Part shown: positions 1 to 64,000 of the stretch, one piece after another
Position numbering within the stretch: the stretch's first letter is position 1
How the letters are laid out: every line of letters starts with the position of its first letter
Source: Cyanobacteria bacterium P01_F01_bin.150
GTDB lineage: Bacteria > Cyanobacteriota > Cyanobacteriia > CAKZMO01
Assembly (NCBI GenBank): GCA_039189765.1
Contig: JBCCYL010000003.1
Location: 96,001-160,000, forward strand
Length of the DNA stretch: 64,000 nucleotides
Direction of reading: 5' to 3'
Notes under the pieces: model-generated
Databases searched by the model: none
Seen by the model: only the letters and a program-made list of their open reading frames with translations
What the model was told of the DNA's origin: nothing
Translations under genes and position numbers: made by a program

Positions 1-652
1 TCTTTACCGAAAGTTCTCTGATATGAAGGACCCTGGCATTACTATTGACGGATATGAGATGGTGTGGAATCCAGCGTCGGACTCTTGGATGTTTACCCAT
101 ACTCTTGCTGATTGGTGGAACCGTGAGCAATTGAATCAGACTCAAAAGGAGTACTGGAGCGATTATCACAACCGCCAAGCTCAGGCTGAACGGACAAGAC
201 GCTACTTTGAAGACAACCCTGATCAAAAGACTGTTCTATCTCGAAATGCCCAGAAGCAATGGAATAATCCTGAACTTTTAGAGTGGAGACGACAAGAAAC
301 GAAAAAACAATGGACTCCTGAGTTTCGAGAGAAACGGCGTATGGCGCTTCGTAAAACTTACTATCGTAAAACTTTAGCAGCCTTGAAGCAGATTGAGGTT
401 GAACAAGGATGCTTTGATTTGGGCGCTTATCAAGCCTATCGAGTTCAGACGAAAGATAAGTCTTTGCTGAAGTTTGAGACATTTTGCGATCGCTACTTCG
501 AAGGTAGTGCTGACTTCGCCCAAGAGGCAGTTGCCAACTATAATCACCGAGTGGTGTCTGTGGAACCCATTGCGGAGCGATTTGATGTTTATGACATTGA
601 AGTGCCCCACAGCCATAATTTTGCGTTGGCAAATGGTGTGTTTGTGCATAAC
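1..652 (+). mobile_element. GyrB intein, C-terminal part (ends ...FVHN, followed by the +1 Ser)
   Basis: Intein block F/G motif [23 protein letters not shown]. The His-Asn codons are at 647-652 and Ser AGT at 653-655. Confidence 0.93.
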
Positions 653-1279
653 AGTGCCAAGCAGGGGCGCGATCGCCGTTTCCAAGCAATCCTTCCCCTA
701 CGCGGTAAAATCCTCAATATTGAAAAAACTGACGACTCCAAAATCTACAAAAACAATGAGATCCAGTCATTGATTACCGCGTTGGGCTTGGGAATCAAAG
801 GGGAAGAATTTAATCCGTCCCAGCTCCGGTACCACCGCATTATCATTATGACCGACGCAGACGTAGACGGTGCCCATATTCGCACCCTGCTGCTAACCTT
901 CTTCTATCGCTATCAGCGAGACATTGTGGAGCAGGGCTATGTCTATGTGGCCTGTCCGCCGCTGTATAAGGTAGAACGGGGTCGACAGCACTACTACTGC
1001 TATAGCGACACGGAGCTTAATCAGCTTACCCAGGAGCAGTTTCCGGCTAATGCCAACTACACTATTCAGCGATTTAAGGGCTTGGGCGAGATGATGCCCC
1101 AGCAGCTATGGGACACTACAATGGATCCGGAAAATCGGGCGTTGAAGAAAATTGAAATTGAAGACGCAGTGGAAGCGGATCGGATCTTTACGGTGCTAAT
1201 GGGCGATCGCGTCGCCCCCCGTCGGGAGTTTATTGAGACCTACGGTTCCAAACTAGATCTAACGGATTTAGATATTTAA
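1..1279 (+). CDS. gyrB: DNA gyrase subunit B, 3' part (5' end outside window), containing an intein
   Basis: Frame is open from the window edge ([12 protein letters not shown]...). C-extein has the GyrB TOPRIM motifs [52 protein letters not shown] and [13 protein letters not shown]. Confidence 0.97.
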
Positions 1280-1327
1280 TCCACACTTTCACAGGGTCTC
1301 ATCTTAATCTGAAACAAAATCAATGGT

Positions 1328-1352
1328 TTTAGGGGTGCATTGCACCCCTAAA
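1328..1352. terminator. Hairpin downstream of gyrB
   Basis: tttaggggtgca-t-tgcacccctaaa perfect inverted repeat about 50 nt after the gyrB stop. Confidence 0.55.
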
Positions 1353-1393
1353 ACGAACGTAAAGTTGGTACCCTTTTCATATTTCATATTCCT

Positions 1394-2581
1394 ATGAGGA
1401 TAGAAACAATCCGAATTAAGAATTTTAAGGTTCTCCAGAATCTTGAAATGAATAACCTTCCTCAGCTTTGCGTTATCGTTGGTGCAAACGGTACTGGAAA
1501 ATCGACTTTATTCGATGTATTTGGGTTTATTAAAGATTGTCTCATTCATAACGTACGAAGAGCATTACAGGTGCGAGGAGGGTTTTCCGAAGTTCTTAGC
1601 CGTAATGCTAAGCAACGAAAAATTGAGATTGAGATTCAATTTCGCTTGGAGATTGCAGGGAAAGAACGATTAGTCACCTATATATTATCTATCTGCGAAA
1701 AAGCTCGAAAGATTGTGATCGATCGAGAAATTCTAAGGTATAAACGCGGATCGTATGGTAGTCCGTTTCATTTTCTTGATTTCTCTAATGGTAAGGGATT
1801 TGCCATTACCAATGAGGAAGATTTCTCGAAACCAGATGAAGAACTGCATCGTGAAGAACAGGATTTAGATGCAACCGATATTTTAGCGGTAAAAGGTCTT
1901 GGACAGTTCGATCGCTTTAAGGCGGCCAATGCCTTTCGTAAACTAATTGAAAACTGGCACGTGTCGGATTTTCATATTTCCGCAGCCCGAGGGGCAAAAT
2001 ATGCAGCAGGCTACGAGGAGCATTTATCGGACAGTGGGGATAACCTCCAGCTTGTTGCCCGCAATATTTTTGAAAATCACCCTGATATTTTTGACCAAAT
2101 TATCAACGCCATGAAACATCGGGTCCCTGGAATTGCCGATGTTAAGACTTTGAGTACAGAAGATGGTCGTTTGCTGCTGCAATTTCAAGATGGCTCGTTC
2201 AAAGATCCGTTTATCGATCGTTATGTATCTGATGGCACGATTAAGATGTTTGCCTACTTGGTTTTACTGTACGATCCATCGCCCCATCCCGTTTTGTGTG
2301 TGGAAGAGCTTGAAAATCAACTATACGTCAACTTAATGCCAGAACTGGCTGAGGAATTCCGCAGCTATTCCCATCGCGGCGGGCAGGTATTTGTTTCGAC
2401 TCATTCTCCTGATTTTCTCAATGCTACCCGGTTAGAAGAAGTATTTTGGCTTCAGAAACGCAACGGTTATTCACAAGTTTTCCGAGCCAAAGATAACCAT
2501 CAATTGGCTGCATTTATGGCAGAGGGCGATCAAATGGGTTATTTGTGGAAACAAGGATTCTTTGAAGGAATTGATCCATAA
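1394..2581 (+). CDS. ABC/AAA_21-type ATPase (AbiEii/RecF-like)
   Basis: N-terminal IRIKNFK, Walker A GANGTGKST, signature VSDGT, Walker B LCVEELEN, H-loop STHSP. Confidence 0.9.
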   Translation: MRIETIRIKNFKVLQNLEMNNLPQLCVIVGANGTGKSTLFDVFGFIKDCLIHNVRRALQVRGGFSEVLSRNAKQRKIEIEIQFRLEIAGKERLVTYILSICEKARKIVIDREILRYKRGSYGSPFHFLDFSNGKGFAITNEEDFSKPDEELHREEQDLDATDILAVKGLGQFDRFKAANAFRKLIENWHVSDFHISAARGAKYAAGYEEHLSDSGDNLQLVARNIFENHPDIFDQIINAMKHRVPGIADVKTLSTEDGRLLLQFQDGSFKDPFIDRYVSDGTIKMFAYLVLLYDPSPHPVLCVEELENQLYVNLMPELAEEFRSYSHRGGQVFVSTHSPDFLNATRLEEVFWLQKRNGYSQVFRAKDNHQLAAFMAEGDQMGYLWKQGFFEGIDP

Positions 2582-3141
2582 TGTTCGAGCTAGTTTTTTT
2601 TGTGGAGGGAAGAAGTGAGAAGGTGATGCTGGAGGCATTCTTACCCACAATCCTACCGCCTCATATCTCCCCTCGCTGTGTCCCGTTTGAAGGAAAAAAT
2701 GATTTGCTCAGACGCCTGCCTACTAAGTTACGGGCATGGCAAAATCCACAGTCTAAGTTTATTATTCTACGCGATCAAGATAGTGGCGATTGTCTCAAAA
2801 TTAAAGAAAAAATCCTTAATATTTGTCGTAATGAGAACAAAAATGATGCGGTTGTTCGAATCGCTTGTCGAGAGTTAGAGAGTTGGTCCTTGGGAGATCT
2901 TGTAGCGGTTGAAGAAGGACTACAAATATCTGGCTTAGTGCGTCATCAAAACAAGAAGAAATTTCGTAATCCAGATACATTAGACAATGCTGCCCAAGAG
3001 CTGGGAAAACTGACGAATCAAAAATATCAAAAAGTGTCAGGTTCTCGTGCTATTGGTCCACATCTCAATGTGAAACGCAATCGTTCCCATAGTTTTCGAG
3101 TATTTGTAGAAGGCGTGATGCGGATTGTTAATTCTGCATAA
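2581..3141 (+). CDS. DUF4276-like TOPRIM-fold protein, partner of the upstream ATPase
   Basis: FFVEGxSE, RDQD (DxD) and ELESW motifs. The start overlaps the ATPase stop (TAATG), indicating translational coupling. Confidence 0.75.
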   Translation: MFELVFFVEGRSEKVMLEAFLPTILPPHISPRCVPFEGKNDLLRRLPTKLRAWQNPQSKFIILRDQDSGDCLKIKEKILNICRNENKNDAVVRIACRELESWSLGDLVAVEEGLQISGLVRHQNKKKFRNPDTLDNAAQELGKLTNQKYQKVSGSRAIGPHLNVKRNRSHSFRVFVEGVMRIVNSA

Positions 3142-3274
3142 TTGGGTTCCCACCGTCAAGTTAATCTCGCATGATTTACATCAGATGCGGAACATTACCG
3201 GGGTTGGGTAACGTCTGGCAATAAGGGTGACGTTCATATCAAGAGAAATCCCTTTGCGCTTGCAGGACACTTCG

Positions 3275-4024
3275 ATGAAAACCGAGCCTAATTCCGTTGC
3301 TATCCCGTTACCCCAAAATGTATCTCGACAATCTGTTGCTGGGCAGCGGCAGTTTAGGCGATTAATAACGCCTCAGAGCATGATTGCTCTGGCAACTCTA
3401 ACCTTTAGTGCTGTAAGTTTAGGGCATCTGCATAAAAGCCATCTGCTGTCCGGATCTAGTCTGCAAACATTTATCCAAGATGCGGGAGCGATCGCCCCCA
3501 TTCTGTTCATCCTGTTAATGGCATTAACGGTGGTGGTCAGTAGCTTACCGGGTTTGCCGCTGGTCTGTGTGGCTGGCGCGATGTGGGGTGGAGTTTGGGG
3601 CGGAATCTATAGTGTGGTCGGGGGATTTCTGGGTAGTTTGATTGCTTATGGATTGGGGCGATCGCTGGGCAATTCTGCTATCAAAGCTATCACGGGTAAA
3701 ACCATCACTTTTACAACCCATCGCAGCCATGCCGTCATTGGAGGTCTAATTTTTCTTACCCGTCTAGTGCCGGTATTTCCTTTTGACGTCATTAGCTATG
3801 GAGCTGGACTGACGCGATTACCATTAATGATTTACGCAAGTACAACGCTTTTGGGAATGGCCCCTCCCACATTTGCCATTGCGTTTCTGGGCAAATCTCC
3901 CAGTACTGCTCTTCCCGCTAGCCCCCTAATGTGGGTAATGATCGCTGGGCTATGTGTGATAATGCCTCTGGCAATATGGCAATACAACTGGTTAGGGTTA
4001 CGGTCTATGATGCGAATCGATTAG
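3275..4024 (+). CDS. TVP38/TMEM64 (VTT/DedA-superfamily) membrane protein
   Basis: Hydrophobic helices and the motif RLVPVFPFDVISYGAGLT. Start ATG 3275 chosen over GTG 3227. Confidence 0.88.
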   Translation: MKTEPNSVAIPLPQNVSRQSVAGQRQFRRLITPQSMIALATLTFSAVSLGHLHKSHLLSGSSLQTFIQDAGAIAPILFILLMALTVVVSSLPGLPLVCVAGAMWGGVWGGIYSVVGGFLGSLIAYGLGRSLGNSAIKAITGKTITFTTHRSHAVIGGLIFLTRLVPVFPFDVISYGAGLTRLPLMIYASTTLLGMAPPTFAIAFLGKSPSTALPASPLMWVMIAGLCVIMPLAIWQYNWLGLRSMMRID

Positions 4025-4154
4025 ACGGAAGGAAAAAATCCTTACGGTTTAAGAGTAAGAGTAAAACTTTGAGAGAGATGTGAGGCCTGAGTAAAACGCG
4101 CTAAACTTAACCTGAAGCACCCTAGCTATGAAAGACATTGCACAATCTCAGTCT

Positions 4155-5597
4155 CTAATCCATCTTGCGATCGGACCATTCCCCTCTAAGGGTCTTAAGG
4201 GCTGCGATCGCATGCAGCTTTACCCTCGCATCTTCATCCTGACTGAGCTGCACTAGCGTGGCTTCCGCTTGGGGTTGTCTGAGCTGCCCCAAGCTCATCG
4301 CAATAGACTGTTTAATAATGACTGACTGTCGGGTAACCCCATGATTATTCAATAAATCTAACAGAATAAACGTGGCCTGCTCATAAAGTTGAGGCGACTC
4401 AACTCGCCCTAACATCACCGCAATTTCTTGATAAATGGATGCTTTTGGGTGATAGTCATGTAAATATGAGCTAAGGATATTTAGCCCTTCCTCAGTATTT
4501 GTCCAAATTAGAGAACGAATGACATCGGGCTTAATCACCGTCGGAAAATCCTCAGCCGTCAGTGCGCTACATAACAATGTGGCTGACTCAACCATCTGAA
4601 TCCGACCAAGGGCGATCGCTGTTTGCCGCCTAACCTCCATATCCAAATCCCAAAGCCGAGGCTCAAGGCTCTTGAGAATAGTAGGAATAATAGATGCATC
4701 GCATACTTTCGCCTGTATGCCCAGACCCGTAACCGCTGCTCGACGCACGATTGCCGCAACATCATCTGACGCTATAACTAGGAGATCGGTAACCTGGGAT
4801 TGATGAGCATGGCTAAGGGCTTCAATCACGACTGCGCGCACGGATGCATTGACATCTTGGGTAATGGTCATCAAGATGTCGCGCAGTGCCATATTGGGCT
4901 CCTCAGCAAATATGCGGGCCAATGCTTGAGTTGCTACTAATTTGGTTGCATCATAATGTAACAATTTACTGAGAGGCGCGATCGCTCCCTTTCCTTGCTG
5001 TGCTAGACCCATCACCGCTGCTGTAACGACGTCCTCGCTAGGAGACGTTTGCAGGATTTGAATCAGGGCAGTAATGGCATCTGGATGCTGGATATTTCCC
5101 AAAATCCGCGCGATAAACCACAATAAATCCCAGTCTTCGTCGTCTTCATCATTGTTTGGGACCGACAGGATAGACGGAGACGTGTTGGCCTCAAAGGATG
5201 AAAGGTTGCTTGAAGAGATATTGGAGCGATCGCCATTTTCTGCTTCTCCCTGCTCTGCTTCCTGCGCTGAAGAGCTTAGATTTTCGGCTTTAAACTGGTT
5301 CAAAAGGGTAATCAGTGGTGCAATTGAATCTGGACCAAACCTCTTAATGAGCGATACCAGTTCCCAACGAGTTTGAAAATCTACCCAAGGCATTGCCTGA
5401 ACAGCAAGCTGAATTATTGCCATTCGATCAGATACTAGGCAGTCATCAAAGGATTTCTTGGCCCCATTTGCCTGGACGGAAGGGTTGGCACGCTTGCTTT
5501 TAACTTTGCCTAAAAATTTTCGAATATCTAGAATTAGAGTCGCCCAGTCATGACGTTCGAAGGCGTTGCGAGCATGGGTCAATAAATTATCAGACAT
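4155..5597 (-). CDS. HEAT-repeat (PBS lyase-like) protein
   Basis: Repeated D-x-x-VR-x-x-A-x-x-ALG units (DVNASVRAVVIEALS, DMEVRRQTAIALG, DEDARVKLHAIAAL). Confidence 0.85.
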   Translation of the reverse strand: MSDNLLTHARNAFERHDWATLILDIRKFLGKVKSKRANPSVQANGAKKSFDDCLVSDRMAIIQLAVQAMPWVDFQTRWELVSLIKRFGPDSIAPLITLLNQFKAENLSSSAQEAEQGEAENGDRSNISSSNLSSFEANTSPSILSVPNNDEDDEDWDLLWFIARILGNIQHPDAITALIQILQTSPSEDVVTAAVMGLAQQGKGAIAPLSKLLHYDATKLVATQALARIFAEEPNMALRDILMTITQDVNASVRAVVIEALSHAHQSQVTDLLVIASDDVAAIVRRAAVTGLGIQAKVCDASIIPTILKSLEPRLWDLDMEVRRQTAIALGRIQMVESATLLCSALTAEDFPTVIKPDVIRSLIWTNTEEGLNILSSYLHDYHPKASIYQEIAVMLGRVESPQLYEQATFILLDLLNNHGVTRQSVIIKQSIAMSLGQLRQPQAEATLVQLSQDEDARVKLHAIAALKTLRGEWSDRKMD

Positions 5598-5841
5598 CAA
5601 GGACGACTCATATACATAAGGTCACTAATTACGTTTAGGCAGTGGTAAATCGAGACTATTACCATGAAGGCGGATGATAGTAACGAATTGCCTTTCTCAT
5701 TTTGCTAAAGAACATCTAGTCATTGTGCTTTGGACATCCTTGCTGTTGCAATCATTGCTAAGTGCGATCTCTTCCCTATCCATACCTATGATACTAATAG
5801 TATCAAAGGAGAAAGCTGATATATTTTCATCTCCCTATCAC

Positions 5842-7263
5842 TTATTCTGCGGTACGTTCATCTGGCAACAATCCAACTCCGTCAGCTTCATCCAATCCAT
5901 CATCAGTTATGGAATCATTAGATGAAAATTCTTCCACTACCTCCACTAGGTCTGTTTGCTCTGTATCTTCTGAAACTAGGCTATCTGCGACTTCAGAATG
6001 TTCCAGTGCTAATGAATCTGTATCACCTATCTCTTCAATCATCTCATTGACAGCAGCCTTGCTATCCATTTCTTCAATCATTTCATCGACAGGATCTAGA
6101 GTATCGATATTGTCATTTCGGTGACTAGATTCATCTACTCTGTTAGCCTCTTCTCTAGCCTCAATCTCGTCTAAAGATGGCTCAATCCCAACCTCTCCTG
6201 TGACAGTCTCCAGGCTACCATCGTCTATACTGGCGTTCTTAGAATCTTTTGGAGGCTCATTGGTATTAGACGTATCGCGGCGACTTACTCCATTATCTTC
6301 AGGCTCCTCAATATCCTCAGATTCGTTACTATCGATAGATGGTGGCATATAGTTAGGGTCAATTAAGGCCCCAGCCTCTTCCAAGGTCAGAGCATCTCGC
6401 ATAAGTAAGGAAAGAGTATCATTCCCGCCCGGTTCATACTGGATGATACGTGCTGTATTGTTAAATAAACCCTCGATAGGCTGCTGGTTATCATCTAGCA
6501 ACTCTAGCTGGACCCAATTTTTACCTGGCTTAAATCCTTGGAGATAAATAGGCTCCCATCGCTTAAAAATGAATGGCTCCCCGTTAACCGTGGCACGCAC
6601 TTGCCAATTCTGAGTGATGTTATCTTGGGCCTCTTCAATAGCTTGGCCTAGTGATTCTTGAATAGACGTTTTTGAGTTGAAAAAGTAGTCTAGCAGAATA
6701 GGTTCTGCTCCATAAGTCCCCGTTGGTTGACCGTAGGCCAGCAAAGGTAAATCGTCAGGTGGTACCGTGAGAGGAGTTTTGGTGAAAACGTGGAAAATGG
6801 CTTGGGCATAAGCCTCTGGATTTTTAAAGCTTTCATTCCAAGCTGATGAAGCGATCGCCCGTATCATATGGGTCCCTGGCGTCAGACCTTTCAGCTTTAA
6901 AGGTTCTGTCGTGTCATACACCATCCCATAAAACTGATTATCCAACAGGATGATGAGATGAGGCCCTAGACCAAGCGAATCATCTCTGTATAATTCCAAG
7001 TCACTGGTTTGAAATTTCACAGATACCTCATCGCTGTCAATAATGGCATCAGCCTGCGGTGAAGCAATTGCAACTTTTGGCTTAGCATCGTTGATAGTTC
7101 TCAACATCTGCACGACTGTAGGGGGGGAAACTTCCGAGATACGTTTAATAATGCGGGAGGAAGCCTCTATCGATGGGGCCGCACTACTGCATGCTGTCAT
7201 CCCCAGCACTAGCGCAAGTAAACACGCGATCGCTCCTTTAAATCTTTGCCTCTTATCAAGCAT
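5842..7263 (-). CDS. Conserved cyanobacterial hypothetical protein, probable lipoprotein with acidic C-terminal tail
   Basis: Lipobox-like LVLGMTAC, then GLGPHL...LDN and PGTHxIRA motifs and a D/E-rich disordered tail. Start uncertain. Confidence 0.7.
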   Translation of the reverse strand: MLDKRQRFKGAIACLLALVLGMTACSSAAPSIEASSRIIKRISEVSPPTVVQMLRTINDAKPKVAIASPQADAIIDSDEVSVKFQTSDLELYRDDSLGLGPHLIILLDNQFYGMVYDTTEPLKLKGLTPGTHMIRAIASSAWNESFKNPEAYAQAIFHVFTKTPLTVPPDDLPLLAYGQPTGTYGAEPILLDYFFNSKTSIQESLGQAIEEAQDNITQNWQVRATVNGEPFIFKRWEPIYLQGFKPGKNWVQLELLDDNQQPIEGLFNNTARIIQYEPGGNDTLSLLMRDALTLEEAGALIDPNYMPPSIDSNESEDIEEPEDNGVSRRDTSNTNEPPKDSKNASIDDGSLETVTGEVGIEPSLDEIEAREEANRVDESSHRNDNIDTLDPVDEMIEEMDSKAAVNEMIEEIGDTDSLALEHSEVADSLVSEDTEQTDLVEVVEEFSSNDSITDDGLDEADGVGLLPDERTAE

Positions 7264-7827
7264 CAATCTCACTAACAGTGACAATAATGCTTTGAAGCAC
7301 TTCCATCCTCGAACAGTTTGCAACACAGTGGTGTAGTCCTCCACTTAACCGGGCAGGCATCTAGGTTTGACACACTTGTCAACCTACCAGTACTTGGCCC
7401 TTTTCAGCAATTCGGATAAGACTAAAATTCATATTTTCGAGGGATACAATACGTTCAAAATGCGAGAAACACGTCGTGTTTCTTAGGAGAAACCTTTTGC
7501 TTGCGATCGCTCTACCTTAATGTGCTTAGTTTAGATAAATTCATAATTTTACAAGAGAACCATGCCGAAAAGCGCATTCTTAATGAATGCAGCTATAGAT
7601 TTTCCCTATAGACATCCTATTTTATTATGATTGATAATTTTTCCTATTTTGAGACTGCACATGTTTGTTTCGTAGAAATGTGGCTTTCATGGCTTACTAA
7701 GACTTACAGCTTGAGAGGTTGCCTTCAGCCCTCAAACCACTATTAGGTATATCTTAAAAGCATCAGACTCTTCCCTGAAAATGGTGTACTTTTATAACTT
7801 TATGTCTACGATGAACGGCTGAGCAGT

Positions 7828-7846
7828 ATTGAGAATTAGTCGCAAT
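7828..7846. promoter_or_regulatory. Fur-box-like 9-1-9 inverted repeat upstream of psaA
   Basis: ATTGAGAAT-T-AGTCGCAAT, two mismatches from the perfect palindrome ATTGAGAATnATTCTCAAT. Confidence 0.4.
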
Positions 7847-7957
7847 CCTATGAAGATCAAGCCTTTCAGAGTTTGAATTATTGTTAAATCGCTTCAAAAT
7901 CATATAAAATACAGAACTATAATGCACTCAATGCCAAACCTCTTGCACTGTTCAATC

Positions 7958-7999
7958 GTATCTTTTGATACAAAATGGAGCAGTTAGTGAGAATAGTGT
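7958..7999 (+). promoter_or_regulatory. NtcA-type site with class II promoter spacing
   Basis: GTA-tcttttga-TAC(A) at 7958-7971, then 22 nt, then TAGTGT (TAN3T) at 7994-7999. Confidence 0.55.
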
Positions 8000-8229
8000 T
8001 TGTTCTCTTGCTGCTCAAGGTCTGCATCTGCTTTCTGAAGCTAGATGCGATAGATTGAAACTTGTATCCGTTTAAGAAATCTTAAATAGGATTTATTGCC
8101 GTTACTTTTCGGTATATTTACATCCCTCGGCATTTAGCCGAAGTTTCTTTCGATACTTGTTCTATAGCAGGACACTGCACGAAGGATTGGATGAATTCGT
8201 TCCTGTCTGAAAGAGAGGAGAGTCTCTAA

Positions 8230-10494
8230 ATGACAACTACCCCACGGGAGCGAAAGGCGGAGGTAATAGTCGATAAGGATCCAGTACCTACTTCGTTTGA
8301 GAAGTGGGCAAAGCCGGGTCATTTCGATAGGAACCTTGCGAAGGGGCCAAAAACAACCACTTGGATTTGGAATCTTCACGCTGACGCTCACGATTTCGAT
8401 AGTCATACTAGCGATTTAGAAGATATTTCGCGAAAAATCTTTAGCGCTCACTTCGGCCACTTGGCAGTTGTGTTCGTTTGGCTGAGCGGCATGTATTTTC
8501 ATGGCGCTCGCTTTTCAAATTATGAGGCCTGGCTTACAGATCCACTGAGTATTAAGCCCAGTGCACAGGTTGTGTGGCCTATTGTGGGTCAGGAAATCTT
8601 GAATGGTGATGTCGGTGGTGGGTTCCACGGAATTCAGATTACTACTGGCTTTTTCCAGCTTTGGAGAGCATCTGGTATCACCAATTCTACTCAGCTATAT
8701 GCAACAGCGATTGGTGGCTTGGTAATGGCTGGCTTGATGCTGTTTGCAGGATGGTTCCATTATCACAAGAGGGCTCCTAAGCTTGAGTGGTTCCAAAATA
8801 CTGAGTCTATGTTGAATCACCATTTGGCAGGTCTGCTTGGTTTAGGTTCTCTAAGCTGGGCTGGTCACCAGATTCACGTATCTTTACCCGTTAATAAGCT
8901 GTTGGATGCGGGTGTCGCGCCTAGTGATATTCCTTTGCCTCATGAGTTTCTTTTACATAGAAGCTTGATGGCTGATTTATATCCCAGCTTTGCGAAGGGA
9001 TTAACCCCGTTCTTTACTTTGAATTGGGGAGTCTACTCTGACTTCCTGACTTTTAAAGGGGGATTAAATCCTACTACAGGTGGGTTATGGCTAAGTGATA
9101 CGGCTCATCATCACCTTGCTATTGCTGTTCTGTTCCTCATTGCTGGTCACATGTACCGCACAAACTGGGGGATCGGGCATAGCATCAAAGAAATTTTGGA
9201 AGGGCAGAAAGGTGATAAGATTCTTTTCCCTGGAAAGGGAGGCCATGACGGTCTTTATGAGATCTTAACGACTTCTTGGCATGCACAACTGGCGTTGAAC
9301 CTTGCGTTGCTTGGTTCTCTGACCATAATTGTGGCTCAGCATATGTATGCAATGCCGCCCTATCCTTATTTGGCTACTGATTATCCCACCATGCTGTGCT
9401 TGTTCACTCATCACATGTGGATTGGTGCATTTTTAATCTGTGGTGCGGGTGCTCACGGAGCAATCTTTATGGTTCGTGACTACGACCCTGCTCAGAATGT
9501 GGATAATGTCTTAGACAGAGTATTGCGTTCGCGCGATGCGATTATTTCCCATTTGAACTGGGTTTGTATTTTCCTCGGCACCCATAGCTTTGGTCTATAC
9601 GTGCACAACGACACCATGCGTGCATTGGGTCGTCCTCAGGACATGTTTTCTGATACGGCGATTCAGTTACAGCCAGTATTTGCTCAGTGGATTCAAAGTA
9701 TCCACAACGTAGCGCCTCTTGGTACAGCTCCAAACGCATTGTCGTCTGTTAGCCAGGTCTTTAATGGTGACGTAGTTGCCGTCGGTGGTAAGGTCGCCAT
9801 GATGGGTATGCCTTTGGGCACAGCCGATTTCATGGTTCACCACATTCATGCCTTCACGATTCACGTTACTGTTTTGATCTTGCTCAAGGGTGTACTTTAT
9901 GCGCGCAGTTCTCGTCTGATTCCTGATAAGGGTCAGATTGGATTCCGCTTCCCTTGCGACGGTCCTGGACGAGGTGGTACTTGTCAGGTATCCGGTTGGG
10001 ACCATGTGTTCCTAGGCTTGTTCTGGATGTACAACTCTATTTCGGTCGTAATTTTCAACTTTAGTTGGAAAATGCAATCGGACATTTGGGGCACTGTTAA
10101 TCCGGATGGATCTATTGCGCACATTACTGCTGGTAACTTTGCTCAAAGCTCAATTACCATCAACGGTTGGTTGCGTGATTTCTTGTGGTCCCAAGCTGCA
10201 AACGTTATCAACTCATACGGATCTCCATTGTCTGCCTACGGCATCATGTTCCTTGGTGGTCACTTTGTATGGGCCTTCAGTCTTATGTTCCTGTTCAGTG
10301 GTCGCGGCTACTGGCAAGAGCTGATTGAATCTATTGTTTGGGCGCATAACAAGTTGAGACTCACGCCTGCTATACAGCCCCGTGCAATGAGTATTACTCA
10401 GGGCCGTGCGGCAGGATTAGCACACTATCTCCTCGGAGGGATTGTGGTGACGTGGTCATTCTTTATATGCCGAATAATTGCAGTTTCTGGATGA
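8230..10494 (+). CDS. psaA: Photosystem I P700 apoprotein A1
   Basis: FX motif [31 protein letters not shown]; 754 aa; GAGGAG RBS. Confidence 0.99.
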
Positions 10495-10520
10495 GCCTGA
10501 CGAGGACCTAATTAAGACTT

Positions 10521-12719
10521 ATGGCAACTAAATTTCCAAAATTTAGCCAAGCCCTCGCCCAAGATCCAACGACTCGGCGGATCTGGTACGGGATTGCCAC
10601 TGCTCATGACTTTGAGAGTCACGACGGCATGACAGAAGAAAATCTTTATCAAAAGATTTTTGCTTCTCACTTTGGCCATCTGGCAATCATTTTCCTGTGG
10701 ACATCTGGCAACCTGTTTCACGTTGCTTGGCAAGGTAACTTTGAACAGTGGATTCAAGATCCTTTACATGTTCGTCCCATCGCCCATGCGATTTGGGATC
10801 CCCACTTTGGTAAAGGCGCAATTGATGCTTTTACCCAAGCAGGTGCTTCTGGCCCTGTGAACATTGCTTACTCTGGTGTGTACCATTGGTGGTACACCAT
10901 TGGGATGCGAACAGATGGTGACCTCTATGCAGGCTCCCTCTTCCTGTTGGTGCTGTCTACCCTCATGCTTTTTGCAGGTTGGTTGCACCTACAGCCCAAG
11001 TTTCGTCCAAGCTTGTCTTGGTTCAAGAATGCTGAATCCCGTTTGAATCACCATTTGGCTGGTTTGTTTGGTTTCAGCTCCATTGCTTGGACTGGTCACT
11101 TGGTGCACGTAGCTATTCCTGAGGCTCGGGGTGAGCATATCCGTTGGGGTAATTTCATTGCTCACTCCCCTCACCCTGCTGGGTTGATGCCATTCTTCAC
11201 CGGGAACTGGGGTGTGTATGCGAGAAATCCTGACACTTTAGAGCATGCGTTTGGTACTTCTGATGGTGCGGGTACTGCGATTCTTACCTTCTTGGGTGGA
11301 TTCCATCCCCAAACCGAAGCTTTATGGCTGACGGATATTGCCCATCACCATTTAGCCATTGGTGTTCTGTTTGTTATTGCTGGTCATATGTACCGGACAA
11401 ACTGGGGCATCGGTCACAGTATCAGAGAAATCTTAGATAGCCACATTCCCCCAAGCGGTAAGCTGGGAGCGGGTCATACAGGCTTGTATGATACTCTAAA
11501 CAACTCCTTGCACTTTCAGCTTGGATTGGCACTGGCCAGTTTGGGTGTGATAACCTCTTTGGTTGCCCAACACATGTATGCTATGCCCTCCTATGCCTTT
11601 ATTGCTAAGGCCTACACGACTCAAGCTGCACTTTATACTCATCATCAGTATATTGCTGGCTTCCTAATGGCAGGTGCTTTTGCTCACGGTGCCATCTTTT
11701 TTGTACGGGATTACGATCCTGTGGCTAATAAAGATAACGTGCTGTATCGGATGCTTGAGCACAAAGAAGCGATCATTTCCCACTTAAGCTGGATCTCTTT
11801 GTTCCTCGGATTCCATACTTTAGGGCTGTATGTGCACAATGATGTTGTAATGGCCTTTGGGACTCCTGAGAAGCAGATTCTGGTAGAGCCTGTGTTCGCT
11901 CAGTGGGTGCAAGCGGCTTCTGGTAAGGCGCTGTATGGTTTTGAGATTTTATTGTCTAATCCTGACAGTGCTGCTAATGGTGCGGCTGCTTGGCTACCAG
12001 GTTGGCAAAATGCTATCAATAGCAATGGCAACTCTTTGTTCTTGACTATTGGGCCTGGTGACTTTTTGGTTCACCATGCGATCGCTCTAGGGTTGCACAC
12101 CACTACTCTTGTTTTGGTCAAAGGTGCTCTGGATGCTCGTGGTTCTAAGCTGATGCCCGATAAGAAGGACTTCGGTTTTAGCTTCCCTTGTGACGGCCCT
12201 GGTCGTGGTGGTACTTGTGATATTGCTGCTTGGGATGCTTTCTACCTAGCCATGTTCTGGATGCTCAATACCATTGCTTGGCTGACCTTTTACTGGCATT
12301 GGAAACACTTGGCAGCATGGTCTGGTAATGTGGCCCAGTTCAATACGTCTTCAACTCACTTGATGGGTTGGTTCCGAGACTATCTCTGGCTAAACTCTGC
12401 CCAGTTAATTAATGGATACAACCCATTTGGGGTAAATAACCTTTCTGTTTGGGCTTGGATGTTCCTATTTGGACACCTTGTTTGGGCGACTGGTTTTATG
12501 TTCTTGATTTCCTGGCGTGGTTACTGGCAAGAGCTAATCGAAACGATTGTTTGGGCACACGAGCGTACTCCCCTAGCGAATCTTGTTCGTTGGAAGGATA
12601 AGCCTGTTGCATTGTCTATTGTTCAGGCCCGCTTGGTTGGTTTAGCTCACTTTACCATCGGCTTTTTCTTAACGTATGCTGCATTCTTGATTGCATCGAC
12701 CTCCGGTCGGTACGGCTAA
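10521..12719 (+). CDS. psaB: Photosystem I P700 apoprotein A2
   Basis: [10 protein letters not shown] start, [25 protein letters not shown]; 732 aa. Confidence 0.99.
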
Positions 12720-12751
12720 CCTAGTTAGTTCAATCTAGGATGTAATATAGG

Positions 12752-12784
12752 AAATCCCCACGCCGTAAGGCGTGGGGATTTTTT
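12752..12784 (+). terminator. Rho-independent terminator of psaAB
   Basis: aaatccccacgcc-gtaa-ggcgtggggattt followed by a T run. Confidence 0.9.
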
Positions 12785-12879
12785 ATTGAGATAGAGATAA
12801 TAGCTGAGAATGGTAATGACATTCTTTGGGGTGAGGTTAAGAATGATTTGTTGAATGGAGGAGAGAGAGAAACGATCGC

Positions 12880-13331
12880 CTCTTTGTCCAAAATGATAAT
12901 GACACGTTGGTCGGCGATTGTTGCCCGTTGTTTTTCCTGCTCCGCCCGTTGTTTTTCCTGCTCAACCTGTCGTTCTGCTAACTTGGCCCGCTGGTCTAAT
13001 TCTAGAGGAGTGAGAAATTTGCGGCCATTCGGTTGATAAATCTCCAAATCTGTATGTTATCTTCTTGCCATTGTCGATAGGAACCTCGGTCTCCTTTGGG
13101 TCTACCAAACGTAACCATCGTATCGGGCGCTAGCGTTAGGGTATTGTTCCCTTCTACTGGATACCATAGTAAATCTCCTGCAACAAAGACATCGGACTGC
13201 TCAGCAAACAGGATCTCCAAATTTTCTTTAATGGTTACAATCCAGCGAAATTGTTTGGTATTGTCAGCCATTGGTTGCCCGGCACTGTCGGGGTAGATGA
13301 TGTCACTGCTGGTGGAACGAATGGCGGTCAT
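12880..13331 (-). pseudogene. Uma2-family endonuclease pseudogene (internal deletion plus frameshift)
   Basis: The N-terminus IIYPDSAGQPMADNTKQFRWIVTIKENLE...APDTMVTFGRPKGDRGSY jumps near 13045, in another frame, to the C-terminal LEIYQPNGRKFLTPLELDQRA...EQEKQRAEQEKQRA. The VFEILSP and YGVxEY core is absent. 3' boundary approximate. Confidence 0.85.
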
Positions 13332-13425
13332 AGGTCACTCCTTTGTGGCGATCGCAATCCAAACAAAATAGAGTTTCTAAGAATAGTATACGTATTGGTT
13401 ACCTGGGCATCGCCCGCATCGCTGA

Positions 13426-13530
13426 AAGGCAGAAGGCAGAAGGCAGAAGGTAGAAGCAGAATGGGGCGTTGGTTTACCTGTACGTAGTGCGTATTGCCTT
13501 CCTCATCTCCAAAATCCAAAATCCAAAATC
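13426..13530. repeat. Cyanobacterial heptamer tandem repeats (AAGGCAG)n and (CCAAAAT)n
   Basis: aaggcagaaggcagaaggcagaaggtagaagcag at 13426-13461 and ccaaaatccaaaatccaaaatc at 13509-13530. Confidence 0.85.
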
Positions 13531-13749
13531 GCTTGACTCTGACAAAAATTCAGCTGTGGATTACGCTGTCGCGTTTCTTTTATGCTCCTTGGGCTATATC
13601 CACCCTCTTGCTCCGGCTCCCCCAATCCAAAATCCAACATCTAAAGTCCGGTGGGCGATCGCTTTTGGTAGATAGAGGCGATACGTGCAAAGCACAGACA
13701 ATCCAACGCCATTTTGGCATTTGGATGATGAATCTGTCAGGTTTGTAGA

Positions 13750-13787
13750 TCGCGTAGGGTGTGTGTAGGCGACAGCCGTAACGCACC
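13750..13787 (+). repeat. GTAG-type REP-like element, copy 1
   Basis: tcgcGTAGggtgtgtgtaggcgacagccgtaacgcacc. Its reverse complement matches 21375-21412 at 37 of 38 positions. Confidence 0.85.
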
Positions 13788-13792
13788 GATAT

Positions 13793-14575
13793 TTAGCCAA
13801 AGCCGCCCAAAGATGTTTGGCTAAAGCTGCCTGCGCTTTGGCTGGCTCGTATAGCCGATTGGGAAAATATTTGAAACGCCTGACGAATATCCTTTTGGCT
13901 ATTACCCGGTGTCAGAATCCACTCATCGCGAATCCCCATTGCCCGAAATACATGATGGAAATCCGTTTGGCCATCATCAATGCCCATGCCCGCAACAATA
14001 TGATTTTCACTGCGCAACATAGCCTCCACCAGCGTTTTCACCTGTTTCGCCGTAGCCCGACTAGAGCCATCCGCCCCATCAGTAATGATTAAGGTTACCG
14101 TCCGTACTGGAACACCATTATCGTCAAACTCTTGAGTCTTCGCCAGCACCGTCCCCAGTAGCACCAGCGTTTGTTCATACAGCGGTGTACCTTTGTTGGG
14201 ATTGTAATTTTGGCTGTCCATCCGCACCGCCTGCTTGACCGGGCAGTAGGGATATAGCACCGCTCCGTTTAAATAGCGATTGTGTACCAGAATATTGTCC
14301 TGTTGTTTGGAAGTCGCCAACGCATCCAGAATTGTATTATGTCCGGCTCGCACCACCGCACTATTGCCTGAAAATTTAATCGACCCGGAATCATCCGGCA
14401 TAATCGTCATCAGCACCACTTCACTGGACATCACATCATCCACATGAATACCCAGCCCGGCCTGAATTTGGGCACCAATATCCACCACATTAAGCGCCTG
14501 CATTGACGCATTCGATAATAAACCATCCTCATGGGCAGTCTGAAACAGATTATCGATATTAGGAGTTGAAGTCAT
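13793..14575 (-). CDS. vWA-domain protein (TerY-like)
   Basis: MIDAS DDSGS (DxSxS), GTPLY and LIITDG motifs; GGAGAA RBS. Confidence 0.82.
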   Translation of the reverse strand: MTSTPNIDNLFQTAHEDGLLSNASMQALNVVDIGAQIQAGLGIHVDDVMSSEVVLMTIMPDDSGSIKFSGNSAVVRAGHNTILDALATSKQQDNILVHNRYLNGAVLYPYCPVKQAVRMDSQNYNPNKGTPLYEQTLVLLGTVLAKTQEFDDNGVPVRTVTLIITDGADGSSRATAKQVKTLVEAMLRSENHIVAGMGIDDGQTDFHHVFRAMGIRDEWILTPGNSQKDIRQAFQIFSQSAIRASQSAGSFSQTSLGGFG

Positions 14576-14903
14576 TGAAATTCTCCGAATTTTAGATTTT
14601 GGATTTTGAGATTACTGTCAAAAAATGCACGCAGAAATCCTGTGATGCGATAAGCCAGAGACCATGAGTGGCAGACCCTCACCGCACCTTAATTAATTGA
14701 ATGAACCCTTAAAGCCCTGAACGATTCTCTCCAACTCCCCTTAATCAAGCAGGGAATTCAGCTGAGACGTTCGGCGATCGCTCAGCCGAGCCGCTCACAT
14801 CGAAACCTAGCCCCCTCTCAAGCCAGGAAATTAGACATTTACAGAAAAAGACTACCGAATATTCACAGCAAATGGAGGTCAAGTGTTCCTGCTAATGACA
14901 CGT

Positions 14904-14932
14904 TCCCCTCCTGGGAGGGGCTAGGGGTGGGT
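14904..14932. repeat. Small cyanobacterial intergenic palindromic repeat
   Basis: cccctcc-tg-ggagggg hairpin followed by ctaggggtggg, inside the 540-nt spacer of the operon. Confidence 0.55.
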
Positions 14933-15115
14933 CTGATCGACACGCTAAACACATACCGCTTTTTAAGAGAGATTGAAGGGGATCTCTTCCCTTGTTTCCA
15001 GTGTCCCGCAGAAAAGCCCATCTGAGACTCTGCCTCAGACAAGATAGCGGAGCCAGAGTCTCCTGAAAGAGCACCCAGCCAGAGTCTGGGCACCAGGAAT
15101 TTTAGATTTTGGATT

Positions 15116-16159
15116 TTAGCTTAGCTCTATCCCTGGCCAAGTCTCGATCGCATCTATGGATTGCACCACCTTCATTCCCGCATCAGCAAATCGCTGAAAC
15201 GCACCATCTGCCTGATCCGTAAAGTCCACCACCCCCGGCACCACCACTGGAGACGTACAGTCCTCCAGCAGGTAGACTTTTTGGGCTAATGCCGGATCTT
15301 TGGCCTGAATTTCCGTAAGCAAATCATCGATTGTCCATGCGACACAGTGGCTCTTAGCCTGTCCCGCGATAATCACCGCATCAAAGTCCAGAAGCTTTTG
15401 GATAAAGCGAGTATTCTTCTGGGCAATGGGCCGACCATCGGGACCGTCTAATACCTCTGGTCGCAACACCGAGTAGTTTTCCGTTAAGGGGTTGCCGCCT
15501 TTGACCTCAAAATTTGTTTGGCTATTACGAGCCAGATTATGGAAAAAGCACGCTTCCTCCACCGCTGACACCAGCGCGTAGCTAATGCCCCCCAGCATGG
15601 CATGATAGGGCCAAATGGTCAGGGGATATTTGCCATCTTCACTCAGGCGCTTGGCATAGTGGAGAGCAAAGGATTGCAGCGCCATATAGTTGCCGTTGGC
15701 AATGCTGTAGGCGATCGCCGGATTGATTTTCCAGCGTCCCTGCTGCACATCATCCAAATCAATCATAGTTAGCGGTGCCGGATTTTCTCCCGCATCGTTA
15801 ATCCAAAAATCGCTATGGAAAATCTGCATCGCCGTATGGGTATCCAGCGTCGGCGCAATTTCCGTTATCATCCCCAAATTACGATAGATAAATTCGCACA
15901 GCCGCACATTATCCTCCACTGCCCCCGTCCCCGATCGCCCCCCAACAAATAGCTCAAAATCGGGAATACAGAACGTATTTTGGGCATCAATAATCATCAG
16001 ACAAATGCGGGTTTTATCCTTAGCAGCAGGGGGTAGCTGATGCTGCTTAGCCCACTGTTTGGCCTGGCCTGCTCTCTCTTGGTAGGGGACGCGCCACACT
16101 TCACCAACGCGGGTGCGATCAAAATGGGTAGGAATAGGAAGCTGGGTCAAGGTAGTCAT
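15116..16159 (-). CDS. Nicotinamidase-like (isochorismatase/cysteine hydrolase family) protein, long form
   Basis: Catalytic Asp in IIDAQNTFC, metal motif TLDTH, IWPYHAM, Lys in EVKG, nucleophile Cys in AGQAKSHCV. Start ATG 16159 after GGAGAA. Confidence 0.85.
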   Translation of the reverse strand: MTTLTQLPIPTHFDRTRVGEVWRVPYQERAGQAKQWAKQHQLPPAAKDKTRICLMIIDAQNTFCIPDFELFVGGRSGTGAVEDNVRLCEFIYRNLGMITEIAPTLDTHTAMQIFHSDFWINDAGENPAPLTMIDLDDVQQGRWKINPAIAYSIANGNYMALQSFALHYAKRLSEDGKYPLTIWPYHAMLGGISYALVSAVEEACFFHNLARNSQTNFEVKGGNPLTENYSVLRPEVLDGPDGRPIAQKNTRFIQKLLDFDAVIIAGQAKSHCVAWTIDDLLTEIQAKDPALAQKVYLLEDCTSPVVVPGVVDFTDQADGAFQRFADAGMKVVQSIDAIETWPGIELS

Positions 16160-16172
16160 AGCGTGTTCTCCG

Positions 16173-18140
16173 TTAGGTAAGTTGAAGTTGTTGAATGTGG
16201 TGGGCACTGACAGCGTAAAGACCAGAGGTCGCTGGCAGCAGACGACAGCTTGAATCTACAAAGGGTTCAGTGTCCGGAAATACCTTAGTTTGCATTAGCT
16301 GATCGTTTTGGCGGTCGATACGAATAATTCCTGTATCGGTGGCCGCCAGCAGAAAATCATTGACGGCATAGAAGGGACAAGGATCGATAAATAATGCTTT
16401 GGAATCGCCCAAATGTGCCAACCAATGCTCCAATCCTTGAGACGCTTTTGTTTCAGCCAGGACTGTACCGTCAGCATTAAGAACGATGCAGCGGTAGTGG
16501 ATCTGCCCCTGCTCCTGGGTAATTAAAAATAGCCAGCCACGGCTCGACTTTCGCACCGCTGAGCGGTTAAAACCGCAGGTGGCGTGAATCAGCGCTCCCT
16601 GCCATGTCGGAAGCTGGACCCGGTCGTTAATCCCAGGACGCTCCCCATCAAAGACAAACGCAACGGTTAATTCCCCTGCCTGATAAAAACCAAAGCCAAA
16701 GCGATCGCCCACCCATATTTGCGTATGTCCCCCTGGCAAGACCGTCCCCATAACTATGCTGCTGTCCTGAGCGATCGCGACTGATGTCTGCATCTGATTG
16801 CCCGATAACTGACGCCGCAATAGTTGTCCTTGATTGATCCAGTATTGGGATTGGGAATTTACGTCAAACTGGGCGATCGCGCCGTAACTCTCTACGGCTA
16901 AGCGGGACTGCGGTGAGACCAAACAAACCACCTGTCCCTGTTGACCAATAAGCGTAGTTCCACCCTGAATTCGCCAGCGGAGGTTGGGCATTAAAGAACC
17001 ATTTAGCAACACCGTGCCATCCTCTCGCTTAAACGCATCCTGCTCCCAATAGATCCAAGACAGCTTTCCAGCCTCAACCGTAGCCGATAAGATAATACCT
17101 TCGGTGGTAAAAACAGGCGTAACGGTAACATTCCCATAAACCGTTTCCGTTGGTATGGCGGACGCTTGACGAGACGCCTGAATAGGTGAAGACACCGTGC
17201 AGTTAGGACAGTGCGATCGCGCATGGTCAATCCCGCAGGTGGTGCAGGTGGTCCACCGAAGGCTTTCGAGGAGCGATCGCGGCAGCATACCCCGCCAATC
17301 CTGTTCAAACACTTGATGAAAATGCTGCAAGAGTTCATCCGGCAGGCAGTCGTACGGTAAAGCAGGCTTGGGATAGCGCACCTCTGGGTGAAACACAGTA
17401 ATCCGCTTCAATGACCGGGCACTTTGGGGAACGCGCTGACTTTTATCCTTGGGTTTATGCACACCACCATAAGGATCGACAAACAACAAACACTGCATCA
17501 GCATTACCGAAAAGGCATACCAGTCGGATTCCACCGTATGGGACTGCTGTAGTATCGGTTGATTCGCATCAGGGTCACAAAGTAACGGATCGACAAAGCG
17601 GGCCGTAAACATAGGACAGGAAAACGCTCCAAACTGAAAGGAATCGGTATCAATAATGTACGCTGACCTATCCTTGACCAGCACGTTTAAATCATTAAAA
17701 TCGCCAATTACAACGTTCTGCTGATGTAGCTGGGTGATAGTGCGGTGCAAATCCAAGAAGATATCCACCACGGTTTGAGCCGCAATCCCCTGGCGGAAAG
17801 CGCGATCGCCATACCTCAACAATACCTCCGTATCCTTTACCAACGGCATGGTGTAGCCTAATATCTGCCGCTCTCGCTTATCCATCGCTAACTCTTGGGG
17901 ACTAATCACTCGTTCCGGTAAGCCCACCGGAAACTGACGGAGCTTTTGCTGATGCTGGCGGAGGCGATCGCGTGCGGCTTGCTGAGCCTCTGGCATCCCC
18001 GCAAAGTCTGGGTGGTCAGGGGGCTTAAAGACCTTTATGGCGCGATCGCGTCTCCATTGAAAGACGTCTGCTTCTCCTCCCTTGCCAATGGCATTTTTTG
18101 CAGTGAGCCGAACTTTTTGCTGATTAACGTAAATATCCAT
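16173..18140 (-). CDS. Ser/Thr protein kinase (YegI/TerY-P type) with CxxC-CxxC Zn ribbon and beta-rich C-terminal domain
   Basis: IGKGGEADVF, AIKVF, catalytic loop IGDFNDLN, IDTDSF in place of DFG, DWYAF; CTTC...CPNC. Confidence 0.88.
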   Translation of the reverse strand: MDIYVNQQKVRLTAKNAIGKGGEADVFQWRRDRAIKVFKPPDHPDFAGMPEAQQAARDRLRQHQQKLRQFPVGLPERVISPQELAMDKRERQILGYTMPLVKDTEVLLRYGDRAFRQGIAAQTVVDIFLDLHRTITQLHQQNVVIGDFNDLNVLVKDRSAYIIDTDSFQFGAFSCPMFTARFVDPLLCDPDANQPILQQSHTVESDWYAFSVMLMQCLLFVDPYGGVHKPKDKSQRVPQSARSLKRITVFHPEVRYPKPALPYDCLPDELLQHFHQVFEQDWRGMLPRSLLESLRWTTCTTCGIDHARSHCPNCTVSSPIQASRQASAIPTETVYGNVTVTPVFTTEGIILSATVEAGKLSWIYWEQDAFKREDGTVLLNGSLMPNLRWRIQGGTTLIGQQGQVVCLVSPQSRLAVESYGAIAQFDVNSQSQYWINQGQLLRRQLSGNQMQTSVAIAQDSSIVMGTVLPGGHTQIWVGDRFGFGFYQAGELTVAFVFDGERPGINDRVQLPTWQGALIHATCGFNRSAVRKSSRGWLFLITQEQGQIHYRCIVLNADGTVLAETKASQGLEHWLAHLGDSKALFIDPCPFYAVNDFLLAATDTGIIRIDRQNDQLMQTKVFPDTEPFVDSSCRLLPATSGLYAVSAHHIQQLQLT

Positions 18141-19065
18141 AATTTTTCCTCATCACTACCAACGTCGTGTCGTCTGGCAGCAATCCTCCAGTTTTAATAA
18201 GCTGTTGGCTAGCCCAGTCTGGCGTTGTCCGCTCACGATTAATTAGGGCCAACCGTCGTCGAACCATGTCAGGATTTTGAAAGTAGCGATCGCCCTGCCA
18301 AAACTGACTGAGATCGCCAATCGGTTCAGGGTTATTCGATAGTTTGCTTGGAAGTGAATGAGAAGCGATTGCCCTCAGATCCTCTACGCCATCGCTACCA
18401 ATCAGAATCGATCGCACCTCTGATGTTGGCGCTTGATAATGCATGGCAAATTGTAGTTTTTCAGGGATAAAGGATGTGTAGCCTTCCGGCATCAGACCAT
18501 AGGCTAAATAAGGCGGTGCATTATTGGAAAATGGCCCAATGGAGAACACGTCATCATTGACGGCAAAGACACCATCGCCGACCCCAAACACAAGGGTTGT
18601 CTCAGGAGTCATAACGGCCCCAATGACGGTGAATAGTAAATAGGATTGAATAATTGACCAGTTGGTGATGTCAGATGAGGACGGCTGGAGGGTCGTAATC
18701 AGCGATCGCATCTTTCCCAACACATCCTGCTGTACCCGACGCCATAATTGAGGGTCTGTAATATCAGCACGAACTTGGAGCTGGGCAGCAACGGCATTTA
18801 CAACCCACTTTGCGCCTAACCTTGCGCCGACCTCGCTAAAGGGACCGCTCCCACAGCCATCACAGACAACGGCGATCGCCCCGGTATTTCCTGCTTGCTG
18901 CGGATAACTAGATGACTCGACACTGTCTTTATCTTCAATCGTCGGCAGCTCTAAATAACGCCAGGCAAATGCGTCCTGATTATTCTGGCCTTTACGTCGA
19001 TGGACGTGCCCCTGGACAGAGCCAGCGGCAATCTCAATATGTTGTTGAGTAGGGTGCTGCTGCAT
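18124..19065 (-). CDS. PP2C-like protein phosphatase (PP2C_2/YegK type)
   Basis: GSVQGxxH...NNQDAF, VVCDGCGS, GVGDG, GSDG, DDTT motifs. Overlaps the kinase start by 17 nt. Start ATG 19065 after GGAG. Confidence 0.88.
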   Translation of the reverse strand: MQQHPTQQHIEIAAGSVQGHVHRRKGQNNQDAFAWRYLELPTIEDKDSVESSSYPQQAGNTGAIAVVCDGCGSGPFSEVGARLGAKWVVNAVAAQLQVRADITDPQLWRRVQQDVLGKMRSLITTLQPSSSDITNWSIIQSYLLFTVIGAVMTPETTLVFGVGDGVFAVNDDVFSIGPFSNNAPPYLAYGLMPEGYTSFIPEKLQFAMHYQAPTSEVRSILIGSDGVEDLRAIASHSLPSKLSNNPEPIGDLSQFWQGDRYFQNPDMVRRRLALINRERTTPDWASQQLIKTGGLLPDDTTLVVMRKNYGYLR

Positions 19066-19087
19066 AGGAATGCGGCTCCTTTTTGAA

Positions 19088-19149
19088 TAGTGTAAATAAA
19101 ACACTTATCCCGACGCTTCCATGTTAGTGTTCAAAATACACTATGTCAA
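19088..19149 (-). promoter_or_regulatory. Sigma70-type promoter with two NrtR-like operators
   Basis: Minus strand TTGACA (19149-19144)-17 nt-TAACAT (19126-19121). Palindromes TAGTGT-N7-ACACTA (19125-19143) and TAGTGT-N7-ACACTT (19088-19106). Confidence 0.78.
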
Positions 19150-19224
19150 GATAGAGTTTTGCTATTCCTCTGTTAGAAGTCTGTATGCGTTGAAATAATT
19201 GGGGGATAGCCTATAGGTTTAAAT

Positions 19225-20292
19225 TTAAGAGACCAGAATATGGCCCATGCAAAGTCCAATCAGCAGACCAACAGCAGCACTGATAGCAAAGACTTGACTT
19301 CTTGCCCGCTGCGTATATCCCAGAGTTTTCATTTCAACCCAGCCAATTGCCCCTAATCCAAGTCCTCCGATGCCCAAAAACAGCAAAATAGCCATGGGAA
19401 AACGACCAGACACAATTACCGTACGGCCATAGCCCGCAAACAGCCAGTTGGCGCTACTAATGAAAAGAGTTGCAATTCCTGCGACCCATAAGCTGTCAGA
19501 CAAGGCTTTGCGCCAAGACCACCCTAAAAATTTCAAACTGACGATAAGGGTTAACAGGACCAACCCAGCAAACAACAGCGCCCAGAGAGAAAGGCCAATA
19601 CTGACTAGGGTGGCGATCGCACCACACACTGGCAAAAACCAAACCAGCGCCTCATCCCAAGCCACAATCAAGGCACTACTCCAAACCAAAAGTCCTGCCC
19701 CCACTCCCGTCTGATATAGTCCCAGCAAAATTCCCAAACACACATACCCCAGGATTAATAGTGCGAGAGGAGGGCGGGGAAGTTTTGTCCAGTGCTGTAA
19801 AGTAAGACGAGTGTAAGCAGGAGTAGCGAGAGTTTGTGGCCGCGAAAGCGTTACGGAAGCTGGGATCTGGGATCTAGGCAATGTAGCTTCAGGGTTATCA
19901 GGCACAGGAGTAGACAACGGGGTTGCAGTTGATTCTACGACCGGGATTCTTAATTCATCAGGGCGTACAGCCTCGGGTAAGTGCTCAATATCACTCGGCG
20001 AAAATTGAGCACCGTCTAATTGTGCCTGCTCCCAAACAATGCCCTCCAACTGGGCACCACGAACGTTGGCCTTTTTTAGATTGGCTCCCGTGAAATTTGC
20101 GTGGCTGAGGTTTGCTTTATACAGATTAGCGGTGAAAAGATTGGCCTGTTCAAACTGAGCATGGGAGAGATTGGCTCTGCTAAAATCGGCCCCCACCAAC
20201 TCTGCGCCTCTTAAATCAGCGTGACGTAAATCGATCCATTTAAAATTGCGCTTGCCCGTTTTATACAAGTCTAAAAATTCCGCCACATTCAT
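19225..20292 (-). CDS. Pentapeptide-repeat protein with multi-TM C-terminal domain
   Basis: A(D/N)LxxA pentapeptides (ADLRGAELVGADFSRANLSHA...), a Pro-rich linker and several hydrophobic helices. Confidence 0.88.
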   Translation of the reverse strand: MNVAEFLDLYKTGKRNFKWIDLRHADLRGAELVGADFSRANLSHAQFEQANLFTANLYKANLSHANFTGANLKKANVRGAQLEGIVWEQAQLDGAQFSPSDIEHLPEAVRPDELRIPVVESTATPLSTPVPDNPEATLPRSQIPASVTLSRPQTLATPAYTRLTLQHWTKLPRPPLALLILGYVCLGILLGLYQTGVGAGLLVWSSALIVAWDEALVWFLPVCGAIATLVSIGLSLWALLFAGLVLLTLIVSLKFLGWSWRKALSDSLWVAGIATLFISSANWLFAGYGRTVIVSGRFPMAILLFLGIGGLGLGAIGWVEMKTLGYTQRARSQVFAISAAVGLLIGLCMGHILVS

Positions 20293-20517
20293 ATTGTGCC
20301 TCGTGATGCTGCTATCCTATGGCAAATTATGGCGTAGCATCTGCACAGCGTGAAGGGGAAGGGCGATCGCCTTCATAGAGCTATAGACTTCTTCCAGGAT
20401 TACTGGGAGTCTGCGATCAGGAAAGGCTTCCAGTAAGCTTAAAAGGATTACTAATATAGTGAATGCTCTGTGGTATCTCAATTTGTTCAATTGCTGGTCC
20501 GCTCTTCTACCACCCTA

Positions 20518-21348
20518 ATGAAGAGATTAATGTCTTTGACTACGGTTTGGGTCGTGCTGGTTTTAGCTGTTGGGATGCTGAGCGAGCCAGCGTGGGCCGG
20601 AGCATTGCCTCAACTACCGCTGTTTAGGACCCAACATGAATTGAGCGATCGCATTGCATCGTTTCCAAACTGGACCACTAAGCCACCAGTAAAAGACTCT
20701 GAAGGAGATTTGGTCTATCCTGACTGGTTTGAAGGGGAGTGGCAGATGACGTCAACCCTCGTGAATATGGTAGCTCCACTGGCACCTGACGTGATCACGC
20801 CAGGGTTTGAGGGAAATCGGCAGTTTTTAGACCGACCCATTACAGCTCCCATTCGATTTGTCAGAAAGCCGGTGGAAAGCGGTCGGTTTTTGGGCCAAAG
20901 CATTAAGGCACAAGAAAAAGTGGTCTCGGATCGGGCCTTTAATGGGTTAAGTTTGGCGCGGGCTTACCTGGGGGATGAAGCCGTAGATGATGTAAAGGTC
21001 GATCCGGATAATGCTAATCGTCAGATTACGTTTCTAAATGATGGACAACAGTTAAGTTCTACTGTAACGGGACGATTAGTGGAGCAGGCGGCTGACGATA
21101 GATTTACTACGACAGAGATTTTTCAGCAGTTTTTTGGGGGCGATCGCCCCACCATCTACCTAAATGCAGTCGAAAATACAACCGCCTATCATCAGATTGA
21201 TTCCGAAGAGGATGTCCAAACGTCTCCCGTAATTACGGCGGATCAAATTACTGCTATTTACCTATCGCCTCAAGACCCAGACTACTTTAAAGCTAGGGAT
21301 AAACCCGTGGCTCTTTATCGTTATCGCCTGGATCTTAAGCGAGACTGA
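20518..21348 (+). CDS. Conserved cyanobacterial exported protein (DUF6816-like)
   Basis: Signal peptide ending PAWA; GDLVYPDWFEGEW, DRAFNG and YLSPQDPDYF motifs. Confidence 0.7.
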   Translation: MKRLMSLTTVWVVLVLAVGMLSEPAWAGALPQLPLFRTQHELSDRIASFPNWTTKPPVKDSEGDLVYPDWFEGEWQMTSTLVNMVAPLAPDVITPGFEGNRQFLDRPITAPIRFVRKPVESGRFLGQSIKAQEKVVSDRAFNGLSLARAYLGDEAVDDVKVDPDNANRQITFLNDGQQLSSTVTGRLVEQAADDRFTTTEIFQQFFGGDRPTIYLNAVENTTAYHQIDSEEDVQTSPVITADQITAIYLSPQDPDYFKARDKPVALYRYRLDLKRD

Positions 21349-21374
21349 GGGGCTTGCAAAAAAATGGACTAGCT

Positions 21375-21412
21375 GGTGCGTTACGGCTGTCGCCTACACG
21401 CACCCTACGCGA
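21375..21412 (-). repeat. GTAG-type REP-like element, copy 2
   Basis: ggtgcgttacggctgtcgcctacacgcaccctacgcga, lying between convergent stop codons. Confidence 0.85.
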
Positions 21413-21422
21413 GCTGATGCTT

Positions 21423-24400
21423 CTAGACAAAGTCAGCACTGGTGATTTGGTTTACGTCAACTCCGACTAGAATAGCGACTTGATTTTGTCCTTGGGACAG
21501 GATGGTATTGTTGCCCTCTTGAGTCAGGGTGAGTTTATTAAATTTAACGCCTCTCAGCAAATCAGTGCCATCTTGGAATTTGCGAATGGTATCGGGTCCT
21601 CCCTTCTTAGAAAGAACGAAAATATCCTTTCCTCCGCCACCAATTAGCAGGTCTTCCCCTTTACCTCCAACTAATTTATCGTTGCCGCCGCCCCCTTTAA
21701 GAACATCGTTGCCCTTACCGCCTTTGAGAGTGTCATTACCGCCGCCGCCGATTAGGACATCGTCTCCATTGCCGCCCTTAAGATTGTCTCGACCCTGGCC
21801 ACCTACTAGACGATCGTTGCCGTTAAAACCCAGCAATTTATCGTTCCCTCCTTGTCCTTTAATCGTGTCGTTAGCATCGCTACCGACTAGGCGATCGCCA
21901 CTGGCACTACCCACAAGATCTAAGGAAGCAGAAGCACCATCATCGCTTTTAGGGGTAAGAACATCCGTTGAGGTATCCAGGTCATTAGCGGTTGGAGATG
22001 TCGTTGGTGTAGTCGGCGTTATTGTGGCCGTATCATCACTGGGAGTCGTTGTCGGCGTTGTCGGCGTTGTTGTTGGCGTTGTTGTTGGCGTTGTTGTTGG
22101 GGTGGTTATGGGAGGCGTTACTACGACCGGAGCCTCTGCGATGGTGAGAACCATCTGGTTGGCCACGCTTAAGCCAGCTCGGTCTGTGGCCATAACCTCA
22201 AGCGTTAGCTGTCCTACATCACTATCTGTGGGGGTACCGCTAAAGGTTTGGGTATTTCCATTGAAGACTAGCCAACTGGGCAAAGCTGCACCGTTGGATT
22301 GTTTTGCACTAAAGGTTAGGCGATCGCTTGGGTCCACATCTGCAAACGTACCGTCAGGCACAGTCGCCGTAAAGGCAACGGTTGCGGTGGCAGAGGCATC
22401 GGCCAGAGGACTGGCGACAGTGGGGGCATTGTTGGCAATCACATTCAGTTCAAAGGTGTCTTCTGTGGATTGATTATCTTGGTCCGTGGCGGTAACTGTC
22501 ACCCGAATGGTTCCCACATCGCCATCGGTGGGTTGACCACTAAAGGTTTGGGTCATGACATCAAAGGTAAGCCAGCCGGGCAAAACGCTGCCATCGTCAA
22601 GATTTGCCGTATATGTCAATTGATCATTAATATCCACATCTTGGAACGTAAGCGGGTCAACGGCCATATCAAAAGTGGCTCCAGCGATCGCCACCTGGTC
22701 GGCCAGCGGATTGATAGTGGTAGGCGCATCGTTTAATGGTTCCACCAGTAATTCAAAGGTTTCTACTGTGGACACGGTACCATCACTAACGCTAACGCTA
22801 ATGGTGGCTGTACCGACCTGATTAGATTGTGGCGTGACGGTAAGAGTACGACTATCACCACTGCCAGTTATAGCAAGTCCATCCACTGTCACTAGATCGG
22901 GATTTGAAGAGGTAGCAACAACCGCAAGCGCCCCAGAGGGGGTTTCAGTATCGCTCAAATTGTTAATCTCAACAGTGACGCTGGTGTCCTCATCAAGGGT
23001 TTGGTCGCTGATGGCATCCATTTGAGGCGCATCATTGCTTGCAGCAACAGTGACATCAAACTGGGTAGAGACCTCATCGGTGCCATCACTGGTAGTAACG
23101 GTGACAGTCGCACGTCCTGACTGGTCCGCAGCAGGGGTAATGGAAAGGCTGCGATCGCTCCCCGTCCCGTCTAAGACCAAACCGGATTGGGGCAATAACG
23201 CTGAATCGGACGAAGTAACACTTACCGTCAGATTGTCAGGATCGAGTTCTAAATCATCCAATCGAATGGCGATCGCATCAATCACCCCATCTTCATCCAC
23301 CGTCTGGTCGGCGATCGCCTCGATCATTGGCACATCATTTACGGCTTCTACATCCACCGTAAAGCTATCGGTAGTGATATTTGTGCCATCATTTACCGTT
23401 ATCGTTAGTGTCGTTGTGCCAAAGGCATTCGCGACAGGTTCCAAACTGAGAGTGCGATTTTCGCCATTGCCGCCAAGCATAATATTGGCATCGGGCAAGA
23501 GCCCAGGATTGGAGGACGTAACCGTCACCAGCAAGTTGTTGGCATTAGTTTCCAAGTCGCTAACTGTAAATGGAATATTGGTAAGGGGGGTATCTTCTAG
23601 TGTTGTTTGGGCGATTGGAACCTGTAGCGTTGGCGCATCATCAACCGGATCAACAACAACATCAAAGATTTGGGTGGCGGTAGCAAAGCCATCACTGAGG
23701 GTAAGGGTAATGGTGCTGGAACCAATAGCATTGGCGCTAGGAGTAATAGATAGAGTGCGATCGCTGCCTGAGCCTTCCACCACAATATTATTGACGGGAA
23801 TCAGTTCAGGATTGGAGGACGCTGCCGTAATCGTCAACGCTCCCGCTGGGCTTTCCACATCAGATACTTGAACCGAAATATTGGTAAGGGATGTATCTTC
23901 CGCCGTGCGTTGAGTGGCGATTGGCCCTAAAACTGGCGCATCGTTATCCGGCACCACCGTAATTTCAAAGGTTTGGGTAGAGATATTGGTGCCGTCGCTA
24001 ACCTTTACGGTAATTTCAGTGGTGCCAAACTGATCGGGGGCAGGCAGGATCGTCAAACTGCGATTGGCGGTTGTCCCAGTAATCGTGATATTTTCGTCAG
24101 GAATCAACACCGTATCGGTGGACGTAGCACTGACCAATAAGGCACCAACTGGGTTGTCAGAATCCGCAACCACAAACTCAATGGGGGCAGAAAGCGTATC
24201 TTCTAAGGTGCTCTGTGCATCAATAACCGACACAATGGGCGCATCGTTATCGGCTCCAACGGTCACAGCAAAAGAGGTCTCTGTGGTTTTATCTCCATCA
24301 GTGACCATTAGGGTAACAGTGGTGCTGCCGGACTGATCAGCCTCTGGGGTAAGCACTAGGGAGCGACTAGTGCCAGTCCCGCTGATAGCGATGCCGTTGG

Positions 24401-27400
24401 GCGTCAGCAGATCTAAGTTAGAAGAGGTCGCAGTAATGCTTAACCCGCCGATGTCGGAGTCAATATCATCCACGGTAAAGGGAATGGCATTGGAAAATCC
24501 ATCTTCAGAAATCGCCTGATTGGAAATAGTTGAGATGCTGGGAGCATCATTGACGGGAGTAACCGTTAACTCAAAGTCTTGGCTGCTGGATGTAATTCCA
24601 TCACTAACCGTCACGGTAACCATGGTGGTTCCAGATGCATCTTCGGCTGGAGTAATGGCGATCGCCCGTTCACTGCCCGTGCCCGCAATGGTAATATTTT
24701 CGTCCGGAACCAAAGCACCGTCAGCCGCTGTGGCCGTAACGGTAAGCTCCCCAGCGCTATGGTCAAGATCAGAGATGGTAACCATGATTGGAGAAGTTGT
24801 GCCGTCTTCTGCAACCGACTGATCTGCTATTACAGATAGGGTAGGAGCATCATTTTCAGCAGCGACAATCACCTCAAACATCTCAGTTGTTGTAATGTCG
24901 CCATCGTCCACCAAAAGAGTAATAGTAGCCGTGCCGCTGCTGTTGCTGACGGGAGAAATGCTTAGGGTGCGGTCATTTCCCCTACCGCCAAGGATAATTT
25001 GGCTGGAGGGAATTAAAGCCGAATTGTCAGAGGTGGCCGTAACCGTGATCGCCTCAGCATCCGTTTCCAAATCATCAACGGTAAAGTTTAAGGCTGCAAC
25101 GGTGCCATCTTCTGCAATTAGCTGGTCGGCGATCGCAGTAATCGTCGGCTGATCGTTGACTGCATTGACAACCACATCAAAGGTCTGGGTGACGGTGGCT
25201 TCTCCATCATTAACGGCAATAGTAATCGCCGTAGTGCCGGACAAATCGGCATTGGGAGTAATAGTTAGAAATCGCTCGCTGCCTGTGCCCGTAATGACAA
25301 TATTGTTGTTGGGGACTAAGGTGGTGTTAGAAGACGTAGCCGTGACCAGTAGGTTTTCCGCTGCCGTTTCAATATCACCAATGGCGATCGCCAGCCCGTC
25401 TATGGGAGTGTCCTCATCGGTTATTTGGGTGGCGATCGCCGCTAACGTGGGTTGATCATTATCAGGGACGACCACAACTTCAAAGGTCTCTTCTGTCAGT
25501 AGGCTGCCATCATTGACGCCAAGGGTAATCATGGTAGTGCCAAATTGATTCACCGCAGGGGTGACGGTGATCGTCCGATTTGCGCCGTTGCCACCTAGGG
25601 TAATCGCGCCATTGGGAATCAGCGCTTGATTGGAGGATATAGCCGTAACCACCAGGTCTTCAGTTAGGGTCTCCACATCACCAATGGTAAAGCTGATCGC
25701 CTCACTCCGGCTATCTTCGACGATGATCTGATTGCCAATGGAGCTGAGGGTCGGTGCATCATTCTCCTCTCCCACTGACAAATTAAAGGTTTCCGTTATC
25801 CGATCAACCCCATCGTTAACGGTGATAGTGATAATAGCTGAACCAGAGGTATTGCTGGCAGGGTTTAGGGTCAGCGTTCGATCTTGACCCGAACCGCCTA
25901 GAACAATGCCATTAGCTGGCAGTAAATCGGGGTTGGAGGATGTCGCGGTAATGATTAGACTATCCGGAGCCGTCTCCACATCACTAACGCTAAAGGTCAG
26001 CCCTGAGACCGTCTCGTCTTCTCCGATCGCCTGGTCTTCAATGGCCGTAATCGTGGGCAAATCGTTTTCGGGAGAGACAACCACATCAAAGGTTTGAGAA
26101 ACCGTATTATTTCCGTCATCCTCTAGCTGAACCGTAATGGTTGCCGTGCCAAAAGCATTGGCCACAGGGGTAAAGGAAAGCGTTCGAGCGGTACCGCTAC
26201 CGCTGACCACAATGGCGTCATTGGGCAATAGATCCGTATTATCTGAACTCGCGGCAATGGTGAACAAACTGGTGGGAGTATCCACATCATTGACGCTAAA
26301 AGGAATGGATACCGTATTGCTATCCTCCAAAAGCTGCTGGTCGTTAAAGATGGACAGCACAGGGGCGTCGTTTTCTGGAGCTACCACTACATCAAAGGTC
26401 TCGGTAGTAGTGTTCAGCCCATCTTCAACCGTTACGGTAATCGTGGCGGTGCCAAACTGATCGGCGGCGGGGGTAATGGTTAGGGTGCGATCGCCCCCAA
26501 TCCCCGATAGCTGAATATTGTCGTTGGGAATCAGGGTTGTATCAGAGGACATGGCCTGAACCGTCAACGTGTGAATGGCATCATCCACATCATCGATTTG
26601 AACGGCGATCGCCTCCGTTACCCCATCTTCAGCAATTGCCTGGTCGCCAATACTGCTAATAGTAGGGGCATCGTTTTCCGGCGATACGGTGACGCTAAAG
26701 GTCTCAGTGGTGGTGAGGTTTCCATCCCCCACAGTAATCGTAATATCGGTAGTCCCCGTTTGATTGGCTATCGGATCAATGGTGATAGTGCGGCTATCTC
26801 CCGTCCCCGTGGCCACTAAGCTATCCACCAGCGTCGTATTGGAGGAGCTAACGTTAACAGTTAACGTATCGCTGGCGGTTTCAGCATCACCAATGGTAAA
26901 CGTAAAGGCATTATTGGTGCTGTCTTCAAGGATGACGCGATCGCTAACCGCACTAATGGTGGGGGCATCGTTTTCTGGATCGACCGTAACCGTAAAGGTT
27001 TCTTCAGTTGTGTTTTCCCCATCCGTAACGCTGAGGGTAATTATGGCAGTCCCTGACTGATTTGGCTCAGGGGTGATAGAAAGGGTTCGAGCGTCGCCAA
27101 ACCCCAGTAACTCAATATTGTCATTGGCAATCAAAGCCTGATTATCCGAGACAGCGGTGACCTGGAGAGCAAGGGACGGAGATTCAATATCACTGATGGT
27201 AAAGGGAATCGCCGTAATTGCTGTGTCTTCCGTGGTTGTTTGATCGCTAACGGCATTGATAGTGGGAGCATCATTATCAGGCGTTATGGTGACATCAAAG
27301 GTCTCCGTAACGGCATCAGCGCCATCATCCACTGTCAGAGTAATCGTGGCCGTGCCGTATCCATCGGCGGCTGGGGTCACGGTGATGGTGCGATTCTCCC

Positions 27401-29714
27401 CGGCTCCATCAATTTGAATATTACCATCGGGAATTAGGGTGCCATTGGAAGAGACTGCGGTTACGGTCAGATTTGCCGCAGCTGTTTCCAAATCACCAAC
27501 CGTAAAGGCTAGCGCAGCAGTGCTACCGTCCTCGATAATCTGTTGATTATCAACGGAGCTAATCGTCGGTAGATCATTTACGGGCGTCACGGCAACCTCA
27601 AAGGTCTCCGTGGAACTCTTGTCGCCATCGCTAATGGTTAAGGTAATCGTTGCCGTGCCGTTAGCATCTGCCGCTGGGGTCACGGTAACCGTGCGGTTCT
27701 CTCCGGTTCCAGTGACGACGATGTTACCGTCAGAGATTAGCGTGGTATCCGAGGAGCTACCCACAACCGTTAAGCCGTTGACGTTGGAATCAATATCGCT
27801 GAGGGTAAAGGCGATCGCCCCCGTATTTCCATCCTCGTCAATTACCTGATCCGCAATAGTTGTACTGATAGGCGTATCATTAACCGGATCCACGGTAATC
27901 GCAAACATTTGACTAGCGGTTTTATCCCCATCACTTACAGTCACGGTAATATCGGCAGTTCCGACCCCATCCGTAACGGGATTCACCACTAGGGTGCGAT
28001 TGGCCCCCGTGCCAAACACCTCAATGCCCGCATTGGCCACCACCGAGGAGTCAGAGGAGGTCGCGGTAATCGTTAATTCGCCCGAATCGTTGTCGATATC
28101 CCCCAGAGTTAGGGCAATGGCTTGGCTGGGGGTGTCTTCATCGGTATTTTGATTGGCGATCGCTGCAATAGTCGGGGCATCGTTATCTGGATTAACCGTA
28201 ACCTCAAAGGTTTGCTGAGTGGTATTTACACCATCGCTAACGTTAACCGTAATTACCGCAGTTCCAAATTGATCAGCGGTCGGGCTTAAACTAATGCTCT
28301 GATTAGCCCCCGTTCCGTTGACCGTAATAGCATTGTCAGCAATTAAAGCCTGGTTGGAGGATGTCGCTGTTACCGTCAAGCTATCGGTCAATGTTTCCTG
28401 ATCGCCAATAGTAAAGGCGACATTTGCAAGATCCGTGTCTTCTAGAGTTTCCTGATTGGCGATCGCACTCACCGTTGGCGCATCGTTGACCTCATTGACC
28501 TGGACATCAAATGTCTCCGTTGTAGTATTTACACCATCACTGACCTGGAGCGTAATTGTGGCTTGCCCTGACGCTTCAGCTACGGGGGTGACAGTAACGC
28601 TACGATCAGCCCCAGTACCGCTGATCACAATATCACCGTCGGCCACAATCCCCTGATCGCTGGATACGGCAGAAACCGTTAAATTACCGGCATTCGTTTC
28701 TTCATCACCAACGGTAAAGGATAGGGCTGTCGTACTGCCATCTTCGTCAATGGCCTGATCCGCAACCGCGCTAATCGTAGGCGCATCATTTTCCGCCGTA
28801 ACGGTAACGGTAAAGATTTCTTCTGTGACGTTAATGCCGTCGCTAACGGTAACGGTAATAATGGCCGTCCCAGATTGGTTCGCAGCGGGGAGAAAGGCAA
28901 TGGATTGATTGTTGCCTGTTCCTACTACCTGGATATTCTCATCAGGAAACAGGGCCAAATTACTGGATGATGTGGTGATAATCAGGTCATTGGCATCGAT
29001 AGTCTCAGTATCGGCGATGGTAAAGGCCAAAACTGTTGCATTAGCATCTTCCGCAATAATCTGATCGTCAATGGCACTAATGGTCGGCGGGGTGTTGAAA
29101 ACACCCGCGTAGGTTTGTTGTGTATCGGGGGCGATCGCAATGCTCGATTGTAAATCAGCCGCCAGTTCTCCAATACGATGCTCCAGCCCCCACACGCCTC
29201 CAAGCAAGGCATTTCCAACCTTATACGCCGATGCCGCAATGCTAGCTCCAGTCAGTTGGTGTAGTGTCCTCAGAAAAGATGGAGCAGACAATTGAGAGGC
29301 ATGCTCAAGGGATGCAGCCACTTCACAGGCATAAAGGCAAATTTCAACAACCCCCCAGGATTGCAGCAACAGGCGGTACTGCTCTAAATCCGCAGAGGTA
29401 ACCGTCTGTCCTCCTAAAGACAACTGCCCTGGAGCACCGTGACAGAAAATATGGAGATGGGTAATGGGATTGCTTTGAAGGGTAGCAGTGGCGATCGCAT
29501 CGCTGATCTCCTGTAGACCACCATTTGCATTTAGAACCAGCGAAGTCGCATTTGAAGAGAGGCCATTAACCAGCGCTTGAGGGTCGTCTACAAGGGAATC
29601 AATCACGACCAAAAGATTGGGCGTGGGTTTGAGATTTAAAGTTGAATAAGAAGCAGTTCCGGAAAGAGTCTGGCCGAAATTTAGAGTATTGGTAGTCTGA
29701 CCCACAAGCGCCAT
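21423..29714 (-). CDS. Giant surface adhesin: DUF4347 + about 21 cadherin/Ig-like ~100-aa repeats + 2 putative-Ig (He_PIG/CADG) domains + Pro/Thr linker + RTX Ca-binding repeats
   Basis: LHIFCHGAPG and LYACEVA (DUF4347); recurring NDAP...DED units; LPxWLxF...FSGxP; GGxGxD nonapeptides at the C-terminus. No Sec signal seen. Confidence 0.92.
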   Translation of the reverse strand: MALVGQTTNTLNFGQTLSGTASYSTLNLKPTPNLLVVIDSLVDDPQALVNGLSSNATSLVLNANGGLQEISDAIATATLQSNPITHLHIFCHGAPGQLSLGGQTVTSADLEQYRLLLQSWGVVEICLYACEVAASLEHASQLSAPSFLRTLHQLTGASIAASAYKVGNALLGGVWGLEHRIGELAADLQSSIAIAPDTQQTYAGVFNTPPTISAIDDQIIAEDANATVLAFTIADTETIDANDLIITTSSSNLALFPDENIQVVGTGNNQSIAFLPAANQSGTAIITVTVSDGINVTEEIFTVTVTAENDAPTISAVADQAIDEDGSTTALSFTVGDEETNAGNLTVSAVSSDQGIVADGDIVISGTGADRSVTVTPVAEASGQATITLQVSDGVNTTTETFDVQVNEVNDAPTVSAIANQETLEDTDLANVAFTIGDQETLTDSLTVTATSSNQALIADNAITVNGTGANQSISLSPTADQFGTAVITVNVSDGVNTTQQTFEVTVNPDNDAPTIAAIANQNTDEDTPSQAIALTLGDIDNDSGELTITATSSDSSVVANAGIEVFGTGANRTLVVNPVTDGVGTADITVTVSDGDKTASQMFAITVDPVNDTPISTTIADQVIDEDGNTGAIAFTLSDIDSNVNGLTVVGSSSDTTLISDGNIVVTGTGENRTVTVTPAADANGTATITLTISDGDKSSTETFEVAVTPVNDLPTISSVDNQQIIEDGSTAALAFTVGDLETAAANLTVTAVSSNGTLIPDGNIQIDGAGENRTITVTPAADGYGTATITLTVDDGADAVTETFDVTITPDNDAPTINAVSDQTTTEDTAITAIPFTISDIESPSLALQVTAVSDNQALIANDNIELLGFGDARTLSITPEPNQSGTAIITLSVTDGENTTEETFTVTVDPENDAPTISAVSDRVILEDSTNNAFTFTIGDAETASDTLTVNVSSSNTTLVDSLVATGTGDSRTITIDPIANQTGTTDITITVGDGNLTTTETFSVTVSPENDAPTISSIGDQAIAEDGVTEAIAVQIDDVDDAIHTLTVQAMSSDTTLIPNDNIQLSGIGGDRTLTITPAADQFGTATITVTVEDGLNTTTETFDVVVAPENDAPVLSIFNDQQLLEDSNTVSIPFSVNDVDTPTSLFTIAASSDNTDLLPNDAIVVSGSGTARTLSFTPVANAFGTATITVQLEDDGNNTVSQTFDVVVSPENDLPTITAIEDQAIGEDETVSGLTFSVSDVETAPDSLIITATSSNPDLLPANGIVLGGSGQDRTLTLNPASNTSGSAIITITVNDGVDRITETFNLSVGEENDAPTLSSIGNQIIVEDSRSEAISFTIGDVETLTEDLVVTAISSNQALIPNGAITLGGNGANRTITVTPAVNQFGTTMITLGVNDGSLLTEETFEVVVVPDNDQPTLAAIATQITDEDTPIDGLAIAIGDIETAAENLLVTATSSNTTLVPNNNIVITGTGSERFLTITPNADLSGTTAITIAVNDGEATVTQTFDVVVNAVNDQPTITAIADQLIAEDGTVAALNFTVDDLETDAEAITVTATSDNSALIPSSQIILGGRGNDRTLSISPVSNSSGTATITLLVDDGDITTTEMFEVIVAAENDAPTLSVIADQSVAEDGTTSPIMVTISDLDHSAGELTVTATAADGALVPDENITIAGTGSERAIAITPAEDASGTTMVTVTVSDGITSSSQDFELTVTPVNDAPSISTISNQAISEDGFSNAIPFTVDDIDSDIGGLSITATSSNLDLLTPNGIAISGTGTSRSLVLTPEADQSGSTTVTLMVTDGDKTTETSFAVTVGADNDAPIVSVIDAQSTLEDTLSAPIEFVVADSDNPVGALLVSATSTDTVLIPDENITITGTTANRSLTILPAPDQFGTTEITVKVSDGTNISTQTFEITVVPDNDAPVLGPIATQRTAEDTSLTNISVQVSDVESPAGALTITAASSNPELIPVNNIVVEGSGSDRTLSITPSANAIGSSTITLTLSDGFATATQIFDVVVDPVDDAPTLQVPIAQTTLEDTPLTNIPFTVSDLETNANNLLVTVTSSNPGLLPDANIMLGGNGENRTLSLEPVANAFGTTTLTITVNDGTNITTDSFTVDVEAVNDVPMIEAIADQTVDEDGVIDAIAIRLDDLELDPDNLTVSVTSSDSALLPQSGLVLDGTGSDRSLSITPAADQSGRATVTVTTSDGTDEVSTQFDVTVAASNDAPQMDAISDQTLDEDTSVTVEINNLSDTETPSGALAVVATSSNPDLVTVDGLAITGSGDSRTLTVTPQSNQVGTATISVSVSDGTVSTVETFELLVEPLNDAPTTINPLADQVAIAGATFDMAVDPLTFQDVDINDQLTYTANLDDGSVLPGWLTFDVMTQTFSGQPTDGDVGTIRVTVTATDQDNQSTEDTFELNVIANNAPTVASPLADASATATVAFTATVPDGTFADVDPSDRLTFSAKQSNGAALPSWLVFNGNTQTFSGTPTDSDVGQLTLEVMATDRAGLSVANQMVLTIAEAPVVVTPPITTPTTTPTTTPTTTPTTPTTTPSDDTATITPTTPTTSPTANDLDTSTDVLTPKSDDGASASLDLVGSASGDRLVGSDANDTIKGQGGNDKLLGFNGNDRLVGGQGRDNLKGGNGDDVLIGGGGNDTLKGGKGNDVLKGGGGNDKLVGGKGEDLLIGGGGKDIFVLSKKGGPDTIRKFQDGTDLLRGVKFNKLTLTQEGNNTILSQGQNQVAILVGVDVNQITSADFV

Positions 29715-29891
29715 AGATAAAAGATCCCCTTAGTTAGTCTTGCAGCTCCCTGAAAAGTATTCAGACAGTTTGCATCTGGAGACCAGACCACCTATTGCTC
29801 AATGGACGTCACTTATTCGGGGTCACGAAATCGACTGCATTAAAGAATCTAATACGCAGTAAGGCTATTTCTGAAAAAGAATTTACCGCTT

Positions 29892-29922
29892 GTAGGATGG
29901 GTTAGCGATAGCGTAACCCATC
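29892..29922 (+). repeat. GTAG-type REP-like hairpin
   Basis: GTAG-gatgggtta-gcgatagcg-taacccatc. Confidence 0.7.
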
Positions 29923-30191
29923 TGCGTTGGTATATTTATTTCAAGAAATCACTTAAGTGCATTTAATCCTACATTGCAGAGTGCTATTCGTTGGTTCTAT
30001 TGCAATCGACAGAAGCCAACCAATGCTTAGCGCTCAAACCTGTTCCTGATTCAGTGATAGTACGCGATTAGCAGATAGACAGTTTGATCTGAACATCAAA
30101 AAGTATGGCACCACGTAAATTACTTCCTAATCAGAAAAATCACCGATTTGAGTTCAAAGCCAGATAGATATGGGGGCAGAGGCAGGTTAGA

Positions 30192-31217
30192 TTACGGATT
30201 AGCAACAGCAACAGATAGTTCGTTGGAAAAATTCTGGCGAATCCATTTGAGGCTGAGGTTTGCCACCTCCCGTGGAACTTCATCTTGGGGACAATGGCCT
30301 GCATTATTCAGCACAACAAAGTCATCCACTGAATCAAAATCCGCCCACGGCTTAGCCATATCCATCGGTTCCCATGGATCGTCCTGGCCCCATAAAATCA
30401 AGGCTCGACAGGGGAGCTGAGAATACAGGTCCTCCGGTAACGGCCCTTGGGAATAGCGAGTAAAGGCGGCAAATACATCCGCTGCACCGGGGTCTGCGGC
30501 TGGCCCCATCAGAATATCCACCAGTTCATCCGTCACCGCATCCGGCTGAGCATAGGCCTGGAGCAAGACTTGTCGTACCGTTCGGGGACGGGCCAGGGCG
30601 CTAAAAAACAAACGGCTAAACCAGGACATTCCCAGCATCGATTGAATAATCGGCGTACTAAGCTGCTGATGCCATGGAATTTGGCTGCGTCGCCGTTCGT
30701 GGAGCATCCGCACGGAGCAGTTAATGGTAACAACGCCTTGGAATAGATCTGGGTAGGCGATCGCCGCCTGCATTGCCGCAATACAGCCAATGGAATTGCC
30801 AATCAAGAAGGCGGGAGTCTGCACCACTTCCCGACAAAAATCTCCAAGCTGCTGGCCCCAGGTTTCAAAGGTATAGGGCAACGGGTCCCCCGGCGTGGGC
30901 TTATCTGAACCGCCAAATCCCAGCAAATCAATGGCATACACCCGACAGGACTCAGCCATCAGTGGCATAACCTTACGCCAGTGCCCCCATGAGGCCCCAA
31001 AACCATGCACTAAGATCACTGCAGGTTTCTGAAGCTCCTGGGATTTATCTTCTGAGCCATTTTCCCCATGGTTCTCTTCTCCCTGGACCTGATAGCAAAT
31101 ATTAAAACCTCGCCACTGCCAAGACTTTGCAGGGGGAAACGACTCGATGGACGTCGAGTATCTAGTTAAGTCGGTAGCGTTTGTCAAAGAATCGGAAGTC
31201 GCAGGCATAGAACTCAT
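30192..31217 (-). CDS. Alpha/beta fold hydrolase
   Basis: LVHGFGAS, DLLGFG, nucleophile GNSIG, WGQDD, GHCPQDE. Confidence 0.92.
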   Translation of the reverse strand: MSSMPATSDSLTNATDLTRYSTSIESFPPAKSWQWRGFNICYQVQGEENHGENGSEDKSQELQKPAVILVHGFGASWGHWRKVMPLMAESCRVYAIDLLGFGGSDKPTPGDPLPYTFETWGQQLGDFCREVVQTPAFLIGNSIGCIAAMQAAIAYPDLFQGVVTINCSVRMLHERRRSQIPWHQQLSTPIIQSMLGMSWFSRLFFSALARPRTVRQVLLQAYAQPDAVTDELVDILMGPAADPGAADVFAAFTRYSQGPLPEDLYSQLPCRALILWGQDDPWEPMDMAKPWADFDSVDDFVVLNNAGHCPQDEVPREVANLSLKWIRQNFSNELSVAVANP

Positions 31218-31302
31218 ATCGCACGCCGAGAGTAACAGTCAGAATTTTACAATATGTTAACGCAGGACAGGATTAGTCCCCATAATGGAGCTTAGGAATG
31301 GA

Positions 31303-31350
31303 TGAGTTTTGAGTTTTGAGTTTTGAATTTTGAGTTTTGAGTTTTGAATT
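31303..31350. repeat. Heptamer tandem repeat (TTTTGAG)n
   Basis: About 7 units of tgagttt/tgaattt. Confidence 0.9.
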
Positions 31351-31548
31351 ACCCGTACGACTTAGGATTTCTTCTACGGAGACGCTGCGCGAACAAGACT
31401 CAAAATTGATAACTTATCAAATGCCCATTCCTTAGCCCCGTTTATCGATAATTGCTTATCGACAATAATGTCCCAGTCACAAATCTATTGTACTAGTATT
31501 AAGTAATCTGCTACAGTGAAGCCAAAGCGCGGTTTTGGGAGTAGGGCA

Positions 31549-31739
31549 ATGGTTTCTCAAGCGCAATCTAACATTCTGCAAGGTTCAGCGTCCGCTCAAA
31601 AATATCCGCCTCTGCAAAGTGGCGATCGCCTCTATTGTTAGATGAGGATGCCTTGCTAAACGATCGAATGACAAAAGTGTTAGAGGTCGTGCAGGCAGTA
31701 CTACAGTCAATGGAGCATAAAACAATGGCGCTGACGTAA
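31549..31739 (+). pseudogene. Second Uma2-family remnant (N- and C-termini only)
   Basis: MVSQ...KYPPLQSGDRL(YC*) fused out of frame to LDEDALLNDRMTKVLEVVQAVLQSMEH. These resemble the PPLESGDRL start and the ALLxxxMxxVLxVxQxxLxSxEH end of one Uma2 subfamily. Confidence 0.65.
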
Positions 31740-31753
31740 GCTTCTGGTGGGCC

Positions 31754-31786
31754 AGATCCCAGGGTTCTTAAAGAACCCTGGGATCT
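31754..31786. repeat. Perfect 16-bp-stem palindrome upstream of the HUH transposase (REP-like)
   Basis: agatcccagggttctt-a-aagaaccctgggatct. Confidence 0.85.
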
Positions 31787-31852
31787 AAATCCGCCTGTGG
31801 GTTGGGGGAATCATTATCGTGAGAATTAGAGATGATTCCCTCTGTGTTGAAT

Positions 31853-32623
31853 ATGCCAAGACAACCGCGAGACTTAAAACCAGGGTATTGCTATCACATC
31901 ACGACAAGATGTAATAATCGAGAATTTCTTCTCTATCGGCAGGAATGCAGGGAAGTATTTCTCTATGCTATTAAGCAGGCCCAAGAGAAATTTGACTTCA
32001 AGCTTTATGGACTATGCATTATGAGCAATCATGTTCATTATTTGCTTGAACCAAAAGCCCCGAACGACTTGCCTAAAATTATGCATTGGCTCAACTGGTA
32101 CACGGCCATGTGCTTTAACCAAATGCTGGGGCGTACTGGTCACTTTTGGGAAAAACGATACTTCAGCGCTGGATTCCCTAGCTCAGACCATGCAAGAGTG
32201 CTCAATACACTGCGCTACATCCATGCCAATCCCAAAACGGCAAAAATGCAGCATGGGTTTTTCTATGACTTCAGCAACTACGGTTCCCATGAACGAATGA
32301 CCAATGACGGGATTACCCAATGGCATTCTGCATTTCTATCGCTGGGTGAGTCACTTGAAGACTGTGCAGAAGCCTATAAACAGTTCTGTAATCGCTATAA
32401 ACCCAAGGAAAAACCCGCTAAGAAATCAAGTTGGGGTGGTCGGCTTCTCGCCAAGATGGAAGCAGCGGTGAAGACCAAGAGGAAAAAAGCTAAAACATCA
32501 CCGGGTCAGACTAAGCTATCGCTTCCGTGGGAGCAGTACCAGGTATTGAATTGCCCTGAAATTCAGTCGATCGCTAGAACCTTTATCAGCGCTAACTCTT
32601 ATCCAATCAGCGGATCACCTTAG
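31853..32623 (+). CDS. REP-associated tyrosine transposase (RAYT; Y1/HUH, IS200-like)
   Basis: MPRQPR...YHITTRCNNRE, HUH motif MSNHVHYL, FWEKRY, catalytic YIHANP, YDFSNY. Confidence 0.88.
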   Translation: MPRQPRDLKPGYCYHITTRCNNREFLLYRQECREVFLYAIKQAQEKFDFKLYGLCIMSNHVHYLLEPKAPNDLPKIMHWLNWYTAMCFNQMLGRTGHFWEKRYFSAGFPSSDHARVLNTLRYIHANPKTAKMQHGFFYDFSNYGSHERMTNDGITQWHSAFLSLGESLEDCAEAYKQFCNRYKPKEKPAKKSSWGGRLLAKMEAAVKTKRKKAKTSPGQTKLSLPWEQYQVLNCPEIQSIARTFISANSYPISGSP

Positions 32624-33052
32624 TAAATTTGTTTTTTTAGGGGTTGTTGAATTCGAGGGCGATCGCTAGAATGCACGGTAAAGCTGAAATTCCAGTTAAA
32701 GGAGACCACTGGAAAGCTAATTCCAGTTTACCTTTGGGCCGTATGCTTGGGCCGTATGCGAGGTAAAGCATCAATAGCAGGTTACGCAGTTCGATTTAAT
32801 TGAATACGCACGAACAAGAATTTTGATGTACCAGTCCTGACAAATTAAGTTCGGCATTGTTTTATCCCAGTGGATTGCTGCTTTGGTGCGGTTATCCTAT
32901 CTTCTCTTCGTATCTGGGTTGATGCAGTGCCGAATTTTTGGTTTTTAAAGCCAAGCCAATTGGTTTTTGGAACCTAATTCAGGCCAACTCAGCCTAGCTC
33001 TGTGGAGAGGATATCTTCTGGGAATTGTAAACCCTAGTAGGAGAAAATCCTC

Positions 33053-33367
33053 ATGGCTCTATTTGATTGGCTAGGAAATAAACCTAAGCCAGAACCGGAC
33101 AAAACTCCATTGCTCCTTCTGGTTGAAGTCCCTGGACTGAAGCTTGAAATCAATGGAAAGCTGCTTGAAACCATTAAGGCATTGATGCCACTACTGTTGC
33201 GTGTGAAATCCCTCTCATGGATTGCCACACCTCTTACAGCACTGTGGTTTCTGTCTAGTGGAATTGGGGTAAATGTGCAGAGTAAGTTGTGTCACCAGCC
33301 TGTTCTGCCAAATACCCCACGGATTGCTGAGGATGTCACTCCTCAAAAGGGTGATCTATCGCTTTAA
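33053..33367 (+). CDS. Small hypothetical protein
   Basis: AGGAG RBS, 104 aa, one hydrophobic segment. Confidence 0.5.
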   Translation: MALFDWLGNKPKPEPDKTPLLLLVEVPGLKLEINGKLLETIKALMPLLLRVKSLSWIATPLTALWFLSSGIGVNVQSKLCHQPVLPNTPRIAEDVTPQKGDLSL

Positions 33368-33545
33368 ATCAAGAACGCTCAAAGTAATCTTGATTTAACA
33401 GTTTCAGCCTGGATTCCTGGTCAGAGGAGTCCGGGCTTTCTTGTTGTAGCGTAGCCCTGCCCTCACTTCTCTGATCATACTCCTTTTTCCATAGTGGTGT
33501 GTGACGAAAGAAAACGTCCGCCAGATTATCTCCATCACTCGGTAA

Positions 33546-33767
33546 CTAATCAGCAAGAACCAGTTTTTGCAGTTTAGATAGCTGCTTTTCCAAACTGCTG
33601 ACGCGCTTGCTAGTACTAGCGCAGCTATCAGGTGTCGTCTGTCCCAGAAATTGAGCAATTGCCTCACGTACCAACTCACTCTCCGATTTCCCAGTTTCTT
33701 CCTGAATAGACTTAAGCTGGATTGCATGAGCTTCAGGGACTCGCCCGCCCACATGAATAAGGGCCAT
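33546..33767 (-). CDS. Ribbon-helix-helix (CopG-like) DNA-binding protein
   Basis: IHVGGRVPE...LKSIQEETGKSESELVREAIAQFL plus a coiled-coil tail RVSSLEKQL. Confidence 0.8.
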   Translation of the reverse strand: MALIHVGGRVPEAHAIQLKSIQEETGKSESELVREAIAQFLGQTTPDSCASTSKRVSSLEKQLSKLQKLVLAD

Positions 33768-34003
33768 AAATTGTGAACTCCGTGAACGCGGTTGACGCAC
33801 TCTGGCTATAGGAGTGCGTCTTTGTTTTTAGGATAAATTCGTTGACTTTGTTGACCGCGTTGACACTGTTTTGTCAATACTTATAAGAATTTTTGATCAG
33901 TGATTCTGCTGGTGAATTTGGTCGATTTTCTTATCAATAGGGTGAACCCCCATCAAATATAGGAAAATGAGTTCGTGTTTTCAGCAAAGACGAACTCGGC
34001 ACC

Positions 34004-34555
34004 ATGGCTAAGCAAAATCGGCAGGGCAAGGCACTGATTCTGGAATTAGGACAGATTGAGGAGATAGTGAGCAATCTTGCTTATCCCCACAGCGCGATTG
34101 CTGCGTTGTGTTATTGGTCCGCTTCTCGTGCCGGTGAAATCGTTGCACTGGAATTTAGTGCTATCGGTCCCAGCTCGCTGTCAATCAAACAGAGCAAAAC
34201 TAAGGCCGTGAAAGAAATTGGTTACTACAGCCAACTAACCGAGGCTATAGATTTAATTCACCAACACTCTGGGCAATATTGTTTTCCTAGCCGTAATGGC
34301 ACTACTCACCTCACTCTCAGGGCATTTCAGAAACAACTCGACAATTGTTTTGATTGGCTAGGGATTAGTGGGGCATCGTCTCACTCGTTCCGCCGCTCGA
34401 TGGCTACCCATCTATATGAATCAAAGGTCGATTTGCAATCGATTAGACAAATGACTGGGCACAAGTCGCTAGACTCACTGACTGAATATATTGATATCCC
34501 TCGATTAGAAGCCCAAAGTAGGATTAGTGACGCTATCGCCCAGTGGCGTTCCTGA
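34004..34555 (+). CDS. Tyrosine recombinase/integrase, catalytic domain only
   Basis: R (SRAGEI), K (SKTK), HSFRR, GH and Y (TEYID) catalytic set; 183 aa. Confidence 0.92.
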   Translation: MAKQNRQGKALILELGQIEEIVSNLAYPHSAIAALCYWSASRAGEIVALEFSAIGPSSLSIKQSKTKAVKEIGYYSQLTEAIDLIHQHSGQYCFPSRNGTTHLTLRAFQKQLDNCFDWLGISGASSHSFRRSMATHLYESKVDLQSIRQMTGHKSLDSLTEYIDIPRLEAQSRISDAIAQWRS

Positions 34556-34827
34556 TTGCCCCGCTCACCGCCCCAACAGCGTCCAGCGATCGCCCCCCTT
34601 CCCCGCCCCTTTCATTCCCTCCCGCCTGGCCCTTCTCGTCTGGGTTGATGTGGTGAGTGCGTTTGATGCGAAAACAAGGCACGCTCTGATCGTAGATTCC
34701 TGCTACGTTTGGAACGGATGCGATCGCCCTCTATTCCTGCCCCTCCAATTCCGCCAATTTCTGCTGCTCCTCAACCCAAGCCTGCAAAGTGCTGGACATA
34801 TCCAGGAGCTTTTGAGAATCAGGGTCT

Positions 34828-35172
34828 TCAGATCTCAGTTCTTCTAACAGCTATTGAGCGAAGGTTTTGAGCTGATGGTCGTAATTCTTCCAATATCTCG
34901 ATTAATCGCCGATTTTGCTCCCGAGTCCGATCCAAGCCCAAAGCCAGCTCCAGAATCCAACTCAGACCCAGCTTCCGAGCAAGAGCCCGATCCAGCTCTA
35001 GCTCCTGAGCCAGTTTCTGAGGCAGCATCAGAGCCCGATATTGAGTCCGATTCAGCTCCCGAGCTAGCTCCTGAGCCCGAGCATGGTCCCGATATTGAGC
35101 CTGATCCAGAACCAGCTCCCGAGCTAGATTAGCCGCCTTATCTAATTTCTCTAGAAATTCTGCCTTGTTCAT
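34828..35172 (-). CDS. Hypothetical low-complexity (LARELxLD) repeat protein, possibly degraded
   Basis: GAGG RBS and ATG; repeated ARAQELAREL/LAQELELDRALAR units. Confidence 0.45.
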   Translation of the reverse strand: MNKAEFLEKLDKAANLARELVLDQAQYRDHARAQELARELNRTQYRALMLPQKLAQELELDRALARKLGLSWILELALGLDRTREQNRRLIEILEELRPSAQNLRSIAVRRTEI

Positions 35173-35740
35173 ACTTCACCTCATATGCCATTAGGGTAGC
35201 AATACCGAGCTAAAAGCGATTATGAAAGTATTGAATCCCTTAATACAGTGAGTGACGCCCACTTGCAGCCGAATTGGCCCTGGTCTACGCCGTTAGCGAA
35301 GGGCGTCCAGCGCCCCATAACTCGCCAAACCTGGGGGCGCTACGCACTCCTTGAGCTGTAGGATTTGAGAGATTCTCTACACCATTCGTTCTGACGCACT
35401 GTTCTGCCACAAATGTCTAATGTGGGTGTGCATTTGCAGGGAATACCGAATATTGCTGGATACCTTAGCTTGGCTGTGTTGCAGAAGTATTTGGCCGTAG
35501 CTGAGAAGTAGGTGGAAGAAGCGATCGCCTCTTTTAGTCGCTGATAGTAGAAGCTCAGAGCAGGATTAGTGAGGCGATCGCATCCACATTGCAGATCTGA
35601 AGCTGAGGCAGGCTGATTTGGAGAGATAGTGGTGGGAAGTGAGTGGGACAATCTAACGTCATCGATCTGGGACTGAAGTGGGCGCAGCCAAAAAATACGT
35701 TTGTTCTTTCTCTGGTCCCCAAAGCTGCTACAGTAGCATC

Positions 35741-36784
35741 ATGGCAAAACAGTCTTCTCTTTTTCCAGATGACAACTACGCCGCCTTTCTGGACGGTTTA
35801 AAGCAGCGTATCCGAAAAGCCCAAATTAAAGCAGCCCTAGCCGTCAATCAGGAGTTGGTCTTACTGTATTGGACCATTGGTAAAGATATCCTGGCCAAAC
35901 AGCAAACAGAAGGCTGGGGCAGTAAGGTCATTGACCGATTAGCAAAAGACCTAAAGCAATCCTTTCCAGATATAAAAGGATTTTCTGCCCGAAACCTAAA
36001 GTACATGCGGAGTTTTGCTGAGGCATGGCCCGACAAACAAATTGTGCAACAGCTTGTTGCACAAATCCCATGGGGGCATAATGTGCGTCTGCTCGACACT
36101 GTTAAAAGCTCGGAAGAACGGCGCTGGTATGTGGAAAAGACCATTAAGAATAGTTGGAGCCGTAATGTCCTGATGATGCAAATCGATAGCGATTTATACG
36201 AGCGCCAAGGCAGAGCGATTACCAATTTTGAACAGACCCTTCCTGAACCACAGTCAGACTTAGCTCAAAGCCTGCTGAAGTCTGAATACAACTTTGACTT
36301 TCTTAGCTTGGGAGAAGAGGCCCAGGAAAGAGAACTGGAAAAGGCCTTGGTGGAACGGATTAAAGAATTTCTGCTGGAATTGGGTGTGGGTTTTGCCTTT
36401 GTTGGCAGTCAATACCATCTGGAGATTGAGGACGATGATTACTACCTTGATCTCCTTTTCTATCATCTACAGCTCCGCTGCTATGTGGTGATTGATCTCA
36501 AGGTTACAGAGTTCAAACCTGAATACACAGGCAAGATGAACTTTTACGTTTCTGCCGTCGATGACCTTCTTAAACATGCCGATGATCAACCCACCATCGG
36601 CATTATTCTCTGCCGATCCAAAAAGAAAACCGTTGCGGAGTATTCATTAAGAAACGTCAACACCCCCATTGCGGTCTCAACCCACAAACTGCCTAAAACG
36701 CTGCGCGATCGCTTGCCTACAGCAGAGCAATTGGAAATGGAGATTGATTTAGTGATGAAAAAAATTGAGGGAGAAAAACCATAA
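35741..36784 (+). CDS. YhcG/DUF1016 PD-(D/E)XK nuclease-domain protein
   Basis: NQELVLLYWTIG, GWGSKVIDRLAKDL, FSARNLKYMR, FLLELGxGFAFVG, DLLFYH, VIDLK, GKMNFY. Confidence 0.93.
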   Translation: MAKQSSLFPDDNYAAFLDGLKQRIRKAQIKAALAVNQELVLLYWTIGKDILAKQQTEGWGSKVIDRLAKDLKQSFPDIKGFSARNLKYMRSFAEAWPDKQIVQQLVAQIPWGHNVRLLDTVKSSEERRWYVEKTIKNSWSRNVLMMQIDSDLYERQGRAITNFEQTLPEPQSDLAQSLLKSEYNFDFLSLGEEAQERELEKALVERIKEFLLELGVGFAFVGSQYHLEIEDDDYYLDLLFYHLQLRCYVVIDLKVTEFKPEYTGKMNFYVSAVDDLLKHADDQPTIGIILCRSKKKTVAEYSLRNVNTPIAVSTHKLPKTLRDRLPTAEQLEMEIDLVMKKIEGEKP

Positions 36785-36927
36785 AACCAGGATTTATATC
36801 TGTAAACGTGAGCAGTGAGATTTGCTGTAAGCGACGGGGAGTAGTCCTGATTTTATGAAAGGAATGCTGTCTTTGATTCGTGAGGATGAGATGATAGGGT
36901 TGCTCAATACCAGATTGGAGAACTGCC

Positions 36928-37752
36928 ATGTCTGTTTCCGGCTCTTACTCTGCGAGTACGTTTCATCGTGACCTGGAAAGTGAGCTACACCGTTTACAAG
37001 TACAAGTAGAGTTGGTCTGGAAAAAAGAATCTCGTAATCTGGCCTGGTTCGGCTTAAAAGATGGCATGTCCATTCTGGAGTTAGGCAGTGGTCCAGGTTT
37101 CAGCACTGAGAAACTATTAACGCTGGTGCCCAACGGTTCGGTGACTTCGGTAGAACGTGATCCGATGATGGTGAAAGAAGCCTCAAATCGGTTGCATCTC
37201 TACCCCAAAGAGCGATTCACTATCATCGAAGCGTCTGCGTCGGATACAGGATTACCCGACAATTCTATGGACTTCGCGATCGCCCGCCTGTTATTCCAAC
37301 ATCTCCCCGATCCGATTGCGGTGGCCAAAGAGGCGTTTCGAGTCCTGAAACCAGGCGGAAAAATTGCGATTACTGACCCCGATATTGACTTGTTTTGGCT
37401 GCTTGATCCGCCGCTTCCAGAAGCTGATCTGATTTGTGCGCGATTGAGCCAGGGGCAGGCTGCTCAGTCAGGCGATTTCCACATTGGTCATAAGCTGTGG
37501 CGTATTCTCAAATCGGTTGGCTTTGAAGATATGAACCTAGAGATGATTACAGCCCATAGTGATGAGCTGGGTATAGAATCCCTCTTACCTCAATTCGAGC
37601 CGGACTTATTACTGAAGCTTATGGAGGCAGGGTTACTTAGTAAGGCTGAATTCACTCAAATTAAGCAATCTAGGGAAGCATTTCTCAATTCCCCTGATCC
37701 GTTTCTTCTCTATATGTGGTGGATGGTGAGTGGTTCCAAAGGTGCTGTTTGA
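36928..37752 (+). CDS. Class I SAM-dependent methyltransferase
   Basis: ILELGSGPG, TGLPDNSMDF, RVLKPGG; GGAG RBS. Confidence 0.92.
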   Translation: MSVSGSYSASTFHRDLESELHRLQVQVELVWKKESRNLAWFGLKDGMSILELGSGPGFSTEKLLTLVPNGSVTSVERDPMMVKEASNRLHLYPKERFTIIEASASDTGLPDNSMDFAIARLLFQHLPDPIAVAKEAFRVLKPGGKIAITDPDIDLFWLLDPPLPEADLICARLSQGQAAQSGDFHIGHKLWRILKSVGFEDMNLEMITAHSDELGIESLLPQFEPDLLLKLMEAGLLSKAEFTQIKQSREAFLNSPDPFLLYMWWMVSGSKGAV

Positions 37753-37804
37753 ATAAGTTGTTAATAGATTACCTGAGGGCGATCGCCAAAGGCACAAATA
37801 GTAA

Positions 37805-37835
37805 AACCCCCACCAAACGGTGGGGGCTATCTTTC
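37805..37835 (+). terminator. Hairpin after the methyltransferase gene
   Basis: cccccacc-aaac-ggtggggg. Confidence 0.65.
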
Positions 37836-38215
37836 AACATGTCATGAAAAAGGTAAAGCTTTATGAGAACGGTTCTAACGAGCAAGGACGCGGTTCAAAA
37901 GAGGAATGCCGCGATAGGTTTCCTTAACGCTTCCGGGCTTAGTTTGCTTCTGGGAAGAAACAGTGTTGTGCTTGATGCCGCGATAAGTCATGGTCATGGA
38001 TTTGCCTCCAAAAAGTTGTATAGATTTGGTCAGAGGCGCGTTCCTTCGGAAAAATTCCTACTGCCGTCTTCCCTACTTGAGAAGATGAACGATTTATTTC
38101 TGTATCTATTGTTACTGTTTTTTCAATAAAAGGCAAGGGGTAACCCAAAATTTTTGTTAGCAGTTGATGATAATTGCTGCTCGATGAAAGCTGTATACTA
38201 TCGTGCGCAAGCCTC

Positions 38216-38660
38216 CTATTCCTCTGGGCAGGGTTTAGTCGAAATCTGAAATTCTAAATTGCTGTAGGGATCGTAGGGAGAAAAGCCCTGTTCGTTAAGC
38301 TCATAGAGACTTGGTCGAACAACGCTGAAATTTATAGAGTCGCTCTTATTTAAATTACCGACAGCTTCAGCAATGGTGTCTTTGTTAGAGAGTCGATTCC
38401 CATTAACGGCAATAATCATATCTCCCTCCTTCAAGCCAGCATCTTGAGCAGAGTAGCCTGGCAATGTGGAGAGAACAAGGGCAAATTTAGCAGGATACTG
38501 ATCGGCAAATTTCTGATCCAAGTAGAACGTATAGCGAATACCCACACATTGCTTAGTCGGAATGGCTGGGAAGGAAAGTCAACAGGAATAATGCTGCGAC
38601 AACAGAAAAGTTTCGCCGAAGTAAGGGATGAAAATCTCGCTTTGAGGCTTTGAATATCAT
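38216..38660 (-). pseudogene. PDZ-domain gene remnant with out-of-frame leader
   Basis: PDZ motif PGYSAQDAGLKEGDMIIAVNG at 38216-38545. An upstream ATG at 38660 opens a signal-peptide-like segment (RRNFSVVAALFLLTFLPS) in another frame that stops just before the PDZ part. Confidence 0.55.
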
Positions 38661-38908
38661 TAAATTTTAACTATCTACTGTTTAGTCAATCAAATCCTAA
38701 AGTAAATGAGCATGGGGAGCTACGGTGCCAAAAACAATAAATACCCATACAGTGATGGGTATTGCATCTAAACTTTACATAGCGGTCCGCCGCAATTCGA
38801 CTTTAAATCAGGTCAGCTAAATGTTGATGTGAGGGCTTCATGCCCACATCATCCGCCGAAAGTTGGTGCTTATCCGACGCAAGATTGATAAATTCTAGCG
38901 TGTTTCCT

Positions 38909-39757
38909 ATGCTCGATCTCCACTGTCACACCACATACTCAGACGGGACTCTGTCACCACAGGAGCTGGTGTTAGCAGCGGCAAAGGCAGGGCTGCAAGC
39001 GCTGGCAATTACCGACCATGACACAATCGCGGGTTGGGACGAGGCGATCGCCGCTGCCCAAGCTCTGACTATATCGACGGGAAACCCAATGGAAATCGTC
39101 CCCGGTGTGGAGTTGAGCACGACTTATAAAGGGCGATCGGTTCATATTTTAGGCTTCTATCCTGACTCTTATATTTTGCGGCCTTTGCTGGAAAAGCGCT
39201 TAGAAGGTCGAAGACGACGGGCAGAGCAAATGGTGGAAAAGTTAGCAGAGCTAGGCTACCCCATCCACTGCCCCGAATTGGACGACGACCCAGACCAAAC
39301 CAGTAGAGGAATGGCTCCCGGTCGGCCCCATATTGCCAGAGCCCTTGTGAAAGCAGGATATATCGATCGCACTCAGGATGCCTTTGATCGATGGATTGGG
39401 GAAGGAAAGCCTGCCCATGTGGCCTACGAAGAGCTATCGGTAGAGGACGGTCTGGCCCTGCTGAAATCAGCCGGAGCGATTCCCGTTTGGGCACATCCCT
39501 GGCTGTTTCGTGGCGGGAATATTGAAGGCATGGTCTACGAAATGGCGGAGGCCGGACTAATGGGATTGGAGGTCTATCATCCTGGCCACACTCCATCCCA
39601 ACAAGCTCGGTTAACGGCATTGTGTCGAGAATTGGGACTGATTAAAACTGGAGGAAGTGATTATCACGGTCCTGCTCAGGATAAACGCCATCCTTTGAAT
39701 ATTTTTAATTTGCCATTGGGGCTTTTGCGACCACTACGAGAATTAAAGACGTCTTAG
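38909..39757 (+). CDS. PHP-domain phosphoesterase (TrpH/YciV-like)
   Basis: DLHCHTTYSDG, AITDHD, GVELS, HILG, GRPH, AHP, GGSDYHG. Confidence 0.93.
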   Translation: MLDLHCHTTYSDGTLSPQELVLAAAKAGLQALAITDHDTIAGWDEAIAAAQALTISTGNPMEIVPGVELSTTYKGRSVHILGFYPDSYILRPLLEKRLEGRRRRAEQMVEKLAELGYPIHCPELDDDPDQTSRGMAPGRPHIARALVKAGYIDRTQDAFDRWIGEGKPAHVAYEELSVEDGLALLKSAGAIPVWAHPWLFRGGNIEGMVYEMAEAGLMGLEVYHPGHTPSQQARLTALCRELGLIKTGGSDYHGPAQDKRHPLNIFNLPLGLLRPLRELKTS

Positions 39758-39830
39758 AACCACTGAGCTACGGTAGAATGCAGCCGTAGCTGAATTATGG
39801 AATCAGGGGACTCAATAGAGTTCAGGCATC

Positions 39831-40388
39831 ATGGCAGAAAAAGACTCCTACACTGACTTTTTGAAAAAAGATTTCCAGCAGTTGTTTGAATCGATGGAAC
39901 TACAGCCCAGGCAAGAGCACTTTATGCGATCGCGCTGGCTTGACCAGGTACTATGGATGGAAAAGAAGGCTGGAACCTGTCGCAAGCGCCACCAATTCTT
40001 ACGTCTTACGACAATTATCCTAGGGGTTATTGTTCCAATTATTATTGGCTTTAACTTTGCTGACAATACCCTAAATAAGCGCCTGAGGGCCATAACCGCC
40101 ATATTGAGTGGGGTTGTTGCCGTTAGTGCAGCAGTGGAAGAATTTTTCCATTACGGCGAACGCTGGTATCACTATCGACGGACTGCTGAATCTCTGAAGC
40201 AGCATGGCTGGCAGTTATCCCAGCTTACTGGCCCCTACAAGAAATACATTGCCTGCGACACCGCCTTTCCAACGTTTGCCGAAAATGTAGAAGAAATTCT
40301 TCAGAAAGATGTGGAAGGCTACGTTACCCAGGGAAAGCAGGCTCTAAGTGAAGAAGAGAATTCAAACCCTAAGAGTGAAACGACATAA
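39831..40388 (+). CDS. DUF4231/SLATT-like two-TM protein
   Basis: RWLDQVLWMEKKA, two TM helices, then WYHYRRTAESLK. Confidence 0.82.
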   Translation: MAEKDSYTDFLKKDFQQLFESMELQPRQEHFMRSRWLDQVLWMEKKAGTCRKRHQFLRLTTIILGVIVPIIIGFNFADNTLNKRLRAITAILSGVVAVSAAVEEFFHYGERWYHYRRTAESLKQHGWQLSQLTGPYKKYIACDTAFPTFAENVEEILQKDVEGYVTQGKQALSEEENSNPKSETT

Positions 40389-40435
40389 GGTTGATTTCAG
40401 GAACTGTGTCAGGCAGGCAGCCCTTGATGAGTATT

Positions 40436-41740
40436 TTATTCCCAATCAGATTGGAGCAAGCGACGTATGAGCTCCGTCACCTCCGTGGCCATCCGCGCAT
40501 CCAGTTCTACGGCTTCCTTGTCAAAGTCACCGTAGTCTTTAGCCGATAGCATCGTAAAGGCCATGCTATGCATCACTGATGGGTTGCCGCTGGAACAAGG
40601 GCGTTTATCCACCAGTTGCACCAGGGCTGTGTAAGCCAACTCGGCGCGATCGCGAATGCTAGTGCGGCCATAGCCCAGCTTTGAAATAATTACGGGCGAT
40701 CGAATAACTGAGGCTAATCCTAGCTGGGCGATCGCCTCATCAATATACCGAGCCGAATCACAGCCCATCGCTCGTACTACGCCTTCTAAACTGTTCCAAC
40801 TAACCCCTGGCAATTTTGCCCTAGCTGGCAAATGTAAATGCCATCCAATCATCGACACAAGCCGCGTCAAGTCATACACCGAAATTGTATTGTCGCTCCA
40901 TTTTGGCACTGGATTGCTACGGAGCAACACTTGATTAGTGGCAGGGTGCCAAAGTTCAGGCTGGTCAAAAAACGGTGGCTCTCCGTAGCGGCCCCGAAAT
41001 TCTAGTTGCTGATGTCCGGTAATCGACTTTAGCCAGTCTTCTAGCCCCTGTGGCGTCTCAAACAGCTTGAACATGGCGGCGATCGCATTGGATGTGCCAA
41101 TGGTCTCGTCATAACTCATAATGTCTTGAGCCAGCTTATAAAAAGAATAGCCTGTAGCCTCTCCCTGCTGACGAATCTGACAGTTATCCGTGTCAATGCC
41201 AGGAAATTGAGTGTTGGTCCGGGCAATCACATTTAGGATTGGCACCAGTTTTGTGGTGCTCCATAACTCGATTGGCTGCATGGCATTTCGTCCCAGCCAA
41301 TAGGTCTTTAGTTGATCTTTAGCGTCTTTTAAAGGGTCACTATTATCATCTGCTGCCTGCTGCCACTGGCTGATACAAACACAGGCTTGCTGAATATCAT
41401 TGTGTAAAAACGATAGACCAGATTCGTTAATCGTGGGTAATGTTCCCAGGGTTGGATAGGGCTGGGACGACCAAGAAATAGGAACAGAACCACTCACCAC
41501 ATCATTACCATTGGGTCGTTCCTTGAGACGATCGGCAAAGGTAATTAGCTGTTCGTAGTAAGGAGAATTGGCAACACCTTGGTCGAGGATAGCCAGGTTT
41601 TCCGCATTGCAATTTGCTTCGAGAGCTAAAAAACGCTGAAAATGCTGCTGACGCAAGTCTTTTGTCACTGCATCTTGGAGAATCACTGCATCGTTACTGG
41701 CCTGTTGCGCTTGTTCAGGCTTGGAATTTGACTTGACCAT
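40436..41740 (-). CDS. Hypothetical protein with serine beta-lactamase/PBP-like motifs
   Basis: 434-aa ORF with WSTTK (SxxK), TSN and SKLGYG (KTG-like) in the expected order. Confidence 0.6.
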   Translation of the reverse strand: MVKSNSKPEQAQQASNDAVILQDAVTKDLRQQHFQRFLALEANCNAENLAILDQGVANSPYYEQLITFADRLKERPNGNDVVSGSVPISWSSQPYPTLGTLPTINESGLSFLHNDIQQACVCISQWQQAADDNSDPLKDAKDQLKTYWLGRNAMQPIELWSTTKLVPILNVIARTNTQFPGIDTDNCQIRQQGEATGYSFYKLAQDIMSYDETIGTSNAIAAMFKLFETPQGLEDWLKSITGHQQLEFRGRYGEPPFFDQPELWHPATNQVLLRSNPVPKWSDNTISVYDLTRLVSMIGWHLHLPARAKLPGVSWNSLEGVVRAMGCDSARYIDEAIAQLGLASVIRSPVIISKLGYGRTSIRDRAELAYTALVQLVDKRPCSSGNPSVMHSMAFTMLSAKDYGDFDKEAVELDARMATEVTELIRRLLQSDWE

Positions 41741-41920
41741 ACTTAAACTCCATACTGCAACGGCCCAGGAATCACGCTACAATAGCTGCGGTCTATCTAC
41801 TTTACAGTCTTTAGTAGTCGCATTGGCGATCGCTTAAGCTTTGTTCCAATTTCGGATGTATACACATTGGGATGTATACACTGAGCTATTGCAATCACTG
41901 ACGTCGCAAGGAGAAAACGG

Positions 41921-42760
41921 TTGAAGAGCGCACAGCCACCAGGTATATCCCTCATCCTTTCAGGATTTTTCGCCTTTCTAGTTCTGGTTCTAGGACTTAA
42001 TTCTTTTGTGGTGATTAATCCTGGTCAAGCTGGGGTGATCAGCATTCTAGGAAAGGCACAGGAAGGTGCATTACTGGAAGGTATTCACTTTAAGCCGCCG
42101 TTGGTTTCCTTGGTGGATGTTTATGATGTTACGGTGCAAAAGTTTGAAGTGCCAGCGGAAAGCTTGACCCGTGACCTTCAAAGTCTTCAATCTAATTTCG
42201 CAATCAACTTCCGAATTGACCCAACTCGAGTTGTGGAAATTCGCCGTACTCAGGGCACCTTAAGAAACTTGGTGGCCAAGGTGATTGCACCCCAAACGCA
42301 AGAGGCATTTAAAATTGCCGCTGCCCTGCGTACCATTGAAGAGTCTATTACCAAGCGGACTGAACTTAAGCAAGATTTTGACCAAGCGTTAACGGAACGC
42401 CTACAGCGCTATGGCGTTATTGTGCTGGATACAAGCATCATTGATTTGAATTTCTCCCTTGAGTTTGCCCAGTCCGTTGAAGAGAAACAGATTGCTGAAC
42501 AGCGCGCCCGTCAAGCGGTCTATGTTGCGCAAGAAGCGGACCAGAATGCTCAAGCTGAGATCAATCGAGCCAAAGGTAAAGCTGAGGCCCAGAGATTGTT
42601 AGCAGAGACCCTTAAGGCTCAAGGCGGCAGGCTGGTATTACAGAAAGAAGCTATTGAAGCATGGCAGGAAGGTGGCGCTCAAATGCCTGAGGTCCTTGTA
42701 ATGTCCGGTGACTCTGGAGAAGTGCCCTTTCTATTTAACTCCGCAGCTAAAGCCAATTAA
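41921..42760 (+). CDS. SPFH/prohibitin (Band 7) family protein
   Basis: N-terminal TM, EGIHFKPP, FAQSVEEKQIAEQ, AKGKAEAQRL; TTG start after AGGAG. Confidence 0.93.
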   Translation: MKSAQPPGISLILSGFFAFLVLVLGLNSFVVINPGQAGVISILGKAQEGALLEGIHFKPPLVSLVDVYDVTVQKFEVPAESLTRDLQSLQSNFAINFRIDPTRVVEIRRTQGTLRNLVAKVIAPQTQEAFKIAAALRTIEESITKRTELKQDFDQALTERLQRYGVIVLDTSIIDLNFSLEFAQSVEEKQIAEQRARQAVYVAQEADQNAQAEINRAKGKAEAQRLLAETLKAQGGRLVLQKEAIEAWQEGGAQMPEVLVMSGDSGEVPFLFNSAAKAN

Positions 42761-42829
42761 TAAGAGCTTAGGTGGCGCTGTATATTTATGGTGCAAGCTA
42801 GGTTTTATAGGTTTTAGGAGACTTCAAGC

Positions 42830-43411
42830 ATGGAACGCCCATTTGTTGTTATATATCTGCTGGGCGTTTGCATTGCTGGAGGTATCCGCGTTACCCAAAG
42901 TCGCAAGCATCGTCGTTCTCCCAAACCCCCCATTCCAACGAAGGAATTTTGGTTAATGCTGTTTTGGTTTTTGGCCTCACAGCTCTTGCCTGCTATATTT
43001 GGATTCCACTCTATTCTGTCTTTTGCTAATTATCCGTTACCAATTTCGATTTCGGTCATTGGTATTGGCGTCATGGCGATCGCCCTCTGGCTGTTGCGCC
43101 AGTCTCACCTTGATTTGAATCGAAACTGGTCGCCAATCGCAGAAATCCAACCCAATCAAGTCCTTATTACCCATGGAATTTATCGATACATTCGTCATCC
43201 AATGTATGGTTCCCATCTGCTCTGGGGCGTAGCGCAAGGCCTGCTCATTCCAAATTGGCTGGTGGGCTGGGCTGGACTGCTGGCATCTGCAATGTTTTGT
43301 GGAGTTCGGATTCCGAAAGAGGAAGCATTAATGCAAAAGTACTTTGGTAATGCTTACATGGACTACCGAAAGAAGGTAGGGGCAATCGTGCCTAAATTAT
43401 TTAGCATCTGA
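42830..43411 (+). CDS. Isoprenylcysteine carboxyl methyltransferase (ICMT/Ste14) family membrane protein
   Basis: LITHGIYRYIRHPMY, RIPKEE, FGNAYMDY. Confidence 0.9.
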   Translation: MERPFVVIYLLGVCIAGGIRVTQSRKHRRSPKPPIPTKEFWLMLFWFLASQLLPAIFGFHSILSFANYPLPISISVIGIGVMAIALWLLRQSHLDLNRNWSPIAEIQPNQVLITHGIYRYIRHPMYGSHLLWGVAQGLLIPNWLVGWAGLLASAMFCGVRIPKEEALMQKYFGNAYMDYRKKVGAIVPKLFSI

Positions 43412-43609
43412 AATTTCACGAAAATTGACGTCGTGATTTGTTTCTCCTTTCTTTGTTCTTAAAAGATTCAACGATTACTCCATTACGTTCCAGGTGCAAG
43501 AGTCCCCTCAGAGGGCATAGGCAAATGTACGATGTTCTTTTCATAATGGAGTAATTAACGACTTTTCCAGCCCCATTAATCTGCTTATTAATCCGTGAGG
43601 TTATACGTT

Positions 43610-46528
43610 ATGCTTGCCCGTCCCTCGATCTTTGCCCAATTTCCCCAACTGTTGGTAACGTTGGCGGAAGCGTGTAGAGAAAACCTCGCGGATACGGTTT
43701 TTGCAGCGAAGAGGAGCCGTCGTGAAAGGAAAGCTGCAAAGCGTCGTGCCAGAGAGGCCAAAGCAGCAACCGAATCATCTAAAACCACTCCAGCTTCCAC
43801 TCCAGCGGATCCAAAGGGATCTAAGCCGCCAGAACCAGAGAAGAAGAAAGAGAAGTCTACACCATCTGATGCTGAACCAGATTCTATATCCTCAGAATCC
43901 CTCGCATCTGAGCCTTCCAAGTCCGAGCCTGGGCAGTCAAAGCCCACTGCATCTGAGAAGCCTAAGCCCGAGCCTGAGGCGGCAAAGTCTATTGAGTCTG
44001 AGGAACCCGAGCCTGAAGCTGAGGCGGCAGAACCCGCTGCGCCTGAGGAGCCTAAGCCCGTGTCTGAGGTAGCAGAACCCACTGTTGCTGACGAGTCCGA
44101 ACCTGAGGTGGCAGAGCCTATTGCATCTGACGAGCTTGAAGCTGAAGCGGAGAAACCCTCTGAGTCTGAGGAACCCGAACCTGAGGCGGCAGAGCCTATT
44201 GTATCTGAGGAGCCTGGGCCTGAGGAGGAGAAACCCTCTGAGTCTGAGGAACCCGCCGAACCCGAATCTGAGGCGGCAGAGTCCACTGTTGCTGAGGAAC
44301 CCGAGCCCGAACCTGAGGCAATAGAGCCCACTGCGTCTGAAGAACCCGAACCTGAGGCAGCAGAACCCAGTGCATTTACATCATCTAAAGTGGTTCCCGA
44401 ATCAGCTCCCGTTCTTTCGGAACCCAATATATCCGCGCCATCGGAAACTGAGTCCGTCCCAGAACCCGCTCCCGCAGTCTCTGATGAGTCGATTCCTTCC
44501 GTAACTATTCCTGGTAACGTTCCTACGCCCTCAGAATCCAGTGCGCCTACGCCGCCAGAGCCCGAAAATGAGACAGCTCCCACATTTACAGAATCCCCTA
44601 TTGGGTCGGCACCCCCCGAACCCGATGTGCTTTCCACCGTCGAACCAGAAGCAGAGACACGAAGAACATTTACACCCAAACCACACATTGTTGATTCTTC
44701 AGTTACTTACTCTACCTTGGCGTCAGCATCGTCTTACAATTCAGACAATCCCCCCGGTTTGTATGATCCTGCACAGATCGATACGGAGCGCTTTAATACG
44801 TTGTTAGGCGATGCTCACATCCTTGGGTGGGTGGGGAAACCGATTGCGGACATTAATGATTTGTTTGTAAAGCATGTGGTGCTATCGGATAGCGTGGCAG
44901 AAGCTATTGCCACTTTCCAAACCCCTGGTTTCATCGGCATACATGATTTGGACCTGGTAACCGCTCCATCTGGACAATTGGTATCTGGCCATAACCATCT
45001 TGCTCAGATTCTAGAACGAGATGGGTTACTGCTTTGCACCTTTCAATGGGACAAAGAGCGCTACGGTGAGATCTATGATACGCGGCGTCCCATTGCTGAA
45101 GAGCAGTTCAAAGAAGGGTTTATTAAAGGAGAGGCACATCATGTCGGAGCCTTAGTTCCCGCTCAGCGTCTGGGTTCCGATGGCCAAATTGTGCAGTCTT
45201 TTGCGGCCCATAATGAACCCGGAAATTACCATAACGGCATGTATGGCGATGAGGGATTTGTCACCCTCGCTCAGCGGCTGGTATTTCCCGATTTTCTAAC
45301 GAGGGAGCAGGCAAGAGGCTACACCGACAGTATTATTTGCTGGATGGGCTTTTTAAATCCCTTTGTCAAATTTCCCGAGAACTATAATGGAGGAGATCCG
45401 ACTAAGGTACTGGATTCTCAAAGCTTACGCACATTTTTGAAAACGGGGTTATTGGCCGCCTTGGGCGATCGCGATGCTATTGCATTTTTGAATGATCCGC
45501 TGAATATGACCTATTGTGCTGAGTATATGTACATCACAGTAAACTCGGTGCTGTTTCCCTTTAACCGTATTGGCCTGATGGATTTATTGGAAAATGAAGC
45601 CCAGGTCGCCCGTATTCTCAAAATACAAACTCAGCATAATCGACGTCAGCCGACTATTTTGACCCAAGCAGGCGATGATGCATTCGAAGCTGTCCTCAAT
45701 CGTACGCCCAGCAATCCTCAATTTGATGCATTCAACATTGCACTACCTGTGGTGCCTGAAGATTTACCGTCTTTAGCTCAGATGATGACAGATCATGGCC
45801 ATGCCCCAGAACCCAATAGCTTACCATTTCCCTGTTTCACCATTTCTCAAATACTTCGACGGGCATTTCGAGTATTGCTACCTCGCCATAAAACCCAGCA
45901 TCCCAAAGAAATGGCTGCGGCTCAAGAGCGCATGTTTCAGTATGTGGGCATTGCCCTAGGGCAACAGCTAGGGCTAGATTCTGGTCCGGAGGCCCAAGCC
46001 AGTGATCCGGCCCTATTACGGGACAAACGACAGATGGTTCAGAAATTTATGGCGATCGTTAGCCAAGTGCTAGGACAAACTTTTGACAGAGATGAAGCCT
46101 TTGACGCTGCCATTGATCGGCTTATGACTCAGGCCGATTCTCTGTTGGTGGGAGCAGGCGATCGCACTCGTTTTGTTCCCCCAAGGATCTATGCTGATTT
46201 AGGTCAGCAAGATGGAGATCGCAACATGCCCCAAGGATGGGGATTTAAACTAGAGACCGTGGGTGCAACCATTTCTCGCAGAGTGGTAGGAGATTTAAAC
46301 CAGCGTATTCCCATTGAATGGCGCAACATCAAACTAGAAACCCCATTTATGCAGGGTGATGATGTCAAGCTATTGCAGGGAGCAATGATTCGGGCAGGGG
46401 TTTCGGTGGACGCAGACGGGTTCTTTGGACCAGCATCTGAAGCCGCCGTTAAATCCTATCAGTCGGCTTATCAGCTTCCTGTTACCGGTGTCATTGATAC
46501 ACAAACTCGTCAATTCTTACTGAAATGA
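43610..46528 (+). CDS. Large protein: Glu/Pro-rich repeat stalk + unknown globular domain + C-terminal peptidoglycan-binding domain
   Basis: EPEPEAAEP repeats at about 43900-44400; C-terminal GDDVKLLQ...DGFFGPASEAAVKSYQ...LPVTGVID (PG_binding_1). Confidence 0.82.
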   Translation: MLARPSIFAQFPQLLVTLAEACRENLADTVFAAKRSRRERKAAKRRAREAKAATESSKTTPASTPADPKGSKPPEPEKKKEKSTPSDAEPDSISSESLASEPSKSEPGQSKPTASEKPKPEPEAAKSIESEEPEPEAEAAEPAAPEEPKPVSEVAEPTVADESEPEVAEPIASDELEAEAEKPSESEEPEPEAAEPIVSEEPGPEEEKPSESEEPAEPESEAAESTVAEEPEPEPEAIEPTASEEPEPEAAEPSAFTSSKVVPESAPVLSEPNISAPSETESVPEPAPAVSDESIPSVTIPGNVPTPSESSAPTPPEPENETAPTFTESPIGSAPPEPDVLSTVEPEAETRRTFTPKPHIVDSSVTYSTLASASSYNSDNPPGLYDPAQIDTERFNTLLGDAHILGWVGKPIADINDLFVKHVVLSDSVAEAIATFQTPGFIGIHDLDLVTAPSGQLVSGHNHLAQILERDGLLLCTFQWDKERYGEIYDTRRPIAEEQFKEGFIKGEAHHVGALVPAQRLGSDGQIVQSFAAHNEPGNYHNGMYGDEGFVTLAQRLVFPDFLTREQARGYTDSIICWMGFLNPFVKFPENYNGGDPTKVLDSQSLRTFLKTGLLAALGDRDAIAFLNDPLNMTYCAEYMYITVNSVLFPFNRIGLMDLLENEAQVARILKIQTQHNRRQPTILTQAGDDAFEAVLNRTPSNPQFDAFNIALPVVPEDLPSLAQMMTDHGHAPEPNSLPFPCFTISQILRRAFRVLLPRHKTQHPKEMAAAQERMFQYVGIALGQQLGLDSGPEAQASDPALLRDKRQMVQKFMAIVSQVLGQTFDRDEAFDAAIDRLMTQADSLLVGAGDRTRFVPPRIYADLGQQDGDRNMPQGWGFKLETVGATISRRVVGDLNQRIPIEWRNIKLETPFMQGDDVKLLQGAMIRAGVSVDADGFFGPASEAAVKSYQSAYQLPVTGVIDTQTRQFLLK

Positions 46529-46593
46529 GTGTGAGTCTCTTCATCTTTCTGTGAACACTAGAGGTGTCCCAGGCAACAAAGGTATACACATCA

Positions 46594-49503
46594 ATGAATC
46601 AGGCATGGTTTCATATACGGAGATGGTGGACCCAACATCGTCTAACCAAGGGAACTAGCCCAGATTGGGAAAGTGTTGTGAGATGGCGACTGCTGCCCGG
46701 GGCAATGGCTTCAGGGATCACGGCGATCGCCATTGTTAGCGGCATTTTAAATCCCTTAGAGAGACTGGCCCACATTGCGTTGTTTCAAATTCGAGGGTCT
46801 GTACCTTGGCATCAAGATATTGTAGTAGTTGAAGTTGATGAACCCAGTCTTAATGCGTTGGACCACTTTCCACTGTCTCGACGTCACTACGCCACCCTTT
46901 TAGAAAAAATCACCCCAGCTAATCCAACAGTAGTTGTGTTCGATATTCTTTTTATTGAACCCAGCGATGATGATGATATCTTAGCCCGAACCATGATTCA
47001 TCAAGGAAACGTAATCTTGGCAGAAGCATGGGATATAGACATGAATCGGTTGCGCCCCACCTCTACCCTTAACGACGCAGCCATTATGACGGGGCATATT
47101 CTGCGAGATGATGACTCTGATGGCATCAATCGCAAGGTCCGGACAGTTGCTGGGGCTCGGCCATCCTTGGGTTTAGCCAGCTTTAATGTCCATCAGTGGG
47201 CACAAGGAACTCTTAGGCAATCTGCACATCCACCAGTTTCATTATGGATTAACTGGCCTGGCCCTGTACAAGAAGCTCCCCACTATTCGTTTACAGAGGT
47301 CATTCAGGGAAAAATTCCCACCGATGCATTCCAAAACAAAATTGTCCTAGTTGGGGTGACCGCTATCGGCCAAGATCCCTTAAAGACCCCCTATGATTGG
47401 AAACCTCCAACAGCGGGGGTCTATTTTCATGCTGCCGTATTGAATACTCTATTGCAAGACAATGGGTTACAGCTAATTGGTCATTCGAGATGGTTTATTG
47501 CCGCCTTTCTCTTTGTCGGTGGACCCAGCCTAAGTTGGCTGCTCGTGGGATGGGGACGAGGTCAACAATTTTTGGCTAGCCTTGGATTAGCAGTGGCCTG
47601 GTGTTTGCTAAGCATTGGTTTATTCCATGGTCATTACTGGATCTCCACAGTGACCCCAATGGTCTTATGTGGCTTAACTGGAGGATTCGTGACAGCGAGT
47701 GAGCAGTGGCGCACCTACTTAAAACTGCGTGACAGTGAAGAACGCTATGATTTGGCAGTCACTGGCACTAACGAAGGAATTTGGGATTGGCATGTAAAAA
47801 ACAATACTCTATATGTTTCTCCTCGGTGGAAATCCATGGTAGGGTCTGGTGCTCAGCTATCCTTGCCCACATCTATCCCAACCAATCAGCCACCACAACG
47901 GCTCAGTTCAACAGAGCAGTACCAAAGTATGAACGATTGGCTTAATCATGTTCATCCCGATGATCTGGAGATGTTTCAATTGGCTCTTACGCGCCATTTA
48001 AATGGAAAAACCCCTTTTTTAGAGCAAGAGTACCGATTGATACATCACGATGGCTCAATTCGCTGGATGCTGATTCGAGGTATTTTGGCCCGTGATCGCC
48101 ACGGTGCACCTCTACGGATGGCAGGGTCCCAAACCGACATTACTCGGCGTAAAGTGGCTGAGGCCCAGCTCGTTCAACAGGCATTTTACGATCCATTAAC
48201 AAATCTGCCCAATCGGACGCTATTTTTAAAGCGATTGGAAGACGTAATCGCCGATCGTCAGTCCTCTAATAATCAGCCCTCCAATAAATGGATTAGCGTA
48301 TTTTTGATCGATATCGATCGGTTTCAACTGATTAACAATAGCCTGGGTAACCAATGGGGCGATCGCCTTCTGATTGCTTTAGCCAATCGTTTCCAAGACT
48401 ACTTGGAGGAAGGCGATTTAATTGCCCGTCTTGGCGGTGATGAATACGCTATTTTATCCATCCGGTTTAATCAACAGTCAGCCCAAGCCTTTGCCCAAGA
48501 TCTCCAAGATAGCCTTTCCGCGCCTTTTCTAATCAATCACCGTGACGTATTTGTATCCATGAGCATAGGAATTGTGGTCAACTCTCGTCACTACAACCAG
48601 CCAGAACATTGGCTTCGGGATGCAGATACGGCTCTATCCAATGCCAAAGCGCTTGGTAAAAGCTGCTGTAAAGTCTTTCAAAATAAAATGCGTACTGTCT
48701 TACTGAAGCGATTGGACTTGGAAAATGATTTACGACGCGTTCTTCTCCAGCCTGAATGTCCTGGTCTTTTGCTTAACTACCAACCGATTGTTTACCTGAA
48801 AACACGAGAGATTCGTAGCTTTGAAGCATTGGTTCGATGGCAACATGCTGATCATGGTCTTATTCCACCGGGACAATTTATTCCGATGGCGGAGGAAACA
48901 GGCTTGATTGTCCCCTTGGGAGAATGGGTGTTAAGAACCTCTTGTGCTCAAATGAAACAGTGGACAACGAAGTTTTTCCAAAAGTCTTTCTTTACCATGA
49001 GCGTTAACTTAGCTAGTAAACAATGTGCATTGCCAGATTTCCCAGAATTGGTGCAGGAAATTTTAGATACGACCCAACTTGCCGCATCGTATCTCAAACT
49101 GGAATTAACAGAAAGCGCCATCATGGACAATGCAGCTTCATTGATTGACATGCTCCATCGCTTGCGCAGTATGGGCGTACAATTAGCCATTGATGATTTT
49201 GGTACGGGCTATTCCTCATTAAGCTATTTGCGTCGCTTTCCTGTCCATAATCTTAAAATCGATCAGTCTTTCGTGAGCAATATGGAAAATGAGGCGGATA
49301 GCGTCAAAATTATTCAAACTATTGTGGATTTAGCCCATAGCTTGGGCCTTGATGTCACCGCAGAGGGGTTAGAGACCTTAGAACATTCATCCCAGCTCAA
49401 AAGTTTGCAGTGCGAATATGGACAAGGCTATTTTTTCTCCAAACCCGTTGATGCAGCAACAGCAACTCAGCTCTTAGAAGCAGAAGCTTGTCGTGTCGCT
49501 TAG
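46594..49503 (+). CDS. CHASE2-PAS-GGDEF-EAL c-di-GMP signalling protein
   Basis: DIVVVEVDE...FDILF...KIVLVG (CHASE2), 3 TMs, GIWDW/VHPDD (PAS), DPLTNLPNR, GGDEY, FEALVRW, DDFGTGYSSL. Confidence 0.95.
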   Translation: MNQAWFHIRRWWTQHRLTKGTSPDWESVVRWRLLPGAMASGITAIAIVSGILNPLERLAHIALFQIRGSVPWHQDIVVVEVDEPSLNALDHFPLSRRHYATLLEKITPANPTVVVFDILFIEPSDDDDILARTMIHQGNVILAEAWDIDMNRLRPTSTLNDAAIMTGHILRDDDSDGINRKVRTVAGARPSLGLASFNVHQWAQGTLRQSAHPPVSLWINWPGPVQEAPHYSFTEVIQGKIPTDAFQNKIVLVGVTAIGQDPLKTPYDWKPPTAGVYFHAAVLNTLLQDNGLQLIGHSRWFIAAFLFVGGPSLSWLLVGWGRGQQFLASLGLAVAWCLLSIGLFHGHYWISTVTPMVLCGLTGGFVTASEQWRTYLKLRDSEERYDLAVTGTNEGIWDWHVKNNTLYVSPRWKSMVGSGAQLSLPTSIPTNQPPQRLSSTEQYQSMNDWLNHVHPDDLEMFQLALTRHLNGKTPFLEQEYRLIHHDGSIRWMLIRGILARDRHGAPLRMAGSQTDITRRKVAEAQLVQQAFYDPLTNLPNRTLFLKRLEDVIADRQSSNNQPSNKWISVFLIDIDRFQLINNSLGNQWGDRLLIALANRFQDYLEEGDLIARLGGDEYAILSIRFNQQSAQAFAQDLQDSLSAPFLINHRDVFVSMSIGIVVNSRHYNQPEHWLRDADTALSNAKALGKSCCKVFQNKMRTVLLKRLDLENDLRRVLLQPECPGLLLNYQPIVYLKTREIRSFEALVRWQHADHGLIPPGQFIPMAEETGLIVPLGEWVLRTSCAQMKQWTTKFFQKSFFTMSVNLASKQCALPDFPELVQEILDTTQLAASYLKLELTESAIMDNAASLIDMLHRLRSMGVQLAIDDFGTGYSSLSYLRRFPVHNLKIDQSFVSNMENEADSVKIIQTIVDLAHSLGLDVTAEGLETLEHSSQLKSLQCEYGQGYFFSKPVDAATATQLLEAEACRVA

Positions 49504-49580
49504 CATCAAAGCTCGTGTCTTTTGTAATGTCAGGGTTTTGGCTTCGTTGTAAGACAAAACAACATTAGCCATCGTGTATG

Positions 49581-49624
49581 ATTTTCAGAGGCTTGTGAAT
49601 TTTCAGAGGCTTGTGAATTTTCAG
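49581..49624 (+). repeat. 18-bp tandem duplication just upstream of an RBS
   Basis: attttcagaggcttgtga twice plus attttcag. Confidence 0.85.
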
Positions 49625-49641
49625 GAGGAGTGAGGCGTAGT

Positions 49642-50361
49642 ATGACTGATTGGGTGAGGGTAATTGTCAAAACCCCGTTTATTCAAAAATTAGAAAGTTT
49701 AGTGCCTAAATATTCGTTGGTAGGAGAATCAACCTTCTTTACAACGGAGCAGTTTCCTTGGTCAAACGATCTGGAAGCCAACTGGACCGTCATCCAACAA
49801 GAGCTGGAGCAGGTGTTTGAACATGTCAACGAACTGCCAAGCTTTCAGGACATTATGCCGCGCCAAAAGCGCATCAGCCCTGATAGCGGCTGGAAAACTT
49901 ACTATTTTTGCGCCTTTGGATTTATTGCTCAGAAGAATTGCGATCGCTGCCCTGAAACATGGAAACTGATCCAAAATATTCCAGGTCTAAAGGTCGCTTT
50001 TTTTTAGATTCTTAGTCCAGGTAAACATATTCCGCTTCATACTGGTAAGCATAAGGGGTTAATCCGCTATCATCTTGGGCTAAAGGTCCCTGAGCCAAAA
50101 GAACAATGCCGCATTGAAGTTGGGGGCGAAATTGCCCATTGGGAAAACGGTAAAAGTCTTATTTTTGACGACACCTACCCCCATCAAGTTTGGAATGATA
50201 CGGATGGGTATCGAGCGATTCTCTTTTTGGATATTGCTCGACCCATGCGCTTTCCCATGTCACTCGTCAATTGGATTGTGTCTCAAATCCTTGCCTTCTC
50301 TCCCCTAGCGCAAGAGGCCAAAGCGAACTATCGCAATTGGGAGAAGCGGTTCGAACCTTAG
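49642..50361 (+). pseudogene. Aspartyl/asparaginyl beta-hydroxylase family gene interrupted by one in-frame TAG
   Basis: LEANW...CPETW...AFF*ILSPGKHIPLH...RYHLGL...W..GKSLIFDDTYPHQVWN...RAILFLD. The same frame continues after TAG 50005-50007 to TAG 50359-50361. Confidence 0.9.
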
Positions 50362-50498
50362 GAAAAGTGTACAGAACCCAAAATCTATAGGAAGAGTCAG
50401 CATAGGAAGGCGATCGCTCTCTATGCTAAGTGACGAACACCCTGTAAATGCTGAACTATCACTATCACTCATCACAATTAAGCCATAAGTCAACATCA

Positions 50499-51560
50499 AT
50501 GGATTTATCAACGTATAACTGGTCTGCCCTGCTCCAACAGCTATTAGACAAAGAATCTCTTAGCAATGAACAAGCCTCAATCCTTATGCAGGGATGGCTT
50601 GCAGAAGCCGTTCCTCCAGTACTATCTGGAGCCATTCTGGCCGCCATTCAAGCCAAGGGCGTGTCGTCAGTGGAACTGGCAGGTATGGCAACGGTGCTGC
50701 AAGGACAGTCGCGGGGCGATGCATTAGATATGGAAACACCATCTTCGCCGCTTATTGACACCTGCGGCACAGGAGGAGATGGGGCGTCCACTTTTAATAT
50801 TTCCACCACCGTTGCCTTTGTGGCGGCAGCGGCGGGTATTTCTGTAGCCAAGCATGGCAATCGTGCTGCATCCAGCAAAGTTGGCTCAGCGGATGTCCTG
50901 GAAGCCCTGGGGATTAATCTGCAAGCCCCCATTGAGACCGTTCGAGCAGCGTTGGAGCAAGTAGGAATTACCTTTTTATTTGCCCCTGGTTGGCACCCAG
51001 CGATGAAATCCGTCGTTCCTATTCGTAAAATCCTGAAGGTGCGGACAGTCTTTAACCTATTAGGTCCATTGGTGAATCCAATGCCCATTACAGGTCAAGT
51101 TATCGGAGTCTTTGATTCTAATCTTGTTGAAATTTTAGCGGGGGCGTTACAACAACTGGGGCGATCCCAAGCAATTGTGCTTCACGGCCGAGAGAAATTA
51201 GATGAAGCAGGCTTAGCGGATAAGACAGACCTTGCGATTCTTGCCAATGGCCAAGTGCAGCCCTTTATCCTCGATCCTTCAGCCCTGGGCATTACCAATG
51301 CTCCCACCTTGGCATTAAAAGGAGGAGATGTTCCCGATAATGTTGAAATTTTATCCGCTGTTCTTCAAGGGAAAGGAACACAGGCCCAGCAGGATGTGGT
51401 GGCACTTAATGCGGCCTTAGCGCTTACCGTCGGCCAAGCAGTTCAAGGGGATGATGTTTTAACCACCTACGCCCAAGGTGTGGCCAAAGCCCGAGAGATT
51501 CTCCAAAGCGGGGCGGCATGGGATAAGCTTCAGGAGCTTGCAGCCTTTTTTAAGGAGTAA
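50499..51560 (+). CDS. trpD: Anthranilate phosphoribosyltransferase
   Basis: [45 protein letters not shown]. Confidence 0.97.
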
Positions 51561-51587
51561 GAAATTTTGAGCTTCCATTGCAAAACA

Positions 51588-51620
51588 AAATACTGGAGAG
51601 TGCTGCACTCTCCAGTATTT
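51588..51620. terminator. Probable bidirectional terminator between trpD and crhR
   Basis: aaatactggagagtgc-t-gcactctccagtattt, perfect 16-bp stem. Confidence 0.8.
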
Positions 51621-51722
51621 CATAAAGCTCTCTCGGCTTGTCTTTTGAGGCAGCTTTGTGGAGCGTTCTGTGCCCCACAAAACCGTTGAGTTCGTTCTGG
51701 ATTAAGTGATAAATCGGCTGCA

Positions 51723-53183
51723 TTAAGTCGATACTGACTCTGAAGACCGACTGCGCTTTTTCAAAATTGGCGCGGGCGCAGAGCCATTGCGGCGATCGCG
51801 CCCCCGGTAATTGTGGGAACGACGACGACGACGCTGACCACGATCAAAGTCATCTTGGAAGAGATTATCCTTATCATCCCCTTGCATCCAAGCAGGCCGA
51901 TCCTTGTCATACACCATCTGCAACGCTGCTGCTGCAACAGTATGGGGTTCATAATTTTCAGCCAATTCAGCCACAATGGGTAGGAAGGAGGCAACTCGCT
52001 CTCCAGTCAAAACTTCCTCTAACTTTGTTTTTAATTTCTGAATATGGTGTGCTTCGATTTCAGCTCGGGTTGGAATCTTACCCCAATCAAGTTTCTGACG
52101 AATATGCCGCTCAATAGTCTTCAGCCGATGCTTATCCAAAGGATGAACAATCGAAATCGCCATCCCTTCCTGGCCTGCCCGTCCAGTACGACCAATACGG
52201 TGAACATAATTTTCCACACTGTCAGGGAGGTCGTAGTTCACCACGTGGCTCAAATTATCCACATGAAGACCGCGGGCAGCAATGTCCGTAGCCACAACCC
52301 ACTTCACCTGACGCTGACGGAATCTCAACAATAGTCGTTCTCGCTGAGATTGGCTCAAATCACCATGATATTCATCAACGCTGTGACCAGCAGCCTGGAG
52401 TTGACGGGTCAGTTCAGCCGCAGAACGCCGGGTTCGGACAAAAATTAACGCCGAGTCCGGATCCTCCATCTCAAGAATAGGGAGCAATGCCCGCCCCTTA
52501 GACCATCCCCGAGGCACAATGTAAGCAACCTGGTTAATTCGAGTAGGTGCAGCTTTGGGCTTCTTCACTGTTACAGTGACAGGAGAGCGCAAGAACTTGG
52601 TTGCTAATGCTCTGATCTGGGGTGCCATCGTTGCTGAGAAAAAAGCCGTTTGGCGCTCAGCAGGTGCCTGGGAAAGAATAAGCTCTACGTCCTGAATAAA
52701 GCCCATATTGAGCATTTCATCTGCTTCATCAAGCACTAGCCAACCCAAGTCATCTAAATTGAGTTCGCCTCGATTCAGGAGATCAATAACTCGCCCGGGA
52801 GTTCCAACAACAACTTGCACACCCCGACGCAGGGATTGAATTTGGCGCTCAATAGACTGTCCACCATAGACAGATAGTGTAAACAATCGGCGATCATCAT
52901 TAAAACTACGAATCGCCTGATAAACCTGTAGGGCCAATTCACGAGTAGGAGTTAATATCAGTGCTTGTACGCACTTCTTTTTGGAATCAACTAGTTCTAA
53001 TAAAGGGAGTGAAAAGGCGGCTGTTTTTCCGGTTCCGGTTTGGGCTTGTCCAACCACATCTCGACCTGCCAGGATGTGGGGGATTGCCTGAGCCTGAATT
53101 TCAGTGGGGGTTGTAAATTCTAATTTTTCCAAAGCCGCAACTCTGGACTCTGATAAACCTAAGCTTTTAAAAGAAAGCTCCAT
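51723..53183 (-). CDS. crhR: DEAD-box RNA helicase
   Basis: AQTGTGKT, PTRELA, TPGR, DEAD, SAT, HRIGRTGRAG. Lies downstream of rimO, as in other cyanobacteria. Confidence 0.93.
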   Translation of the reverse strand: MELSFKSLGLSESRVAALEKLEFTTPTEIQAQAIPHILAGRDVVGQAQTGTGKTAAFSLPLLELVDSKKKCVQALILTPTRELALQVYQAIRSFNDDRRLFTLSVYGGQSIERQIQSLRRGVQVVVGTPGRVIDLLNRGELNLDDLGWLVLDEADEMLNMGFIQDVELILSQAPAERQTAFFSATMAPQIRALATKFLRSPVTVTVKKPKAAPTRINQVAYIVPRGWSKGRALLPILEMEDPDSALIFVRTRRSAAELTRQLQAAGHSVDEYHGDLSQSQRERLLLRFRQRQVKWVVATDIAARGLHVDNLSHVVNYDLPDSVENYVHRIGRTGRAGQEGMAISIVHPLDKHRLKTIERHIRQKLDWGKIPTRAEIEAHHIQKLKTKLEEVLTGERVASFLPIVAELAENYEPHTVAAAALQMVYDKDRPAWMQGDDKDNLFQDDFDRGQRRRRRSHNYRGRDRRNGSAPAPILKKRSRSSESVST

Positions 53184-53311
53184 CGTATCTCCTACCATAT
53201 TTTATATAGTCTAGAAAGTCAGTCAGTTAGTTTGATTTCTCAATAGATAACGGTAAAGTTTGGTGACAACACCCATCAAGCCCAAAGGAGGCAATGGACT
53301 GGAAGAGGCAC

Positions 53312-54679
53312 CTAGGGAACAGAGACACGACGAAGCGCGCCTCTTAACTGCGCCTGGGTATCGGCAACGTGACCATACAGGTCATATACGTCAGCGTCTG
53401 TAATCAAGACAGGCAGAATTGTTCCTAGCCTGATATCACCATCGCCACGCACGTAAACCACCCCATCGACCTCAGGGGCAAACCGAGCAGATCGTCCAAT
53501 GAATTCACCTGTGGACGGGTTCTCTTGCTCAATTAGGACATCTGTAACACGCCCTATTTCCGCTTGATTTTTACGCTGGGAAATGGACTGCTGAAGCTGC
53601 ATCAATCGATCCCGCCGGGCATCCATAACCGCTTGTGGGATCTGATTTGGCATCTTAGCTGCGGGTGTTCCTTCCTCCGCAGAATAAGTGAACACGCCTA
53701 CATGATCAAACTCATGCCGCTGAATAAACTGGGCCAAATGCTCAAACTGGTCGTCGGTTTCTCCTGGAAATCCAACAATTAGGGTGGTTCGCAAAACTGC
53801 ATTGGGTAATGCAGCCTTGATGGACTCAATAATTTGATCATTCACCTTTCCCTGCCAGGGCCGATTCATCGACCGCAACACATCAGGATGGGAGTGCTGT
53901 AGTGGCAGGTCCAAATACGGCAGAATATTTGGAGTTTCTCTAATGACTTCAACCACCGCTGGCGTCAATCCCGTGGGATATGAATAGTGAATACGAATCC
54001 ATGGAATATGCACTTTCCCCAAAGCTCTCAGGAGTTCGGCCAAATAAGGTCGCCCGTACAAATCTAATCCGTAATTAGTGGTGATTTGAGAAATTAATAC
54101 AATTTCCTGGACGCCCTCCAGAACGAGTCGCTCTGCCTCCGCAACAATGGACTCAACGGTGCGAGAACGTTGCCTCCCTCGAAGATGAGGAATAATACAA
54201 AAAGCACAGCGATAATTACAGCCCTCTGCCACCCTTATATAAGCAGTGCCTTCCACAGTAGTGCGATAGCGAGGCACCGTCTCATCAGCAATATAAGTGG
54301 GCTTCTTAGATACCTCTGCAACACGCTCCCCAGACTCAGCTCGCTGAATAACGTCAACGATTTTGTGGTAGTCACCAGTTCCGACAACAGCCACTGCTTC
54401 CGGCAGCTCTTCCAACAGCTCCTGCCGAAAATGCTGTGCCATACAACCCGTGATAACAATCTTTTTGTTTGCTTCCGCTAAGCTAACAAGCTCCCTCACA
54501 GACTCTTCACGAGCAGCCTGAATGAAACTACAGGTATTGACAATAACGTAATCGGCTAACTCTTCATTATCATTAATCTGATACCCAGCTTGTACCAGAA
54601 GGCCCAGCATATGCTCAGTATCAATTCTATTCTTTTCGCAGCCCAGATGTGAAACAGAAACGGTTGGCTTACTACCCAT
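53312..54679 (-). CDS. rimO: Ribosomal protein S12 methylthiotransferase
   Basis: [16 protein letters not shown], radical-[21 protein letters not shown] domain. Confidence 0.97.
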
Positions 54680-55666
54680 AAACTAAGTGCAAGAAATGCC
54701 AATAGGATGAACATGAAAGCGCACAAACGCTTTCAAAATAAACGTCTAAACACGCTACTCGTCTGGTGCAAGTAACTTAGCCGCTACGATCCCTTGGCTC
54801 AAAAACAATTAATCTTCTTAAAAAGAGTTTAATCGCTTTCGCGCACTCAAACTATGGGAAGCATCTGCCTATCGTAATCAAGACAGGAGAACACAGCTGT
54901 CGCTTGCAACCGCATATCACAATGTACTTGCGTAAATATATTATCGCAAAAATGCATAATATATCTACACATTTAGAAAATTTATATTGAATTTATTGAG
55001 CTTATTCACGCAGCTCTCTCTTCTGTATTTGTCTTCTAATGTAGATGATAATATGAAAGCCGCGAATGAGCTAGCATAATTTGACATGAAACGCAACAAC
55101 ATCACTAGTTATAAGTTGTGCACATTCAATTTATGTCGTTAGGAAATCACCCTGAATGGGTTTCCAAAAACAACGAGTCTCGTCATGGGACCCATTGCTG
55201 TTAAAGTTAATCTAAATAAAAAGATGAAATCAGGCAGAATAAGAATCATTGTTCTCATATTTCACTTTTTGTACTTGTCTGTATCGTTTGCTTCAGTTTG
55301 ATGTAAAGCGACTCAAGTTTTAAGGCTAGTAGTAAGAATATATTATTCTCGTTACTCACTTAAAAGGGATACTCGAAACGATCAATCCTGGGATTTAGCT
55401 GATGTATTCAGCCCAGGATTTTATTGTGATGAGTTTTGCTTCAGGTCAAATAGATTATGAGGTTCAGAAATCTTTGAACTCGATAAATCTTATCTGGAGT
55501 CTATATTTTGACGGGCTGAAATGGGTTTTACTTTAGTCGAAGTGAGACAAAGTCAACGATAGTGAGGACTCGACGTCCCCACTATTCATCCTAAAGTTGA
55601 TAACCATTGCGATAGTAATATGTTGTTCTAGGGATTTTAATAGGGTCCAAAACAGAAGTAAGGTAC

Positions 55667-56488
55667 GTGGACTTAACGCAAATATTTGAAACCACTCATC
55701 CCGTTATTGGTGTTGTACATCTTCAACCTTTACCTTCCTCCCCCCGCTGGGGCGGTAGCTTTCAATCTGTGATTGATCGGGCTGAACAAGAAGCAACAGC
55801 GTTGGCCTCTGGTGGGGTCAACGGTATTGTTGTAGAAAATTTTTTTGATGCACCTTTTACCAAAAATCGTGTAGATCCTGCGGTGATTAGTTCTATGACA
55901 TTAATCATCAAGCGTTTGATGTCAATGGTCTCCGTTCCAGTTGGATTAAATGTGCTTCGCAATGATGCTCACAGTGCCTTGGCGATCGCCACCTGCACTG
56001 GAGCGCCTTTTATCCGAGTCAATGTCCTAACCGGGGCAATGGCTACGGACCAAGGCATCATCGAAGGACAAGCGCATTCAGTGATGCGGTACAGAAGAGA
56101 GCTAAACAGTGATGTCAAGATTTTTGCAGATGTTTTAGTGAAGCATGCTTCTCCTTTAGGCAATCCAAGTCTGGAGACGGTTGTCAAAGACACGATTGAA
56201 CGTGGACTCGCTGATGGTGTGATTATTTCCGGTGGGGCGACAGGGCAAGCTCCCAGCACTAGCGACTTAAAAAGTGCAAGACTGGCTGCTGGAAATACGC
56301 CTGTTTTAATCGGAAGTGGCGCAACTTTGGATAATATTTCAGAGCTAATTCAGCATGCCCATGGAGCAATCGTATCTAGCTCCTTAAAGCGGAAAGGTAA
56401 GATTGACCAGCCCATTGACCCAATTCGGGTCCGGCAGTTTGTGGAAGCGATGGAGCAGGGCGTATCCCGTAAACATCAACTATTATAG
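55667..56488 (+). CDS. btpA: Photosystem I biogenesis protein BtpA
   Basis: IGVVHL, VENFFDAPF, NVLRND, ADVLVKH motifs. Confidence 0.95.
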   Translation: MDLTQIFETTHPVIGVVHLQPLPSSPRWGGSFQSVIDRAEQEATALASGGVNGIVVENFFDAPFTKNRVDPAVISSMTLIIKRLMSMVSVPVGLNVLRNDAHSALAIATCTGAPFIRVNVLTGAMATDQGIIEGQAHSVMRYRRELNSDVKIFADVLVKHASPLGNPSLETVVKDTIERGLADGVIISGGATGQAPSTSDLKSARLAAGNTPVLIGSGATLDNISELIQHAHGAIVSSSLKRKGKIDQPIDPIRVRQFVEAMEQGVSRKHQLL

Positions 56489-56611
56489 TGATTGGGTTTC
56501 TCTTTGAGGCGAAACAATATCAAATGATGGTAGAGGCTTTTTGCGTCCCTACTGTTCGTCCAAAGTTGATACCCTAGCAAGTGGACTTTTGAAGACGCTT
56601 AGGTTAAACCC

Positions 56612-57538
56612 ATGAGACGCCGACGCCAACAATTGCCGTGGATTCAACGTAACTCTCGCTTTCTGCTGGGAGCGATCGCTTCGATTGGAGCGATTGGAAC
56701 TGCTTATCTTACTTACATTAAGCTATCTGGAGACAGTGCGGCTTGTCCCATTAGTGGATGTAATCAGGTGCTGTCTAGCCCCTACGCAACGGTCTTTGGT
56801 CTGCCATTAACCTTATTTGGCTTCCTTGCCTATGCAAGCATGGTGACATTCGCTCTGGCTCCTCTGGCCGTAAAAGAAGAAGCTAACAAGGCTCTCCGCA
56901 GCAAGTTAGACAATATAAGTTGGCTGTTTCTCTTTATTGGAGCTTCAGCCATGACCGTATTCAGTGGTTACCTGATGTATATTCTAACCACTGAAATTCA
57001 GGCCGCTTGTATTTATTGCATTGGCTCTGCTGTGCTGAGTTTAAGCCTACTCACGATTACTTTGATAGGACGGGCCTGGGATGACTTCGGGCAGTTAGTC
57101 TTTACCGGTTTTGTGGTCTTTATGGTCACCTTGGTGGGCACACTGGGAGTTTATTCAGGGATCACGTCTGCCGGAGAAGCTACAGGCGGCCAAGTAGTAG
57201 CAGATAATGCACCTCCTCTGATCGCCACTACCTCAGGGCCATCAGAAATTGCATTGGCTCAACATCTTCAATCCATTGGGGCTAAAAAATTTGGAGCCTA
57301 TTGGTGTCCCCACTGTCATGATCAGCAGGCTCTTTTTGGACAGGAAGCGTTTAGCTATATTGAATACGTAGAATGTGCCCCAGATGGATATGAAACTCAA
57401 ACAGGTCTTTGTCAGTCAACAGGGATCACTGGATTTCCGACTTGGGAAATTAACGGAGAGCTGTATGATGGCGTTCAGCCTCTAACGGCGCTTGCCGATA
57501 TTTCAGGCTATACCGGACCTCGCGATTTTCAGAACTGA
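56612..57538 (+). CDS. Vitamin K epoxide reductase fused to a thioredoxin-like domain (thylakoid DsbB/LTO1-like)
   Basis: CPISGC..VLSS, CIYC, WCPHC, GFPTWEING. Confidence 0.93.
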   Translation: MRRRRQQLPWIQRNSRFLLGAIASIGAIGTAYLTYIKLSGDSAACPISGCNQVLSSPYATVFGLPLTLFGFLAYASMVTFALAPLAVKEEANKALRSKLDNISWLFLFIGASAMTVFSGYLMYILTTEIQAACIYCIGSAVLSLSLLTITLIGRAWDDFGQLVFTGFVVFMVTLVGTLGVYSGITSAGEATGGQVVADNAPPLIATTSGPSEIALAQHLQSIGAKKFGAYWCPHCHDQQALFGQEAFSYIEYVECAPDGYETQTGLCQSTGITGFPTWEINGELYDGVQPLTALADISGYTGPRDFQN

Positions 57539-57664
57539 TCCTTGCTTAATAGTGTTGTATTTTTATGGGCGATCGCTTTTTTCGACCTCAGCGCTTGAGG
57601 TAGAGGAGCGATCGTTTTATTGAGTCTGTCAGCTTTATTCCCTATTAGTATTGTTTACGCTCTT

Positions 57665-58480
57665 ATGCCGTCGTTAGAACCATTGCCGCCAGATTCGTTA
57701 CGAACCCTTTTAGCATCGGTTGCCGCTGGGTCTGTAGATTTAGACACCGCCCTGATCAAACTGAAGCACTTTGGGGTAGAGTCAGTCGGCGATTTTGCCA
57801 AGATCGATCACCATCGTCGCTTCCGTACAGGTTTTCCTGAATTTATTTGGGGAGCGGGAAAAACCCCTGAGCAAATTGTCCAAATTATGGCGTCCATGCA
57901 GCAGAACCATGCGGTAACTGAGCCGTCCTTACCTGTAGTTGCGACCTTAATTGAGCCAAACATATTTGAGCTAATCCAAGCCAAATTACCCGACGTAGTC
58001 TATTATCCAATGGCTCGAATTTGTGCTATGGTGCCTGAACCGATCACACCCAAATATTTAGGAACCATCACAATCTTAACGGCTGGAACGTCTGACTTAC
58101 CGGTAGCAGAAGAGGCTGCAGTCATCGCTGAATTATCTGGATTTAACGTTAAGCGGCTATGGGATGTGGGTGTTGCAGGGATTCAACGACTGCTTAATCA
58201 TTTACAAACCCTAGAAGATGCCGATGTCATTATTGTGGTAGCAGGAATGGAAGGGGCATTACCCAGTGTGGTGGGTGGTTTAGTCGATTGCCCCGTTATT
58301 GCCGTACCCACAAGCGTGGGCTATGGAGCAAGCCTTAATGGTCTTGCACCGTTGCTAACAATGGTCAATTCCTGTGCGGCAGGGATTGGGGTTATGAATA
58401 TCGATAATGGATTTGGGGCAGCGATTTTAGCAGGCAAGATATTGATGATGGCTCAGAAATTACAACCCAAGAAACCCTAA
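57665..58480 (+). CDS. larB: LarB/CpmA-like (AIR-carboxylase fold) protein
   Basis: FAKIDHHR..RTGFPE, AGTSDLPVAEEA, DVGVAG, AGMEGALPSVV, PTSVGYG, NIDNGFGAA. Confidence 0.9.
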   Translation: MPSLEPLPPDSLRTLLASVAAGSVDLDTALIKLKHFGVESVGDFAKIDHHRRFRTGFPEFIWGAGKTPEQIVQIMASMQQNHAVTEPSLPVVATLIEPNIFELIQAKLPDVVYYPMARICAMVPEPITPKYLGTITILTAGTSDLPVAEEAAVIAELSGFNVKRLWDVGVAGIQRLLNHLQTLEDADVIIVVAGMEGALPSVVGGLVDCPVIAVPTSVGYGASLNGLAPLLTMVNSCAAGIGVMNIDNGFGAAILAGKILMMAQKLQPKKP

Positions 58481-59913
58481 TTAAAGCTGGAGCGATCGCC
58501 ATATCCTAAAATTCCTGATTGCTGGTCAAAGCCAGTACTCGCTTGATACGATTCGTGATGGCTGCGTTTGCGAAACTGATGGAGCTGACGCGATCGCAAG
58601 TCAGTTTCCAGGGCCTCCAATGCAACCACCTCCAGCTCTAAACTCTGGGATTGAGGAGTATTTAGGATAATCGCCTTGGCCTTCTGAAGTTTCACTTGGG
58701 CTGCATCATAATCTTTGCGATCGGCCAAGGCCATTGCCTGGCGTTTTAGCCGTGCTGCCAACATTAGGGCGATGTTCTGCTCTACATCAGGATTACAACG
58801 AGAACGTTCTATTTGTTGGGCAACCATCAACGGCAAAGTTAATGTCGTTTTAATAGCTTGGTGCCTGGATAACTGAGTCATTGCGCTGACGGGCTGCCAG
58901 TGGAGTCGAAATTGGCAAAGACGGGCCAAATAATCCAATCGGCGCTGGCGAGCCTGATTATTGCAAGTATCGCGGCCTGCAACATATTCAGCATATTCAG
59001 CCGTATTTTTGGGATCGATCGCGGGAACTTTTAGGCGCATTACTAGATTAAACGTAAAGCCACTCACCAGATTCGGCAGCTTAAAGCGCCCCTGTCGGGT
59101 TAACTCTAAATCATTTAATACATCTTCTATTTCCACATCGCCTTGGGGCTGAATATCTAAGGTGACCTGTTGCCCAACTGTGGCAATCAACGCTAGCATC
59201 TCTCGCTCAAAGGCTTTGGGCAGTTGGCTAGGCGTATTGATGTAGTAATAATTTCCGTCCCCTTGGATGGCGATCGCTTCCAGGAGGTCTTCATTGTAGC
59301 GATTGCCCACCCCCACTGATGTCGTAGTAATGCCCACCTGCGCCATTTCCTGAACGTGAGAGATAATTGTGGACCGGTTCTTTACTCCTGCACTCACCCA
59401 ACCATCCGTCAGCAAGATAATTCGGTTGACCGTATCTGGATAGATATGACGGTTGATTTGCTCTCCCCCCTCTATCCAACCACCGTGAAGATTGGTCCAT
59501 TTCCCCACTTTAATACCCTGGATAGTTTGAATAATTGAAACCGGATCATCTACAAACGTGCTAGGTACCAGAACTTGAGGGTGTCGATCAAAGGTAACAA
59601 CACTGACGCGATCGTGGGGAGAAAGATGCTGAACAATATGACGAGCAGCGGCTTTTGCAAACAACAGGCGCTGCTGAGAGGCCATGGAACTAGAGCGATC
59701 AATAACAAGACTTAAATTTAGGCGATGATGCAAACGAACGACATCATCATCAACAATTGATCGCTCCCGAGCGGCTAACCGCTCTTCAGAAGCAGATGAG
59801 TATGGAGAAACAATCTCAGGTGGTACAACTCGAACTAACACATCGAGAATGCTTGACTGATGTGCTGGAATAGCTGCCCGAAGGGGGATAATATGCAGAT
59901 TAGGTTGAAGCAT
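58477..59913 (-). CDS. vWA-domain protein (YfbK-like)
   Basis: LNLSLVIDRSSSM, TNLHGGW, ILLTDG, GVG..YNEDLL..IA..GDGNYYYI. Confidence 0.88.
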   Translation of the reverse strand: MLQPNLHIIPLRAAIPAHQSSILDVLVRVVPPEIVSPYSSASEERLAARERSIVDDDVVRLHHRLNLSLVIDRSSSMASQQRLLFAKAAARHIVQHLSPHDRVSVVTFDRHPQVLVPSTFVDDPVSIIQTIQGIKVGKWTNLHGGWIEGGEQINRHIYPDTVNRIILLTDGWVSAGVKNRSTIISHVQEMAQVGITTTSVGVGNRYNEDLLEAIAIQGDGNYYYINTPSQLPKAFEREMLALIATVGQQVTLDIQPQGDVEIEDVLNDLELTRQGRFKLPNLVSGFTFNLVMRLKVPAIDPKNTAEYAEYVAGRDTCNNQARQRRLDYLARLCQFRLHWQPVSAMTQLSRHQAIKTTLTLPLMVAQQIERSRCNPDVEQNIALMLAARLKRQAMALADRKDYDAAQVKLQKAKAIILNTPQSQSLELEVVALEALETDLRSRQLHQFRKRSHHESYQASTGFDQQSGILGYGDRSSFN

Positions 59914-60229
59914 AATGATGAATCAACAGGGGAGGGCCTGTAGGCAGATTCTAACCTTCTTATCGCTTCGGTTAGTGATTTTCCTGCCCTCTTCATCAAT
60001 CATTTGTAAAAGCGGAGTTCACTTTAATCCGAACAGAGATTAGCAAATATTGGAATCACTCCATACTGCCATAAAAAGATTGTCTCTGAAATGTACGACA
60101 TACGGCTTAATCTGTGATTGTATTGGCATTTAATACATGTAAACCATTACAGACCTCAAATAAGGTGTTCAAAATTTGCCCAAAGTAGGGAACAATGGAT
60201 TATCCCTCATTAATTGGGGGAGCGATTGG

Positions 60230-60262
60230 AAACCCCGGTCTTATAGACCGGGGTTTATTTTT
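60230..60262 (+). terminator. Strong terminator with no upstream plus-strand CDS
   Basis: aaaccccggtct-tat-agaccggggttt followed by atttttt. Confidence 0.75.
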
Positions 60263-60575
60263 TAGGGTATTAACTTTAGGCGGATGATGTGGGCGATTCC
60301 GCCAATATCATCGTTGAATCTTCCCGCATTAATGCAGATGAATTATTGTAGAGATAGTAAGAGTGACACTTCAAATCACCAACTCAGATTTAGCGATTAG
60401 ATAGATTCTGCTTTCGAAGAAACTGATGGGGGAGCTGATTCAATCGCGGCTGGATTAGCCATCGTCTGATACAATCAAGAGCTGGCAGGTTTGAACTATT
60501 GTTTAGTCTGAATCAAGATTCTCTGCAAGCGTATTTAGTGGAGAGTTTTAAGGACAAAGGACACCCCAAAATTAA

Positions 60576-61655
<1,080 letters not shown>

Positions 61656-61935
61656 GTTAGCCTTCTAGATTAATAGGCTAATAGATGATTTGCAAAGGCT
61701 CTGATTTTTAAGGATACAGGGCCTTTAAGCATGAGGTTGGACTCTTTTTAATCAGCCACTGGATGCTTGTGGGAATAAGTCATAGTGGCGTCATGCTGTA
61801 TCACTCACATAACGTCACTGTGATACAAAGGAAATCAGCGATCCCCAACAAAAACATCTGTGTAAACACAGACAATGAGCAGACACGCATCTTAATATCT
61901 ATGCACTGGCAACCAAAGCTTTGAGCTGCGATGGA

Positions 61936-62781
61936 TCACCTGAACCCAGAAATATCAGAAACATCTTTTATGATGGGAGAAACGTTCCTGACATATCTAA
62001 CATATCGTTTTGGGGCATGATGATAATAATCTTCAGAATAATCGGGAGATGAAGGATATTGAGGAAAATCATCATTGGATGGAAGCAAAGCTAATCGTGC
62101 CGGAACATGGTGTGTACGGTGAATAGTTCTTGGGCGCTTCCTTGCCTGCACAATAAGAGCAATAATCAATAAAACCATAATCCCAACTAGCACAGCAATA
62201 ACTACTACCGCCACTGTGACGGTAATAATGATTGGTACTGAGTTCCACTGGGATCGATTAGTAACAATCTGCCCATCCTGTTGGCTTGCGGACTCACCCA
62301 ATGAAGTAATAAGCCCTTGCTGATCCGCCATTAAAGTCTCAATTTGATCAGTTCGAGAACGCTGTTCCTCAAACAAACCAGCAATATCTCTAGTATTGGA
62401 GTGTTGCTCCTCAAACAAGCCAGCAATTTTGTTCGCGTTTTCTTGTTGCTCTTTTAAACCCGTCCCTTGCTCTTCTAGCTGTTCCACTAACCTTTGAGTA
62501 ACAGCCTGTTGCTCATCCAGTCGACTGTAGAGATCCTCAGTCACCTCCTGCTGCTCTTCAAATTCTTCTAAAAACCGATCCCACTCACGATCATAAGCTC
62601 CTGGTAATGCCTGAGGATAGGGTGGTGAGATGCTCACAGATGATTGAGGGATACCCGATACCTGAGGCATAGGCTGCTGAACCGGCGGCGAGTCTGCCCT
62701 TTTCAGGTCGCCTCCGACAAATAGAACGATCGCGACTCCAACCGTAGCACAACCCGCGAAAAATGAAGCTGTTTCACTCAT
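61936..62781 (-). CDS. Membrane protein with Gln-rich coiled coil (PatN-like architecture)
   Basis: N-terminal hydrophobic segment MSETASFFAGCATVGVAIVLF, EQQ-rich coiled coil, long TM, Pro/Tyr-rich tail. Confidence 0.65.
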   Translation of the reverse strand: MSETASFFAGCATVGVAIVLFVGGDLKRADSPPVQQPMPQVSGIPQSSVSISPPYPQALPGAYDREWDRFLEEFEEQQEVTEDLYSRLDEQQAVTQRLVEQLEEQGTGLKEQQENANKIAGLFEEQHSNTRDIAGLFEEQRSRTDQIETLMADQQGLITSLGESASQQDGQIVTNRSQWNSVPIIITVTVAVVVIAVLVGIMVLLIIALIVQARKRPRTIHRTHHVPARLALLPSNDDFPQYPSSPDYSEDYYHHAPKRYVRYVRNVSPIIKDVSDISGFR

Positions 62782-63230
62782 GCAAAACCAACCTTCACAC
62801 CATAAATGAGCCGATATTGAGCAGGATGCAGAATTAACATTTTGTTGATTGAACTAAACCTAGCTCTAAATCTTGAACGTGTTAAGGCATCTAATATAAC
62901 ATTGCGATCCAAGGTAACTGAAAATCAGCAGTCTGGCAAGAAGACTGACAGCCCCCTTTCAAGAAGACCCTAGAGGCATAATCTTGCTCTCAAGCTGTTT
63001 AGTTAAATTCGGATATATTTGACCCAAACTCCTCTGTTTCAAGGAGTAGAAGCAGAGGGGGCCTTCGGACATCGATATGCCAAGATTAGTGAATTTTGAA
63101 TTTATGTCAAATCTTTTGTTATATTTCGTACGAATTGTAGTTTGTATTTTTACCATAAAGATTAATGAGAGAGGGGATTGGCAAAAAGGTCAAGAAGGGT
63201 CTCAACATTAACTCTGTAATCTTGGAGTAT

Positions 63231-64000
63231 TCAAGCTAACTTTATGGCTTCCAAGGTTTGGGTGAGTTGATCACTACAGCTCCGCAACAATTTCAGTTGA
63301 TGCACTTGAGGATTTTGATTAGATACATCCAGAGCGTCATCAGTGGGTGCCTCTGGCAAAGGAAAGTGAATCATCGGGTTGGCCGCAGTGACATATTCAT
63401 CCAGCGCTTTGAGGCCAGCCACACTAGTCTGCCTCAGATAGGCTTGAACAGAGGCAAGATACCATGTACTGATCTGTTCGGCAGTCCATCCCGAGGAAGA
63501 GGAGCCGCTGTTAAAATCTGGCCCACCATCTAACTTTTCCAAAACGTAACTGGTTCCCCCTAAAAGGGCCGCACCAACCGGTCCACCCATTAGAAACCCT
63601 AATCCGCCTGCTACCATTGTCGGGACTTTTCCTTTTGTCAATGTATCTGCTACATCAGAAGAAAAAGAGCCAGATGAAGAGTCATTCGGGAATATATCAG
63701 GCAGGGTGGCATCAGGTGTTGGCGGCCAAGAAAGGCTCAGGGTAACGGGACGAGGACAATCAAAAAAATCACAGGCTTTATAAACCCAAGCCACAATATT
63801 AGCTTGATACTGCGCCCATACCGGTTCTAGCGCAAGTCGAACCCATGAGTCAAACTCCAGTCTTTGCAAGGCATCTGCGGCTTCCACTTGATACTCTTCT
63901 AGAAAGGCGATCGGCGATAGCCATTGACGTGCTTCATCAACACTATCTCTAAATCCCTTTTTAATAAGAGTTTGGGCTTTGTGAAGGATATCCAGCTTTT
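63231..64000 (-). CDS. C-terminal part of a larger protein, possibly dynamin-like (5' end outside window)
   Basis: Frame is open to the window edge (KLDILHKAQTLIKKGF...); glycine-zipper segment GGLGFLMGGPVGAALLGG. No GTPase domain visible in the window. Confidence 0.55.
   Translation of the reverse strand, partial: KLDILHKAQTLIKKGFRDSVDEARQWLSPIAFLEEYQVEAADALQRLEFDSWVRLALEPVWAQYQANIVAWVYKACDFFDCPRPVTLSLSWPPTPDATLPDIFPNDSSSGSFSSDVADTLTKGKVPTMVAGGLGFLMGGPVGAALLGGTSYVLEKLDGGPDFNSGSSSSGWTAEQISTWYLASVQAYLRQTSVAGLKALDEYVTAANPMIHFPLPEAPTDDALDVSNQNPQVHQLKLLRSCSDQLTQTLEAIKLA

Follow-up and report, generated by a model that had tools for sequence, protein, structure and literature searches.

The window analyzed in this study (64,000 nt of Cyanobacteria bacterium P01_F01_bin.150, GCA_039189765.1, contig JBCCYL010000003.1, positions 96,001 to 160,000) contained four genes, encoding a PP2C-type phosphatase, a YegI-type kinase, a nicotinamidase-like hydrolase, and a vWA protein, that are reasonably likely to form an NrtR-repressed nicotinamide-recycling operon with a built-in TerY-P-like phospho-switch. 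The original prediction, that a TerY-P-like triad is coupled here to NAD/ADP-ribose through a nicotinamidase-like enzyme, was supported by the operators, the neighboring genes of relatives, the predicted fold of the hydrolase, and co-inheritance. The four-gene set was confirmed to be real and conserved, and it is shared by other bacterial phyla and by very large phages. The hydrolase and vWA genes are not chance open reading frames, since protein searches recovered thousands of homologues at E ≤ 0.001 (at least 8000 proteins for the hydrolase at this threshold; 2523 of 3266 scored candidates returned for the vWA protein).

All four genes are located on the minus strand in the order PP2C, kinase, hydrolase, and vWA, in agreement with the co-orientation described from the sequence at first. 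As had also been described, the PP2C gene (18124..19065) overlaps the kinase gene (16173..18140) by 17 nt (18124-18140), and the kinase stop codon (16175-16173) ends 13 nt before the ATG at 16159 of the hydrolase gene (15116..16159, 347 aa). For the PP2C gene, the ATG at 19065 (313 aa) is a more likely start than the GTG at 19104 of the longest open reading frame (18124-19104), because an AAGGAG box precedes the ATG and the GTG lies inside an operator. The end coordinate given earlier for the locus, 19149, falls on the opening base of the -35 box. The repeat-filled spacer before the vWA gene (13793..14575) was also recovered: the 540 nt between hydrolase and vWA (14576-15115) are largely covered by a dispersed-repeat insertion (14587..15117), a 510-nt unit flanked by perfect 21-nt direct repeats (14587-14607 and 15097-15117), whose repeats gave 220 blastn matches in the same genome. 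The insertion expands the spacer, which measured 15-750 nt in cellular and metagenome relatives, and it contains a terminator-like hairpin (15043-15017), so that it may partly uncouple vWA transcription in this genome. Thirteen HIP1 sites fall within 13793-19149, of 82 in the whole window, consistent with an earlier remark on their abundance as a sign of long residence in a cyanobacterial host.

The best promoter-like site in 13600-19400 was the predicted operon promoter, a sigma-70-type TTGACA-17 nt-TAACAT (19121..19149, minus strand) matching at 10 of 12 positions, and promoter-like sites in this interval were not more numerous than in shuffled sequences (7 vs. a mean of 6.9). A TTGACA-plus-palindrome layout recurs in relatives. 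The motif AGTGT-N7-ACACT, derived from the nrtR/PP2C divergent intergenic regions of 10 relatives, had two exact matches in the 64-kb window, both in the operon promoter, and eight in the 10.64-Mb genome including these two. The first, AGTGTTCAAAATACACT (19126..19142), lies in the -35/-10 spacer, and the second, AGTGTAAATAAAACACT (19089..19105), follows the promoter, ahead of the PP2C start. In relatives, the motif and its layout are again found at the first cassette gene, with paired operators at the equivalent position in L006, L011, L013, L015-L017, L037, L073, and L093. The genome encodes two NrtR paralogues: one on contig C28, which is of the cassette-linked type (72.6% identical to one cassette-linked NrtR), and a classical one on contig C67, in a pncB-nadD-nrtR operon whose pncB promoter had no detectable AGTGT-N7-ACACT-type operator. 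NrtR loosens its hold on DNA when bound to ADP-ribose, an NAD+ cleavage product (Rodionov et al. 2008, PMC2330246), and both operator binding and release by ADP-ribose were demonstrated there for Synechocystis Slr1690 and Shewanella SO1979, NrtRs other than the C28 paralogue. As palindromic operators overlie the promoter and the genome encodes NrtR, the operon is predicted to be under NrtR control and, by homology, to respond to ADP-ribose.

The catalytic motifs, described as intact in the original prediction, are conserved among homologues of all four proteins. The PP2C protein matches PF13672 (PP2C_2, E 4.8e-19), and its Asp residues D31, D69, D164, D225, and D298/D299, the predicted metal-binding set, were invariant or had one exception across 14 orthologues. 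The kinase matches Escherichia coli YegI over residues 13-318 (BLASTP, E 1e-9) and Pfam Pkinase below the cut-off (5e-4). It consists of a kinase domain (approximately residues 1-290), a Zn ribbon, and a conserved C-terminal domain of 330 aa that had no match in Pfam, PDB, or Atlas; the G-loop, K36, D147, N152, and D164/D166 were kept and the ribbon cysteines C299, C302, C311, and C314 were invariant in 14 orthologues. In the vWA protein, the MIDAS residues D61-x-S63-x-S65, T130, and D166 were invariant in 39 of 39 sequences. It shares 33% identity (E 1.4e-35) with the vWA protein of genome G144, whose relatives, a sister clade, carry PF00092 and the JGI name YegL; it aligns with E. coli YegL with the MIDAS in register (hhalign, E 9e-4, probability 23%), and its nearest Atlas cluster is named 'VWFA domain-containing' (score 0.98). 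As no Pfam, NCBIfam, or PADLOC model matched either the vWA protein or the hydrolase, the identities of these two proteins rest on model, profile, and transitive evidence.

Among 151 sampled genomes of Cyanobacteriota, the kinase and the vWA gene were each present in five, the identical five, and the kinase, hydrolase, and vWA genes were contiguous in all of them. The hydrolase was present in 42 genomes, 37 of which lacked the kinase and vWA genes (5 of 5 when checked directly), indicating that the phospho-switch is dispensable for the enzyme. In 16 of 23 metagenome loci the hydrolase gene immediately precedes vWA, that is, in all 16 informative loci, the other seven having less than 265 nt upstream. 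All copies examined place the gene between kinase and vWA, with the exception of L125, which has the order vWA-PP2C-kinase-hydrolase. Recurrence with NUDIX/NrtR and pncB genes, a check proposed with the original prediction, was also observed. A divergent nrtR was found in 11 of 80 hydrolase loci and an ADP-ribosylglycohydrolase, which joins the operon in relatives, in 10 of 80. Additionally, the gene order is PP2C-kinase-hydrolase-vWA-NrtR-PncB-Prs in G144 and NAPRTase-NadE-PP2C-kinase-hydrolase-vWA-NrtR in L116, NAD kinase and PncB lie beside hydrolase-vWA in L117, and more distant versions of the cassette are flanked by pncB, nadE, prs, or NAD kinase genes.

The cassette was also found on seven IMG/VR contigs of 41-266 kb, all with kinase, hydrolase, and vWA genes, so that the predicted association of the hydrolase with the triad held in genomes, metagenomes, and phages. 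Two of these contigs end in direct terminal repeats and are rated 100% complete by CheckV. Phage-like genes (Dda-like helicase, intein-bearing ribonucleotide reductase, and RNA ligase) flank the cassette, its viral vWA clusters with the cyanobacterial clade, and in L122 a NAPRTase gene lies immediately upstream. Phage carriage and the patchy distribution in Cyanobacteriota fit as well with a role in conflict, and it is possible, at a rather low probability, that the cassette serves mainly as a weapon in an NAD-centered contest between phage and host. Phages would use it to rebuild NAD+ from nicotinamide that NAD-depleting immunity sets free; in cells it would serve, together with the glycohydrolase of relatives, as a recovery or anti-ADP-ribosylation module triggered by ADP-ribose. 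Sensing or gating of the attack would fall to the kinase, phosphatase, and vWA. The chemistry overlaps with that of nicotinamide recycling and the selective purpose differs. TerY-P-like modules gave phage defense (Gao et al. 2020, cited in PMC11090510), and antiviral systems of ARG, Nudix-TF, and vWA have been predicted to act against viral ADP-ribosylation (Iyer et al. 2022, PMC9503650, section 3.8). However, no TerY-P or other system was matched by PADLOC, neither the window proteins nor those of G144 reaching E ≤ 1 with its TerY-P models; these models are narrow, since of the E. coli control proteins YegL, PphC, and YegI just one, YegL, matched TerY (E 0.032). Moreover, the locus adjoins psaA/psaB, no mobile or defense genes were seen around it in a Pfam scan of the window, and the cassette contains no nuclease or other effector. 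No ADP-ribosylglycohydrolase orthologue was found in the genome (best matches, 24-27% identity). The vWA and hydrolase sequences are also highly conserved (70-93% and 76-88% identity, respectively, among the best 120 matches of each), unlike fast-evolving defense genes.

The preferred reading of the operon as a nicotinamide-recycling unit depends on the hydrolase, a long-form cysteine hydrolase whose predicted isochorismatase-like fold is closest to that of nicotinamidases and whose aligned active site is nicotinamidase-like. Its AlphaFold2 model (pLDDT 96.7) gave 106 Foldseek matches at E ≤ 0.001, of which ranks 1-15 were all nicotinamidases, and the family profile finds yeast Pnc1 (E 9.9e-8). 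The residues D58, K220, C272, D106, H108, and H186 align with positions 8, 122, 167, 51, 53, and 94 of the 2h0r alignment, the catalytic (Asp-Lys-Cys) and Zn residues of Pnc1, and all 12 homologues compared retain them. The fold, triad, and Asp-His-His metal site are thus common by alignment to canonical PncA/Pnc1, whereas the canonical enzymes have about 180-235 aa and the cassette form of the subfamily always occurs with kinase and vWA. PF00857 did not match the hydrolase at E ≤ 10, and it matched 3 of 18 family members: P0340 above the cut-off (8.7e-11), and P0250 and P0328 below. The hydrolase is approximately 130 residues longer than PncA, which could alter its substrate, and the best structural match, 2wta (E 2.6e-12), has a TM score of 0.78 normalized to the target and 0.50 to the query. 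The amide hydrolyzed might then be larger than nicotinamide or otherwise different, for example NMN, nicotinamide riboside, NAD+ itself, or another ADP-ribose-related compound, with the triad controlling that reaction, and the six canonical PF00857 proteins also encoded in the genome could include an ordinary PncA. We consider such a substrate improbable, as the six active-site residues are all kept, the best 15 structural matches are nicotinamidases rather than other cysteine hydrolases, and relatives adjoin pncB, whose product needs nicotinate. That an ordinary salvage enzyme lies by chance inside a TerY-P triad regulating something unrelated to NAD is very hard to credit: the hydrolase occurs alone in 37 of the 151 sampled genomes and no residues specific to cassette-linked hydrolases were found across clades, but two deep clades, several phyla, and phages all retain the order kinase-hydrolase-vWA, the whole unit lies under common NrtR-type operators, and no cassette-family kinase or vWA was found without the hydrolase among the 151 genomes, the informative metagenome loci, and the seven viral loci.

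A nicotinamide-recycling operon under NrtR could work as follows. The repressor on the two palindromes, in the -35/-10 spacer and just downstream of the promoter, would block RNA polymerase. Because members of the NrtR family let go of DNA with ADP-ribose, the operon should switch on during NAD+ consumption, when the ADP-ribose produced would free the NrtR encoded on C28. The hydrolase would then deamidate nicotinamide to nicotinate, which would supply PncB, encoded in the C67 operon, on a route back to NAD+; this step is suggested by the modeled fold, the active site, and the neighboring genes of relatives. Finally, strict co-inheritance and tight gene spacing suggest that kinase, PP2C, and MIDAS vWA may constitute a reversible TerY-P-type switch that would gate the hydrolase or a partner, with the conserved C-terminal domain of the kinase as the likely sensor. 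Nothing marks the hydrolase as the phospho-target, given that no cassette-specific residue was found across clades.

No description of the four-gene cassette was found in the searchable literature, and its parts resemble several known systems. The TerY-P triad was reportedly first described by Anantharaman et al. in 2012. It comprises vWA, PP2C, and a kinase with a zinc ribbon (PMC11090510). The phage NAD+ reconstitution systems NARP1, NARP2, and NARP3 (PMC13464706) likewise use phage-borne genes to rebuild NAD+ from breakdown products, whereas their enzymes are Adps/Namat, Nampt/Nmnat, and PnuC/NadR-like, with no nicotinamidase or kinase/phosphatase/vWA set; 'PncA', 'PncB', and 'vWA' do not occur in PMC13464706. 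The ARG-centric systems with Nudix or WYL regulators (PMC9503650) resemble relatives of the cassette that join an NrtR-like regulator, an ADP-ribosylglycohydrolase, a phosphatase, and vWA. They differ in having rhodanese-, calcineurin-, HD-, or HAD-type phosphatases, section 3.8 names no protein kinase, and the available text contains no occurrence of 'PP2C', 'PncA', or 'nicotinamidase'. Their core gene, the ADP-ribosylglycohydrolase, is absent from the window locus and genome, and the cassette proteins evolve slowly. The NrtR regulons (nrtR-pncA-pncB and the cyanobacterial pncB-nadD-nrtR-nadE; PMC2330246) share with the cassette a Nudix-type repressor whose palindromic operators overlie the promoter and an enzyme of the nicotinamidase type, together with the pncB, nadE, or prs neighbors of its relatives. 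In contrast, kinase, phosphatase, and vWA genes are missing from the cyanobacterial entries in Table 1 of PMC2330246, and the word 'phosphatase' is absent from its main text. The switch genes resemble TerY-P and E. coli YegL-PphC(YegK)-YegI, with a TerY/YegL-like vWA bearing a complete MIDAS (DxSxS...T...D), a PP2C_2 phosphatase, and a YegI-type Ser/Thr kinase with a Zn ribbon in one operon. Unlike that three-gene unit, the window cassette has a nicotinamidase-like gene between kinase and vWA, NrtR operators at its promoter, and a further 330-aa domain after the zinc ribbon of its kinase.

Four co-oriented open reading frames on the minus strand occupied positions 13793-19149 of the window, encoding a PP2C-like protein (18124-19104 as the longest ORF), a kinase (16173-18140), a hydrolase (15116-16159), and a vWA-like protein (13793-14575). 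The junctions given in the original prediction proved exact: the PP2C and kinase genes overlapped by 17 nt, and the hydrolase ATG was located 13 nt past the kinase stop. The more likely start of the PP2C gene is the ATG at 19065, which an AAGGAG box precedes. The 540-nt spacer between the hydrolase and vWA genes consisted of a 510-nt repeat unit flanked by a perfect 21-nt direct repeat (14587-15117), and the 21-nt duplication overlapped the hydrolase stop codon. The spacer repeats belonged to at least two dispersed families with tens of copies each, and 220 blastn matches were found genome-wide. Removing the repeat unit would leave about 30 nt between the two genes, a distance that ranged from 15 to 750 nt across the measured cellular and metagenome relatives; the repeat insertion between hydrolase and vWA is a newly observed feature of the window copy.

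The region contained 13 HIP1 sites (82 in the whole window), and no compositional break was seen across it. In window coordinates, psaA and psaB (8230-12719) lie shortly before the cassette. A gene for a pentapeptide-repeat protein, whose C-terminal half seems hydrophobic as judged by eye, was found immediately upstream of the operon (19225-20292), with a terminator-like hairpin (19246-19230) overlapping its final codons. This gene appears to be a unit separate from the operon, and it was not conserved beside the cassette in relatives. A 2763-aa ORF was also present on the minus strand two genes upstream of the operon (21423-29714).

The PP2C matched PF13672 (E 4.8e-19). The kinase scored below the cut-off against the Pfam Pkinase model (5e-4) and aligned with E. 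coli YegI over residues 13-318 (E 1e-9). In a set of 14 orthologues from cyanobacteria, a sister class, metagenomes, and phage contigs, the PP2C aspartates, the kinase G-loop, K36, D147, N152, and D164/D166, and the Zn-ribbon cysteines C299, C302, C311, and C314 were invariant or had one exception. The same was true of many positions in the 330-aa C-terminal domain of the kinase, for which no usable match was obtained in Pfam, the PDB sequence search, or the Atlas. The window vWA had no direct match in Pfam. It was 33% identical to the vWA of genome G144 (E 1.4e-35), whose relatives bear PF00092 and the JGI name YegL, and hhalign placed its MIDAS in register with that of E. coli YegL (E 9e-4). 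The MIDAS residues D61, S63, S65, T130, and D166 were invariant in 39 of 39 sequences from two clades.

Sequence searches of Pfam, NCBIfam, PADLOC, and PDB with the 347-aa hydrolase gave no match. When a profile was built from 41 diverse family members, its five best PDB matches were nicotinamidases, including yeast Pnc1 (2h0r, E 9.9e-8). In the Pnc1 alignment, D58, K220, and C272 fall on what we take to be the catalytic triad of that enzyme, and D106, H108, and H186 on its presumed metal ligands; all six residues were present in 12 of 12 compared homologues, five of them viral. An AlphaFold2 model built from the same 41-sequence alignment reached a pLDDT of 96.7, and its best 15 Foldseek matches were all nicotinamidases, headed by 2wta (E 2.6e-12, target-normalised TM 0.78). 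This model replaced an earlier one from 20 close orthologues, which had a pLDDT of 63.9 and weak fold matches. Among the relatives, six proteins of about 600 aa (P0243, P0247, P0250, P0252, P0256, and P0280) carried the long nicotinamidase fused to an N-terminal domain of ~240 aa, which had no Pfam match and was dissimilar to vWA, NrtR, and glycohydrolase, and another relative (P0340) contained the hydrolase domain duplicated in tandem.

We surveyed a sample of 151 genomes of the phylum. The hydrolase was found in 42 of them and the vWA and the kinase in five each; these were the same five genomes, in all of which kinase, hydrolase, and vWA were contiguous, and no vWA was detected in five genomes with an unlinked hydrolase, that is, one lacking kinase and vWA as neighbours. 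Among the five genomes with kinase and vWA, G144 is a member of a different class, an identical protein being labelled Candidatus Sericytochromatia bacterium, and has the gene order PP2C-kinase-hydrolase-vWA-NrtR-PncB-Prs. A metagenome scan with the vWA of this clade returned 23 loci. The hydrolase gene stood immediately upstream of the vWA gene in 16, the other seven having <265 nt of upstream sequence; ten had the full PP2C-kinase-hydrolase-vWA order and six had NrtR. Additional genes encoded NAPRTase and NadE in one locus (L116) and NAD kinase and PncB in another (L117). A contig from an Actinomycetota-labelled MAG (L006) carried a typical cyanobacterial cassette, with hydrolase and vWA 81% and 74% identical to those of the window; it grouped among cyanobacteria in the tree and is probably mis-binned. 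The possibility that linked and unlinked hydrolases form two paralogue families was ruled out, since the two kinds of copy interleave in a hydrolase tree (quick method) that tracks taxonomy. Residues unique to linked hydrolases were sought as candidates for a phospho-site or an interface, and none was found across clades; within cyanobacteria, only K47, M55, G222, and R243 stand out.

The cassette also has a recurrent NAD/ADP-ribose context. Among 80 genomic loci retrieved with the hydrolase alignment, tblastn found vWA immediately downstream in 18, kinase in 13, and PP2C in 12. Clustering of the surrounding genes identified a divergently oriented NrtR regulator, combining NUDIX and NrtR winged-helix domains, in 11 of the 80 and an ADP-ribosylglycohydrolase (PF03747), placed between PP2C and kinase, in 10. 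Two loci, L017 (Pseudanabaena, 5838-7366) and L013 (5923-7451), had two tandem glycohydrolase genes in this position; the hydrolase tree places L013 with Pseudanabaena. The intergenic regions between nrtR and PP2C shared the palindrome AGTGT-N7-ACACT, usually in two copies abutting a TTGACA box. The window contained exactly two perfect copies (19126-19142 and 19089-19105), the first of which occupies the spacer of TTGACA-17-TAACAT (19149-19121), the region's best promoter-like site, and the whole 10.64-Mb genome had only 8 exact sites. Reduced forms with operators retained and without kinase or vWA were also observed (G043:C1:2504561-2506432 in a sampled genome, and loci L025, L037, and L073), arranged as nrtR|hydrolase, nrtR|PP2C-hydrolase, or nrtR|glycohydrolase-hydrolase. 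An operator with at most one mismatch preceded the unlinked hydrolase gene in 2 of 58 loci, and the lone hydrolase thus lies mostly outside this operator type.

No nrtR was located beside the cassette in the window. An orthologue 72.6% identical to a cassette-linked NrtR was identified on contig C28 of the source genome (3541-4248), downstream of serA-prmA and adjoining an AAA ATPase and a NaeI-like restriction/C5-methylase pair. A second paralogue on contig C67 belonged to a classical pncB-nadD-nrtR operon (20261-23061), an operon type that Rodionov et al. 2008 list for cyanobacteria (PMC2330246, Table 1). Because AGTGT-N7-ACACT was absent from the pncB upstream region of the source genome, each of the two regulators may recognize its own operator type. 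No glycohydrolase orthologue was present in the source genome; the window copy is a cyanobacterial cassette that retains its operators though nrtR has moved away and the glycohydrolase is missing.

A viral scan identified 7 IMG/VR contigs of 41-266 kb, all of which carried kinase, hydrolase, and vWA; two had direct terminal repeats and a CheckV completeness of 100%, and the flanks were phage-like. A vWA tree built by a quick method placed the viral sequences with those of the cyanobacterial clade and separated them from the Sericytochromatia/Myxococcota-type clade (SH-aLRT 100). None of the four window proteins had a PHROGs family at E<=1e-5. On phage contig L122, a NAPRTase gene lies immediately upstream of PP2C. 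An NrtR-type palindrome (AGTGTTATAAGTACACT) was found ~70 nt upstream of the hydrolase gene on two other phage contigs (L119:2573-2589 and L120:4303-4319); the host NrtR may regulate the phage copy, or the palindrome may have arisen by chance.

Three parts of a mechanism were directly observed: the promoter contains operators, the catalytic sets are intact, and the genes are strictly co-inherited. NrtR lets go of DNA upon ADP-ribose binding (PMC2330246), and TerY-P triads are thought to act as phosphorylation switches (PMC11090510, citing Anantharaman et al. 2012). The operon would be induced while NAD+ undergoes cleavage, the hydrolase would convert nicotinamide to nicotinate and supply PncB, and the kinase, PP2C, and vWA would gate the hydrolase or a partner. 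Several observations speak against a simple regulatory reading: most hydrolase-bearing genomes have the enzyme without the switch, linked hydrolases have no residue of their own that would mark a phosphosite, the presence in phages and the patchy distribution would suit a role in NAD conflict, and PADLOC did not recognize the cassette, though it missed the E. coli triad too. In a joint reading, which we offer tentatively and consider rather unlikely as a whole, the cassette would be a mobile phospho-gated module for restoring NAD+, in which vWA and kinase block nicotinamidase activity until cleavage of NAD+ is detected. Together with PncB, it would give jumbo phages a fourth NAD+-rebuilding route, a deamidating one, by which to escape NAD-depleting immunity. 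In bacteria it would be retained under NrtR control, as a recovery circuit triggered by ADP-ribose.

In bacteria, NrtR, NiaR, and NadR are known to regulate the transcription of NAD+ salvage genes. If the proposed function is true, a Ser/Thr kinase, a phosphatase, and a vWA protein dedicated to a nicotinamidase with which they are always co-inherited would add a new post-translational layer to this control, and the poorly understood TerY-P/YegI-type triads would gain a concrete, testable metabolic partner. Because complete jumbo-phage genomes carry it too, the cassette bears on the conflict between phages and hosts over NAD+, a question of current interest, and a deamidating rebuilding route in phages becomes open to direct testing.

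The literature searched contained no account of the cassette. The known phage NAD+ pathways NARP1-3 involve enzymes other than those of the cassette. Iyer et al. 2022 (PMC9503650) presented ARG-centric Nudix/WYL systems to which the cassette is similar; the terms 'PP2C', 'PncA', and 'nicotinamidase' are absent from that work, and its section 3.8 includes no protein kinase among the system components. The cassette resembles the TerY-P triad and the nrtR-pncA-pncB regulon simultaneously and is a plain member of neither.
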